A DNA stretch of 64,000 bases from the NCBI GenBank assembly GCA_001724265.1, contig MEDY01000020.1:1-64000 (forward strand), given 5' to 3'. The notes below the pieces were generated by a model. It did not search any database, was not told where the DNA came from, and saw only the letters and a program-made list of their open reading frames with translations. The translations under genes were made by a program, and so were the position numbers. This document shows, piece after piece, positions 1 to 64,000 of this stretch (the stretch's first letter is position 1; each line of letters begins with the position of its first letter). The DNA comes from Rhizaria sp. SCN 62-66. Lineage: Eukaryota.

Positions 1-1837
1 TCCACCAGCGGCGCGATGGGCACGAGTCTCCGGCCCGCGGGGCGCTGCACTAGCACGGCCTTGCCCGACCGCGCAAGCGCGTAGTCGCGGCCCGCCAGCT
101 CGGCCTGAAACTCTGCGAAGCGCGCGGCCTCGGCGGCGGCCTTCTTCTGCGCGTCAGCGAGCGCGGCGCGCACCTTGCGCTCGCGCAGCAGCGCCGAGAG
201 CTCCGTCTGCCGCAGCCGCGCCTCGTCCTGCGCGTGCGCGGTGGGCGCAGCCGGCTGCCGCACCGGGTGCACGAGAGTGGCGGCGGCGAGCGCGGCCGCG
301 GCCTCGGCCTGCGCGGCGGCCGCGGCCTCGAGCGCGGGGGCAGACCCGGCGGGCGGGAACAGTGGCGACGTCAGCGCGGCCGCGCGCAGGTCCACGGCCG
401 CGCCCAGCAGCGCGGCCTCGCGCACGGCGGCGGCCGCGGCGGCCGCGGACGAGGGCGAGGCCGCCGCGAAAGACGGCGAGACGGGTTGCAGCGCCGTGGC
501 AGCGAGCGAGGCGTCGCGGCGCTGGCGGGCCGCCGCCGCGGGCCCGCCACGGCCGCGCTGATCGTCAGCCGGTGCCGTGGCGAGCCCGGCGACGACAGAC
601 GCTGCTGTGGCGCAGTCGCAGGAGCCGAGGCGACGGTGGAGGACGCGGGGAGCGAGAGCGTTTTGCCGAGGCCGGAGACGGCGCTGGCGGCACAGGGCAC
701 GCCCGTGCCGGCGCCGAAAGGCTGCCCCGCGAGCAGCGCGCGCGTCATCGAGTGCGGCGCCGCGCCGGCCGAGGCGGCGGCGGCGGCCGCGGCGGCCACG
801 GCCTGCTCGGGCGACAGCGCGGCGGCCGCGGTGGCGTCGGCGTCGGCGTCGGCGTCGGGAATGAAGTCGCGCTCAGGCGCAGCCGCAGAGTCGCCAGCGG
901 CGGCCGCGGCGGAGACGGGCAGGAACGTGTCGAGCGTGCCCGAGAGCGAGAGCGAGAGCAGGTACGGGTCGTTGGTATACTGCGCGTGCGCGTGCCCGGC
1001 GGAGGCGCCACCTTGAGAAGGCGGGGGCGCGGGTAGGGGCCCGCGGTAAGTGATGGGGCCAATGCCGCCCGCGGAGGCGTCGCCAGCAAGGCTCTGCGTG
1101 TGCGCAAGCGCGGGCGCGGCGGGCGGCACGCGCGGGCACGAGGGCAAGAGGTCGCGCGCCCAACGGTCCTCCTCGCACGCCACGGGGGCGGCGCCGGCGC
1201 ACCAGTTCTGCTGCGGCCACACCGGTCGACCCAGCAGCCGCACGGGCTCGCCGTCGTAGCCGCCGTCACCAGCGCCACCGCCAGAGCCGGCGCTATCGGT
1301 GTCGTCGCCGTCTTCCCAGGCGAGGCGGAGGCGCTGGAGCATGGTGAGGCCGTCAATGCCAACAACGCCCGGCGCAGCGGGCAGCGCGACCGAGGGCGAG
1401 GCCGCGCCATTCGCGTCGTCTGCGTCCAGGCCGTGCTCGTTGTCGGGGAAGGACTAGGACGAGACATACTCGTGTGGGAAGTCGGCGTTGTTGGGTGCGG
1501 TGGCGCGCGCGGCGAGCGGCACGGGCGCGGGTGCGACGGTGGAGGGGACGTCGAACAGCCCGTCGTGCTCGCCGGGGTCGCGCGGGCAGAGGCGGAGGCG
1601 CACGGCCTGCATGATGGCCACAACAGTTTCCTCGGCGGTCTGTTCAAGCGCGCGAGACTGAATATTGTGCGTGTGAAGAATCGTCGCGGCGCGGGAGATG
1701 ATTGTGTTGAGGATTGCTTTGGCTACGACCTCGCTGTCCGAGTGCTCGTACGATTCAGCCAGGACAGCCACCCCGTCAAGCGGTTTTGGCCGCTTAAACT
1801 TCAACTTAGAATTCGCAGCAGCGGCTTTACGAAACAT
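1..1837 (-). CDS. DUF4639/C2orf81-like protein, 3'-partial; in-frame TAG at 1454-1456 and apparent frameshift near 540
   Basis: ORFs 1454..1837 and 371..1342 share a frame and are joined by TAG plus 37 sense codons (SFPDNEHGLDADD...GLT). Motifs RLCPRDPGE and EEDRWAR resemble the DUF4639 RDEGE...DSWA motifs as I recall them. From 539 a shifted frame (AAAARQRRD...ELAGRDYALARSGKAVLV) stays open to the window edge. The start codon is uncertain. Confidence 0.5.
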
Positions 1838-2081
1838 TGCTTTGTTATCGCAACAGACGGTGCTGAGAAGGTCAAATTCATCTCTAAAACCAGCCCCTCA
1901 TCTCTGTCAGAGACAGCCGTTTCTTTTCGGCCAGGCATTTTTGCGAACCGAGGGCCATCAGAACTCACTTTAAAGCGTCACTTTGAAGCAGTATACTGAG
2001 TTAAAATAAGCTTTTATTTGAAATCTTGTTTATTAATCAGATGATATTTTATTCTACGCACAGTAATTTGATTCACTATTT

Positions 2082-5000
2082 TTACTTCTTGCCCTTAATC
2101 GATGCTTTACGCGTGCCAAGAGCCATCGAAGCCGACGGCGGGCGGACAACGGGTTGCACACTTGCCGCTCTCGCCTCCCCGTCCTGCTGCTTGTCATCAG
2201 CAGCTGTTGTGTCCTCCGTAATTTTCCTGCCGCGCCCTGCCGCGGCCAGCCCCGCAGCCGAGAGCGGCACAGTGTAGCCCGTCGCGGCAGCGCCAGTCAC
2301 CGGTCCAGTCACTGGTCCCGGCACAGGTACGGAGAGCACTTTGCCGCCGCCGCGCGCCGAGGCGACGCGCCGCAGCGCGCTGCCGGGCCGCACCAGGGGC
2401 GCGGCGGGATCGGTTTCGGCGGGTGCGGGCGCGGGGGCCGCGGCGGCGGGGCCATCGGCCACGAGCGTGGTGAGGTAAGCGGCGGGCGCAAGGTTAAGGA
2501 ACAGGGCGCCGCCGTCGTCAACCAGGCCAGCTCCTGCGGCTACGGCTGCGGTCGCGTCGGAGCCCACCGGCTCCGGCTTGGAGTCGCGACTGGAGTCAAA
2601 CTTGGCTTCGGAGGCCGCTGGCTCGGAGCCAAAGCCGAAGTCGTCGTCGTCGTTGGTGACGGCCAACAGCTTCAGCCGCTGCTTCAGAGCATCGTCGCCC
2701 CCAGGCTCCGCACTTGCAGTCGCGGTCGCTGCGCCGGCGGCGTCAGTTGCTGCGTCGGCGGAGTCCGTGTCGGGCTCCAGTCCCGCGAGTACCGAGAGAG
2801 AGACGAGACGGCCCGGCGCGGGCGTCGCCAACCGCGCAGTCGCAGGCGCGGGCGCATTAGCCGCAGTCTCACCGATGGTCTCTGCTGCAGCAGCAGCGGC
2901 TGCCGCGGCGGCCGCGCTGTTGGCGGCAGCTGCAATCGCGCGGTAGCCCGACCCGGCGGGCGCGCCCCTGCCAGTCGCGGGCCGGCCCAGCAACGGGCGC
3001 GCAGCACCGCTAGCACTTGCAGCAAGACTGTCGTCAGCACCGTTCGCAGCCGCGCCAGCAGTGCCGGCGGCGGCGTCGCGCGCGGTGATGCCGCGCACGA
3101 GCGCCTCAAGTTCGTTGACTGCGCTGTGCGTCGACGCGCGTAGCGCAGCGCCGCCGGCCTCGGCAGCGGCTTCAGCGTGCGCCTCGGCCTCCGCGGCCGA
3201 CGCGGCCACCACAGCCGCGGCAGTTGCGCTCGCACTGGCGCTCGCGGAGACAGAGGCCGCGCCGACCGCGCTACCTGCAGGGAAGATGCCGACGGACTTG
3301 AGGACGCCCTCAACGGTCCCGCGCTCGGCGGCCGCGGCGCGCTCTGAGCCCGCCACCAGCGCGGCCGCGGCGGCGCGCTCCTCGGCGGCGCGGCGCAGCT
3401 CCTCCTTGGCGCCCGCGGCCGCGGCGCGCGCCTCGCTGACGGCCGCCGCCGCTGACGCCACGGCCGACGCCGCAGCGGTCACCGCGGCCTCGCCCTCAAC
3501 GCCGTCAGTGGCTGCGGCCGCCGCCGCTGTGGCGTCACGCGCGAGCGGGACCTCATCGAGCAGGACAACCGTGGGCAGCGCGGTGGCGACGGCTGCGCGG
3601 TAGCCTGCGCCTGCGGCCTGCGCGGCGGGCGAGCCCCACAGAGCGAGCTAGGCTAGCGCGGGCGCGTGCAAGGCCAAGAACTGCAGCGCGGCGCCCAGCG
3701 CGGGCAGCTGCGTGAGCGACAGGTCCACCACCTCCAGCGCGGGCCACGCGCAGGTCGGCGCCTCCGGCGCAGCAGCCGCTGCCCCTGTGGGGGCCGCTGC
3801 AGCCTTCTTGGCCGAGACGGGCCCGGTCGCGCCCAGCTTGCCTGTGGCAGTCTTGCTGGCGCTGTGCGCGGCGGCGGCGGCGTTGGTACCGGCGGCTGGC
3901 GCGGCGGCGGCGGCGGGGAGGCCGCCCAGCTTGACTGTGCCGAGCGCGCAGAAGCCCGTGCCGGCGAGGAACAGCTCGCTGAGCGCGGGCAGGTGCGCGT
4001 GCGGCGGCGCCAGCGCGGCCAGGCCTTTCGACGCAGCTGCGGCACTGGTCGCGGCCGCCGCAGCAGCAGCACTGGTCCCGACGGTCGTTGCAGTGGCGGC
4101 GCAGGCGACGGGGGCGCCCAAGTGCGGGTTGTCACTCAGCGCGAGCGAGACTAGCGAGGACGGCAGCACGGGCACCGTGGCCAGGCCGGTCGCCGCCAGG
4201 TCCAGCTCCTCCAGCACGCGCAGCGCCGAGAGATTCACTGAAGACGATGACGCAGGCACGACAGAGCCGGCGGTGCGAGAGCTTGCCACAGTCGCCTCAG
4301 CGGTCGCGTTTGCGGTGAAAAGCGGGTTGTGCGAGAGCGAGAGCTTCTCGAGCGCGCGTAGCGCCGGGACGCCCGCCGCGGCCACAGCGGACCAGTGCAG
4401 GCGGTTGTGCGAGAGGTCGAGCGAGGTGAGGCCCGGCGGCAGCGCCAGCGCGGGCGCGCGGGCCGCCATCGCCGCCGCCGACAGCGCCGCGTACTTGGGC
4501 CGCGCCGACGCCGAGGACGCGGCCGACAGAGTGCCGGAGGCGGCGCGCAGCGTGCGGCTCACCGCAGCGACGTCGCCGTCGTCGCCTTCGAGACCGGGCG
4601 TGCCCACAGCGTCGCCGAGCAGCGCGATGGCGTTGTTGGAGGCGTTGAGCACAGCGAGCTGTCCGAAGGAGCCCAGCGGCGGCAGCGACGCGAGCGCGTT
4701 GCCCTGCACGAGCAGCTGCTGCAGCCCCGCGCCCACGGTCGCGGGCGAGAGCCACGCCAGCGAGGGCAGCGCGTTGTGCGCCAGGTCCAGCACGCGGAGC
4801 GCGGAGAAGGCGCGTTGCGCGGGCAGCGCGGCGAGGAACCCCGCGCTACCGACCGCGACCGCGCCCGCCGCCGCGGCCTCGGCCTCGCCCGCGGCCACCG
4901 CGCCGGGGTCTGCCGTGCGTGCTGCGCTGGAAACGGAGGGCGGGAGGAACGCGCCCAGGCGGTTGCGCGAGAGGTCCAGCACGCGCAGGGCGGCCGCGGG

Positions 5001-7187
5001 CGCGGCGGAGGCGGACACAGCGGCCGCGGCCAGGTGGGTGAGCCCGCGGCGCGGCGCGCAGAGCGAGGCGCTGGACACGCCGCTGCTGGTGGCGCCCGCG
5101 GTGGCGGCCTTGGCGGCGGCAGCGGTCAGCACGCACACCGGCGGCAGCGGCAGCGGCGCGTCGTCCGCGGCCGCGCTCGCACTGGTGGCAGCTGCGGCGG
5201 CCGACGCGCCAGCGATCGGCATCACAGCAGCAGCAGCAGCAGCGGCAGGCGCGGGCCCTTTCGTCGCGGCACTCGGACCGGGCATGCCGCCAGACTTACG
5301 CGCAGCCGAAGCAGGCGCGGCATGCGCCGCAGCGACCGTTGCTGCTGATGTCGCCGTGGAGCGATCTGCGCCGCCAGCGCCCAAGTCGGCCATGACCGCG
5401 CCAAGCCCGCGCTCCTTCATCGCGCGGAACAGCGCCTCGCCCTTGAGCGCCTCGCCCTAATCCACAGGCTTCACAGACTTCGCAGCGGCAGCGGCAGCGA
5501 CAGCGGGGCGGCGGCCCACGGCAGCGGCGACGGCGCGGGACAGCGACGCGTCGCCGTCTGCGTCGGAGTCGGAGTCGGCGCCGACGTCGGGTAAACCGGC
5601 CACTGCGTCGCCGGCTTCCGGGTCGAAGCCCAGCCCATCATCGTCGCCGTCATCGGCGCCAGTGTCTGCGCCTTCAAACGATGCGGACGGTACAAGAACA
5701 TGCCCGTCTGCGTCAGCAACGTCCTCCACCTGCGCTCTGGCCAGCTCAGACTGCAGCTGGCCCAGTACTGCGCGGCCCAGCTCGGCCTCGGCCTCAGCAC
5801 CGCCCGCCGCGCCCGCCGCCGCGGCGTCCTCTGCAGCGGCGGCAGCGGCGGCCAGCGCGGCGGCGGACGGCTGCTGCGTCTGCACTGACGCTGAGGGGGC
5901 GCCGAACATTGACCAGTGCTTCTGCTGGTGCTGTGGCTGGGGCTGCGGCGCGGGGCCAGCGCGGCGACTGAGTTTGCGCTCCAGCGCGCGGCCCTCAAGC
6001 TCGTTTTCCGAGCCGGTGAGCGGCGCGGCGCCCGCGCCCGCGCCGAACTCGGCCGCCGCGCGCGCCACGCGCCGCTGCGAGCGCCGCCGCTCCACCAGCG
6101 CGGCCACGGCACCCGCTGCCGAGGCGCCGTCCGCGAGCGCGAGCGCCGCGGCGGCTGCGGCGTCGCCAGCGACTGCGTCGGCGTCATCGTCGGCGTTATC
6201 GTCGTCGCTATCACCCTCGGACCAGCCGAAGTCCATCGGCCCCGCGGCGCGCGCGCCGGCGCTGCCCTGGGTCTCCGGTCCCGCCGTCTGCGCGGCGGAA
6301 GCTGTGGCTCCAGAGCTAGATGACGATGATGATGACGAAGATGATGATGAGGCTTTACGCACGATAACGCGCCGGTGCGGGGCCGCGCCGCTGGCGGCAA
6401 CCAGCCCGCCGCCGCTGTCAGCATCCCCGCCGCTTAATGGGGGCTGCTGCCGCGGTCCGTGTGTCGGCCCCGGTGTTGCTGCATTGTGTGCTAATGATGA
6501 TGATGTGTGTGTGGACGCTGAGGACGGTGGGGTGGGCACGCGCGTGCGCGGGCGAGGCGCGTCCCCTGGCGGCGAGCGCGGCTGAAACTGCGCTGCGGCG
6601 CCCTGCGCAACGGGGGCGGCGGGCGACGACGCCGAGTCTGTCGGGTAGCCGTGACAGTGGTGACTGTGGCCGTGACCGTGGCTGCTGGGGCCGGGCTGCG
6701 GCGCGCGCGGGGGCGGCTGCGGACGCGGCGCTGCGGCGGTCGCCGGCGCGGGCCCGGCCGTCACGGCGGCCAGCACCGTGCGCCTGAGCCCGATGCGGCT
6801 CTGCGCCGCGGCCGCTGGGCCGCCGGAAGCGGAGGGACCGACGGCGACGTAGGAGCCAGAGGAGGGCGCGGCCGCCACTGCCTCGGCGCGCTCAGCTCGC
6901 GCGATGGCGTCAGGCATGCTGCGGAGCACGTTGAGCGAGGGCTCGCGCGACAACGAAGGCGCGGCGGCGGCGGAACCCATCGCGGCCTCGGCACGCGCCT
7001 GGCGCAACAGATTTGACAGCGGCGTCGCCGGCGCGCCGGGCGCCGAACCCTGCACGGGCACCGATGCGGAGCCGGGGCGCGAGGAGAGTCCGGACAACTC
7101 GGGCGCGGAGGTGCGTGCGCCGTAGACGGGGATGCGGGACGCCGTGGGATGAACACCTGCGCCGGGGCGCGAGGTGGGGTCACTCAT
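2082..7187 (-). CDS. Leucine-rich repeat protein (~1,701 aa if two in-frame TAGs are read as sense)
   Basis: ORFs 5457..7208, 3648..5420 and 2082..3482 are one frame interrupted only by TAG at 5457-5459 and 3648-3650. It has many LxxLxLxxN repeats (LRVLDLSRNRL, LRVLDLAHNAL, LTSLDLSHNRL, LEKLSLSHNPL) and an LRR-cap (GSP...YRAAVATALPTVVLLD) after the second TAG. Ends in TAA. Confidence 0.75.
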
Positions 7188-7589
7188 CTCTACAGCGATA
7201 GGTGTCAAAAGCAGTGGATATCGATTTGAATTTCATTAGCGAATGCTACTATATGTAAAGAGTTTTAACATATGTCGTTAAAATATAATACATAATGACT
7301 CGTTAAAAATGTGATCTTGTCACTACGATAGCACTGACGGATGTCCTGATGCTCAGGACGTATTTGAATGAGGAGGCATCCGTTGCAGCCTCGCGCTCCG
7401 GTCGAGCGGCTGACTGAAGTTCGGCCTACTCGGTTTACATTTCACAAACCAGCCTGCATCGTCAGAAGATCTAAAATTGGTAGATTTGTATACTCTATTA
7501 CAGCTTGTGCTTGGATATGAACTGCATCATTAAAATGTAAGTCTTAACTTCTCAATTTGTCATCGTCGGATCGCGCAACAACACAGGGT

Positions 7590-10535
7590 ATGGCGACTAA
7601 GCCGGCTGCCGCGACCGCGGCGTCGTGTTCCCGCCGCCTGGTGGAGTCGTCTCGACAAGCGCTTTCTGCTTCGCTCGGCGCCTTTTTGTCCTCGAAGTTC
7701 GGCGTGCCTCTGACCGCGACAGATGTCTACCCGGCGGTGACGCGGCCGAAGCTTGTGGAGCACGGCGACGTGGCCATCACATGCCACGCCCTCGTCCAGC
7801 GCCTGCGCCCCGCCGCGGACCGTGTGCGCGAGGTCACGGGCCAGGAGCTCTCGGCGCTCAACCTTGCCGAGTACCTCGCGCGCGAGTTCCAGGCCGCCAA
7901 CGCCTCGCTGGTGTCCGCGCAGTCCGACGCCAGCGGGCTTCTCACGGCACTGTCTGCCGGCAGCGCCACGGTGCGTGCACCGCTGACGCACGTAGCCGTG
8001 ACGGGTGCCTTCGTCAACGCCACCTTTGCGCCTTCGCACTTTGGCCGCGCGATTACTGACGCCGTGTTCGCCGACTTCCTGCAGCCCCCGCGCGAGGCAG
8101 CAGCTGAAATCGCGGAGAAGGTGGAGAATGTGACTGAAGGCAAGAAGGACAAGGTCATGATTGAGTACTCGCAGCCCAACACGCACAAGGCCTTCCACGT
8201 CGGCCACATGCGCAACGCCGCGCTGGGTGACTCGCTCGTGCGTCTTTACGAGCAGGCGGGCCACGAGGTCGTCGCCGTCAACTACTTCGGCGACGAGGGC
8301 GCGCACGTCGCCAAGTGCCTCTGGTTCCTGCAGCAGATCTACCTCCCGCTCGCGCAGAAGGCCGCCGCCGCCGGTGCGGGCCCCGCTCCTTTCCCCTCGC
8401 TTCCTTCCGCCTCTGCCGCTACTGCCGCTGCCGCTGAGACTGCGACCGCGACTGCGTCGGACGCCGATCCCGCCGCGTCCGCAACAGCGGCGTCCGCGTC
8501 CGCGTCGTCTGAGCCGCTGGTGTTGTATCCGATGCGCTCGCTGGCGGACCTGGACGCGGCCGTGCCCGCCGCCGTGCGCGCCGAGTGGCTGGGCGCGCTG
8601 TACGCGCGCGCGGTCGAGACGCTGGACCTCGGCTCCTACACCGCGCTGCCTTGGCCGATGGTGGTGGCGGCTAAGGTCGTCGCCAAGAGCCCGCACCCGG
8701 ACCCCGAGGCGCCGAAGAACTGGCACTTGTGCAAGGTCGAGGTCGACGCCGCGGGCGCCACGGCCGACGTTGTCTGCGGCGGCACGGGCTACGAGGTCGG
8801 CGACTACGTGGCGTACCTGCCCGTCGGCGCGAAGCTGACGAAAAAGATGGGCGTGATTGCGCCCAAGGACATGCGCGGTGTGGCGTCGTGCGGCGTCATG
8901 CTCGCGCACTCGGAGCTCGGCGGCGCCGACGCGGACGCAGACGGTGGTGACGGGCCCGCTGCTAGCTCCGCTGCGGCGGCTCCCGCGGCCTCTGCTTCAG
9001 CCAGTGCGGGCAAGAAGGGTGGCAAGAAGAAGGGCGCGTCGGCCGATGCCGCCGCCAACTCGGACAAGGGCATCTTCGTGCTCAATAGCTTCTGTCCCGT
9101 GGCGCCTGGCGTGCCGCTGTCGGAGCTGGGCCGCCGCCCCGAGGCCTTCCCGCCTGGCTCCGCGGCCGCAGCGGCGCCCTCGGTAGCCGCGCACGTCGCC
9201 GCGCTCAACGGCCAGGCCGCGGCGGTGCTGCGCGCGCTCGAGCACAACGAGCCCGAGCAGGTGGCGCTGTGGCGCCGCACGGGCCAGTGGTCGCTGGACG
9301 AGTTCCACGCCATCTACAAGTGGCTCGACTGCCGCTTCGACCATGACTTCGCCGAGTCCGAGGTGTCAGCGGCGTCACAGGAGCTCGTCACCAAGTGGCT
9401 CGCGCAGGGCCTGCTCGAGACGCGCGACGGCGCCGTCGTCGCCGACCTCTCGGCCGACGGGTTGGGCACCTGCGTGCTGCGCAAGTCCGACGGCGCGGGG
9501 CTGTACGCAACCAAGGACCTCGCGCTCGCGGCGCGCAAGTTCGAGGCGTTCGGCGTGGACAAGAGCATCTACGTCGTCGACGCCGCGCAGACGTACCACT
9601 TCCAGCAGGTCTTTAAAGTGCTCTCGCGCGCCGGCTTCGTGCAGGCCGCCAAGTGCGTGCACGTGCCGTACGGACTCGTGGTTCTACCGTCGGGCCGCAT
9701 GTCGTCGCGCAAGGGCAACGTGCTACTCTTCTCGCAACTCAAGCGCGAGATGGAGCGCGTACTCAACGAGAAGTTCAACAAGAACAACACGCTCAGCGAC
9801 GAGTCCGTGCGCCGCATCGCTGTCGCGTCGATCAAGTACGGCATGCTAAACCGCGACACGGCCAAGGACATCGTCTTCGAACTCGACCAGTGGACCAACA
9901 ACACCGGCAACACCGGTCCGTACCTCATGTACGCGCTCGCGCGCATCAATTCGATCTTGGTCGCGCGCGACGAATACGACGGGCCCAAGTTCGACCTCAT
10001 GCGCACGCTCACCGGCCTCGCGCCCGCGGGCAGCGACTCCGCGGCGCTGGCCGCCGCGCTGCGCGCGTGGGTTGACCCCGAGACGCAGCGCTTTGACCTC
10101 ATTGGCTGGGCCGCTACCGCGACGCCTCGCGAGGCCGCCGACGCGTCCCCCACGCTCGCCGCCGCGCTGGCCTCCGCGGCCGCACCGTTGGCAGCCGAGT
10201 CGGCCGCCGTGGCCTCCGCGGCGGCCGCGCGCGCGTTCCTGGACGCCGTGGACTTTGACAAGTATCTCACTGAGCCCAGCGAGCGGCTCGTAGTGCTGCA
10301 GCTGAACCGGTTCTGGGACGCCGTCGACGCGGCCGTGGCGGGCAACTCGCCGTCACCGGTGTGCGACTACGCGTTCCACCTCGCGCAGGCCTTCTCGACG
10401 TGGTACGAGCAGGTGCGATTGGTCCAGACTGTGCCCGCCGCGCTGCCGACTAAGATCGTCTTCATCAAGGCCGTCGCCGCGACGCTCGAGACCACGATGC
10501 GCGGGCTCGGCATCACGCCCGTTGAGCGCATGTAA
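7590..10535 (+). CDS. RARS: Arginyl-tRNA synthetase with an inserted OB-fold tRNA-binding domain
   Basis: EHGDVA, IEYSQPNTHKAFHVGHMRN (HIGH), NYFGDEG, LRKSDGAGLYATKDLA, SIYVVDAAQTYHFQQ, MSSRKG (KMSKS equivalent), GNTGPYLMYALARINSI and the C-terminal LGITPVERM. First ATG at 7590; ends in TAA. Confidence 0.95.
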   Translation: MATKPAAATAASCSRRLVESSRQALSASLGAFLSSKFGVPLTATDVYPAVTRPKLVEHGDVAITCHALVQRLRPAADRVREVTGQELSALNLAEYLAREFQAANASLVSAQSDASGLLTALSAGSATVRAPLTHVAVTGAFVNATFAPSHFGRAITDAVFADFLQPPREAAAEIAEKVENVTEGKKDKVMIEYSQPNTHKAFHVGHMRNAALGDSLVRLYEQAGHEVVAVNYFGDEGAHVAKCLWFLQQIYLPLAQKAAAAGAGPAPFPSLPSASAATAAAAETATATASDADPAASATAASASASSEPLVLYPMRSLADLDAAVPAAVRAEWLGALYARAVETLDLGSYTALPWPMVVAAKVVAKSPHPDPEAPKNWHLCKVEVDAAGATADVVCGGTGYEVGDYVAYLPVGAKLTKKMGVIAPKDMRGVASCGVMLAHSELGGADADADGGDGPAASSAAAAPAASASASAGKKGGKKKGASADAAANSDKGIFVLNSFCPVAPGVPLSELGRRPEAFPPGSAAAAAPSVAAHVAALNGQAAAVLRALEHNEPEQVALWRRTGQWSLDEFHAIYKWLDCRFDHDFAESEVSAASQELVTKWLAQGLLETRDGAVVADLSADGLGTCVLRKSDGAGLYATKDLALAARKFEAFGVDKSIYVVDAAQTYHFQQVFKVLSRAGFVQAAKCVHVPYGLVVLPSGRMSSRKGNVLLFSQLKREMERVLNEKFNKNNTLSDESVRRIAVASIKYGMLNRDTAKDIVFELDQWTNNTGNTGPYLMYALARINSILVARDEYDGPKFDLMRTLTGLAPAGSDSAALAAALRAWVDPETQRFDLIGWAATATPREAADASPTLAAALASAAAPLAAESAAVASAAAARAFLDAVDFDKYLTEPSERLVVLQLNRFWDAVDAAVAGNSPSPVCDYAFHLAQAFSTWYEQVRLVQTVPAALPTKIVFIKAVAATLETTMRGLGITPVERM

Positions 10536-10769
10536 ACCTAAAATATTGTTCACTGTGACGATGATGGCTGGTTCATGTTAAATTGTTTTGTCTAAGCTGT
10601 TATCATTTGAAATTGTTATTTATTGACTTGATACGTATAAAATACAAATCTATTTATTGTTTTCTTAACTGTGCGTAAATCGTAGTTCGTACTCGAAAGA
10701 CTTGTCCGTCCGTCGAGTTACATGTGCTGTCTAAATAACTTGTTGGTTTTTTCCTAATGCGCCGGCATG

Positions 10770-13657
10770 TTAGATCGCGTTGGAGCCACCGGTGAGAGGG
10801 ATAGGCTCTGAGCTCATAATGCTGCCGAGCTTGGCGCCCACCGAAGAGAAAGCACCCGACATCACCGACACCGCGGCTGCCACGGCCGCGCCGCCGCGGG
10901 ACGCACCGCCGCCGCTGCCGCCGCTGCTGATGTCGCCCGCGTACGCAAGCACGGCGACGCCAGGGCCCGGGGCGCCGGGGGTGCGGGCCGCGGCGGGCGC
11001 GTAGAACGCGTCCTCGAGGTCCGTGTCCTCCGTGACCATGGTGGTCTTGGTCCTGAAGCTGAACGGCAAGGCGCTCTTGGAGTCGTTGGACGCCTATAAC
11101 AGAGCAAGAAAAATGAAAAGTGTTCAGTAAGAATACAATTTGAAAAAAAATGCGAAAATATCGAAACAAACAGGTGAAAATACGTTTACATAATAAGCTT
11201 CCAGATCGTGAGACAAAATATCAACACGTAGAACGAGTAAAGAGTACGTACCAGGGGAAGGTGCTCCGTGTGCAGCTGGGCGAGCTCCGCCACGGCCTCC
11301 ATCAGCCGCCGCAGCTGCGGAGCTACAAACCGCTCCGCGCCCGCCGCCACGCCCGCGCCGCCGCCACCGCCATGCGGCTGCTGTGGGAAGTCGAGGCCCG
11401 CCGCCGCCGCGCCGCCGCCGTCGCCCGCGCCGCCGGGACCGGAGGCCGAGGGGCCGACGGAGACCGACGAGAGGTGCGAGAAAGACAGTGCGCGGCTCCT
11501 GTCGAGCGAGCCCGCACCCGGCGTCTGACCGTGGCCGTGCATCTGACTGTGGCCGCCCTGGACGGGGCTGGCGCCGGGGCCCAGCGCAGCCGGACTGGCA
11601 ACGCGCCCGTCGGGCTGCCCCAGCTGGTCCTGGCCACGGCTCTGCGCCACCTGTCCCTGGTTCTGGCCCTGGCCACTTTGGCCACTCTGCAGGCTCGGTC
11701 CGCTCGGTCCGCGCAACAGAGCGGCCCCGGGCCCCCGCAAAGCACCAACAGCGCTGCCGTGGTCGCCGCAGTCGGGCGCCATCTCGAACAGCACGCGGAG
11801 CCTATCCCCCGCCCCCGCCGTCAGCGGCCGCTTTGCATGGCCCTGTCCCTGCGACTGCAACTGTGCCTGTGCGTAGAGCGCGTGTTGCCGCGCGACCGCG
11901 AGCACTTCGGCGTCGGCGGCCAGCGCCACGTCGCCCGGGTCGCCGCTCGACAGCGCCAGCGCCAGCGCCTGCGCGTTGGACAGCGCCTGCAACAACGACT
12001 GCGGCAGCGACGGAGTGCCGCTGACCGGCGACAGCGGACTCAGCAGCGGGCTCCCGCCAGCGCCCCCCGCCCCGCCCGTGCTCGCGGCGGCGGCGGCCAC
12101 GCTGGGCCGCCTGGAGCCGGAGCCCGCGGCGGTCGCGGGGTGCAGCGCCACGGACCCGCGCCGCGCGGCCAGCGCTGCTCCAGCCGCAGGGTCTACGTCG
12201 ACACTGCCGGCGCGTCCCCGCGTGACCGAGTCGGCGCCAACCCGGCCGGCGGCCAGCGCGGCCGTGGCGGCCGCGATGGCGGCGGCGGCGGGGAGCGCGG
12301 TCTCGGCCGGCGCTGCGCTGCGCGCGGACAGCACGCGCAGCGGGAGGACCCAAGTCTCCCACACGGTCCGGCGCTCAACCGTGGTGCCCAGCAGCCCGCG
12401 CTCGCGCTCCGTGGTGTGGAAGCGCAGCGTCAGCACCGCGTGCGCCAGCCCCGCGCGCTGGTACACCGCCTGGCCCGCGGGCAGCGCAGAGGGGACTGAG
12501 ACTGAAGCCGAGGTCGAGGCCGAGGCAGAGGCGGAGGCGAGGGCTGAGGTGGGGGGGACCGCGGGGGAGCCGGGGGCAAATGACGGGGAGAACGACGGCG
12601 AGAGCGATGGCGACGATACCGCCGTGGCGCCCTGGGTCTGCGCGTTCGACTGCGAGGCAGAGGCCGACGCGAGGGACAGCGGCGCCGGCGCGGCGAGTGA
12701 TAGCGTGTGCGGCCCACCAGCGGCGCTCGCGCTGCTTAACCCTGCGGAGGGCGACGGCACCGCAGCGGGGCCCAACGTGGGCGTGCCGCCCTGTGCGGGC
12801 GTCGAGCTGCCCTGAAGCGTCGGCGTATTACTCCCGCCGCCACCGCCAAAGCCGTTGCTGCTGCTACTGCTGCTGCGGGGGGTGCCGGGGCCGAGGGTGG
12901 TCGCGTCGTTGCTGGCGCCGGTGTTGGCGCTAGAGCCGCCGCCGAATAACTTCTTGTAGAAGGACCGCGCCGAGGCCGCGACCGCCGCGCCGGCAGTGCG
13001 ACGCGGCTGCGCCATTAGCTGCTGCTGCTGTTGCTGCTGCTGTTGGCTATTGCTGCTACTGTTGTTGTTGTTGTTATGACTGCTGCTGCTGCTTGCAGTA
13101 GGGGTGCCGGCGGCAAATGTGGCGGCGTATGCGGGCGCGGGCGCAGGGCCGATCGCGGACGAGGCGGGCACGGACGGCGCGGCCGACGCAGGGGTCGAAG
13201 CAGAGGCGGTGACTGCGGCGACGGTGGCGGCGCGGAGGGCATCGAAGGACGCGGAGATGCGCGAGGCGTTGCGCTGGGCAACCGTCGCAAGATCGGATGA
13301 GGTCGCAAGTGCGATGCCCGAGACGATCTTGGTGATTTCCGGGTCGTTGCACGTTGTGTAGGTCACCTGGAAGGGATGCGAGACGTTAAGAAAGAAGTGA
13401 GTGGAGAACCAAACAATAAAATGACCTTGCGGGAAATAGTATGCTTCACTACTGTAGATGTATAATCATTGGAAACTGTTATGATAACGTACGTCAAAAC
13501 GGTCAGAGACGACGTCTTCTGGATTAACAACATTGAGAGCGCGTGTGAAGAGAATGGTGTGAATGACACACTCGATCGCCTCTTTAGCCTGGTAGGGCTC
13601 CACTGACAGGCATGGAAGCTCCAGGATCGGAGGCTGCGGGTCGTTATTGAACGACAT
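10770..13657 (-). CDS. ATG101: Autophagy protein ATG101 (HORMA), 3 exons: 13657-13493, 13366-11252, 11093-10770; ~867 aa
   Basis: EAIECVIHTILFTRAL...P.DV...FD|VTY..CND.EI, LRFH...WETWVL and EHLPL|...LPFSF match ATG101 blocks. Both GTACGT..AG introns are phase-consistent. Ends in TAA. Confidence 0.85.
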
Positions 13658-14172
13658 AGTCCAAGTAACTCCGTTCAATAAGATAGATCAAGTTTGACGA
13701 CGTCTATCGAACTTGAGTCGTCAAACAACCAACTTAAATAACGGCCTCGTGACAGCTGGATCGAACTGGTTGTTGCTGCAGTCGCGTTTGTGGTCAATGT
13801 GCAAAGTGAAGGATAAATGAAGAAGAGTGACCAAGGTCGCGATTTGTTCAATTGCTTTATTGATTTCTACAAATTAAATCATCATCACATAATATAAAAA
13901 TGAATGTTCAACTTGATTGGTCGCACGTATTAGCACTGGGCTTCTTAAGGAGGGGTGAAGCAAGCGCAAAAACAAGAACGCAACTGTCACACAACATATC
14001 ACGCATATTCCACACACACAAACTCGAATTTCTTGTTCCATCACACAACATCATCATCATCATCAAAGCTAAATTATAATCCAAAAAGAACAAACTATGT
14101 CCACAGCAAATCGACACACATCGCCGCAACCGTGATGCTGTGACGCGCAGGTCGCTGCGCGCTTACTCGCGC

Positions 14173-17100
14173 TTACTCTGCGGGCTGCTCGGCGAGCGCC
14201 TCGACAGTGAGCGAGCCACGGACGAGTGGGCGGTCGGGGTAGCGGCGCGAGGCTTCGAGGTTGTACTTATCGGCGATCTGGAACAGCCGCTCCTCCTCCG
14301 GCGACAGTGGCAGAACATCGACGTCGAAGCGCGGCTCGATGGCGCCGGGGCGCAGCTCAGGGCCGCGCGCGGGGATGGCCGGCGTGTAGGGCCGCGAGCC
14401 GCCGTAATCCTTGGGGATCTGATCGTTGGCGACAACCTTGTCCATCTCCTTGAGAAAAGAGCCGCCGAGGATGTGGGTCTTGTTGCGCGTCACGGGGTCC
14501 ATCATCTTCTTGACGATGGCCCACACCATGCGGAAGGAGAAGGGTGCGTTGATGCAGATGATGCCCGCGGAGCGCTCGGGGTAATGCGTCTGCGTCACGG
14601 CCGAAATCTTCTTGACGAAGTCGACAACTGCGCCGCCGAAGTCCGAGAGCCCGATGCCGGTGCAGTCGACGACGGAGATGCACTTGGCGTCGGGGTTCGT
14701 GTCCAGGTGTACGTACAGGAACTCAGTGATGTACACGAAGTGGTAGATGAGCTCGTCGAGCGTCACGCCGGCCTTGGTAAAAGCGGGCAGGTTCGCGCCC
14801 TTGGGCCGCTCGTAGTAGACGAAGTGGCCCGCGCGGCCGCAGCCGGCGAAGAACTGGTGCGTGTTCTTCTTGATGAAGCGGAACAGCGGGTGCTCACGGT
14901 TCAGAATGCGGTCGATGCCGTTGGACGCGCGCCACTGCATCGTCTTGATGTACCGCGCGTGGCCCTTGACAACGTTGCCCTTCTCGGCGTTAATGTACAG
15001 CTGCGGCGTGTCCTGGTGCGCCTCGGCGTCGAAGGGCACCGAGATACCGCGCTTCGGGTCGTCGATGTCGATCGCGGCCGCAGCCGCCTCGGCCGCCGCG
15101 CGCGCCTCGGCCTCGGCCTGCGCGGTCGCGGTCGCGGCCTCCGCGGCGGCCTGCGCAGCGTTGGTCTGATCGCGCAGCAGCGCGGCGTTCTGGTGCTGCT
15201 GCTGCATCTGCGACGCGCGCGCCTGCTCCTGCTGCGTGCGCAGCGCCGACGCGCGGATCTCCGACTGCGCGCGCCACTTGACTGCGCCTTCTTTGCTGTG
15301 CGCCAGCACAGCCGCCGCGCCCGTTGCGCCGCGGTGGCGCTTGGACGCCGCGCGGCCCATGACCAGCGCGGCGACGAGCAGCACCGCCGCGAGCGTCGCG
15401 TAGACGGCGGCCTTGTGCGTCCCCGCGGCCGCCACGAGCCCGGCCACTGCGCCCGGCAGCGGGAGGCCGAAGAGCGAGACGTCGGCGGCGGAGACGAGGA
15501 CGGCGGCGCGCGGGGCCCCAGCCTGGCTGCGGGCAACGACGGCGGCGAGCGCGCCCATGGCGAGCGCTGAGAAGCCCAGCTGCGACGCCAGCGACACGCG
15601 CGCGTGCGCCTTGGTCGTCGTCGTGCGCGCCGAGATGGGCAGCGCCGAGACTGGCATCGGCTCCGCGACGGCCAGTGCGCCCACGGACACAGACACGGCG
15701 GAGCGCGGCTGAGACTGCGACTGAGACGGGCCGGCGGCGAGCGGGGAGCCGGCGCCGCCGCTGGGGTTCTGCGCCATGCGCGGGGGCGCGGACATCGTCA
15801 CGACAGGGACCGCGGCTGTGTCGTTGGTGGACATAGCAGCGGCGGTGGAGGTTGCAGCAGCGGCGGCGGCGGCGGGGGACATGGCCGCGGCGCGGCGCGC
15901 GTTGGCGGCGGCGGCGGGGGTGGGCGGGGAGGGGCCGACCTTCTCTAACACGAAGGTGACGTGCTTGCCTGCGTTGGGTAGACAGACGAGGTAGCCGCCG
16001 ACGAGCTGCGACGAAGGCCGCTTGTAGGCGCGGAGCCTCGTGTTGAAGCGCGCCGACTTGCGGTGGCAGTACTCGATGTCGATGGCCACGCCGCCCGCGG
16101 CCGCGGTCATGGAGCCGCTGTTCGGCTGGTTCTGCGTCGTGTGAAGCACGGCCGTGAGCATGCCGGGCGGCGACGCCATCACGGGCGCGCCCTGCAGTTC
16201 CACGGCCAGCGGCTGAAACGACAGGTGTACCTCGCCCGACGACATGGCGTCGCGCGTGATGGCCGAGGCCAGCGCGGCCGGGCTCGCGCCCGCGGCCACG
16301 ACGGCGGCCGCCGCGGGGGCGGGGTGCGGCGACAGGTAGCCCTCGCCCCAAGTGTTGGTGAGCTTGTTGTTCCACACGGCGCCCTGCGCGTCGACGAGCG
16401 TGACGGCGGCCGAGTAGCGCACGATCTCGCCCACGGCCTGCGCGGCGGCGTCCGCAGCTGTCGCCGCGGGCACGGTCCCCTCGCGCAGCAGCGCCGAGGC
16501 CGCCGGCAGCACTGTGAACTCGGACGGCACGAACAGCCCCGGGTCCGCGCCGGGAACCATGGGCCCCATGGCCACGAGTGCGTGCTTGAGGTAGGTGCCG
16601 ACCACGCCCAGCCCGTCGGGCGCGGTCACCAGCGCGTCGGCGAAATACGGCGACGTCGCGTAGAGACGCACCTTGTCGCCGTAGCGCAGCGGCTGCAGCA
16701 GCGGCGACAGCACGTGCTGCCCGCCCAACGTGCTCGGCGCGAGCGCGCGCGGCGACGCGGGGCCCGCGGCCAGCGGGGTCGGCGCCGAGGGCGACATCAG
16801 GCCCTCCACGCCGCCCTGGCCCTGGCCCTGCTGCGGCTGGCCCGGCGTCGCGGGCGCGAGCAGCTGCGGCGGCGCCTGCGACTGTGGCGAGCGCGGCGTG
16901 TTGCCCGTGCGCGCGGGCGTCGAGAACACGCCGGTCGCGCCGTTGCCGCCCGCTCCGGGGGCCTGGAGGGTAAGGCCGCAGGCGGAGCCGGAGGGGGACT
17001 GAACAAGCTGGAGCTGCGCGGGGCCCTGGACGAGCGCAATGTCGAACGATACGGCCGAGCCCGACGAGTCGGACATGAGGTAGCCGCCGCGCGTGGACGA

Positions 17101-17622
17101 GGTCGCCTTCTTGGAGACGGTGAGCGGGACAGGCCCGCCGTGCGACGCGGCCGCGGCCGAGGCGCCGACGCGCGCGGGGAGGATGTGGACCGTGACACGG
17201 CCGCCCTGCGCGACGTCGTCGAGCAGAATGGGCGAGCCCGTGGCGCGGGGCGCGGCAGCGCGGCCGAGGATAACGTGGACCTCGCCCGCGAAGGCTTTGT
17301 CGCGGAGAGAGATGTAGCCCTTGGACCACGTGTTGGTGCTTTCCGTGTTGAGCACGCTGCCAGACGCCGCGTCAACCAGAATCAGGCGGTCACCGTAGCA
17401 TACCACGTCCGAGGACGAGGCAGACGCGGCGACGATCTTAAACGTCAGCGTCTCGGCCGCGGTAGGCGCGCCTAGACACAGCAGGCCGTGCTTCTGGTAG
17501 CAGCCCACGTGGAGGCGCTCGGCCGAGTTGGGCGACAGCGGCGACGTCGCCAGCAGGCGGACGAGCGAGCCATAGAGCAGCGGCGACGCAGCCGACGACA
17601 GGGGAAGCTGTGAAGACGACAT
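14173..17622 (-). CDS. CRAL-TRIO/Sec14 lipid-binding protein with a duplicated N-terminal domain and probable TM segments
   Basis: C-terminal QWRASNGID, GHFVYYERP, SVVDCTGIGL, QTHYPERSAGIICINAPFSFRMVWAIVKKMMDPVTRNKTHIL and IPKDYGG. Hydrophobic segments at about 15570-15355. Ends in TAA. Confidence 0.9.
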   Translation of the reverse strand: MSSSQLPLSSAASPLLYGSLVRLLATSPLSPNSAERLHVGCYQKHGLLCLGAPTAAETLTFKIVAASASSSDVVCYGDRLILVDAASGSVLNTESTNTWSKGYISLRDKAFAGEVHVILGRAAAPRATGSPILLDDVAQGGRVTVHILPARVGASAAAASHGGPVPLTVSKKATSSTRGGYLMSDSSGSAVSFDIALVQGPAQLQLVQSPSGSACGLTLQAPGAGGNGATGVFSTPARTGNTPRSPQSQAPPQLLAPATPGQPQQGQGQGGVEGLMSPSAPTPLAAGPASPRALAPSTLGGQHVLSPLLQPLRYGDKVRLYATSPYFADALVTAPDGLGVVGTYLKHALVAMGPMVPGADPGLFVPSEFTVLPAASALLREGTVPAATAADAAAQAVGEIVRYSAAVTLVDAQGAVWNNKLTNTWGEGYLSPHPAPAAAAVVAAGASPAALASAITRDAMSSGEVHLSFQPLAVELQGAPVMASPPGMLTAVLHTTQNQPNSGSMTAAAGGVAIDIEYCHRKSARFNTRLRAYKRPSSQLVGGYLVCLPNAGKHVTFVLEKVGPSPPTPAAAANARRAAAMSPAAAAAAATSTAAAMSTNDTAAVPVVTMSAPPRMAQNPSGGAGSPLAAGPSQSQSQPRSAVSVSVGALAVAEPMPVSALPISARTTTTKAHARVSLASQLGFSALAMGALAAVVARSQAGAPRAAVLVSAADVSLFGLPLPGAVAGLVAAAGTHKAAVYATLAAVLLVAALVMGRAASKRHRGATGAAAVLAHSKEGAVKWRAQSEIRASALRTQQEQARASQMQQQHQNAALLRDQTNAAQAAAEAATATAQAEAEARAAAEAAAAAIDIDDPKRGISVPFDAEAHQDTPQLYINAEKGNVVKGHARYIKTMQWRASNGIDRILNREHPLFRFIKKNTHQFFAGCGRAGHFVYYERPKGANLPAFTKAGVTLDELIYHFVYITEFLYVHLDTNPDAKCISVVDCTGIGLSDFGGAVVDFVKKISAVTQTHYPERSAGIICINAPFSFRMVWAIVKKMMDPVTRNKTHILGGSFLKEMDKVVANDQIPKDYGGSRPYTPAIPARGPELRPGAIEPRFDVDVLPLSPEEERLFQIADKYNLEASRRYPDRPLVRGSLTVEALAEQPAE

Positions 17623-18371
17623 GGGGCGTTAGCGGATCACGTCACAAAGCGCGCAGGGAGTTGTGACGAAGGTGGAGCGACCTGTTGCGTACAGGAGCCA
17701 AGGTTCAGGATGAAGTGATAACAAGATCACAGAACCAACCAAGAACAAGAAGAAACCCGGGCACGAAAGAAAAAAACTCTTCGCGCTCGGGGTTGGGTCG
17801 GTAGACCTGCAAAGCCGAAAGTAGGGACAAAGAGGAGGGTGGATGAGGGAAGAGTGACAGCGAAGCAGTATGGGAGGTGACACAAGCATATAGAAGCAAA
17901 TCTAAGATAAAAATGTGACGCTTCCGTATAATTTTTTGCATCATAGCAAATATCCGACTCTAGAATCTCATTATACAGCCCGTGCAGGACCGAAATCTGA
18001 AGCGACGGTGCACTCAAGCGCATCTGCAAACCACCAAACTTTATCGGGCATCCACAGCATTAGCTGTGAGCAGATAAAGATACATAGAAGAAAAGTAGCA
18101 TTTAGAACCTAAGCTATTTCTCGAATTCACCTTCAAATCCACACTGTGTCGGTTGCGAAGGCGTGATGCCTCGTGTAAAGTGGCGTTTTCGCAGGCAGTG
18201 CAGCGAGGCAGGCTGTGATTGGAACCCATCGCGCCAAGTGACTGTGAGCAGCCCAAGTCAAAAGCGTCATTTAAATGGCTTTTCAAGTTGCTTGAGAGAT
18301 AAGATTGACGGAGAATGAGCAAAGAGAATAAATATGTATTTTTTCTAAGTATGCCTAGTTAATCAAAGTTC

Positions 18372-21300
18372 TTAATTTTTCTTAGAGGACTCCCCCTCGG
18401 TCTCAGTCCGAGCGCGGCGAGGGCGCATGAGCACATCAACCTCATCTGCCTCCTGCTCAACCCACAGATTCGCCAGCCCAGCAAGCATCATGTCGCCCAC
18501 AGTCACAGCTCCACGCGCCACTGCGCCCACGGTAGCCGTGCCGTCGACGGCGCCCGAGGTCACAGACGCGTACTGGCCCAGCGCCAGCCCCGCGCCAGAG
18601 ACCGTGATGGTCGTGGTTGCAGTATCCTGCGCTGTGGAAACGGGATCGTCCACGCGTGCGGCCAGGAACCGCACGTGCGCCGCCTCCTCCACGCGGCGCC
18701 GCTGCTCCGCAACCCACCCGGCGTTAGCGCTAGCGCTGGGGCCGTCATAGCTGTCGCCGTCGCCCGCCACAGGCGAGCCGATGGGCTGCGTGAGCGGGAA
18801 CTGCTGCTGTTGCGGCGCCTGCGGGGAGTAAGCGTTCACGAACTCGTCCTCCGAGCCAGAGCCTTGCTCCTCCGCCACAGATGCCAGCCCCGCAAGAGTG
18901 TTCCGCGTGCGTGTCGGCTGCTGCGACGCCTGCTGCGAGTACCGCGGTGAGTAAGGCTGCGATGATTCTTGCGAGAACTGCTGCGAGAACTGCTGTGTAT
19001 CGCTGGTGAGCGAGAGCAAGAACTCGACGTTCTGCGTGAGATCCTCGCCCGCGTCCTCGCCGGCCCCGTGCGCGTCGGCCGTGACCAGCGAGCCGGGCCG
19101 CGACTGCGAGCCCGCTAGCGCGGCCAGCCGCTGGCGCGGGTGCGCGGCCCCTGGCGACTGCTGCGACAGCGAGATGCCCTGCGAGAACACTCGGGACATC
19201 GCGCGTGACATCGACGGCAAGGGCAAAGGCGCGACGCTGTTGACACCGGCTGACACGCTCGCAGGCGCAGGGCCGGAGGGCGCCGAAGTGACGCTTTGTG
19301 AGGCTGTAGGTGAGAAGAGCGCTGCCGCAACGCCGCTGGTAAACGCGGCTGCAGCGTCTGGAGCAGCGCCAGCAGCCACAGAGCCAAAGGCTGCGCTAGA
19401 GACGCCGTCGGTGGGCGCCTGTGTCTCGCTGTGCGCGGCTGCGGCGGGCTCCGCGCCCGTGGTGACTGTGAGAGGGAATGTATCGTGCGGCAGCACAGAG
19501 TACACCAAGCAAGTCTGCAGTGAGAGGCACGCCAGCGAGCCGCAGAAGCGCGGCGGCTCCAGACTCAAAGCCACACCGGGCAGCAGCCGCAGCTGCGCCG
19601 CCGCAACTGCATCCGCAGCCGCGTCGCCACGTCGAGTGCGATGAGCGTGACTAGCGCGTGCAGACCCACGCGTGGCACCGCAGCTGCAGGGCGCAAAGGA
19701 GCCGTACTGCTCGCGCGCGCCGAGCGCCGCGTCGCGGGCCGCTGCAGCTGTTGCGTCAGTGGGTGCGGCTTGGTAGTGTGCGTAGAGCGGGGGCGGCGGC
19801 GGCGGCAGCGGGGCGGCATTGGCGACCGCGGCAAAGCTCTTGGCATCAGTCCAGCGCGCGCCTGCAGCCGCGAGCGCGTCCTCGGCGTCGCCGTCCAGCA
19901 GCGGCACGCGCGCCAGCCAGGGCTCATCGCTGTGGTTGTCGTCGTCATCAGTGTCAGCTTCGCCATCGCCATCGTCATCCATCGCAGCTATAGATGCGGT
20001 GCCCGACACGAGGGCGACCTGCGCGGCGCGGTCCCTGCGCGCGCGCCTGTAGTGCGCGGCCTCGGCGGCGGTGCGGCCTACGGTCACCACACGGCGCGCG
20101 TGCGAGACGCAGCGACGCAACGCAGCAACCACGGCAGCCGCGGCACGGGCCATGGGCGCGCGCGCAGCGGGAGCGGACGGGGCAGCGGCAGCGGAGACTG
20201 CGGCAGCGGCGGCGAGACGCGAGTGTGACGTGCCGCCGCGGCCAACGGCAAGGTCTGCCTCAGTAAGCAAGAGCAGTAGGCGCACCACCAGCGCGAGCGG
20301 CTGCGGCTGCGCCAGGAACGGCAGCACCGTCGCTGAATGCGCGCGCAGGAGCGCCATGGCGTCGCCCACTGTCACCACTGCGGCGTCAGTGCCGTCCGTC
20401 GCCGCATTTGCCGAGCTGTCACTGGTTGACAATGGCTGCCCGTCATTCGCAGCTGCCTGCGCAGTAGGAAGAAGTGCGTTAACCTCGTGTGAGCTGCCGC
20501 CACTGCTGCGAAGAACGGACGCGAACAACGCGTTGATGTCACTCTTGACCTGCACCTCACCAGACTCTGTCTTAACACTGACGACACCATGCGATGCGGC
20601 ATGTGTCCCGCCAAGCAGCGGTGCAACATGAAGCAACGCATGTACGGGCCTCGCACTCACGGTCGAAATGGCGCCGTCCAAACCCTCGGCAGTCGCATCG
20701 TGCGCGTTTGATTGCAGCGCAGAGATACTGCCACTGACGGCAGCAAGTGCGCGTGCATCGGAGCTTGAGCTGTGTCCTGTGTTGGAACGAGCAAGGTGCG
20801 CATGCCAGGGCGGAAGTGCGGGCCAGAGAGAAGGATCCTCAGAAGCTGCAGAAGCAGCAGTCTGAGCAAACTCGGACTTGACTATGCCAGTGTCATTGGT
20901 CGAAGTTGTAATTGCGTGTGCATCGTTGCTGCCGTCTGTATCAGATGAAGAGTTGGGCGCAGAGCAATAAAGGGCCTCTGCCTCTTCAATCGCGGACACC
21001 ACAGCCATTTCCGCGGCCTCAGTCGCAAGTGCGCCTGCAGTAACTGCAGACGTGGCGCTGTTGCCGGTACCCGCATTCCCGCCGGTCGCGGCGCGGTCGT
21101 ACTCGAGGACTGCGAACGGCTGGCCCAGCAGCTGGCCCTTGGGCCCGCACTGCAGCAACAGCAGGCCTGCGCCCGTGCTTGCGCCCGTGCCCGCAGCGTC
21201 AACAGAGCCGGTGGTGGCGTAGGCAAGCGCAGTGTCCGTATGGGCGGGCACACGCGCGAGGCCGTGCGGCGCAACGAGCGCGGCGCCAATGAAGAGCGGC

Positions 21301-24300
21301 GGCTCGGGACGCAGCAGCGTTGCGCGCGCAGTGCGACTGACGAGACGGTCCATCTGGGGCGCGTCAAGGTTCATCAGTGCGTCCACGCCAGCGAGGATCG
21401 ACGCAAACGACGCCGAAGCGCCCCGCATGCCACGATAGCCTGGGACCGAAGCGCCGTCATGAGGAGTGCGAGATTTACGCTTAGTTTCACGAGGAACACG
21501 CTTTTTTTTACGAAGTGCATGATATTCATCGGCAGACATATCAGCAACTGTAGCAGTTGCGCTTTCGTCGTCAGTCATCTTGCGCTGGGCCGCGCTGACC
21601 GGTGCAGTTGAAGCATCCTTCTCCTCAACATCGACCACTTCGTCCAAGTCTGATGCAGAGTCAGATTCAGACTCAGATGCAGATTCTACAATAGCAGGTG
21701 CATCGGTGCCTGTGACCGTTGCCAACAGCACTGCAGCACGCTGCTTCTCATCGAGGTCTTCGAACCAAGAACCCGGTGCAGCTAGGTTGCGCTTGGACTT
21801 GCGCAGCCGGCGCTCGCGCATTGCGCGAGCTCGGAGCACGCTTTGTTTGGGCAATGCACCACGGACACGAGTTGTCATTGACGCCGCAAGCCCGCTACGA
21901 AGCTGCGCCACGGTATCGCGGTACAGGGCGTCGCCGCCGTCGCCGTCGGCACCGTCATCGTCGTCGGCGCGGTCCAGCATCTCAAGCACGGCGTCGCCGT
22001 CACGACCATACAGCGCGGCTGCCGCGGCCTGTGACTCCATCGCGCCGCGCAGCCGCGCGTCCGCCACAGCAGCGCGCACACGCGACACAGGGCACCCGCG
22101 CGCCTGCGCCAGCACGCGGCACACCAGCTCCAGCGCCAGCGCCATTACTTCGGACGGCTGCAGCGGCGCCGAAGATGCAAGCAGCGGCGTCGCAACAGTC
22201 GCGGCAACGCTTGCGGACGACTCGACTGGTGCAGTGGGTGGCAGCGAACGAAGCATAAACTCAAGGTCGTTCGAAATTCCCACGGGGCTTATGTGGCGCG
22301 TAGCAAGCCACGCTGCTGGCGCCGCATACAACCCCGCTGCGTTGGCAGCAGCCAGCGTGGTGGATGCAGGGTGCAGCGGTGGGTACGGCGGCAACGGCGC
22401 AGTGGGATCCAGACTTGCGACCTCAACCATCGTGACAACGCCGTCGTCGAAGTCCTCGTCATCGCGCGCGCCCTTGTCGGACGGCGCCGTGTGCGCGGCG
22501 TGCATCGCGGCCAGCAAATCGCCTACGGTGCGCATGACGCGGCCGCCCACGGTCAGCACGGTCACCGTAGCGCCGCTCCGGCCCGCGCCGGTGACTGTCG
22601 ACAGCGACGCCGAGGCTAAAGCCAGCGCCGACGCGGGGGCAACGATGGGCGCGACACCGCGGCGGCGCAAGGACGGGGGCTGTGCGGGCGTCGCGGTGCA
22701 GTCTGCGTACGGGGTAGGACCCAACGCGAAGGCAGGCACGGCGCGCACCTCGACCTTGCCGCGCACGGGCACGGTGTGCGTGCCCCATGCCACGGATTCC
22801 TCCTCGGCGTCGACGCGCTGCGTGACTCCTGCGCTGCATGGGTCCTCAGTCTGCCGCTCCACCACAGCGCCGGCCGCGGACACCGGCGCGTGCAGCGGCA
22901 TAGGCAGCCCGCACGACAGCAGTGTCGCCGCGGTCGCGCCGGGCGCGAGCGAGGTGCTGGCAGTGATCCCGGCGAGCGGCACGGCAGAGTTACTGTCGAC
23001 CCCTGTGCTGAGACAGCGCGGCGGGGCGAGCACTGCGGTGGTGGCAGTGGCCGCGGGGCCAACGGATGTGAATTCAAACAGCCAGCTTTTATCGTGCTTA
23101 AGCGACGCAGCGTGGATGAACATGCGATCGCGCCCGGCGTTCGGGCCGCTACCACCGTCGGCGCTGCTAAGTCCACCTGCATCAGCGTTATCGTCGTCGC
23201 ATGCGTCAACGCCAGCAGCGGACACAGCAGCCATAGCCGCAGCAGCCGCGGCCGAGGGGATCGATCGGGCGGCGGCAGCGACACCAGTGGCGACGTCGGT
23301 GCGCGGTACAACATAAGCCAACGCGGACATAGCGCGCAACACAGCGGCCGTGTCGTCGGCACCGTCCCAGCCTTCGGGCGCGGTAGAGGCCAGTGCCGCC
23401 GTGATCGTGAGTGGGGGTGGGCGAGCGGGGAGTCCGAACACGCGACGGCGGTCCACGGCAAGCGGCGCGGCGCCTGTGGCCAGAGCGGCGGCAAGCGCGG
23501 GTGGTACGCGCGCCTGGGAGTGGATGAACGCAAGGTGGCGCAGCGGCGGCGCGGTGTAGCCATCGCGGTCGGGCTGCGCGTCGTACAGCGACGGGTTGAC
23601 GGGGTCGACCACCGAGGATGTCAGGTTCGAGCGGAAGCGCACTCGCGGCAGACCCGCCACACGGGGCGCGGCGGTCTCGCGGCGAGAGGGCCGGCGCCGC
23701 TGCCCAGCGTCGAGCAGGTTCGCGTCGAGCGCTTCGTAGTCAGTCTCCGACATCTCAGCATCGCGCTCTTCCTCGGCGATGGCAGATGAGTCGCCGTCAC
23801 TATCATCAGCAGCATCACCGCCACTGGAACTGTCAACAGAAGCGGCGTCGCTATCGTCGTCGTCATTGGCAAATTTAACGGCAGCGCCAGCGCGGGCGCC
23901 ACTCCGCGGACGCTTGACGACAGGACCGCGACTGCGTTTCTGTCGCCGCTGCTTCTTATGTGCGCCTTCCGCTGCACTGGCACGCGCAGCCCTCGCTTTA
24001 GCAATCATGTGCTCGCCGAAGTTGGGCAGCGGCTCTGCGTCGCCGTACGCGCGTGCCGCGGCTGCTTCAGCTTCGCTGGACGCGGGCACTCCCGCGGCGC
24101 GAGCACGGTGGTACTCTGCCAGAAGCGCAGTCTCAGCCGGCCCCTGCCAGAGGCGAGGCCGGGTGGAAGCCGTGCGGGGTGCATGTGCGTGCGCCAGCAA
24201 ATAACGTTCGTCGACGTGCAACATCACGCCGACAGCGGCCTCCTGACGCTGACGCTCCGTCGCTGCGGCCAACGTCGAGCCTGGCGCGGGCGCCGCGGTC

Positions 24301-27300
24301 GCGAACGGGTGCACGGGCAGCGGCAGTCGCGCACGCGCGGAGGCGCCGCTCGAGACCGCGGAAACAGAAGTGACAGCCGTGGGGCGCCCCGTCGGGTCAA
24401 GGCCACGGTACACGCTCTCGTGTGCCGCGCGCGGACGGTGCCGCTCACGGTGTGTGAGTGGGTTCCAGCGGTTCGATGGCAGCGGGCGCGGCAGACCGGG
24501 GATGTCCCAGCTCAGCAGCGCGCGCGAAGGCATGCGTTCGTCCATAATATGCACACAACGCGCTGTCGTGACAGCGAAACGCGATGTGCAGTGTGGATCC
24601 GTAGCCAGCGAGAACAGGCGACGGTCTGACGGTGTCAGAAGCAACGGCAACCGTTGCGACGGCGAATACACCGCACCTCCGCGAAGGTACTTCGATCTGT
24701 TGGAGAATCGTGGAAAATAAAAAATGATAGGGTGTGAGCTTAAATTACGTGAAAACATAACAAATGTGAGAATTAGATTTGGATATGGTGTTTTGCGACG
24801 TACGAATATAGACCGGCGCCGTAACCGCCGTGCAGCCCTGAGGAGTCAGCCTCAGCCGCAGCGATGCCGCCGCCTGCACGCAAGTCAACCTTGAAAAGAG
24901 CCGTCGGCGTAGCCGCCAGCAACGTGCGCGGGTGGGCACCCCAGCGCACCGTAGCCCACGACGGGAACGCCGCACGCAGCACGGGCATGTGTGCGAGTAC
25001 TGCGCACGATGTTGTGTTGTCCACAGTCGCCGCGGCTGGAACAGAGTGAGTGAAGAATGATTGCCGTGCCTTCGCGCGGTCGTCGGCAATCTCCTCTGCG
25101 TTCAGTACAGCTGTCGCAGCACCGGACCCCGCAGTAGCAGCGTCCGCCCACACAGCGGCGCGCACAGCCTCGCGGCGCGCCCAGTCGGGCACCCACCACA
25201 TATCCACAACATCGCGGTCGCGCCAAGCGCCACTCAACACGTCCGCGCCTGCGCTTGCGTCGGGCGCGAACGCACCGGTTTCGGTCGCCGCACGCAGGGC
25301 GCGGCGCGCACGGCGAGCCTGCGCGCGCGCAAGCGTGGAGTCAGAGCAAGGAAGTGCTGACAACGCATCCGGCACGTCGTCGTCATATGTCGCGCGACGC
25401 AATGAGGCCACAGGCGGCGACACCGACCACAGTAACGCGCGGCGCATGCGGCGCTGTGCGCGGGCCGCAGTCTCAACAGCATCCTCGCCGTCGTTTTCTG
25501 ACTCATCGGACTCGAGTGCGTCGTTTTCTTCGTCTGCAGCTGCAGCGGCAGCTGTTGAGCGCGCAGTGGCGCTGTAAGCGGCGGCCGCGTGGTCGACGTC
25601 CCAGGCAAGGATGCGGCCGTCGACCGTAAGCACTGCGGCCTCGCCGGCCCACAACGGGTGGGGCTCCGCGTGCATCACCGCAACGGGCGCCACCAGGCGC
25701 GCGCGGGGGGCCAGAGCCGCGGACACACGCAAGAGCGGCACGGACACTTCACCGGCAGCGGTCGCAGCCGCCGCGGCGTCGCTCGCAGCGAGCGCACGGC
25801 GAAGCATCGCTCGAGCACGCGCCTCTGCGGACCCAGAGCCGCGGGTCGCAGCAGCGTGCCAGGAAAGTGCGGAACGCGCAGTGACCTCGGCCGCGGCGTC
25901 GTCCTCGAGGGCACGGAGGGCCTCTGCAAACTCACCCGCGCTCATGCCGCCCTCGTTGAACACAAGCGTGAGATCGCGCGCAGCCGACGCAAAGTCTGAC
26001 ACAAGCGCGCTCACACCGCCTTCAACATCGCTATCAGTCTCGGCCTGTGCCATAGCGCGGACGCCGCGAGACTGGGCGGGCTCAGCATCAGTGGCGGCAA
26101 CTGTGGCCTCGTAGACAACAATTTCCCTGCGTGAACGCGCTAGAACAAATTCCTTAAGCGCGTGGTCAGACGCCGCAGCAACGCGCGAAACGCCACCGCC
26201 ACGCGGGCAGTACGACGCCGCGTCCGCGGCCGCGCGGCTCTCCCACCCTGACGGACCCGAACCGGGACGACGACAGTATGGGCACGGGCACGCGCTCTCG
26301 CGCTCGTGCGCGGCGGCCGCGGCAGCGTTAGTCGCGTGAATGCCCGCGGTAGCAGACGGTAGCGCCCCGCTGGCAGCCATGCGCACGACCTGGCGTATCT
26401 GGCGACGCAACGGACAGGCCTTTGATGTGGCAAGAGTCACCGCGCCGGGCACTGCGCGCGCGAAAAGGCGACCAGGACCCGATGCAGCCTCCGCTGCCGC
26501 TGTCGCAGCGGCTGCGGCTGTGGTGGCCGGCGTCGTGAGCGTCAGTGCAAGGGTGCGCAGCGCGGGGCCTGTGGGGTGGTACACGAATGCGGCGCAACCA
26601 GAGAGCCAACGTTGCCAAGTCTCGCTGCCCAGCGTACCGGGGCGAGAGAACGACAACGAAGCAGAAGCAGCAGCAGCCGCAGCAGTTGTAGTTGACGCGC
26701 CCGGGGCAGCAGCCGCCATCGTGACGTTTGCATGGTCGGCGGCAGTCGATGTCGACATTGCAAGCAACGACCGTGCAGCAGCTGCTGAGTCTGAATCGGT
26801 CAACTTGACGTCGCGGGGCTCCGCGGCGTCGATAAGACACGCCTTTGCGTACTCGCTCAGAGCCCAGCGGTGCGCAAGCCCCCAAGGGACCTGCGCTGCG
26901 GCGACGACCGACTCAACATACTCAGCGTTGGTCTCGCGCTGAAGTGTGTGAGAGTCAGTGTCCTCAGCCACAAGCGCAGTGAGAGTCTTACGCGGCACCG
27001 CAAGGGCACGCAGACGTGCTGCGGATGAGAAGTGTGGCGCGGTCCCAGTCGGCAGCACAGGCTGTGAGTTCAGCTCGCGCGTCTTAGGCAGCAGTGCTGC
27101 GTTGGCCGCAGGACCCAGGTGGTAGATAGGGCGCAGCTGCGAGTCCATCGTCTGATAAAAATTCTGGGGAGTTTCTTCAGCGAGGTCATCGTCACTGGTG
27201 TCCCTCTCATCCTCGTCATCGAGGTCGGTGTCATCGTCGCTATTGAGCTGTTCGTCATCATTTTCGGGCTCGGAGTCGCCACTGCTGCTCGCAATGTCCT

Positions 27301-30300
27301 TCTCGTCCTCATCCTCAGTCAGACCGCGGTTGCCGTCATCATTCCTCGCCCGCCCCCTCTTCTTGGCATTCTCCGCCGCCCGTGCCGCGCGACGCGCTTC
27401 TGCACGGGCCTCGCTCGCGGCTGCGCGCGCTACGCGTGCGCGCTGACGCGCGGCGCGCGCCTCAGCACGCACCGCGTTGCGGGCAGCACGGGCCTGTCGA
27501 CGCGCAACAGTCTCGGCGTCAACGACGGGAGTCGCACTGGAAGTTGCAGCCTCAGTCGTACCCTCCTCCTCGCGCATGCGTTTGCGCAGACGCGAAGCAG
27601 CTTGTGTTCCTGTAAGAACGTCGCTGTCGTCTCCTGAATCCACGGACTCAAACCCACTGTTGTTCGCATCGCGCCCCATCTCCTCGTTGTCATTCATCGC
27701 GCGCTGCTCCGACGACGGCACCCCGAGCTCAGGGGCGTCACCGTCATCGTGCATGCGCCTCAAACGCGGCGCCGACAAGCCAGCAGGCTTGATGAGGCCA
27801 ATAGAAAGCGCCTGCGTAGTTCCAACCGCAACAAGTTTGGCAATATCTTTGTTCTCACGGCGCATCGTGACCGCGTCAGTCGCAAGCCGGCGCGCAGCCC
27901 CAAACCCTCGCTGGCGGTCAGCGGCCCCGCCGTCAACAACAGTCCCGGCAGCGGCGCCCGCGACGAGTGCGCGGCGGCCGGCAGCGCTGAGGCCGTGCGC
28001 CACGTCGGGCGCGAGCGGCATCTGTACCAAATGAGCGAGTCGGCGCACTGACTGGCTAAGTCCCCCGCGCAGACCTGAGTCAGCGGTGTCGACGTAAGCG
28101 TACGTCACTGAGCGCTGGTCAACCAGATCAGCCACGCGGTGACCCTCAAAGAAACGCTCCGCCAGCGAGGGCAGAGTCACTGCACCGCGGCACGTGGCCA
28201 GGGCCTGCACCAACGCGTCTGCTGCCTCGGGAGACACAACGTCTGCGAAGCGCGTCAACGCGGTATCCAGCGCTGCTGTTGTCAGCAGTGGGGGCGTGCA
28301 CAGCGACGGGTACGGCACTGTCGCAAAGCGCGCCAGCACCGCAGACTCAAGAGCCTCACTGGATGTGCCGTCAGTCATCGCTTGTGGCTTGTTGGGGATC
28401 GGAGCATTGACAGATTCAGACATGAGACTGGCGGTGACCCACGGCGAAATGTGTGCCCACAGCAGGTGGTTGGCACGGAGCAGTGAAGAGGGAGGAGCAC
28501 TCGCATCTACGTATGCAGGAGCCAATGGTAGAGCAGCAGCAACTGCAGGGTCAATCACGCAACCGTCTGGGTCAGGTGTGATTGCAGAAGCGCTGGAATC
28601 GTCGTGCTCTGCTGTGCTGGGTGCGTTTTCCTCATCAGAGGCAGGCATCGGGAAACGGCGGCTGCAGCGGGCGTCGATACGCGCAGCAAAGCGCGCGTGG
28701 GCTTCATTGATCTCTTGAACACCAGACATCACAAGCGGGGGCGGCGGTGCGTCCTTCAAAAGCTGCAACTGTGCGGCAGCATCAAGAGAACCAAACGTAC
28801 GAGGCATTCCACGGTCGATCGGACGCAGCCACAGCGACGTCGCCGGTGCCAGCGGCTGCGGCGGACACAGTGCATCGCTTGGGAGCGCCTTTGTGCGGCA
28901 ACCGCGAATGTTTGCACCAGCGGTGGGAGCAGCAGCAGGACCGCGGAGAAGATCGTCGGCTGTGTGGGAGCGCGGAGCTGCAAATACGGTTTGCTTTGTG
29001 AGCTCAGCGGCGGCTGAGATGAGGTGTGTCCACGCAGGAATCAGTGCGTCAGCGCCAGAAGTCAAGTCGTCAGCGCCCGCTGCAGCGCGTGCAGCGGCGG
29101 CGGCAGCGGCAACGGCAGCGGCGTTGTCGCCAGCAGCCACAGCAGCAGTGGCAGCCTCTGCGGCAGCCCTCGCAGCTGCCGCGTTGCGCGAAGCGGCCTC
29201 GAGCGCGGCCTGTGCAGCGCCCGCAGTGGTCAACCCGCCGGCGGACATCTGGGCCGCAGCGAGAGCAGCCTCCGCAGCGGGTCCGGGAGCAGGCAACCCG
29301 GGCGGCAGACGCGACGTAACGAGCAGGTAAGCCAGTCGCGTGTCGCGCAGAGAGTCGGTGCCGAGTCCGCCGCGCGTCTCCTCTCCAAAGCCGTTGGCGC
29401 CGGCGTCGCCTGCCCAGGCTACCGTGCGGGCAGCGTGCAAGGCCTCGGCCTGCCACAGCCAGCGCTCCGTGGGCAGCGTGAACTGAGCGTAGGAGGCGCC
29501 GAATACAGCAGCAGCGTAGGTACTGGGCTCCGTCACATCAGCGGATACGAACGCTGGTGCTGTAGCGGTTCCATTGGCGTGCGACAGACTGTAGATCGGG
29601 GCGATGAGCGAGCCAAGCAGAGATGTACCAAGCGCGCACGAGCTAATGTCACCACAGTCACCGGCGCAAAGCTTGGGTCCGGGGCAGCGTACACGTGAGC
29701 GAACGAAACGAGCAGTGTGGCTAGAAGTAGCCTCGTCAACACTCGCATGGCAAAATGAGTTGCTGTTTGCCGCCACCGCAGAGCCGGAAGCACCGGCGTC
29801 GGCGCGGACGGCATCTGCAACAAGTGACATCTTGTCCAGCACGCCCGTTACGTCGGCCTCGGCGCGCGCACGCAGCAGCGTCAAAGGCGCAAGCCGACCC
29901 GCACCCGCGCCCGGGTTAGGGAAAAAGTCCCAGGGCCTGAGAAACGCGGTGGGCAGCGCAAGCGTAAAGTCGAGCGCGTGGTCCGCGGCGGCAAGCGTCC
30001 AGTCCGTTGCGCTCAGCAACTGCCTCGGAGCATTCGTGCGTGCTGAGCTAACTGTGGTCATTGTGCCAGACAGATCGTGCTGTTTGAAGCGCGAGCCTTC
30101 GTTGTATGCAGCAGCAGCCGAGGAGGGAGATTTTTGCGCTGCCTCAAACGCAGCAGGAGCAAGCGTAGGGTCCATGTGGTCAGTGAAAGCATCTGGCAGC
30201 ACGCTAGCAGGAATACCGCCAGTGAAGTGAACGCCGCGGCGGTCGGTGGTGCAATCGGCGTACAAGCCACATCCACCAGTCGAGTGCGAGCGTGCACCGA

Positions 30301-33300
30301 TGTAAGAGACGCTGACGAACATTGAATTGCCATGGGAAGCACTCGCGAGCTGCACATCAAGACGCGGTGGCGGCGGGAAAAGCAGCGCTGTAGCGCGCGG
30401 TTGGGACCAGAGCCCAACAGAGTTGGGCTTCATCGCATAGCGGCCTCCGGCGGCGCCGCGGCCGCGTCGCTTCGTGCTTGGGAGACTAAGCGTAAAGCGC
30501 TTCAGCATATCACGTCGGCTCTTACGGAAACGGTCTTGCGTCCCAACTGCATCATACATGTCGTCGTCGTCGTCATCTTCCTCTTCACTGTCACCGCCAA
30601 GAATGACTGCATTGTCCGCTGCAGCAATCTCCGCCTCACTGTCGCTCTCGCCCAATCCCATGGCACCGGCAGCTCGCGCCATGGCTGAGGCGGCCGAGGC
30701 CATCGCACCCAGCAGCGCCGACTGCGCGCGAGCCGAGTTGGGCAGCGCATTGTCCGCCATGGGCGCCGCGGGGACGCCTTCGGCATACCGCGCAGCCGCC
30801 ATCGAAATAGGCCGCGTTGCGGCAAGGTCTGCAAGCAGCGCGCGCGCCAGGGGCGGAACCACCGCTGTCGCAGTTGTGCGGGCGAGGGGCGCAACTGAGC
30901 GAGTGACAGAGCGCGACAGCAGCGCTGCGGCGGCATTCTCCACGTTGCGTGGTGTCACAGAGCTGGGCACTTCAACGAACGCAGAACTGCTGTGAGAGAA
31001 AGCAGTTTGCGTTTGATCTTCGGTCGATAAATCAGGAAGCAGAAGCAACGGAAGCAGTGTGCCCGATGCAATCTTGGCAATCGCGATCGCGACTTTGCCT
31101 GTTTCTTTGCTGCGCGAGCGCGCGCCGGCACGTGCACTTGTATCGTTGCTGTTATCACTTGCATCAGCGTCGTCTGCATCAGAGTCGCTACTGTGCGCCT
31201 CGCCCGCAAGCCGGGCACGCGCACTCTCGAGTTCGTCGCTCTCTTCACTACGCCTCGCAGGTCGCATCAGCTTCGCGACTGCAGAGCGCGCCGTCAATAG
31301 ACTCGCACGGTGCAGCGCGCCACTGGCAGCTGCAGCGCCAACGGTCACTGACCGCGAGTGCTCGCGCTGCAGAGCGTGCGCAGCAGCCTCGACCGCGCGC
31401 TCCAGACGCATGCGGCGCAGGCGCACGAGTCGCAGTTGCTCGAGCACCCACATGGCGGCGTCGCGGGCCGCGCGTGCGCACACCGCAGCCTCGCCGGCCC
31501 AGGGCTTGCGCGCAGCAAGCTCGGCGGCGCGGGCAGCAGCGGCAGCAGTGGCGGCAGCGGCCTCGTCGTCGTTGTATGCGGCAAAATCACCTCCAATGTC
31601 ATCGGCACCGCTTTCACTGTTTTTGTCGTCGTCTTGACTGTCGTAGTCACTGTTGTTGTCGGTGGGCGCGTCACGTCGCGCAGCCGTGCGCGTGTTGAAG
31701 CTGTCCAGTGCGGTCGTGCTCGAGTCCACCGCTCCGGCAGCAACAAGGGGCAGCAAAGCAGCGGCACGCCAAACGGCCTCAACGTGTTGCGCGCGCCGCA
31801 GCCTGTGCACCAGTGGCGCCAGCGCGCCAGTGGTCTGCAGCAACGCAGTCGCCTCAGCTGGCGCACGCTGCCACAGCGACAACGCCGGAGACGGCGCAAG
31901 CAGGGACGTCTGCGTGTCACCCGACCGGGGTAGCTGCAGACGCTGCGCCAGCGCAATCGCGGCTACATCCCTACGGTTGAGATCAAGCAGGCGAGTCGCG
32001 GCGCGCGCGGCCGAGCCCAGCGGCAGCGCGTGTGTGGGCGCCCGGTCGTCAGCCATCATCGCTGACAACACGAAGGGGCGTAACAGCGTGAAGATGCGTG
32101 TACGCGCGCGGTCGTAAGCCTCGAAGTAAACGTACAGCTCAAGGTCAGAGGGTCGCATACCGGTGTATGTCGGGAGCAGCACCGGCGGGCACCGAGGATC
32201 CGGCGTCAACAGCGCTGTTTTCAGTGAAGCGGACAAGTTTTTTGCGCCGATCTCTGCGTTCGAAGTATGTTCCGAAGCCCCAGATCCTGTGGCAGGCGTC
32301 AGCAGCTGAGGCAGGGGGATAAACTTGGCGGTCTCACCGTTGTCATCTGCAGAGCCGTTGAGCGCGAACACTGCGGTGTCGAGCGCGCTCGAATCAGAGC
32401 TCGCACCCACGACCGCAGACGCCACACGCGCATCGCTCTCGTCCGCAGCGATGAACGCGCACGCAGCAGCGTCTGCGACCGCCGCCGCAATCAGGCGTGC
32501 GTCGACGCCCGTCCGCGCGGTGGCCTGGCGCAGATGCAGCTCGAGCGCTGCGGGCGTAAAGGGGTTAGCAAAGCTGCGGGTGGCGGCAGTGTCCACCTCG
32601 ATGCGCGCATCACCGTCAGCGGCTGCTTGCGCACTGCCGGGTGCGCAGCCAACGGGAGTGCCGGACAGCGCAGCCGCACAAGCTGCAGCGGCTGTCATCG
32701 CGGAGACAGGCTGCAGCAGCGCGCGGCGCGCGGCGGCCAGCGCCCAGGGCGTGATGTGACTGAACGCGTCGGCCGTTGCACCGCCCAGCGCGCGACCCAA
32801 CGTGTGTGCATGCGTGGACTGGTTGAACAGCAGGCCTAAGTCATCGCCGCCGTTGTTCGCAGTCGCAACTGTGACAGGGGCATCAGCGTCACATAGTGGT
32901 TCTGTAGCCGTCGTCGTCGCATTCCTTGTTGTGACAGGTGCTGCAGTGGCCAAAGGCGTGCGTTCAACGTTGTTCGAACAGCCAGTGAGAGCGGCATCGC
33001 GTGTATTGACGGATGAACCAGTCGGGTAATCAAAGCGAAATGCCGTGTAGTCGTAACCGCGAGGCAGAAGATTGCGCGCAATGTCCTCCACAGCCGTCGC
33101 GTTGCTTAAGTAGCGCAGACGCCCGTCTCGCGCGCCATACGCGAACGCGACCGCGCCCGCGTAGGCCTCGTTGAGATACACCGCCATCGCGCGAGCGCGA
33201 GGGAAGCCTTCAGGGTCGGAGCAGGGCCGCGACAGCGTGGCCGCGGGCAGCGCGGGCGCGGTGGCGGGCTGCTGCAGTGAAGATAGCGCGCGTCGGAATG

Positions 33301-36300
33301 CCGGTGAGCGCCGCGGCAACAGGCTCCACAGAGGCGCCACTTCGTCATCTGCGTGGTCAGTTTCATCGGCGCCAGCAGATTCTGTGTCACCCGCGGTCGC
33401 TGTGGTGCGGCGCGCGCGCAGACCGCGGTGCCACGGCGCGCTGTACGCCGCGGCGGCCGTTGCGGCGGCGGTGGCAGCAGCCACGAGAGCCTCGGGCGTC
33501 ATATTCGGCGTAGGCAGCTGAACATCAGCGTCCTCGACCTCATCTTGTGTGGGGTTAGTACTCATGTTGGCAGCATCAGGCGCAGGGATCGCAGGCTTTG
33601 AGGCGGTCGTTGGGCCACTTCGGCGCTTGCCAGTGCGCTTGGCAGTCGAGTTCGCAACACCACTGGAGCGTGATGCCTGCGCGCGCGCACGCGGAAGAGC
33701 GCCGACCACGGTCCAAGGCTCAAGTTCTGTGCTTGTGACAAGGTCTATGCCGCTGACAGTCGCAGGAACAGTCGCAATCCGCGGCTGGTGAGCGATCGAC
33801 AGCTGGCAGGAGTGCGTGGACGCCGGAACGCCGAACGAGACTCCTGCCGCAGAGCCAATGGGCGCCACTGCGGCAGCGTCTGCTGCTGCAACCGCCGCGC
33901 CGGTGTTGGCACTCTCGCTCGCAACGAACGTGTTGTTGCCCGCATCCATGGTAAGCGCGGGCGCGTCAGCACCGCCGTCAGAGTGCGCAGCGTGCGTGAG
34001 CGCGGGCGCAGTGTTGGCCGCGGCTGCGTTCGATAAAATTATCGCAAGCGCCTGCGGGTCGCGCAGGAGCGAGAGACGCATCGAGGCATCCGCGGCGCGG
34101 CCGTCCGCCGCGCGGCCCGCGCCGTCGAGCGGGGCGCCGGCGGCGCTGAGCGGGGCATCGAGCGCCGAGCCCCAGGGCAGGAGCGGCGCCGCCAGCCGCA
34201 GCGTGGTGGGTCGCGCGGTGCCGTGCAGCGTCATGGCCGCGGCGCGGCCGCGCACGAACGCGTGCGGGGCGCGCGCGGAGACAAAGCCTGCGTACGCAGT
34301 GGTGATGCGGGACAGCGCCGCGGAGCGCCGCGCGCGGGCGCGGCGGATGGCGGCAGCGGAAGAAGTGCTCGCGCGGAATGTCGGCGGCGTCGATAGCGCT
34401 GTGGAGCTGGATGAGACCGAAAGCGAAGTGTTCGAGGTAGAAGCGAGAGCGGAAGCGGAAGCAGAATCATCACTCTGCATCGCCTCGCCAGGGCAACCAC
34501 CGTCTGCAGTCGTGCTCGCATTTGTGTTGACGTCGCCATCGGCTTCAGCTACTGCATCAGCGTCAGCGTCAGCATCAGCGTCGTGAGTAAGTGCTCCAGA
34601 GTCAGGGGCGTCGTCGATGGGTGCAAAAGCGGCGCGCGCAACGGTGGCGGCGGGCTGCGAGGACGCGCCCCACGGGTGCGGGCGGCGCACAGAGGCGCCG
34701 GAGTCCCACGTCGACAAGAAGTTGACCTGGGCGCGGTACAGAGAGCGCGAAACGGACTGCGGGCGAAAAACGCAAGAGTTCACAGATAAACAAGAATCGT
34801 CATAGGTAGAGTGAGATTGTGGAATGGATTAAAAATATGTCACTTCAGATGTGAATGAGCACGTGACGTACGTTTGGCGAGCCGCCCATGCCCCGGCGGA
34901 CCATGTCGCGGATGCGGCGGCGACGGTCCGACAGCCTGTCGTCGATGTCGCGCGCCTCGTCACACGAGCTGGCGCTGTCGGAGCCAGACGCAGACTCGGA
35001 CGACGTCGATGACCACGATGACGGCGCGGGCGCTGGCGCCGCAAGCTGAGACTGCATTGACTCCGCGGGCTGCGTGGTTGTTGTGGTAGCAGTCGCAGTT
35101 CGCTGATGCGCACGCGCGGCGAGCGGCGCGAACGGATGCGCCGTGGCAGCGGCCGAGTCTGGCGTGATCAGTACGCCATGGCGCCGCAGCGCGCTCTCGT
35201 GGTCGTGCTCGCACTCGCTCTCGCTGCCGATCTCCACGGCGCTCTCGGCGTCCGCGCCAGCGCGGCGTGGCGCTGTCGCAGCAGCAGCAGCGGGGATGCG
35301 AGCGACACTGCCGTCGCGCAGGTGGTCGCGAAGAGCAGCGCGCGCTTCCCTGCGCGTCTTGCGCAGCCGCGCCTGCGTGCGGAAGCGGAAGATCATCTCC
35401 ACGCTCAGCCGCAGACACGCGATCAGTTGCGCGTATTGCGGCGACGACCGCAGCGGCAGCGGCAGCGGCGCCAGCGCCTGTGCCGCGCGCAGCGACCGCG
35501 GGGCCGCGCCAGCGTTCATGCCACGACTGACTCTGGTGTCGTCGTTTGTGTACGTGTCGTCGTCATCGTCGTCGTCGTCGCAGCCGTCGTGTGTGTGGCC
35601 GTCGCGGAGCGCGGCGCGCTGCTCCTGCAGCTGTGTAGACCGCAGCAGCGTGGTCATGCGCAGTGCGTGCTCGGCCTCTGGCAGCAGCGCCGCGGCGCCG
35701 TAGCCGGCCGTGTCCAGCCGCAGCGCAGTCGCCGCGGCCGCCCGGTCCTCCGCAGCCTCGCGCTCGCCCACGGTCGCGCCCTGCGCGGTCTGCGTGCTTA
35801 TCGTGTTCCTGTGAGACGATACGTGGGTGTGCGTCTGCATCGCGGGCTCACGGCCGCAGCGGCGCAGCGCGGCGCGCGTGGCGCGGTTCAGCGCGCGCTG
35901 CGACAGCCCCAGGCGCGCGCCCGCGCCGAGCGAGCGGGCCAGCTCGCGGTACAGCGCGTCCAGCGGACTGCGCCGCCGCACCGCGGCAGCTTCAGGCCCG
36001 GACTCCGCGTCAGTCGCAGCGCCGCTGGTGTCGGCGGCGCGGTCCGAGTACGAGGCGAAGCCAGAGTCGGAATCAGAGTTGGAGGACGTGCGGAGCGCGC
36101 CGTCGCTGGCCCAGTCGCTCGAGTCGCCCGTGCTGCCGCCGCCGCCGCTGCCGCCGCCGTCGCTGTCGTTGTCGCTGTCCTCGGCGGCCTCCGCCAGCGC
36201 CTCAGCCGCGGCCGCAGCGGCCTCGGCGCCCGCGGCGGCAGCATCTGCGGCGACGCCCGGCGGTGCCACGGCCGGTGCGCTACTGTCGTCGCCGCGGGCA

Positions 36301-38140
36301 GCGGCCAGCCTGAGCGCGGCGTTGGCGGCGTCGGCGAGCGAGCGCGGGCGCTGCAGCCTGCGCGCGCGGCGCGGCAGCAGCGCGCGGTCCGCGCCCAGCG
36401 ACAGCGCGCTCTGCGGCGCGGCGGGCGCGCGGCGGCGGGAGTACAGGTCGCGTGCAAAGCCCGCCACGGCCGCGGAGGGCCGCGCCGCGGGCAGGTGCGC
36501 GTCGGAGAATAGCGGCGCAGCACCCGCCGCGGCCGTGGCAGCAGCGTAGCGCGCCAAGTGCCGCGCGGTCCGCGCCGCGAGCGCCGACGCTGCGCCCGCG
36601 CCCGGGTTAGCCCCTGACGCGGTCGCGGTCGCAGTCGATGCGGCTGCGGCGCCGGCGTTGCCGTGGGAAGACATGAGCGGCGCGGATGCGAGCGCGGTGC
36701 GCAGCAGCACGTCGGTTTCGCGCAGCGGCGCGATATACGGCACTGTGGGCACACCCTCGAGCCGCGCCGCATTCGCGCGCGCTAGGCCGGCGTACCGGGG
36801 CCGCGATGCGGTGTGCGTGCGCGGGCTGGGGTTGAACCAGGCCCAGAAGCGCGCGCTGCCGTGCACTGACGCCAGCGGCGGCGGCAGCAGCGCCGGAGTT
36901 GACATACTCACAGTCGCCGTCGCAGTTGCAGTGTGCGTGCGAGCGGTCTTGTTGCTCTGCTGCTTGCCCTTGTGGTGGAAACGCGCTGCCTCAGAGTTAG
37001 TGTCATCGTCGTCGCCGCACTCGCTCTCGCACAAACCGCTAAGGTGGTAGTTGTTCATAGCGGCTGTCGTATTCGCGGCGACGGCGTGCGTCACGAGCGT
37101 CGCCACAGGCGAGCCCAGAGCGGGCGGCACAGTCGGCAGCAACAGCGGCGGCGGCGGCGGCGGCGGTCGCGGCTGTGCGGGGCCGGCGCTGTGGCGAGCG
37201 CGCTTGGCCTCGTGCGCAGGCAGCCGCTCGCCGGCCGACGCAGCGCCTGTGGTGTCTGCGGTCTGAGCCGACTGGGCAGCGCTGTCTCTCTGTTGCTGCG
37301 GCGCCCGCTGTTGCGGCTGCGGCTGCTGTGGCACGTGCTCTGGCGCTAGGGGCGCCATGGCAGCGAAGCCCGTGCGGGTGAAGACGCGGACCGAGGGGCC
37401 CACATCAGCAGGCGCGGGCAGCAGCAGCGTGCGCGGCGCCAGCGGACGCACCACCGACAGCGCTGAAGATTTGAGGGAAATGCGTGAAAATAACATCAGA
37501 TACAAAAACAGTGAGAGTACACGACTGGACAGAAAAACTATGATATTGCGATGTTCGGCATCATTGACGCACCTTTCGTGTCGCTGGCGACGGCCAGGGG
37601 AAAACCTAGCGGTGCAGCCAGCGCGCGCGTGGCGAAAAGCGTGTCCAGCACGCGGGGGTCCTGCCGCGGGACCACAGCGGCAGCGCCCGCCTCAGCTCCA
37701 GCATCAGCGTGACCTTCAGCTTCAGCATATGCAGTCGCAGACGCAGAAGCAGAGACGTTCGGGAGGAGGCCGAGACCTGCGGGAGCTGCAAAGGCGCAAT
37801 GCGCGGGCGCAGTGCGTGGGCCTTCAAGCGCGGCGGCGATGGCAGCGGCGCGATCGCAGAAGCCCGGGCGTTCGTTGAGCGGCCGGCCAGACTGCACGAA
37901 GGGGTCCTCAGGCGCAGCGAGCGCGCCCAGGCGCAGATCGCCGACCGCGCCGACCGCGCCCAGTGAGAGCAACGTCGAGTGAGACTGCGCGTCAAAGGTT
38001 GGGTTGTCCTGCGCCAGCGGCCGCAGCGCGCGCGCGAGCAGGGCGGCGGCGTTCTCGACCGTGGTGAGCGGCGCCAGCGCAACCGCGGCGGGCGCGGCGG
38101 ACGCCCGCGGCAGCGGGGGCGGCCCGGGGAGCGACGACAT
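18372..38140 (-). CDS. TAF1C: Giant TAF1C/Rrn6-like RNA polymerase I initiation factor subunit, 4 exons: 38140-37573, 37462-34872, 34756-24804, 24696-18372; ~6,478 aa
   Basis: Four long ORFs are joined by three phase-compatible introns (GTGCGT, GTACGT, GTACGT donors; CAG acceptors). Collinear TAF1C-type motifs: FVYHPTG, RQIRQV, VLARS, PHPLWAGEAAVLTVDGRILAW, WATVRWGAHPRTLLAA...VDLR, HIMDERMPSRALLSW. Ends in TAA. Confidence 0.7.
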
Positions 38141-39667
38141 CGCGCGCCGGGAAGGCTGCGTGGGAGCTGTTGTGTGGTAGAGTTGTGGCTTAGGGCAAGA
38201 GCAAGAGCGCTAACAGTACAAGGGAAAGAGACGCGCCGATGCAAAAGAGCAGACGCAGTCGGGGAGCTGCGAGTGCTGAGTGCGGAGCGCGCGAGGAAAA
38301 TAGAAAAATAACTAGTAATTGATCGTCAGTAAGAGAACTAAATCAAAATCAAGTGATTTTAGTGCGCATGTAATAATAATTATTATTAGAATTTTACAAG
38401 AATCATGCTATCACCAAGGGACACTACTACTTGCGCTGTTCTCGCGGGTCACCCGGCTGTCCGCCGCACAAGTCACACTCTGGCTGCGACCAGAAACACA
38501 CGCAAAATAGGGTAAGATAAAGATCACCGAACACGATTTTTGGATATAGCCTATAAAGCTGTATATGTGCCACATTTTTCAAATTTTAGATTGCTTTCGC
38601 TTTATTAAGCACATACTCTACACAGATTACTCGGCGTAACCGTTCCTGTCAAAGACTTGTGGTATGTCCCACGCATCATTAATAGCGCAGTCGGTGGGAA
38701 ACTAATCATCTTTAGAAATTGGTGCATTACATATTTTTTCTTACTAGCATGTTCACAAGCCCACTAATATCTTCCATAATCTTGAAATCGCATCGACAAC
38801 TGGTGTTCTGACTTGATATTCGTCGTGATCCACCTACCCGCTCGCAGCCGTAAAGAGCATTCCTATCAAAATCACCACAGAAAAAAAAAAAAACATCGCC
38901 ACAACTAGTGCTACGTCCCGCTGTGACATATCTCTGCGCAGAGGCTTCCGTCCGCTGCAGTGCCAGGCAATCGCAGAAAGAACTGCATGTCTTTGGCGGA
39001 GCCGCGAGACCTGAAGAAGCGTTAAGAATGATATCAGTCATCACTAAGGCGCCCACGTACAGACCGTGCACAATAGTACCTCTCGCACATTTTGATCCAA
39101 TCTCCAAGCTTAGAATGCATATTGTGTGTTACATTCACTCATAAAAGCACAAGCGGTGACGCAGGAAAGCGCTGCCTCACGCCCGCGAATACGCATCTCA
39201 ATGACTGTCACCAGACATACAGCAAATGGAAAATGTCATAGTCACATAATTCATCATGGAAGTACAGCCATCCGTTGAAAACAAAACATGTGTACAACAT
39301 GTTCAAACCATGTCAGCAAAGATATGTTTACGAATCCCACCACGAACATCGGAACAGGGGCGGTTCGCAGAAAATCGGTCTGGTGTCGACCGATCGAAAA
39401 TGATTTGAGCTCGCCTGTAAAACGACTTTGACGTGCCTATGGGGCTGTTTCAACTCGCATGTTCTCTTGCAATTGCGATATCAATGAAATGTGTCTTTGT
39501 ATTGATACAAAATGGCGGGTTTAAGACGCCCTACACGGAGCAGACTTCTTGTACGAGAGGCCACTTTCCTCCAAATCTCTTCTCCTCTCGTGGCTTTACA
39601 ATATCTCTCACCCTGGTCTTCCGTGCTTTCTTTTGACGCTCGTAATGCATGCATAGAAGGGTGTTCA

Positions 39668-40418
39668 ATGTCGTCTCACGCTCCGGTCTCTTTCGACCCG
39701 AAGGCGCTTCAGGGTACGTCTCCTAGTTCAATCTCCCACCTCGTGCTCTTCTTTGTCTTGTCAGCTCCTTCACCTTTCGTTCGCGTCATCACGCTCTCAC
39801 TCGCGTTTTCCTGTCTCTGTCTCCCCGTTTACTGACGTGCCCGCGTCCCGTAGATCCTGCCGCGCTGGAGGCGTGGGTGGCGCAGATCTCCGCGTCGTCC
39901 GCTGCGGCGCACAAGGCCGCCGCTGACGCGTGCACGGCGCGCGTCGTCGCCGCGGGCATCCGCGAAAGCGACTGCCGCCAGCGCGCGTCGGCCGAGATCA
40001 AGGCCGCTGACGCCGCGGCCGCCGACGTCGCGCGCGAGCAGAGCATCCGCGAGGAGCACCTCTCGCAGGCCGCGTACTGGACCTCGCTGCCCGCCACTGT
40101 CGCCGCCGCCATCAAGGCCATGCCGCCGCCTCCCGTCGCCGTCGCCGCCGCCCCGGCCCCGGCCCCGGCCCCGGCCCCGGCCGCCGCGCCCGCGCTGCCG
40201 CCCGCAATGGCGACGCCCGCGCCCGCCAACGTGAGAGTCCCCGCGTTCGTGCCCCCGACCACGACCCCCGCGCTGCCCCCCGCGCCCGCCCCCGCCGCTG
40301 CCACTGCCGGTGCCGGTGCCGGTGCAGCTGGCACGAGCAACGCGCGCGCGTTCTTCAACAACCGCGCCTCCGTCGCCCCGGGCCCCGCGCCCGCACCCGC
40401 ACCCGTGCCCGCACCCGT

Positions 40419-40457
<39 letters not shown>

Positions 40458-40641
40458 GGGCCCCGCGGGCTCGCTCGTGGTCGCCGCCGACGGCTCCGCG
40501 GGCGGCGTGCGCGCCGCATCGGCCATGTTCGACAAGGCCGGCGGCGCGCGTACCCCCGCGGGCCCCCCGCCCGTCATCCGCCGTGGCACCGACGCCGTTT
40601 CCCCCGTCGCCGCTCAGAACAACGCGCCCCGTCCCATGGGT

Positions 40642-40691
<50 letters not shown>

Positions 40692-41364
40692 TGCGGGCGT
40701 CGGGTCGATCGCGTCGCGCGCGAGTGTTTTCCCCGCCAACGGCCCCATCATGGGCATGGGCGCCGCCCCCGGCTCCTTCGGCTCGACCCACGGCGCCGCG
40801 GCCCACGCCGCCCCCGCGGCCGCCGTGGCCGCGCCCGAGGCCGAGCCGCCAGCGCCGCGGACGGGCCGCTACTGCCGCGCGCTCTACTCGTACCCTGGCA
40901 ACGCCGACAACAACATCTACGCGTTCGCCAAGCACGACGTGTTCGAGGTCTGCACCGACGACTGCGACTGGTGGCTCGTGAAGCGCGCCGCCGAGGCCGA
41001 CAACCCTGCCATTGAGGCCGGCTTCGTCCCCAAGAACTACGTCGAGCCCTGCCCGCCCCCCGCCGGCGCCTCGAGCGCGCCGCCGCCGGCTCCCGCCCCC
41101 GTGGCCGTCGCTGCGCCGGCCCCCGCGCCGGCCCCCGCCCCCGCGCCCGCGCCTGAGCCCGTGCCCGCGCCCCCCGCTGCGATGCGCGTGCGCGGCAAGT
41201 ACGATTTCCCAGGCCAGGGCGGCGACGACTTCCTCGCCTTCAAGGCGGGCGACATTATGACCATCACGGGCGAGACAGAGGGTCAGGACTGGTGGAGCGG
41301 CACGCACTCCGTGACCGGCAAGACCGGATACGTCCCCTCCAACTTTGTCGAGATCATCCAGTAA
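39668..41364 (+). CDS. Pro/Ala-rich protein with two C-terminal SH3 domains, exons 39668-39713 and 39854-41364; ~518 aa
   Basis: SH3 motifs CRALYSY...DWWLV...GFVPKNYVE and VRGKYDF...LAFKAGDIM...DWWSG...GYVPSNFVE. Phase-1 intron GTACGT..TAG. Ends in TAA. Confidence 0.88.
40385..40457 (+). repeat. (GCRCCC)n hexamer repeat encoding (PA)n
   Basis: Tandem GCGCCC/GCACCC units read directly. Confidence 0.85.
40642..40699 (+). repeat. (GGCGCG)n hexamer repeat encoding (GA)n
   Basis: About 9-10 tandem units read directly. Confidence 0.9.
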
Positions 41365-41434
41365 ACGCGCGCGCGCTTCAAAGCATTCAAAGCACTTAAA
41401 AGCGTGAAAGCATCATCAACCAAATCATTTCGTC

Positions 41435-41471
41435 TTGTTGTTGCTGTTGTTGTTGTTGTTGTTATTGTTGT
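41435..41471 (+). repeat. Imperfect (GTT)n microsatellite downstream of the SH3 gene
   Basis: ttgttgttgctgttgttgttgttgttgttattgttgt. Confidence 0.8.
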
Positions 41472-42554
41472 CATCCTCCTGTGCACCTGTTGTCGTGTGC
41501 GCTATTAGTTGTCTGAATATAGTTAAGTCTCTTCGTTTTATCATAATCTTCATTTCTTTTATCTTAGTTTGTCTGGTTTCTTTGGAGGCCGCAGACTTTG
41601 TTTCTCTTGTTGTTCTGTTGTCGGTCTGATTTTCTCTTCGGTGCCGTCGTTGTCGCTGTCACTGGTGTCATCGCATCGCTGTTTGTCGTTGCTGTCATTG
41701 CTGTCATCCAATGCCGGCGCCGTTATCGTTGTGTAGCTGTCACTGCTGCTGCTGCTGCTGCTGCTTCTGTCGCCATCGTCCTTGTCTCTCTTAGTGGCTC
41801 ATCACGCATCACGCAGAGCCCGTCCGTTGGACCGCCCTGTCACGCTGTCATCGCTTGTGTTCGTTGGTTCGCTGTTTGCGAGTTACCGTTACTCATGAGC
41901 GCTGGCGGCGACCGCGCGGCACACCGGGCTCTGCGATACTTAGAAAAGAAGAGCATGTCGGTGGCGAGCGGACGTGAGTTGGCAAGCGCGCGAGCGAGCG
42001 AGCGAATGAGAACGAGTCAATGAGCAAGTGAGTGAGCAAAGCAAGCCAGCAATCAGCGAGCACCGCGTTGCGTGCGTACTTGAGCATGCGCTCTGTGTGC
42101 TGCCGCGCGCGCGCACCTAATACATATCACTTTCAAAGAAGCACGTCTTATTTCTTCGTCTCATCACGCGTGCGCTTGGTGTGTGCGAAACTGCGTGAGT
42201 CAGTGTCATCACGTGCTTGCGATGGAAGTGACTGCTGCGTCGATGGTGACGTCGACGCATTTACAAAACAACGTGAATCAGAGTAATCTCAGCGTCAAAA
42301 TCTGATATTTTGGTTGATCCGGTGTGCCTTTTGCACATTGTTTATTTTTACCCAATTATTATTCTAAGAAAAGTCGGCGTCGCGCAGTATCCTTGTGTTT
42401 ATGTTTGACCTCTCCTCGTGCTTTTTGTCGCCTCCCTGATCTGCATCAACTGTCTGCAGTGCAGTTGCTAGATTCTTTCAACACGCGTCGTTACTCACGC
42501 ATTCTGTTATTTATTTGCTTTTAATCGCATCAGTGCGGCTTTTTCCGCTTGCGA

Positions 42555-45010
42555 ATGCGCCGCGCTCTCACAGCCCATAGCGCCTCTAAGAAGTCTAGTC
42601 TCCCCCTTCTCTTCTTCAAGTCTCTTCTATCCGTCCCCGCGCTCTCCGCACCCTTCGGGCTCCACTCCACTCCTCTCCGCGCGATGTCTTCGGCTCTGTT
42701 GCAGCGGACCGCGCTGTCTGATCTGGGCCCGCGCGCCGCGTACGTGCGCCCCCACACCATCGCGCCCGACTTGCCCCGCTTTCACGCCAAGCTCGCCGCC
42801 CTCCGCGCCGGCGGGCCCCGCGCGCTGATGTGTGTCGCTGACTTTGACTACACGCTCTCCATGCCCGGCGGGCTCTCTTCCTGGTCTATTATTGACTCAA
42901 GCGAGCGCGCGCCCGCGGAATTCCGCGAAGAGTGTCTTGCAATGGCACGCAAGTTCTTCCCCATCGAGGTCCGTCACACACAATCGATATCTGTCACCAT
43001 CATTTCTCACTGCCGTACACTTCCCATAGTTCATATCGCTGTCTCAATGTAGCAGTCATAGTTGTTGCATCACATAAACGTTGTTTTATTGCCTCTGTAG
43101 ATTAAATCTCCGAGATGTACGTACATACAACTTGAACTCTTGTCATACTGCCATCACCTCACGTCAATGCTATGTGTTCTCCTTGCTCTTGTTATTGCCC
43201 GCCCACCCGCCCGCACGCGCAGGCGTCGCTCACGCTGACCGCGGCGGAGAAGGACCCCGTGCTGACTGAGTGGTTCCTGCGCTTCCACGCGCAGGTGCAG
43301 CATGGCGCCGTGCTCACGCCCGCGCTGCTCGCCGCCATCTGCGACGACGCCATCCCGCACGCGCGCGCCTCCACGTCTACATCTGCCTTCGCCGCCGCGC
43401 CGGCCGCGGGCGCTGGCCCGGCTACCCCGGCCGCCCAGAGCGCGGAGACGCGCCCCCCGTCTTCGCAACCTCCTGTCTCTCCGGTATCGTGGGCGCCAGT
43501 GTCGTGGGCTCCGCTGCCGCTGGAGGCTGCGCCGGAGAACGTGAGCGCGGGCGACTTCGAGCGCGTGCCCCACGCGCTGAGCATGCGCGCCGGCTTTGCG
43601 CCGCTGCTGCGCGACCTCGAGGAGGCGCGCGTGCCCGCAGTTGTCGTCTCCGCCGGAGTCGGCAACTTCATCCTCGAAGCACTGCGGTCCGCTGATATCT
43701 TATTCTTGAGATATATATGTATCATTGTATAGCGGGGATTTGTTTGAATATGTGCGGTGTACGTTATTTTAATCTCAACGAACTCTTTTCCTAACTACCT
43801 GTACACTACCCTTGTTTCCTTTTGTCGCTTTCTCTGTTTGTACTATATCTGCAGCCGCAACGGCGTGTCCACGGCAGTGCCGCTGATCGCAGAGACCGTG
43901 CCGGCAGTGCTCGCTGCGGGGCCCGCGCCCGCGGTCGCCGCCGCTGCCGCCGCCGCGCTTGCCGCGAACGGACACATCATCGACCCCCTTTGCAACAACG
44001 ACAATCGCAACAACAGCAACACTTGCTCGAGCTCGAGCTCTAGTGCGAGCAGTGGTTATGACAGCGGCGTGCTGCCCGTGTACGTCGCAGCCAACTTTGC
44101 TGGCTTCCAGCGCAACAGTGCCAGCCATATTGCTAGCGCTAATGGGAGCGCGAGCGCCGGGACTGCGGTTGTCGCGGGGGACGCGCCCGTCGCGCGCTTC
44201 TACCCGCAGCACCCGATCCACGTCTACAACAAGTGCAACAACGCGCCTCTCACCGCGCTCGAGCGCCACTTCACCGCTCAACGCCTCAACACCAACAGCA
44301 GCAAGAGCGCTAGCGCACAGAGCGCTGCGCAGAACGGCGTTCAGAGCGGAATGAACGTGTTGCTGCTGGGCGACAGCTTGGGTGACGCGACGATCGAAGG
44401 CAGTCTGCCGGGCGCGTCGACCGTGCTTAAGGTCGGCTTCCTGAACCTGCGGCCCGGCGTCACGGCCGCTATGGCCACCGACGGCGACGTCCGCGCGCGC
44501 ACGCCGCACACCTGCGCCAAACACGCGCACGCGAACAGCGCGCACGCGAACGCCGATACGCAGTCACAGAGTGAGAACAAGACCGGCGCCAAGAGTACAA
44601 GCGCGGGGGCGAGCGCGCCCGACGGGTGCCACGTGCCGACCGGCTCAGACTCGGCCGCCGAGTTCAACAAGGCCAGCTCCGCAAACGGCGGCTCCGCCCC
44701 CGCGAGCACTGCGACGGCGGCCACGGCCGTAAACAGCGCGGCAGCGACAACGAACAGTGCGACCGCGAAGAAGGCCGCGGCGCCGCTGACTGGCGCCGAG
44801 CTGGCGTCGGGCGCGGCGCACGGCGACTGCTGGGGCTGCGTGGCGCAGGTCGCCGCCGCGCGGCTGCGTAAGCACTGCGAGGCCTTCGACCTGGTCGTCA
44901 TCGAGGACGGCTCGCTCGACGTCGCGCGCGACCTTCTGCGGGACGTCATTGCTCATAGCAGCAGCAGCAGCAGCAGCAGCAGCATCGGTAGCGCGGCGGC
45001 GAAGCTCTGA
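42555..45010 (+). CDS. NT5C3: Pyrimidine 5'-nucleotidase (NT5C3/UMPH-1, HAD family), exons 42555-42968, 43223-43686, 43855-45010; ~677 aa
   Basis: VADFDYTLS (HAD motif I), FFPIE|...EK...EW, VVVSAGVGN, IHVYNK, NVLLLGDSLGD, LKVGFLN and AFDLVVIED. An alternative start is ATG 42683. Ends in TGA. Confidence 0.88.
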
Positions 45011-45395
45011 GTATGCGTGCAGGTGTTAACTTAAGATTTTTTATTTCGCATGACTTCTGAATGACAACAGGAATACAGTCAGCCTATAAGGAATAGTTTA
45101 CTTTTTTCTTTGTGTAATTAACCAAACAAATCAACTTTTTTTTTCTATAATCAAATGTTTTTATTAATTTTCTTACCCCCTACCAAACCAGTTCCCGGGG
45201 TTTGTAAAGCTTATAAAACAACGCACACAAAAACGTACGCACACATTACACAGTGTCCGCACGCATATAAAGGCGCACGAACCCCGCGGTTTCCCCCCGT
45301 CCTAACTTAACATCATCACAACAACATCACATAATCACACCGACGCAGGCAGACTGCAGCAGTCGCAAAGCAACGCAACGCGAAGGCTGACTCGC

Positions 45396-46574
45396 TTACT
45401 TGTCGCCGAAGGAGACGGAGACGCCGTACTTGTTGCCGGCGGGGCCGAACTGGTTGGCGAGACCGACGACGACGTCGGGGTTGGAGAGCTTGTGCTCGAC
45501 GTAGGTCGACACGGTGAAGGACTTCTCGCCCTTGGCGACGTTGTCCGAGACCTCGACCTTGGTCTTGGCCAGGGTAGCGGGGTTGAACTTGTACTGCGCG
45601 GCGGCGGCGAAGGCAGAGTTGGCGGCGGGGGTCACGGTGACGCGCGTGCCGACCTGGAAGGCCGCGGACACGCGGTGGTAGAGTGAGAGCACGACGTGCG
45701 ACTGCTTCTCCACGACGGCGGTGCCGATGAGGTTGCCGTCCTCGTACTGGACGCCAGCGTCGACCGACACGGCAGAGCCGAAAGCAGCGCCGGACTTGAC
45801 GGCGTTGACGTCGGCGGCGGCGACGAAGCCGGCCGAGAGGCCCTCGACGCCGACGGCGGCGGAGACGGTGACGGCGTTCTTGGCCTGGTTGAACTCGGCG
45901 GTGACGGCGGCGGACTCGCGGGAGTACTCGGTCGAGACCTTGCCGGTGGGGCAGGCCTTGAGGTTGGTCTCGGCCTCCGCGGAGACAACGAGGCCCTTCT
46001 GGAGCTTGGAGAACTTGGTGGTGCCCTTGAACTTGCCGTTGGTGGCGACCTCGAGGGAGGCGTCACCCCAGGCCTTGTCCTTGTACTCGACCTTGGACTT
46101 GCCTGAGAGGGAAGAGAAGGCCGGGTCGTCGACAGTGGCGGTGGAGGAGATGGTGATGTTGTCGGCCTGGGACTTCATCGAGACGGAGTGCTTGTAGTCA
46201 TCCTTCTTGGCATCCCACTTCTGGGAGAGGAGGTCTGTTGACGACGTGTGGAGGGCAATTAGGAACAAACAAAGGCAACAATGAGCGACGGGCTGACGGT
46301 TGGGGGGCGATTAAAGAGCCGAAAAGGACGATATGTACACAAAGAACTGTGTCACAAGCTCCAAAAAGCTTGGAAACACAAACTAGAGAAGGGCTTTCAT
46401 AGCCACAATGTAGAATCATTGCGGTACAAAAGCGAGAAGTGGTCCGAACTGGACGTGAAAGAGGGCCCAAGAGCACGTGGCGGAGGGCGTTTCGTTGCTG
46501 ATGACGCAGGGCTAAAAGGACGTACCGGAGCAGGTCTTGCCGAACTTAGTGAAAAAGGGCGGGACGAAAGCCAT
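45396..46574 (-). CDS. VDAC: Mitochondrial porin (VDAC), exons 46574-46526 and 46234-45396; ~295 aa
   Basis: N-terminal PPLFTKFGKTCSDLL...DY, alternating beta-strand pattern, C-terminal beta-signal KYGVSVSF, strong codon bias and a phase-1 intron. Ends in TAA. Confidence 0.88.
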
Positions 46575-47299
46575 TGTGGAACAAAACTACGCAAGAGAAT
46601 AACAAAGATGGCAGCAACAAGGGGACGATGAGTGGTGAAATCGGGGAAATTCGCAAAGTGATGAGTCGGGCGTTGTCCCTGTGGCAGCTTCCCGATACCC
46701 ACAATTTGGCCACAAAGACGTCGCCAGATCGGATTAGAAAATTGCACATCAAGTGTGCCGCAACACATTCTGCATCTTCTAATTTGAAACTTATGCTATT
46801 TGATGTGCATATCGCGCGCTAAGCTCTGATTCACGTTCGCCCCAAGTCGGTTAGAACGGTTGACTCTGTCGGTTGGGCTGGCCAGTGAAAGTAAAGCCGG
46901 ACCGACCGACAGGGCCGATGACTGTGATCACAGTCAGCAATATCGATCGATAGACCATAAAAACTTTGAGCTCTTGCAAGACAAACTGAATCTGTGCTGA
47001 ATGAAATGAAATTTGGATGTAATGGAGAATATGTGCAATTGAATCGTTATTTTATATTTTGTCGCGTCTCTTGTCGAAAGTGCTTTGCAAAATACACCAG
47101 CTGTTTCAAAAAAGCCTTGATTGTGTAACATCTCTCTTCGACAAAGTTTGCGCTTCACCTCCTGCCCCGAAAGCGAGACTAGAGCGTTCCACCATTTGTT
47201 CTCACCGCAAGTGCAACCGCCATTGCTATAAACAGCAACGCCAAACCCGCTCGTTCCCACCCCATCTCCTCAAAACTGTACATTTGACACACTCACACC

Positions 47300-48475
47300 T
47301 CAGTAGTAGATGCGTCCGTGCGCGGAGCCGTGAAGCGCCATGTCGCGCTCCGAGCGCTTGGGCGCGCTGCCGGAACCGACGTACTCGTTGAACTTCCACA
47401 CGAGGAGCACGACTGCGGCCAGCACGGCGGCGACCGCGCTGGCGAGGGACAGAATAGACACGGCGAAGAGCGAGTCGCTGCGGACAGCGGCGCCGACGAG
47501 CCCGGGGGCCGTGCGGAGCAGCAGCAGCACGCCCGTGGCGCCCGCGCCGCCCGCCGCGGCGAGCTGGCCCAGCAGCCAGAGCTTCGACACGCCCGCGGCA
47601 CGCTTGGCCTGCGTCGCCGACACGGCGAGCCCCGTGCAGAGCAGCGCGGCGCCCGCGGCCGCGCCGACGGTGCCCCAGAGGAGCGCGTCGGAGGACAGGC
47701 GCGCGGGGGCCGAGAGCACGGCGACGAGCGCAACGGTCGCGGCGGCCACGGAGGTGGCGACCGCGGAGAGCGCGAAGGTGCGGACGCCCGCGGCGTAGAC
47801 GAGCGCGGGGCGGCGGTAGGGCACCGAGGTGCCGACGAGGACAAAGACGAGCAGCATGAGCGCGAGCCCCGCCGAGACGCCCAGCGCCCACGCGCGCGTC
47901 GGGAACAGCAGCATGCGGAGCACGCCCGCGCGCTGCAGGTCGCCGCCGAGCACGCGCGCGTCGTTCTGCCACAGGCGGAGCACGACGGCGGCCGAGGCCA
48001 GGACGGCGCCTAGGGAGAGCTTCTGCAGGAAGTCGGTGAAGCGGACGGTGCCGGTGGCCGTGGCGTCGGCGGCAAAGGCCGAGAGCGCCCACAGGTGCGC
48101 CGTGGTGAAGGCGATGACGGCGGCGGAGATAGCGAGCCCGGTGAACGCGAGCGGGGCCTGGGCGGCGCCGGCGATGGCCCACTGGCGGTAGAAGGCGAGT
48201 CCGTAGACGGCCGCGGTGGCGAAGATAAGGGCCGAGATGAAGCCCATGGCAATGCGCGCGCCGAGGAACGGGCGGCGGCGCTGCTCGCGGAGGCGCGCGA
48301 GCGAGAGTGCCCAGTTAGTGTCGGGGGCGTCGTCGGAGCCGAGGAGCGTGGAGGAGGAGTTGTAGGGCGACTCCTCGTCAGAGAAATCGTCGTCAGAGAA
48401 CGCCGCGCCCTTGCCGCCGCGGGAGGCGCCGGAGAAGGGCTCGAAGGCCGCGACGCGGTGCATGTAGTTGGACAT
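47300..48475 (-). CDS. Multi-pass membrane protein of unknown family (~391 aa)
   Basis: ATG at 48475 begins the GC-rich part of the ORF. An acidic N-tail is followed by many hydrophobic helices. Ends in TGA. Confidence 0.7.
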   Translation of the reverse strand: MSNYMHRVAAFEPFSGASRGGKGAAFSDDDFSDEESPYNSSSTLLGSDDAPDTNWALSLARLREQRRRPFLGARIAMGFISALIFATAAVYGLAFYRQWAIAGAAQAPLAFTGLAISAAVIAFTTAHLWALSAFAADATATGTVRFTDFLQKLSLGAVLASAAVVLRLWQNDARVLGGDLQRAGVLRMLLFPTRAWALGVSAGLALMLLVFVLVGTSVPYRRPALVYAAGVRTFALSAVATSVAAATVALVAVLSAPARLSSDALLWGTVGAAAGAALLCTGLAVSATQAKRAAGVSKLWLLGQLAAAGGAGATGVLLLLRTAPGLVGAAVRSDSLFAVSILSLASAVAAVLAAVVLLVWKFNEYVGSGSAPKRSERDMALHGSAHGRIYY

Positions 48476-49212
48476 CGGGAGTGTCGGGAAACTACGATGA
48501 ACAGTCAGCAACGACAGGAGAAGTTGACGACTGACACTGGGGGGGGTTGAGTGGGCTGCGCGGCTGGAGACAACACGCGAGGCACTCGCCACACTATTGC
48601 GCGGACAATGGAGGAAAAGAAGACGAATAAAGATGTGCGGTAAGAGACAAATGAGTAGCAGAACAGCTGATGAGCAGACTGGGGCGGGAAAAGCGACGAA
48701 AGAAATACTCCAGAAGGAGGCTTGGGTGAGGTCCACTGTGACCCTCTGAAAGACAGCCTTGTGAGGCCCCGGAGAGTCTGATGGGAACAATGATAAATAA
48801 TTTAAGCAGTATAACCACTTAACACTATCAGCGCAAATTTATTTCGCGACTCGTCGGAGTTTTGACCTTCAACAAGAGCCCCCTTCAATGCTCTCGGTCA
48901 GTCGAAGTTAAGCCGCTGAGTTGGACGTCATCGACTCGTTCAGTTCGACCGCCCCCAACACAGGTTTCATCGCAAGTCCCTCAGGGCATCATATCAAGGG
49001 CGTCAAGAGTCATAACTAAGGGCTATGATAATAATAGAAATGTATTTGTGTATGTCACACGCGGGTAGATCTCAATTCACTGTTTAATTTAACACAAAGT
49101 CACGTTATATAACAGATACCCTCCGCATAAGCTAAGTGTTGATGTTGTTGTAGTCCAGTTTCGGTACTCGCTGCCTTCATCACATTCTCGCTCCTGTCAG
49201 TTATTTTTTTCT

Positions 49213-50210
49213 TTACTGGAAGGTGAACCCTTTGGAGGCGATGTACTTGCTGATGTGCATGCGCTTGAGCGCGATCAACAACTGCGCCTGTGCGCCGGTG
49301 TAGGCGGCCGAAAAGCCCTTTGCGTTGGTGGCGCGGGCGGCGTAGTAGGCCGCGAGCTTGGCGTCGTACGCGGGCAGGATCTCGTCGTACTTGGCGGCAT
49401 CGTAGGTGTTCTCGTGCAGCACGGCGGCGACGGGCAGGCGCGGCTTGATTTCGTTGACGGCGCCCTCGGCGGGGCGGCCCACGGTCATGCCGAAGAGCGG
49501 GAACACGAGGTCGGGCAGCCCCAGAAGCGCGTCGATCTCGGCGATGTTCGTGCGGACGCCGCCGATGTAGCAGATTCCGAGCCCCATGGCCTCGGCAGCC
49601 ACGGCGAGGTTCTGCGCGAAGATCGAGGCGTCGGAAACGCCGATGAGCAGGTTGTCGGCGTTGTCGTGCTGCATCTCGACCTTGTTCATCGCGCAGCACG
49701 CCTGCAGACGCTTGTAGTCGACGCACACAACAAAGCACGCGTCCGCGGTCGTGTACTGCGGCGCGTTGCACGAGTAGTCGCCCAGCTGCGCGCGCTTCTC
49801 GGCGTCAGTCACCCACACAATCGAGTACGCCTGGTGTTGCGGTTAAAGAGGCGCAGTGAGTGCGAGGGGGCCAGAGGTGAGTGAGAAATGGAGTAGAGAG
49901 GCAGAGAAGTTAAATTAAGATAACATATCATAATAGGCGACACATGCGTGAGTCTAACATAAATCTGCGCAGAGCGCATAAGTGCAGTCCAGTATAACCT
50001 TTTGCGAGACGTGAGTTTGCGAGAAATAGAGAGACTGCGGCGTACCTGGCGGAAGTTCGAGGTGGCGGCGCACTGGGCGGTGCGGATAAGCTCCTCAACA
50101 ACCTCGCGGGAGAGCGGGTCGTTGGTGTAGCTGCGCACCGAGGTGTGGCTCTGCTGCAGCGCGTGCGTCGCGTTGGCGGAGATGGGGGAGGCAGCGGTGG
50201 GGCTCTGCAT
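49213..50210 (-). CDS. NfsA/NfrA/FRP-family flavin nitroreductase, exons 50210-50046 and 49830-49213; ~260 aa
   Basis: HTSVRSY, AQCAATSNFRQ|AYSIV, DASIFAQNLAVAAEAMGLGICYIGGVR, LGLPDLVFPLFGMTVG and KPRLP...HENTY. Ends in TAA. Confidence 0.92.
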
Positions 50211-50605
50211 GCGGGCTAGGAAGCAAAAGAAGTATTATGTGCAATAGAGGCATTGGACATGAAAACGGAAAGAAATACATATGTCAATCTTCGTTATTAT
50301 AATATATTTTCTCAATAAAATTGTGAGGGACGGTCAGGGTAGAGCGTGTGCGTATCAGAAACGAAGGGGTTCGGGACTCGGCCCAACTCCACCACAAATC
50401 AGTCCAGATCTTATAAAACACGTCGTTGCAGTCCAACATTATGTTCAAATGACGCGATGTGTTGCTAAAAAGTTAATATGTATCTGCACTATATACTAAG
50501 ACTCTTGCCCAAGCCATATACCACTATGAACGAAAACAAAATCAAATCAATCGGTCGCCTTCACAGAAGCCACTATTGCATTGCAAAGTGCTGCACTTAC
50601 TGTGC

Positions 50606-51233
50606 TTACGCGGCAACCTCCTTCTTGTGGGCGCGGCGGCACGAATCCTGGAGCAGAACGGTGTCAACGTTGTCAGGGAGGACGATGTAGCGCACGACGG
50701 AACCGCGGATGAAGATCTCGTTCACAGAGGCCTGTTTTTAATGCAGCATTGATCATGACAGGGCACAAACGGCGCAGATGTCAACAAAAAAAAAAGAGAT
50801 TAAGAAACAGCGAGTGCGGGGAAAGAAAATCAAATATAAAGAGTGTGAGAGAGATGAAGAGTATAAATGACAAAATAAACAATATACTGTGATATTAGCC
50901 GAACATGAGTCGATCTATGGCAGGAACGGCATGGTAGATGGCGCAGACAGCGCAACGTACGAGGTGAGGGTGCTTCTCGGCGTCGACGACGGAGAGGTCG
51001 ATGAGCTTGACGTTGTGGTACTGGTCAACGGAGACAAGAGTACCCTTCATCATGAGGCCGTTCTTGAGCTCGACGACGACGGCCTTGCCGATCAGGGTCT
51101 TGAAAAAGGAGAAAAAGTGCTGCGCGAGACAAACAAGTGTTGGACAAACATGAGGTGAAGCGAGGTGAGCAAGCAGACTTTGGACGGATACGAAGGGCGA
51201 TCAAGAGCTGATAGCAGGTGAGCAGCGTACCAT
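50606..51233 (-). CDS. LSM2: U6 snRNA-associated Sm-like protein LSm2, exons 51233-51231 (ATG only), 51119-50961, 50731-50606; 95 aa
   Basis: Hand translation: M|HFFSFFKTLIGKAVVVELKN...GTLVSVDQYHNVKL...EKHPHL|ASVNEIFIRGSVVRYIVLP...DTVLLQDSCRR. Not in the ORF track. Ends in TAA. Confidence 0.93.
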
Positions 51234-51837
51234 GATTTAACAAATCCTTGGCAATGCAGCAGAAGTCAGCACGAAGGATAAAGCACGGGGTGCTTGTCTG
51301 TGGGGGAGTGGGAAGTGAAGCGAGGTCGGTTGGAGGGCGGGTGAGTGCGGTTCGAGGGTCTCGGCATCAAAAAGTGGTCTCAAATCCGCCAGCTTGAAAT
51401 TCAAACAAAATGCTGATAAACACGTAAATTGTTACTATCTATTCTTTAAGACACGGATCTTGGGACGGAACGCCTGTCGACATAGAGCTTGTTGAAGATG
51501 GCCGCCCAAAGTCAAGCGGCTCCGCGACGGAGGTCCTCAGTGGCGCATCTGTGGTGCAACATGAACAAAGACAGAACTGGTCTGAGATTATCTCTTGGTG
51601 TGATATCAGTTTTGAATAACGGTGCCTCGATGGCGCATGTCTATTCTCTGCAAACCATATCGCTTGTAACGGAAGGTTGATTGAGATTTAAACACGTTTC
51701 TATCCTCCTGAAACGACGTCGCTGCCCGTTGATGACAACATCGATTCTTTGAAATCAGCCCGCTCCCACATTTCCTCGCGCTCCCTAGCCTCACCACTCC
51801 CGTATGTTTTATTCCATCTTTATATAGACCCTTACAA

Positions 51838-53670
51838 ATGCGGTTCACGGCCTCTGTGCTTGTGCTTGTGCTCTCGGTGGCGACGCTGGGCGCGCTTGCG
51901 GCTATCTGGGACCCCGAGACGAACCACTACTGCGGCCTCGCGCCCCATCCCAAGGTCGCCCCCGCGCTTCCTGGATTCCCCGAGGGGCACAAGCTCATCA
52001 AGAGCATCAGCTTCTACCGCCATGGGGCTCGGTACGTCTTGCTATCTACTCTCGCAGCAACCCTGGTGGCTAAACGCGTGCACATGCTCGCTTGCGTCAT
52101 TCAGACACGGTCATTGCATATTCGTTCATTAACAAAATGTGCTTGTTGCTATTTCCTTGTGTATATTGTTTACGTGACTTGAAAAATTACGTATTCGTTT
52201 ATTTTCTTGACACACAACCTTCTCTGCTCTCATCGCACTCACATAATCTCATTTTCTCTGTCCTCCGTCATCTGCCATTGTCTCTTTTAACTGCTATTTG
52301 CTTCGCCCCACGCCCACAGCACGCCTCTGGTCGCCGCGAAGTGCTACCCGACCGAGGAGGTTGTCTGGGACACGTGCAAGAACTCGATGGCGATGGCCGC
52401 GACGCTCTTCGGCGACGTCTCTGCCCCGAGCCACCAGATCCCGGTGCGTCCGCACACGGTCGGCTCGGCACTGCCCGGCCACTGCACCATGGGCCACCTC
52501 ACGGATCGCGGGCTCATGCAGGCCTACGCGCAGGGCCTGCGCCTGGGCGCGCACCTCAAGACGCTGTATGCGGCGCGCGGCACGGCGCTCGAGACGGCGG
52601 ACATCGACGCGCGGTCGACCGACTACCACCGCACGCGCGCGACGACGATGGGCGTGCTCTCGGGCGTCGTCAACACGGCCATCGCGCTGGGCCCCGGCGA
52701 GAAGGGCCGGCTGCCCGCCGTGGTGTACCGCGACGGCGCGCACGACTACCTGCCCATGTCGGACCGCGTGTGCAAGGCCTCGGCGTACGTCAAGGAGGCC
52801 TACGCCGCCGCCGAGTGGGTCGACTACGTCAACGCCACAATGCCCGCGCTGCAGACGGCCGTCGACGGCATCGCGGGCGCCGACAAGACCGACGTCTCGT
52901 CCTTCTTCGACTGCGTCAAGACGCGCCTCTGCCACCAGAAGCCGCTCCCGGACGCCTACACCGAGGCGCTCGACACTCAGCTCTCCGACTACATGGACAA
53001 GTACTGGAACCAGGTCTTCTTCCACGACCACCCGCGCGCGGCGCGGCTCTTCTCGGGCGGCGTGCTACTCGTGCTCTACGCCGAGCTCTCGCGCGTGCTC
53101 GCCGCGGGCGCCGCCGCTCTCGACGCGCGCCCGTCAGTCGTGCTGCGCGGCGGCCACGACTTCGGGCCCATGATGAACCTGTGCTCTGCGCTTGACCTGG
53201 GTAACAAGCGCGCGAGCTACTGGCCGCCGTACGTGTCGATGCTGAACCTCGAGATCGCGGCCGTGCCCGCCGCGCTGGCGCACACGGCCTCGCGCATCGG
53301 CGTGCGCGCCATTCTCAACGGCGAAGGCGCCGCCATGGGCGTGTGCACGGGCCACACCGAGGCGGGCGCCTTCTGCCCGCTCGAGACGCTCATCGCCGCG
53401 CTCGAGCCCATGCTGCCGTCCGCTGAGGAGTGCCCGGGACTGGTCCCTGAGCCCGAGTTCCTGGAGGCGCTCACCGCGGCGGGCGGCGTCCGCGCGCTGC
53501 GCTCCGGCGCCGCGGGCGGCCGCATCGTCGGTGCTGAGACCGCGGCCAAGCTCGACGCTTTCGCCGAGCGCGCGCAGGCCGCCGCCCGGCAGGACAGCGC
53601 CGTTGCCGAGCAGCTCCCGCGCACGCGCACCGACGAGGAGGTCTGGGCCGCGCGCCACTTCGACCTCTAA
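51838..53670 (+). CDS. Secreted or lysosomal histidine acid phosphatase (branch 2), exons 51838-52031 and 52320-53670; ~514 aa
   Basis: Signal peptide. The RHGARTP catalytic motif is completed across a phase-2 intron. Also GHLTDRG, RSTDYHRT, GHD and WPPY. Ends in TAA. Confidence 0.9.
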
Positions 53671-54059
53671 GTAATGCGACTTAGCGAAGCGAAACAAGCA
53701 TCAACAAGCAAACTAATATAAGCCAATAAGTCGTGCGCCTGCGCCACGACATATGACCATTTGAAATAGACAATAATCCCATTTATAAAACTTGTATAAG
53801 ATACAAACGATTATATTTGATCCCACTTTCAACAAAACTACGTCTTCTTTTCTCTCGTGACAAATATTGCAACATGAAATGAGTGAATCTAATGTGTATC
53901 GGGTTTGTAAGAAATGCGGATGTAGATGTACTACTAAATAAAAATAATGTGTTACATTATTCGTTGAGCTATAGAAACATGTTTGAGTGAAGTGCGTCTC
54001 ATAATCTGATCGTGGCGCAGCTTGCAACTCGGTCACATGCGCTGCACTACGTTGTACGA

Positions 54060-57000
54060 TTACACCGCCATGTCGGTGACCTTAGGGATCCAGTAAGGCA
54101 GCAGCCACAGCCGCGGGCCCGATGAAACGTCCGCGCCCCCGCTATCGTCGAATGACCGCAGCTGCGCCTGTGACACTCGAGACCGAGACTCTGAATGTGA
54201 CGGCGTCCGCGACTGTGGCTGTGGAGCGGGGAGAGCCACGTCGCCCTCCGAGTAACCGTGGAAACCGTGGGAATGACCGTGGGCCGAGTGAACGCGGGCG
54301 GGCAGACGGCCCCGCTTGACCGACGGCCGGCTCGGCGACCCCGGGGGCGGCGCCGCTGTCCGCCAACTTGCACTCGACTCCAGCTGTGCCTGCACCGGAG
54401 AATGCGACTGTGGCTGTGGCTCTGCGGGACTGTGCGCAGCTGTCGCGGCGATGCTCACGGTCACTGCAGCGAGCTGCAGGGGCAACAGCTCAGCCAGACT
54501 CTCCGTCTCAGTCTCGGTCTCATCGCTATCGTCGCCGTTCGTGTTCTCGCGCTCACAGCCACTGATATCTTCACCATCACCAGCATCACCAGCGCCACCA
54601 GCGTCACCAGCATCACCAGCAGCAGTGTCAGCCTTGTGGCCAACAGCTCTCTTGCACAGAGCCGCAGACGCTGCTGACACTGACGGTGATCCTGAGGTTG
54701 CGACTGGACGGGGCGCTGATCCCCCGGCCCAGCGGCGACTGGCGCGTCCCGTAACCGCGAGCACCGCTCCCAGCCCAGCCCTCGTGAGTCCCGCATCACG
54801 GGTACTCGTGAGTCCAGCGCCGGTACTCGTGACCGCGGGGGGTTCGCAAGTGACCGTGAGCGGGGCGAAGAGCGGGATGCGCGAGGCGGGCAACCAGCGC
54901 GGCGCTGACCACTGCGCCTGCGCCAGCGCCCACACGCCGCCACCAGTCAATGGCGTGGCGGTTGCTGTTGTTGTTGTTGCTGTCGCTGTTGCAGTGCCAG
55001 ACGTTGCTGGTGTGGCTGCTGCGCTTGCGGCGGGCGCAGTGGCCCCCCGGGGACTGTTTGTGGTGGTGAGGAGCCAGCCGGCCACGCCGTCACTGACTCC
55101 ACAACTGTGAGTGACCGTGGGCGCCCCCTTAGCACCAGTGACCGTGGGCAGGCCCTGGGTGACCGTGAGCACGTCAGCGGCGCGCGCGGCGAGGAGGACC
55201 GTGGGCAGGAGCGCGCGCGACGTCAGCGGCAGCAGCGCGCGCGGCACTGGGGCGGCCGCACGCGCAGCTCCGCGCCACGTCACCGCAGCCGACGGCGGAC
55301 TTTGACTCTGAGAGTGACTGTGAGCGTCAGTGTGACCGTGACCGTGAGTGCAATGGAGGCGGGACGCGGTGGCGAGGCAGATGCCGGCGCGGGCGCCGCG
55401 CCGCAGCAGCCCACGGTCGCCGTCGCCAGCACTGAGCCCGCCGTTAGCGCTGTTGGCGTTCAAGGCACTGTCGCCGCGGCGCGCGCTCCGGAGCAGCAGG
55501 GACACGAGCGGCGCAAAGCTCACCTCTTCATCTTCGTCATAACCGTCATCATTGCCATCGCCGTCGTCGTCGTCATCGTTATTGTTGTCGTCAGTGTCGG
55601 GCTCGGTGGCCAGCAGACAACCGCTGCCGCTGCCACCGCCGCGCCGCGCCGCAGCCTTGGCCTTGACTCGATCCTCGGCCTGAGCGCTAGCGCGCGCAGC
55701 CGCGGCTGCGGCGGCCGCGTTGGCTGCCGGTCCCGCAGCCGCGACCGCTGCGGCCGCTGCAGCCGCCGCGACCGCCGCCGCGGGCAGCGGCCCCGCAGGT
55801 AAGCCCCCGCCGCTCTGGCCACGCCTGCCTCCGCCCTTCGCGGCGCGCTTGGCCGCCCTGCGCTCGGCCGCCGCGGCGGCCGCGGCGGCGGAGGCGGCGG
55901 CCGCGGCCGCGGCGGGCGTGGGCGTCAGCAGCTCGGAGCAGCTCACCGCGAGCGTGCGCACCGCGTGCCGCGTCAGCGCGCTCTCGGTCAAAACACTCTC
56001 GGCGCCAGCGTGACTCGTGTCAGCCGCAGTCTGAGTCTGGGGCAAGGGCGGGGGCGGGGGCATGCGAGGAAGCAGGAGCCAGACGACCTCGGAGATCTGG
56101 CCCGCGCCGCTGCTGTACGGCGGCGCCGACACAGTGTGTAACCGTGACCGTGACCGTGACCGCGAATGTGACTGCAAAGCATCCGTGTCGTCGTCATCGT
56201 CGCAATGCTCTGCGTCGGCATCTGCTTCGGTCTCTGTGTTGCACTGCACAGTCGCGCCCATCGCAGCGCGCGCGGCCCGCGACGCCGCCGCGCCGCCGGG
56301 TCCCACCCCCAGCACGAGCCCCACCGCAGCCACATCGGTCCACGCCACGCACTGCTGATCACAGTGTGCAGAGCGCTCACCGCACTGCGTTTGCGGTGTT
56401 TGCTGTGCTTGCTGTGCTTGCAGTGTTTGCTGCGGGCCGAGCAAGACCGCGTCGCGGAGCGCGGCAAGCGCGGCCTCAGCGGCGGCCACGGCGCCGCGCG
56501 CGCGGGCGGCGGCCGCGGCGGCGCGCGCATGGGCCCGCGCCAGCCCGCGACGCGCGCGCGGCACCGAGCCGTAGTGCCGCACTATGGACAGCGCCAGCGC
56601 AGCCAGAGGGGACTGATGCTGTTCAACCCACTTGCGCTGCTGTTGTTGCTCACTGTAGTCTGCGTTGCCGTTGGTGTCGTCGTGTTTAATGTCGGTATCA
56701 CTACGAATGGGGTTCTTGTGGCTGTGGTCAGACTTCTTGGTGGGCGCCGCAGTTGCGGTGTTCAGAGTTGTGTTCGTCTTCGCTGGAGCGCCGCCGCGTG
56801 TGACGGCTTTAGCGGGTTCGTTGGGCGTCGCCGCGCGCGCAAGGCCAAAGATGTCGTCAGCCTCGGCGTCGTCGCTAAAACCGGCATCATCGTCATCGTC
56901 ATCATAGCCGTTATCAGCGTCATCAGTATCGTTGTTGTTGGAGATGTCGCTTGAATCTTGCGTCGCTGAAAACGACACTGCTGCTGCTGTTGTTGATGCT

Positions 57001-57900
57001 GTGGACTGCTTCTTCTGCGCTTTCAATGGCGTCTTCGCAGCTGATGCTGTGTCACCATCGCATAATAAACCAAAGATGTTGTTTTCTTCATCGTCGTCAT
57101 CATAGGCGTCATTGTTGTCATCTTCGTTACCGTCTTCATCAGCGTTGTAGTCATCGTTTGAGCTGGCATGTGCGCCATCGCTGTCGTCGTCATCATCACC
57201 GGACAACGGCGCAAGCGCCGGCAGTGCAGACGGAGCAGCAACGGCCAACTGCGACTGCACATCGCCACTGTCGTGGTAGTGGCCACAGCGCTGCCGCGAT
57301 AGCCGCTGCAGCTGCTGCTGCCGCTGCAGCCGCTCTCTGCGCTGCGCGCGCTGGCGCCCGGCGCGCGCCGCGGCGGCCTCCGCGGCGGCGGCGGCGGCGG
57401 CGCTGCGCAGTGCGGCGGGCGCGCACAGCGCCGCGTATAGCCCGGCTGCACGGGCAGCTGCGGCGGCTAGCGCGTCGGCAGCGCGGCGCAGCTGCGGCAG
57501 CGGGGCCGGGAGGTGCTGGCGCGCGTACAAAAGGTAAGCCGCAACGGACACGGCGATCGCAGCGGCGTCGGCGCGCGATACCAGGTCGCCGCCAGAGGCT
57601 GAGGAAGCAGAGCTAGAGACAGCTGCTGAGGCACTTGATGCGGGGACAGTGGTGGGGGTTAGCAGAGAGGCTGGAAGCACGACAGGGAAGAATGGAAGCT
57701 ACAAAGGGCAAACAGAATAAAACAATACGCGTGGAGTTAGCAACAGTGCAAATAATATTGACGAGAGCGGATGTATACAACTAGAACGACATAAAACAGA
57801 TAAACTTGGTTGGTGCCAAAGATGAGGGAGGGAGAGAAAGACGAACCTCTATAGCGGGGTCTGCAAGAGGGACCGCGGCATTAAAGCGCGCGGGGTGCAT
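54060..57900 (-). CDS. MAD2L1BP: p31comet/MAD2L1BP-like HORMA protein, exons 57900-57847 and 57698-54060; ~1,230 aa
   Basis: YLLYARQHLPAPLPQL resembles p31comet IMYQRQQLPLPYEQL. VGLVLG, EVVWLLL, LTRHAVRTL and the C-terminal LWLLP follow in the expected order. Phase-0 GTTCGT..TAG intron. Ends in TAA. Confidence 0.55.
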
Positions 57901-59181
57901 GCGGCGCAGTTAACAGCCCGTATGGGCGGCCAGTGGAGAAGAAACACAAAGCGCACGCAGCGCGGAGGCGGGACGTGGTGGACAACGAACGGCGCCAGCT
58001 CAGTGGGAAGCAGACTGCGAAAACAAGCTGGAAACAAGGTCAAATGATGGGGTTAGAGTCCAAAATTTAAATTTCAAAATAAACTATACTTGTTTTAATT
58101 AGATCTGTATTGTAAGTAGTTTTGGACGATCAAATTGTATTTTTATTCACACTTTTTGGAAGGCTCCACTCCGCCACAAGCAGTCCACCACTATCTCGTT
58201 TCTGGCGATACGATTTTCGATCGCCCGAAATGAAAACAATAAAAAGCAAATTTGAATGAAAAAGAGCACTTATGCACACAAAAAAAGAATATTCAATAAG
58301 ATAAAATGACGAAAAAGATGCCGAGAGTGGGTTGAAAAGAATGTATTTGTGTTTTTGTTGGTTTTTGTGGTTATTAAATTTTGAATGTGATTGTAACTGT
58401 AAGCAGCCGCACGCACCTGCAATTGCGGCTCAGCTCAGTCGATTTGAGACGAAACGAGAAGAAACAAGAGAAGAAAGAAAACAAAAGAAAGCGAAACGAA
58501 AAGCGGGAATATATGGAGCAGCATAATACTTTGTACGCACGCACGCGCACGCGCGCACACACTTTGCGGAGAGCGGCCGAGACAGGACGACTGTCGTTGC
58601 TCGGCCGTTGTTGAGAAGGGCGACGAGGGCGACGGGGGGAAACACACACTAGAGCACTCGAGCCCCATCCGCGACCGGCAAGCGCGCTTGCCGGCAGAGG
58701 GCGAGGGCTCATAATAACTACATAACAGACTGACGAGGCCGCCGCTCGCAGCGAGCGGGGCGCGGAGAGGCGGTCCGGCCAGGTCGGAGCGCGGCATACA
58801 GACAAACAGACAGAGAGACAGCAAAGGGGCTTAGAAAGCACCCAAGTTGCTGTCTGTTGCTGCTGCCGCGACTGCATGCGCGCGCTGGCACTAAGGTAAA
58901 CTATAGAGTACATATGACATGTTATTTTTTGTACCTACAGTGTAGCAGGCAACGCACCGGAGGGACCCGCCATCTTCACAGAGAGCCGAGATCACACAGT
59001 CAGCGGTCAGTCAACTGAGTGACTGTGCGACTGTGTGACTGACGGTGAGACTGCGACTGTGAGACGGGGGCGCAGAGGCGCGCGGGGTATAGGGCGTGTT
59101 TAGAGAGAGGTTATTAGGTAGGAGCAAGACGACTTGGAGCGCAGACACACTAATTGTTAGCAGTGGAGCACGAACAGCTTC

Positions 59182-61314
59182 TTACCAGGAGTCGTTGCTG
59201 CGGCCGGCGCCGGCAGCAGCCATGCCGCCGCCGTAGCCGCCGTTGCCGCCGAAGCCGCCACCGCTGCCGCCACCGCTGTACTGCTGGCGCATGTCGCGGC
59301 CGCCGAAGCGGGCGCCGCCGCGGCCACCGGAGCGACCGCCGCCGCCGCTGCGCGAGCCGCCAGAGCGGTTCGCGAGGTTGCGCAGGAACTCAGGAACATC
59401 CTATCAGAAATCAACAAAAACAGACACACAAACGGTAAGACATGAGTTAAGTTACAAAAATTAAGTTACAAAAATTAAGAATCATGGGCACAAATTAGAT
59501 TTAATTGAATTCTAAACAGAGCGTATATCGTTCATTCTTCGTACCTGGCTGGCCTCGGACATGATCTTGATGAGGTCGCCGGCGAGGGACGAGTTCTTGT
59601 CGGACATGAACGAGATGGCAGTGCCGGTGGCGCCGCAACGGCCGGTGCGGCCGATGCGGTGCGTGTACGAGTCGATCTCGCTGGGCATGTCGTAGTTGAT
59701 GACGTGGCGCACGTCGGGGATCGACAGGCCGCGGGCCGCGACGTCGGTGGCCACGAGCACGGGGCAGCGGCCGGAGCGGAAGTAGTGCAGCGCCTGTTCG
59801 CGCTCCTCCTGCGAGCGGTCGCCGTGGATCGACGCGGCCTCGATGCCGCGCGACACAAGCCAGTCCTCGAGGCGGTCGGCGCCGCGGCGCGTCTCGACGA
59901 AGATGAGCGTGAGCCCGTCGCACTCGGGCAGGATCGTCTTGAGCAGCTCGTGCTTGTCGTTCTCGTGGTCGGCGCAGTACTCCATGCGCTGCGTGATGAG
60001 GTGCGTCGACGAGCCCACGCGGCCGACGGCCAGGAACACGTAGTCGCGCAGGAAGTCCTGCGCCAGGCGCTGGATCTCCGAGGGAAAGGTCGCCGAGAAC
60101 ATGAGCGTCTGGCGCGACTCCTTGCCGGGCATGTCGTAATCGCCGACGATCTGGCGGATCTGCGGCACGAAGCCCATGTCGAGCATGCAGTCGGCCTCGT
60201 CGAAGACCAGGATCTGGATGTGCGCGAAGCCGATCTCGCCGCGCTCGCAGAAGTCCATCAGGCGGCCGGGCGTGGCGATCATGATGTCGCAGCCGCGCGA
60301 GACGTCGCGCATCTGCTCGCGCATCGGCACGCCGCCGTAGACGACGCACGGCACGATCGTCGTGCGGTACGTCAGCTTGCACGCGTCCTTGTGGATCTGC
60401 AGCACCAGCTCGCGCGTGGGCGACAGGATGAGCGCCTGCGGGTAATGCGTGCGGCGCCGCGGCGGCTCGGGCATGTCGGTGTTGAGCAGGCGGTAGATGG
60501 TCGGCAGCAAGAAGGCCGCCGTCTTGCCGGAGCCTGTCTGCGCGCACGCGATCATGTCGCGCTTGGACATGACGATGGGCACGGACCACTTCTGGATCGG
60601 CGTCGGGCGCTCGAAGCCGCACAGGTCGAGGTTGCCGACGATGAGCTCGCCGAAGTCGACCTCGTCGAAGGACGAGATGGCCTGCGGCACGTCGTTGCCC
60701 GACGCCTCGACCGGGATGTCGTCGTAGGGCTTGAAGTCGATGCCCGTGCGCCGGTCCGCGAAGAGCACCGCCTCGAGCTCCGCGTTGCGCTCCGTCACAC
60801 GGTGGCGACGGCCCTGCGCGCCGCCGCTGCCGGAGCCGCCGCCGTCGCGCCGAGAGCCGTAGCCGCCGCGGTCGCCGCCGTAGCTGCCGCCACCGCCGCC
60901 GCGGCGGTCGCGGTCGCCGCCGCGGTCGCCGCCGCGGTCGCCGCCGCGGCCACCGAAGTCACGGCCGCCGCCGCCGCCGCCGCGGCGGTCATCGCCACCG
61001 CGGCGGTCGTCGCGGCCGCCGAAGCCGCTGCCGCCACCGCCGCCGCGGCCGCCGCCGTTGCGGTCGTCGCTCCAGCGGCTGCCACCGCCGACGGCGCCAC
61101 CGCGGCGGTCGTCGCCACGGCGGTCGTCGCCGCCGCGGGAGCCGCCGTCGCGGCGGTCATCGCCACCGCGGCGGTCGTCGCGGTCGTTGTTGTCGCGAGA
61201 GTCGTTGCTGGTGTTGTTATTGCTGTTGTTGCGGCGACTGGGGGGAACATAGCGGCCGCCGGACGTCTGCTGCTGAGACGCCCCACTGCCTTCATTGCTG
61301 AATGACTCACTCAT
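59182..61314 (-). CDS. DDX3: DEAD-box RNA helicase of the DDX3/Ded1 family, exons 61314-59545 and 59400-59182; ~662 aa
   Basis: TGIDF..YDDIPVE, PTPIQ, ACAQTGSGKTAAF, PTREL, ATPGRL, DEAD, SAT and HRIGRTGR. RGG tails and a terminal exon DVPEFL...FGGRD...DSW. Ends in TAA. Confidence 0.95.
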
Positions 61315-61330
61315 AAATATGGACTATTTA

Positions 61331-61358
61331 GGGGGAGGGGGGGGGGGGGGGGAGGGGG
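61331..61358 (+). repeat. Poly-G tract (poly-C on the sense strand) just upstream of the DDX3 ATG
   Basis: gggggagggggggggggggggggagggggg-like run read directly. Confidence 0.85.
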
Positions 61359-62434
61359 CTTGGGGGGCGCAGGGCGAAGCAAGGGGAAGGAGGCAGACGC
61401 GGTGAGCAGGGGAACGGAGATTAGGAGCAGAGCTTGAAAAGAATAAGGAGCATATTTATCAGGATACAATACACATTATATGTAGCACAGAGCAGTATTG
61501 AGGGCTGGATCGGAGCGCAGATGAGTTGATTTTGGAACCTTGCTGAGGTGGCATTGGGTTCTCGAAGCGGACGTGAAACGAGGCTCTGGGGCCGTCGGGC
61601 GCCGTCAGTTAGAGCCAGGCGCGCACAATTGGACACAAACAAAATGAAAATAACTTTGTCATGTAATTATACACCCATCCGAGGTCGGATGTTGGGCATC
61701 TCGGGAGTTGCCGCGATTGCAACAGAGCGAAAAGCGCACACCGCGCCGTCGGCTTCGAGCGGGCGATACAACCCAGTTAAGCACTCCAGCGCAGCGCTGC
61801 AGCGCACCCAGACTCAACAAATACCGCATCTCCCTGTGGTTTAAATTGCGATCCCGATCAAGGGCTTCTATCGCCTCCCAAACACGCCCGACACCCACCT
61901 GGCGGATTGCAGCCCTAAGTGAGGGGCGGCCTAATTTTTTCGGCCATCACCCGCCCACAGTCACTTCGACTGAGCTGTGTGTCGTGTTGGAGCCAGTTCA
62001 ACCACGAACCGAGCTCTCGGTCAGCTGCTTTGTATGGGCGCGAGGTGAGGCGAAGGAGGAGTGTCCAACGCGTCGGGGTCTCCGTCAATCTATTTTTCAG
62101 TTTGGCATGCGCAAGTGGCGCTAATATTTGCGATGTATTTTTAACTAGAAATGCATAGAGCGCGTTTGTGAAGCTCTGCACACATTTTTTAGCTTCTCAG
62201 GAGAGAGTCGACTGGGACTGTCTGTAGGGTTGCTCTTCGGCATGTCACTAGCAACCATAATGTTATTATTCAGGGATTTCGTGCTGCTTATGGAATCTCG
62301 GCGATGTATTCTGCTATGGAAAGTTGGTTATAGTGCACTATCTCCTGATATACCTCGCCTGCATACATCTGTTCTCACACCCAACTCCTTCGTCGCTGCC
62401 CATTCTGCCCTGTGCACAGCTAGACCGTTTTCCG

Positions 62435-62977
62435 ATGGCGTCATCGGGCGTATCGCGCGGCTCGCTGCCGCAGGTCGCGAGTTCCCTGTCGGACTTCGAG
62501 ATCGAGGAGCTGCGCGAGGCCTTCTCTGTGTTCGACAAAGACGACTCGGGCTCCATCACGGCCGAGGAGCTCGGCCTCATCCTCAAGTCCATCACGCCCT
62601 CGGTGGTGTCGAACATCTCCGACGACGACCTGACGCGGCTGGTGCAGAAGTTCGACCGCAACGGCGACGGCACGATAGACTTTGGCGAGTTCCTGGAGAT
62701 GATGTGCCAGGCGGAGCGCGGTGGCGAGGAGCAGGAGGATGAGCTGCGCGCCGCCTTCGCCATCTTCGACAAGGACGGCGACAACACCATTACGGCCAAG
62801 GAGCTCATGGGCATTATGTCCGCACTGGGCGAGGACGTCGATCTGGACACGTGCAAGCTCATGATCCAGTCGGTCGACCTGGACGGAAACGGCACGATCG
62901 ACTTCGAGGAGTTCCGCAAGATGATGCGGGACGGCGTCGAGCTCGACGCAAAGATCGGCGCCACCAACAAGGACTAA
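62435..62977 (+). CDS. Calmodulin-like protein with 4 EF-hands (180 aa)
   Basis: EF loops DKDDSGSITAEE, DRNGDGTIDFGE, DKDGDNTITAKE and DLDGNGTIDFEE. Too divergent to be canonical calmodulin. Ends in TAA. Confidence 0.93.
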   Translation: MASSGVSRGSLPQVASSLSDFEIEELREAFSVFDKDDSGSITAEELGLILKSITPSVVSNISDDDLTRLVQKFDRNGDGTIDFGEFLEMMCQAERGGEEQEDELRAAFAIFDKDGDNTITAKELMGIMSALGEDVDLDTCKLMIQSVDLDGNGTIDFEEFRKMMRDGVELDAKIGATNKD

Positions 62978-63000
62978 ACACGTGCAACATGTACACGTGC

Positions 63001-63077
63001 ACATATCACGCACACATATCACGCACACATATTACGCACACATATTACGCAAGCAAGTAAGCAAGCAAGCAAGCAAG
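63001..63077 (+). repeat. 13-bp tandem repeat (ACATATYACGCAC, ~4 copies) followed by (AAGC)n
   Basis: Read directly downstream of the calmodulin-like stop codon. Confidence 0.8.
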
Positions 63078-64000
63078 CTCGCTAACAAATGAGACGCAGA
63101 CGCTGTGACCACTTCTGAGTCTTTTTGTCTTTGTCTCAGCTTCGTAGTCTGGAGCTTGCTGTCTCACTACAAATCCCGTTCTCTACATAGTCTTTTTTGT
63201 TTTCTTTTGGGCATCCGTTTTTGCAGTATTCCTTCCCTGTAAAGCACCGCGCCAGCTCTCGTGCGTTGCCATGAGTTGCTGTGCAGTACAGTTGATTTAA
63301 TATTCCTGTCGTGTGCATGCATCATGCCACAAACTGTGTCCTCCAAGGTTGGTTTTCCCCTCTTTTGTTTCGGTTTGTAATCCTTTCTTTTTCTTGATCT
63401 TCTTCATTTATTTTCACTCACTCTCGATCTCTCGAGAGTCAACGTGAACTGTTGCGCGCCCGGCTCGACCTTTCCTGTCGCTGCCGCCTGTTGGTATCTG
63501 TCACCCCGCCCCGGCACTCGACTGCGATGCACCGCGACAACCCCGTCGCTGCGCACAAGGGATGCCAGGAAATGAAGTGGGCAGACTATTGCACTCGTAC
63601 TCGCAACCTTACAGTTACAATTGTCAGCAGAGGACTGCTGCGCTAGTTTGGAACCATACACAGTCTTGGTTTTTATTTTAAGCTGATTGCACTCGAACTT
63701 CATTTGCAGCAATACTTTTCATTCAATATACTTGATTCATAGCAATATAGGTCTTGATCAGCATCTAATATCGTCTTACGCGTTATCCACAGGTTGCATT
63801 CTCACCTTAGTCATGCGCCCCGGTTCAGCTTAGACGACAAAGGTTACCTTCAACAGCCTTGTTCTCTACGTGTTAACCGTTAGCAGGAAAATAACACGCA
63901 ACGCCAATGCCTAACAAACAAAATATGTTTATTTCTCTTTTAATACTCACATAAATGCTATTCTTTGCGACTCTACCCTATGTTTGCCGCAGGATGAGCC

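Follow-up and report, generated by a model that had tools for sequence, protein, structure and literature searches.

A TAG codon inside the final leucine-rich repeat (LRR) of a predicted protein, immediately ahead of an intact LRR cap, raises the question of whether the codon is translated or whether it marks a gene that has been disabled. The codon lies on the minus strand of a 64-kb window, by which is meant the whole stretch of 64,000 nucleotides that was analysed. An earlier note, made from the letters of the window alone, had taken it for a translated codon, with a polar residue such as glutamine favoured. The host, an uncultured eukaryote of high GC content and few introns, occurs in wastewater metagenomes and is present in sequencing runs from several studies of wastewater, bioreactors and microbial fuel cells.

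Results

Reading through two in-frame TAGs yields an open reading frame (ORF) that coincides with one unbroken GC-rich block (2129-7181, GC 0.75; Table 1). The read-through frame was the best coding frame in 51 out of 55 segments of 180 nt; the other four were of low complexity, with no good frame in them. No frameshift, TAA or TGA was found within the 5.1-kb LRR gene. Pfam analysis of the read-through protein returned LRR_4 (5.4e-11), LRR_8 (6.5e-7) and LRR_1 (3.3e-7), with LRR_4 reaching 1.7e-14 on a 540-aa segment, and the protein carries the tandem LxxLxLxxN repeats by which the SDS22-type LRR class is recognized. The first TAG is situated 603 codons upstream of the one under study and is flanked by coding scores of 0.59 upstream and 0.34 downstream. 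That both interruptions are TAG is unremarkable for random nonsense changes, because, of the single substitutions that would turn a codon of this gene into a stop, 66-72% yield TAG.

Table 1. Features of the LRR gene and its left neighbour, with positions given on the window.
Feature	Position	Strand	Description
Read-through ORF, 1,701 codons	2082..7187	-	ATG 7185-7187 to TAA 2082-2084; Ala-rich LRR and cap protein; two TAGs inside
First in-frame TAG, codon 577	5457..5459	-	No known domain around; ...KSVKPVD(TAG)GEALKGEALF...
Leucine-rich repeats by Pfam (LRR_4, LRR_8, LRR_1, LRR_6)	4320..4988	-	HMM matches
Stretch aligned to DNAAF1-like LRR_9 family	3480..3752	-	Last two LRRs, cap, post-cap A..A..G..E helix
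TAG under study, codon 1,180	3648..3650	-	CTA on the plus strand; position 3 of LxxLxLxxNP, last LRR
Last LRR and LRR cap	3555..3656	-	LA(TAG)LALWGSPAAQAAGAGYRAAVATALPTVVLLD
521 codons after TAG 3648	2085..3647	-	Cap, then Ala-rich coiled-coil-like tail; TAA at 2082-2084
Third in-frame TAG	1454..1456	-	Left neighbour gene, ATG about 1835-1837; from translation
Coding-frame change, no recognizable intron	540..640	-	Sliding codon score; best switch point near 580-620

The position originally assigned to the TAG, inside the final repeat and just before an intact cap, was borne out. The minus-strand translation around it reads ...LQFLALHAPALA(TAG)LALWGSPAAQAAGAGYRAAVATALPTVVLLDEV..., and the frame from repeat to cap is interrupted at 3648-3650, after the last repeat has begun and ahead of the cap. 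The match of the LRR gene to the cap consensus, which we take to be YRxxVxxxLPxLxxLD, was computed: the pattern YR..[VIL]...[LIVF]P.[LIVM]..[LIVM]D occurred a single time, at 3602, among the 127,996 six-frame residues of the window and in none of 20,000 shuffles of the protein. The stop-free run of about 520 codons described downstream of the TAG is likewise there. It comprises 521 codons up to the TAA (P 4.7e-4 at this composition) and was reached in 6 of 20,000 shuffles. The codon-usage score after the TAG was 0.38 per codon; the remaining five frames scored at most 0.08 and the real genes of the window 0.2-0.73. The sequence beyond the TAG thus continues to resemble the coding sequence of the genome.

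Homology extends across the TAG. A 365-aa LRR_9 protein (P0023) aligned over it with 34% identity in 94 residues (pairwise E 2e-13, library-wide E 6.6e-4), the best stretch being query residues 450-541, around codon 484. When the profile of the 22-member LRR_9 family of this protein was employed, hhalign aligned 90 columns across the TAG at 91.5% probability (E 8.6e-7), covering profile columns 148-238 of 313 only and without full-length colinearity with the 280-365-aa family. This nearest family is a kinetoplastid-type group to which some sources give the name "dynein assembly factor 1, axonemal-like". At the TAG the family alignment is gapless, and after it eight columns are invariant in all 23 rows (R57, L70, D71, P74, A82, A84, G89 and E93). 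The alignments support the view that the TAG breaks a single LRR-plus-cap unit, whose frame continues past it with no indel. The position had been described as variable; in the proposed alignment check, performed with the 22 family proteins, the TAG column was Thr in 22/22. The preference for Gln finds no support, since the column is invariant Thr and Thr is not one substitution away from TAG.

An AlphaFold2 model was built from the family alignment (mean pLDDT 82.8, blocks 11-70 at 89-93). In this model the residue at the TAG is predicted to open the last beta-strand (E40-42), followed by cap helices H47-52 and H55-63 at a pLDDT of about 90. The best Foldseek rows obtained with the model were a Chlamydomonas central-pair protein, LANP/ANP32A, SDS22, a spliceosome chain, NXF1/TAP, dynein LC1 and DRC3, at an rmsd of 1.9-2.7 A over 59-67 columns; with all E values at or above 0.059 and none at or below 0.001, these rows are consistent with the LRR and cap class but not significant. 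Because the family alignment was also the input of the model, the structural result is not independent evidence. HMMER searches for the repeats and the cap, also proposed in the earlier note, recovered the upstream LRRs of Table 1 and nothing on the TAG-spanning repeat or cap. The 117-aa segment spanning both gave 0 Pfam families at E<=10, LRR_9 (PF14580) had no match at E<=10 on segments of 117, 307 or 540 aa, and a phmmer search of the PDB returned two rows only, at E>2, with nothing relevant. A 5-bp tandem at the TAG (CTAGC/CTAGC) was considered as an insertion and rejected, as removal of one copy breaks the cap frame and the family alignment is gapless there.

In-frame TAG is avoided in all other genes of the window. 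None was observed in the 13,443 codons of 13 other genes, where roughly 134 were expected from position-specific base composition (the same codons include 105 TTG, 118 TGG, 38 TAT and 49 CAA), and TAG is therefore no ordinary sense codon here. The TAG-free genes include ArgRS, a DEAD-box helicase, VDAC, CRAL/TRIO, SH3, EF-hand and His-phosphatase genes, and a gene of about 6,450 codons. Exons of the 13 genes reach 3,352 codons, and what terminates them is an AT-rich GTACG intron or an AT-rich spacer and not a TAG. Five introns were identified in the window, all AT-rich (GC 0.30-0.39 in the first 80 nt) and all beginning with GTACG[TA]. The GC3 of the genes was 0.66-0.94. Within the LRR gene, on its own strand, GTACG occurs a single time, at 4494, inside GC-rich coding sequence. 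The 14 terminators, most of them deduced from where the ORF ends and from AT-rich sequence beyond, were 12 TAA, 2 TGA and 0 TAG, a count of low power given that the absence of TAG would have P 0.23 were 10% of genes ended by it. No tRNA genes were found within the window.

Out of 157 isolated stop codons scanned, only three stood in sequence that is clearly coding on either side and gives no sign of an intron, namely TAG 1454, TAG 3648 and TAG 5457. The interruptions in coding context are thus TAG in every case, none TAA or TGA, and all lie inside two adjacent orphan genes, which under uniform use has P = 0.0027, or roughly 0.04 when about 14 gene pairs are allowed for. No common sequence context was found among the three sites (GAT TAG GGC, GCC TAG CTC and TCC TAG TCC). 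Predicted RNA structure was not more stable than that of shuffles, either around the TAGs in 61-nt folds (z +2.2, +0.9 and +0.7) or downstream of them in 103-nt folds (z +0.95, -0.31 and -1.52). Two further candidates were rejected: the TAG at 59512 as the terminator of the DEAD-box gene, as it sits in an AT-rich GTACGA intron and the TAA of that gene is at 59182, and the in-frame TGA at 13466 as the mark of a fourth interrupted gene, as it falls within a GTACG intron of an ATG101-like gene.

Relatives of the LRR gene were searched for in several ways. In a HMMER search against 1.84 billion representative proteins the only matches below 1e-10 were the two pieces of the window itself, split at the TAG. 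The search gave 25 matches at E<=1e-3, comprising these two pieces and 23 distant LRR-level matches (E 1e-8 or weaker), P0023 among them. A word-index protein search with read-through residues 690-1340 gave no match, and no relatives were found by scanning metagenome contigs with the LRR segment and, for synteny, the neighbouring ArgRS, or genome contigs with the LRR segment and VDAC.

The same DNA was present in other sequencing runs, dated 2015 to 2025. Among the matches listed, the TAG at 3648 was letter-identical in contigs of three studies, with 0 other letters at 3648-3650 in each of X1 (a possible source of the window itself), X4 record 10 (3531-3793) and X7 record 29 (3563-3812). The TAG at 5457 was identical in two studies among the matches listed, including an independent run (X4 record 13, 5260-5576). 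Twelve variant sites are listed. Eleven belong to a single divergent X4 contig (4737-4803), which lies downstream of the TAG at 5457, and 9 of these 11 differences are synonymous third positions. Contigs of a polyA-RNA run, X5, matched at 2454-2687, 2844-3293, 4552-5440 and 5947-6864, that is before, between and after the TAGs of the LRR gene. Depth in X5 was zero in the flanking bins 1707-2327 and 7089-7502, the first of which includes the last 240 bases of the ORF. Among the matches listed no X5 contig crosses 3648 or 5457, and among the differences listed there was none between RNA and DNA at the TAGs.

The left neighbour gene had coding scores of 0.49 upstream and 0.59 downstream of its TAG, the highest of the 157 isolated stops. 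No GTACG or AT-rich intron candidate was found at its frame change, and a word-index protein search with this gene gave no match. X5 record 17, of 413 letters, matched at 1500-1565 and would cover the TAG at 1454 if colinear.

Discussion

We place at about an even chance the reading in which the TAGs are premature stops, the genes that hold them being dispensable or only recently disabled, and TAG is read as a stop. The host would then end its genes mostly with TAA, and a point substitution would have made the TAG inside a former single gene of 1,701 codons, whose original product would have been rich in Ala, with leucine-rich repeats of the SDS22 type and an LRR cap closing them. The LRR gene and its left neighbour would be fast-evolving orphans, both still transcribed and with codon bias still kept, since there has not been time enough for decay. 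On this reading the continuity from repeats to cap records ancestry and not present-day translation, and the LRR gene is presumably no longer translated in full. What stands of the claim that the TAG is translated is the continuous in-frame LRR-cap unit and the coding-like tail; translation itself finds no backing in a window where TAG is missing from the codons of all other genes. Domain continuity proves only that a single ORF once existed, and as a recent nonsense substitution predicts the same, it does not demonstrate translation.

Both genes have premature stops: the LRR gene two, its neighbour one. The clustering of the in-frame TAGs in these two genes and their absence from the 13 others favour this reading. 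The frame change of the neighbour, for which no intron was seen, is a second kind of lesion and also speaks for it, as do the orphan status of both genes, for which no orthologue was found, and the lack of a read-through or editing signal in codon context and RNA folds. Plain decay is, on the other hand, opposed by several observations. Apart from its TAGs the LRR gene carries no frameshift, TAA or TGA in 5.1 kb, the interruptions are all TAG while no inferred terminator is, and the eight LRR_9-invariant residues after the TAG at 3648 are kept. In addition, the TAG at 3648 is the same in three studies and that at 5457 in two among the matches listed, polyA-RNA contigs lie on both sides of the TAGs, and variant sites in the X4 contig are mostly synonymous.

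Somewhat unlikely, in our assessment, is that UAG is decoded in the host, by nascent UAG capture or by UAG-to-UGG RNA editing, with the full protein of 1,701 codons being made. In the capture variant of this reading, TAG would be gone as a terminator and would only now be coming back, as a sense codon, in genes that evolve fast.

A rescue specific to these genes is unlikely. It would proceed through A-to-I editing, which turns UAG into UIG and lets it be read as Trp, or through efficient programmed read-through, and full-length protein would be condition-dependent. UAG is the only stop involved, codon bias is kept by both genes and the frame by the LRR gene, and a C after the stop, as found at 3648, is a weak termination context. 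Studies of Fusarium describe genes with a premature UAG, in some cases two, that are otherwise intact and are restored by editing (PMC4817773, PMC10776026), and a U at -1 as the favoured fungal editing context (PMC11156358). Against this, the three sites show no common context, no hairpin or downstream structure beyond the level of shuffles and, among the differences listed, no RNA-versus-DNA difference at the TAGs. Two serial read-through events would furthermore leave very little full-length product unless each were efficient. To our knowledge restorative UAG editing is confined to filamentous ascomycetes, and nothing places the host among them.

Reassignment of UAG only, UAA and UGA still serving as stops, is quite unlikely; it would have to be very young or very rarely used, touching so far a few weakly constrained sites of fast-evolving genes. 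It would account for the terminators, with TAA making up most of them despite the high GC3, in a pattern like that of the UAG-sense lineages described in PMC5304391; for the three in-frame stops all being TAG; and for an otherwise intact gene that is present in RNA contigs and whose TAGs are stable across the listed studies. The cases described in PMC5304391, however, have 1.6-5.4 in-frame UAG per gene, conserved genes included, whereas the conserved genes of this window have none. The clustering of the TAGs, the lack of a tRNA gene within the window and the low power of the terminator count also weigh against it.

It is very improbable that the TAG at 3648 sits in a short spliced intron or that the transcript ends there, an outcome named in the earlier note as one that would undo its reading: a 3' splice site can in principle be read at the codon (CCTAG/C), but the lone GTACG of the gene does not lie in AT-rich sequence as the five introns of the window do, the family alignment runs gapless across the TAG, and RNA contigs continue downstream. 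An error of sequencing or assembly, or an allele private to one sample, is hardly credible as the source of the TAG, since the window, although a metagenome assembly, is matched letter for letter at 3648-3650 in X1, X4 record 10 and X7 record 29 and at 5457-5459 in X4 record 13.

If the TAGs are premature stops, the locus is an ordinary nonsense-disabled gene of a protist, and its main value is a warning that domain continuity across a stop codon does not, alone, show translation. If they are decoded, the locus would be a snapshot of the earliest stage of stop-codon reassignment, with terminator use lost and sense use just returning, or, were editing responsible, the first restorative stop-codon editing outside filamentous ascomycetes. 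Either decoding route, if true, would bear on how genetic codes change.

Comparison with known systems

With the SDS22/U2A'-type class of LRR and cap proteins (LRR_9, PF14580) the LRR gene shares tandem LxxLxLxxN repeats, a final repeat ending in G-[NS]-P and, after it, YR..V...LP.V..LD followed by an A..A..G..E helix. It differs from the LRR_9 family in being five times longer (1,701 compared to 280-365 codons), with long Ala-rich inserts between the repeats and long low-complexity regions at both the N- and C-terminus. The conserved N-terminal block of the family, GYxTPELNEKLYLHHFGF, is not aligned in the LRR gene, the ORF is broken by a TAG between last LRR and cap, and PF14580 gives no score.

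Nuclear codes in which UAG is sense while UAA and UGA remain stops are described in PMC5304391 for the rhizarian exLh (UAG=Leu) and for Iotanema spirale (UAG=Gln). In the figures drawn from that source the terminators of two such lineages are 56 UAA, 15 UGA and 0 UAG, and 104 UAA, 15 UGA and 0 UAG, with 204 in-frame UAG in 126 genes and 384 in 71 genes. The present locus resembles these codes in that in-frame stops are UAG only and terminators are UAA, for the most part, and UGA. In the lineages described there, however, UAG is frequent and occupies conserved positions of conserved genes, whereas here only two adjacent orphan genes contain it.

Restorative A-to-I editing in Fusarium, as far as it is described in PMC4817773, PMC10776026 and PMC11156358, likewise concerns otherwise intact, transcribed genes with one or two premature UAGs. 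The TAGs of the present locus differ from those sites in that no hairpin context was found. The LRR gene shares with a unitary pseudogene, or a segregating nonsense allele of a dispensable gene, the premature stops, the absence of a detectable orthologue and a neighbour that carries both a stop and a frame change. The AT-rich GTACG introns and 65-75% GC of the host are unlike those of filamentous ascomycetes. The LRR gene differs from an ordinary pseudogene in its 5.1 kb free of frameshifts, in the RNA still present and in its few known variant sites, which are mostly synonymous.

Coding signal and LRR-cap anatomy across the TAG

On the minus strand the LRR gene reads LQFLALHAPALA, then the TAG at 3648–3650, then LALWGSPAAQAAGAGYRAAVATALPTVVLLDEV, an exact match to the sequence in the earlier note. 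Its read-through ORF occupies one single GC-rich block (2129–7181) with AT-rich sequence on each flank, and over 5.1 kb no frameshift, TAA or TGA was encountered. The stretch following the TAG, previously put at about 520 stop-free codons, was found to span 521, a length with a chance probability of 4.7e-4 that was reached in 6 of 20,000 shuffles. Genome codon usage was followed in this segment in the ORF frame only (coding score 0.38 per codon, with none of the remaining five frames above 0.08). Scores were 0.28 and 0.42 for the two preceding segments of the gene and 0.2–0.73 for real genes. The read-through frame scored best in 51 of 55 subwindows of 180 nt, the other four being Pro/Ser/His-rich low-complexity sequence in which no frame scored well.

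The TAG had been placed within the last LRR just before an LRR cap, and this anatomy is confirmed because the motif, homologues, invariant columns and a structural model agree. The cap pattern occurs once in the six frames of the window, just past the TAG, and in 0 of 20,000 protein shuffles. When 1.84 billion representatives were searched exhaustively, a single protein had its best-matching stretch across the TAG (library-wide E 6.6e-4): P0023, a 365-aa LRR_9 protein with PDB matches to SDS22, DRC3 and FAP246. Its alignment to the LRR gene is ungapped at the TAG, with 34% identity over 94 residues (pairwise E 2e-13). The profile of its family of 22 proteins, several of them kinetoplastid and some annotated as 'dynein assembly factor 1, axonemal-like', matched the gene over 90 columns (probability 91.5%, E 8.6e-7), and joint MAFFT alignment of 23 rows gave eight invariant columns past the TAG (R57, L70, D71, P74, A82, A84, G89 and E93). 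An AlphaFold2 model, built from the family alignment and hence not independent of it, had pLDDT 89–93 for residues 11–70; in it the TAG residue is predicted to open the last beta-strand, with two helices following. The best Foldseek rows for this model were the LRR-cap proteins SDS22, LANP, TAP, LC1 and DRC3 at rmsd 1.9–2.7 Å, with no row reaching E 0.001.

The HMMER check proposed in the earlier note gives the claim no support on its own, because Pfam LRR matches were confined to 4320–4988, upstream of the TAG, and the TAG-containing repeat and cap returned none. A PDB sequence search gave no useful match. Contrary to the earlier description, the TAG column is not variable in the family, since it holds Thr in 22 of 22 members, and nothing points to the Gln favoured there.

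Coordinates of features in the window
Feature	Position	Strand	Description
LRR gene read-through ORF	ATG 7185–7187 to TAA 2082–2084	minus	1,701 codons, by translation
First in-frame TAG of LRR gene	5457–5459	minus	603 codons upstream of TAG 3648; low-complexity sequence, no domain
Left neighbour gene	~1837 to beyond position 1	minus	translation start near 1837
In-frame TAG of left neighbour gene	1454–1456	minus	strong coding signal, 0.49 and 0.59 on its two sides
Arginyl-tRNA synthetase ORF	7548–10535	plus	Pfam match starts at residue 553
ATG101-like gene	10770–13800	minus	at least 3 exons; TAA end at 10770
Giant gene	18372–37691	minus	ORFs of 949, 3,352 and 2,158 codons are its exons; two AT-rich introns, 5' sites GTACGT 34871 and 24803
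DDX3/Ded1-like DEAD-box gene intron	59402–59544	minus	AT-rich; SEASQ/GTACGA...TGATAG/DVPEFL
Intron 5' sites	59544, 34871, 24803, 13492, 11251	minus	GTACG[TA] start, AT-rich

Authenticity of the TAG

Contigs of three studies (X1, the possible source, X4 record 10 and X7 record 29) carry the same letters at TAG 3648, with 0 other letters, which excludes an assembly error or private allele. The TAG is real and fixed, and a sequencing error is extremely improbable. TAG 5457 is carried likewise in X4 record 13, again with 0 other letters. Location of TAG 3648 in an intron is also highly implausible: its surroundings are 75% GC, the family alignment is gap-free across it, and the only GTACG on the gene strand, at 4494, lies within coding sequence.

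One X4 contig matches the window letter for letter as far as 4736 and then shows 18 differences over 4737–4839. Eleven of these are listed, in 4737–4803, and 9 of the 11 are synonymous, which points to a paralogue or to a second lineage or allele.

TAG use across the window

GC content across the window is 51–75% in 2-kb steps and 66–94% at third codon positions of its genes. Pfam identified eukaryotic genes, namely arginyl-tRNA synthetase, CRAL/TRIO, SH3, eukaryotic porin, DEAD-box helicase and EF-hand protein, and public runs containing the stretch came from bioreactor, wastewater, activated-sludge and microbial fuel cell metagenomes (7 studies). About 550 residues precede the catalytic domain in the arginyl-tRNA synthetase ORF, and the exons of the giant gene, together ~6,450 codons, are without a Pfam family. 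The exons form GC-rich blocks, and the five introns identified have a very uniform GTACG[TA] 5' site and a GC of 0.30–0.39 over their first 80 nt, being AT-rich within GC-rich genes. One intron of the ATG101-like gene is in frame.

Thirteen other genes held 0 TAG in 13,443 codons, vs ~134 predicted from position-specific composition, and codons of like make-up were common in them (TTG 105, TGG 118, TAT 38, CAA 49). The count is not circular: the exons of these genes reach 3,352 codons, and what terminates them is a canonical intron or an AT-rich spacer rather than a TAG. Of all 157 stop codons without another stop within 60 codons, only three, TAGs 1454, 3648 and 5457, are flanked on each side by a clear coding signal and lack any sign of an intron. 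The next candidate, TGA 13466, was rejected as it lies inside a GTACG intron of the ATG101-like gene. All three TAGs fall within two adjacent genes, both orphans, that make up 14% of coding sequence (P 0.0027 under uniform TAG use). The inferred terminators of 14 genes were 12 TAA, 2 TGA and 0 TAG; an apparent TAG stop of the DEAD-box gene was rejected as intronic, that gene terminating with TAA 59182. These window data speak against TAG having been reassigned to an amino acid throughout the genome.

The left neighbour gene belongs to no Pfam family and lacks a homologue, and its coding frame switches near 540–640 on the minus strand, where no candidate intron of the organism's AT-rich GTACG type was found. 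The switch is likely a frameshift, or else an intron of another kind.

Premature stop or decoded codon

Gene-specific damage fits the picture better than a codon open to every gene, because TAG is absent from the thirteen other genes, the three TAGs cluster in two orphan genes and the left gene switches frame. The three TAGs may be premature stops, the two neighbouring orphan genes being dispensable or recently disabled in a eukaryote that keeps the standard code and prefers TAA; our confidence in this account is about evenly balanced, and part of the probability falls to none of the readings considered here. Truncation at 3648 would leave an LRR domain lacking its cap, and a useful protein would need efficient decoding at both LRR gene TAGs.

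Points on the side of decoding are the intactness of the LRR gene, the lack of TAG among the inferred terminators, the largely synonymous changes in the divergent contig, and the location of polyA RNA library contigs before, between and after the LRR gene TAGs, with zero depth of that run in bins over both flanks of the gene. That all three lesions are TAG is weak evidence, because 66–72% of one-step nonsense paths in the LRR gene give TAG. None of this demonstrates translation through the TAG. The observation in the earlier note is confirmed and its interpretation partly supported: one LRR-plus-cap unit continues past the TAG in the coding frame, though continuity alone is no proof of translation.

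Gene-specific rescue through editing or read-through is unlikely. Excerpts on fungal restorative A-to-I editing describe premature UAG changed to UGG in genes otherwise intact (PMC4817773, PMC10776026, PMC11156358); against such rescue here, no hairpin or downstream RNA structure at the TAGs exceeded shuffles and no sequence context common to the three was found. Rare or nascent reassignment of UAG is rather improbable, given the zero count in the thirteen genes and the bunching of the three TAGs. Excerpts of one study of two UAG-sense, UAA-stop eukaryotes report terminators of 56 UAA, 15 UGA and 0 UAG, and of 104 UAA, 15 UGA and 0 UAG (PMC5304391), and the terminators of the window are likewise without TAG. 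However, the same excerpts count 384 in-frame UAG across 71 genes and 204 across 126, conserved genes included (PMC5304391), whereas the TAGs of the window are confined to two orphan genes.
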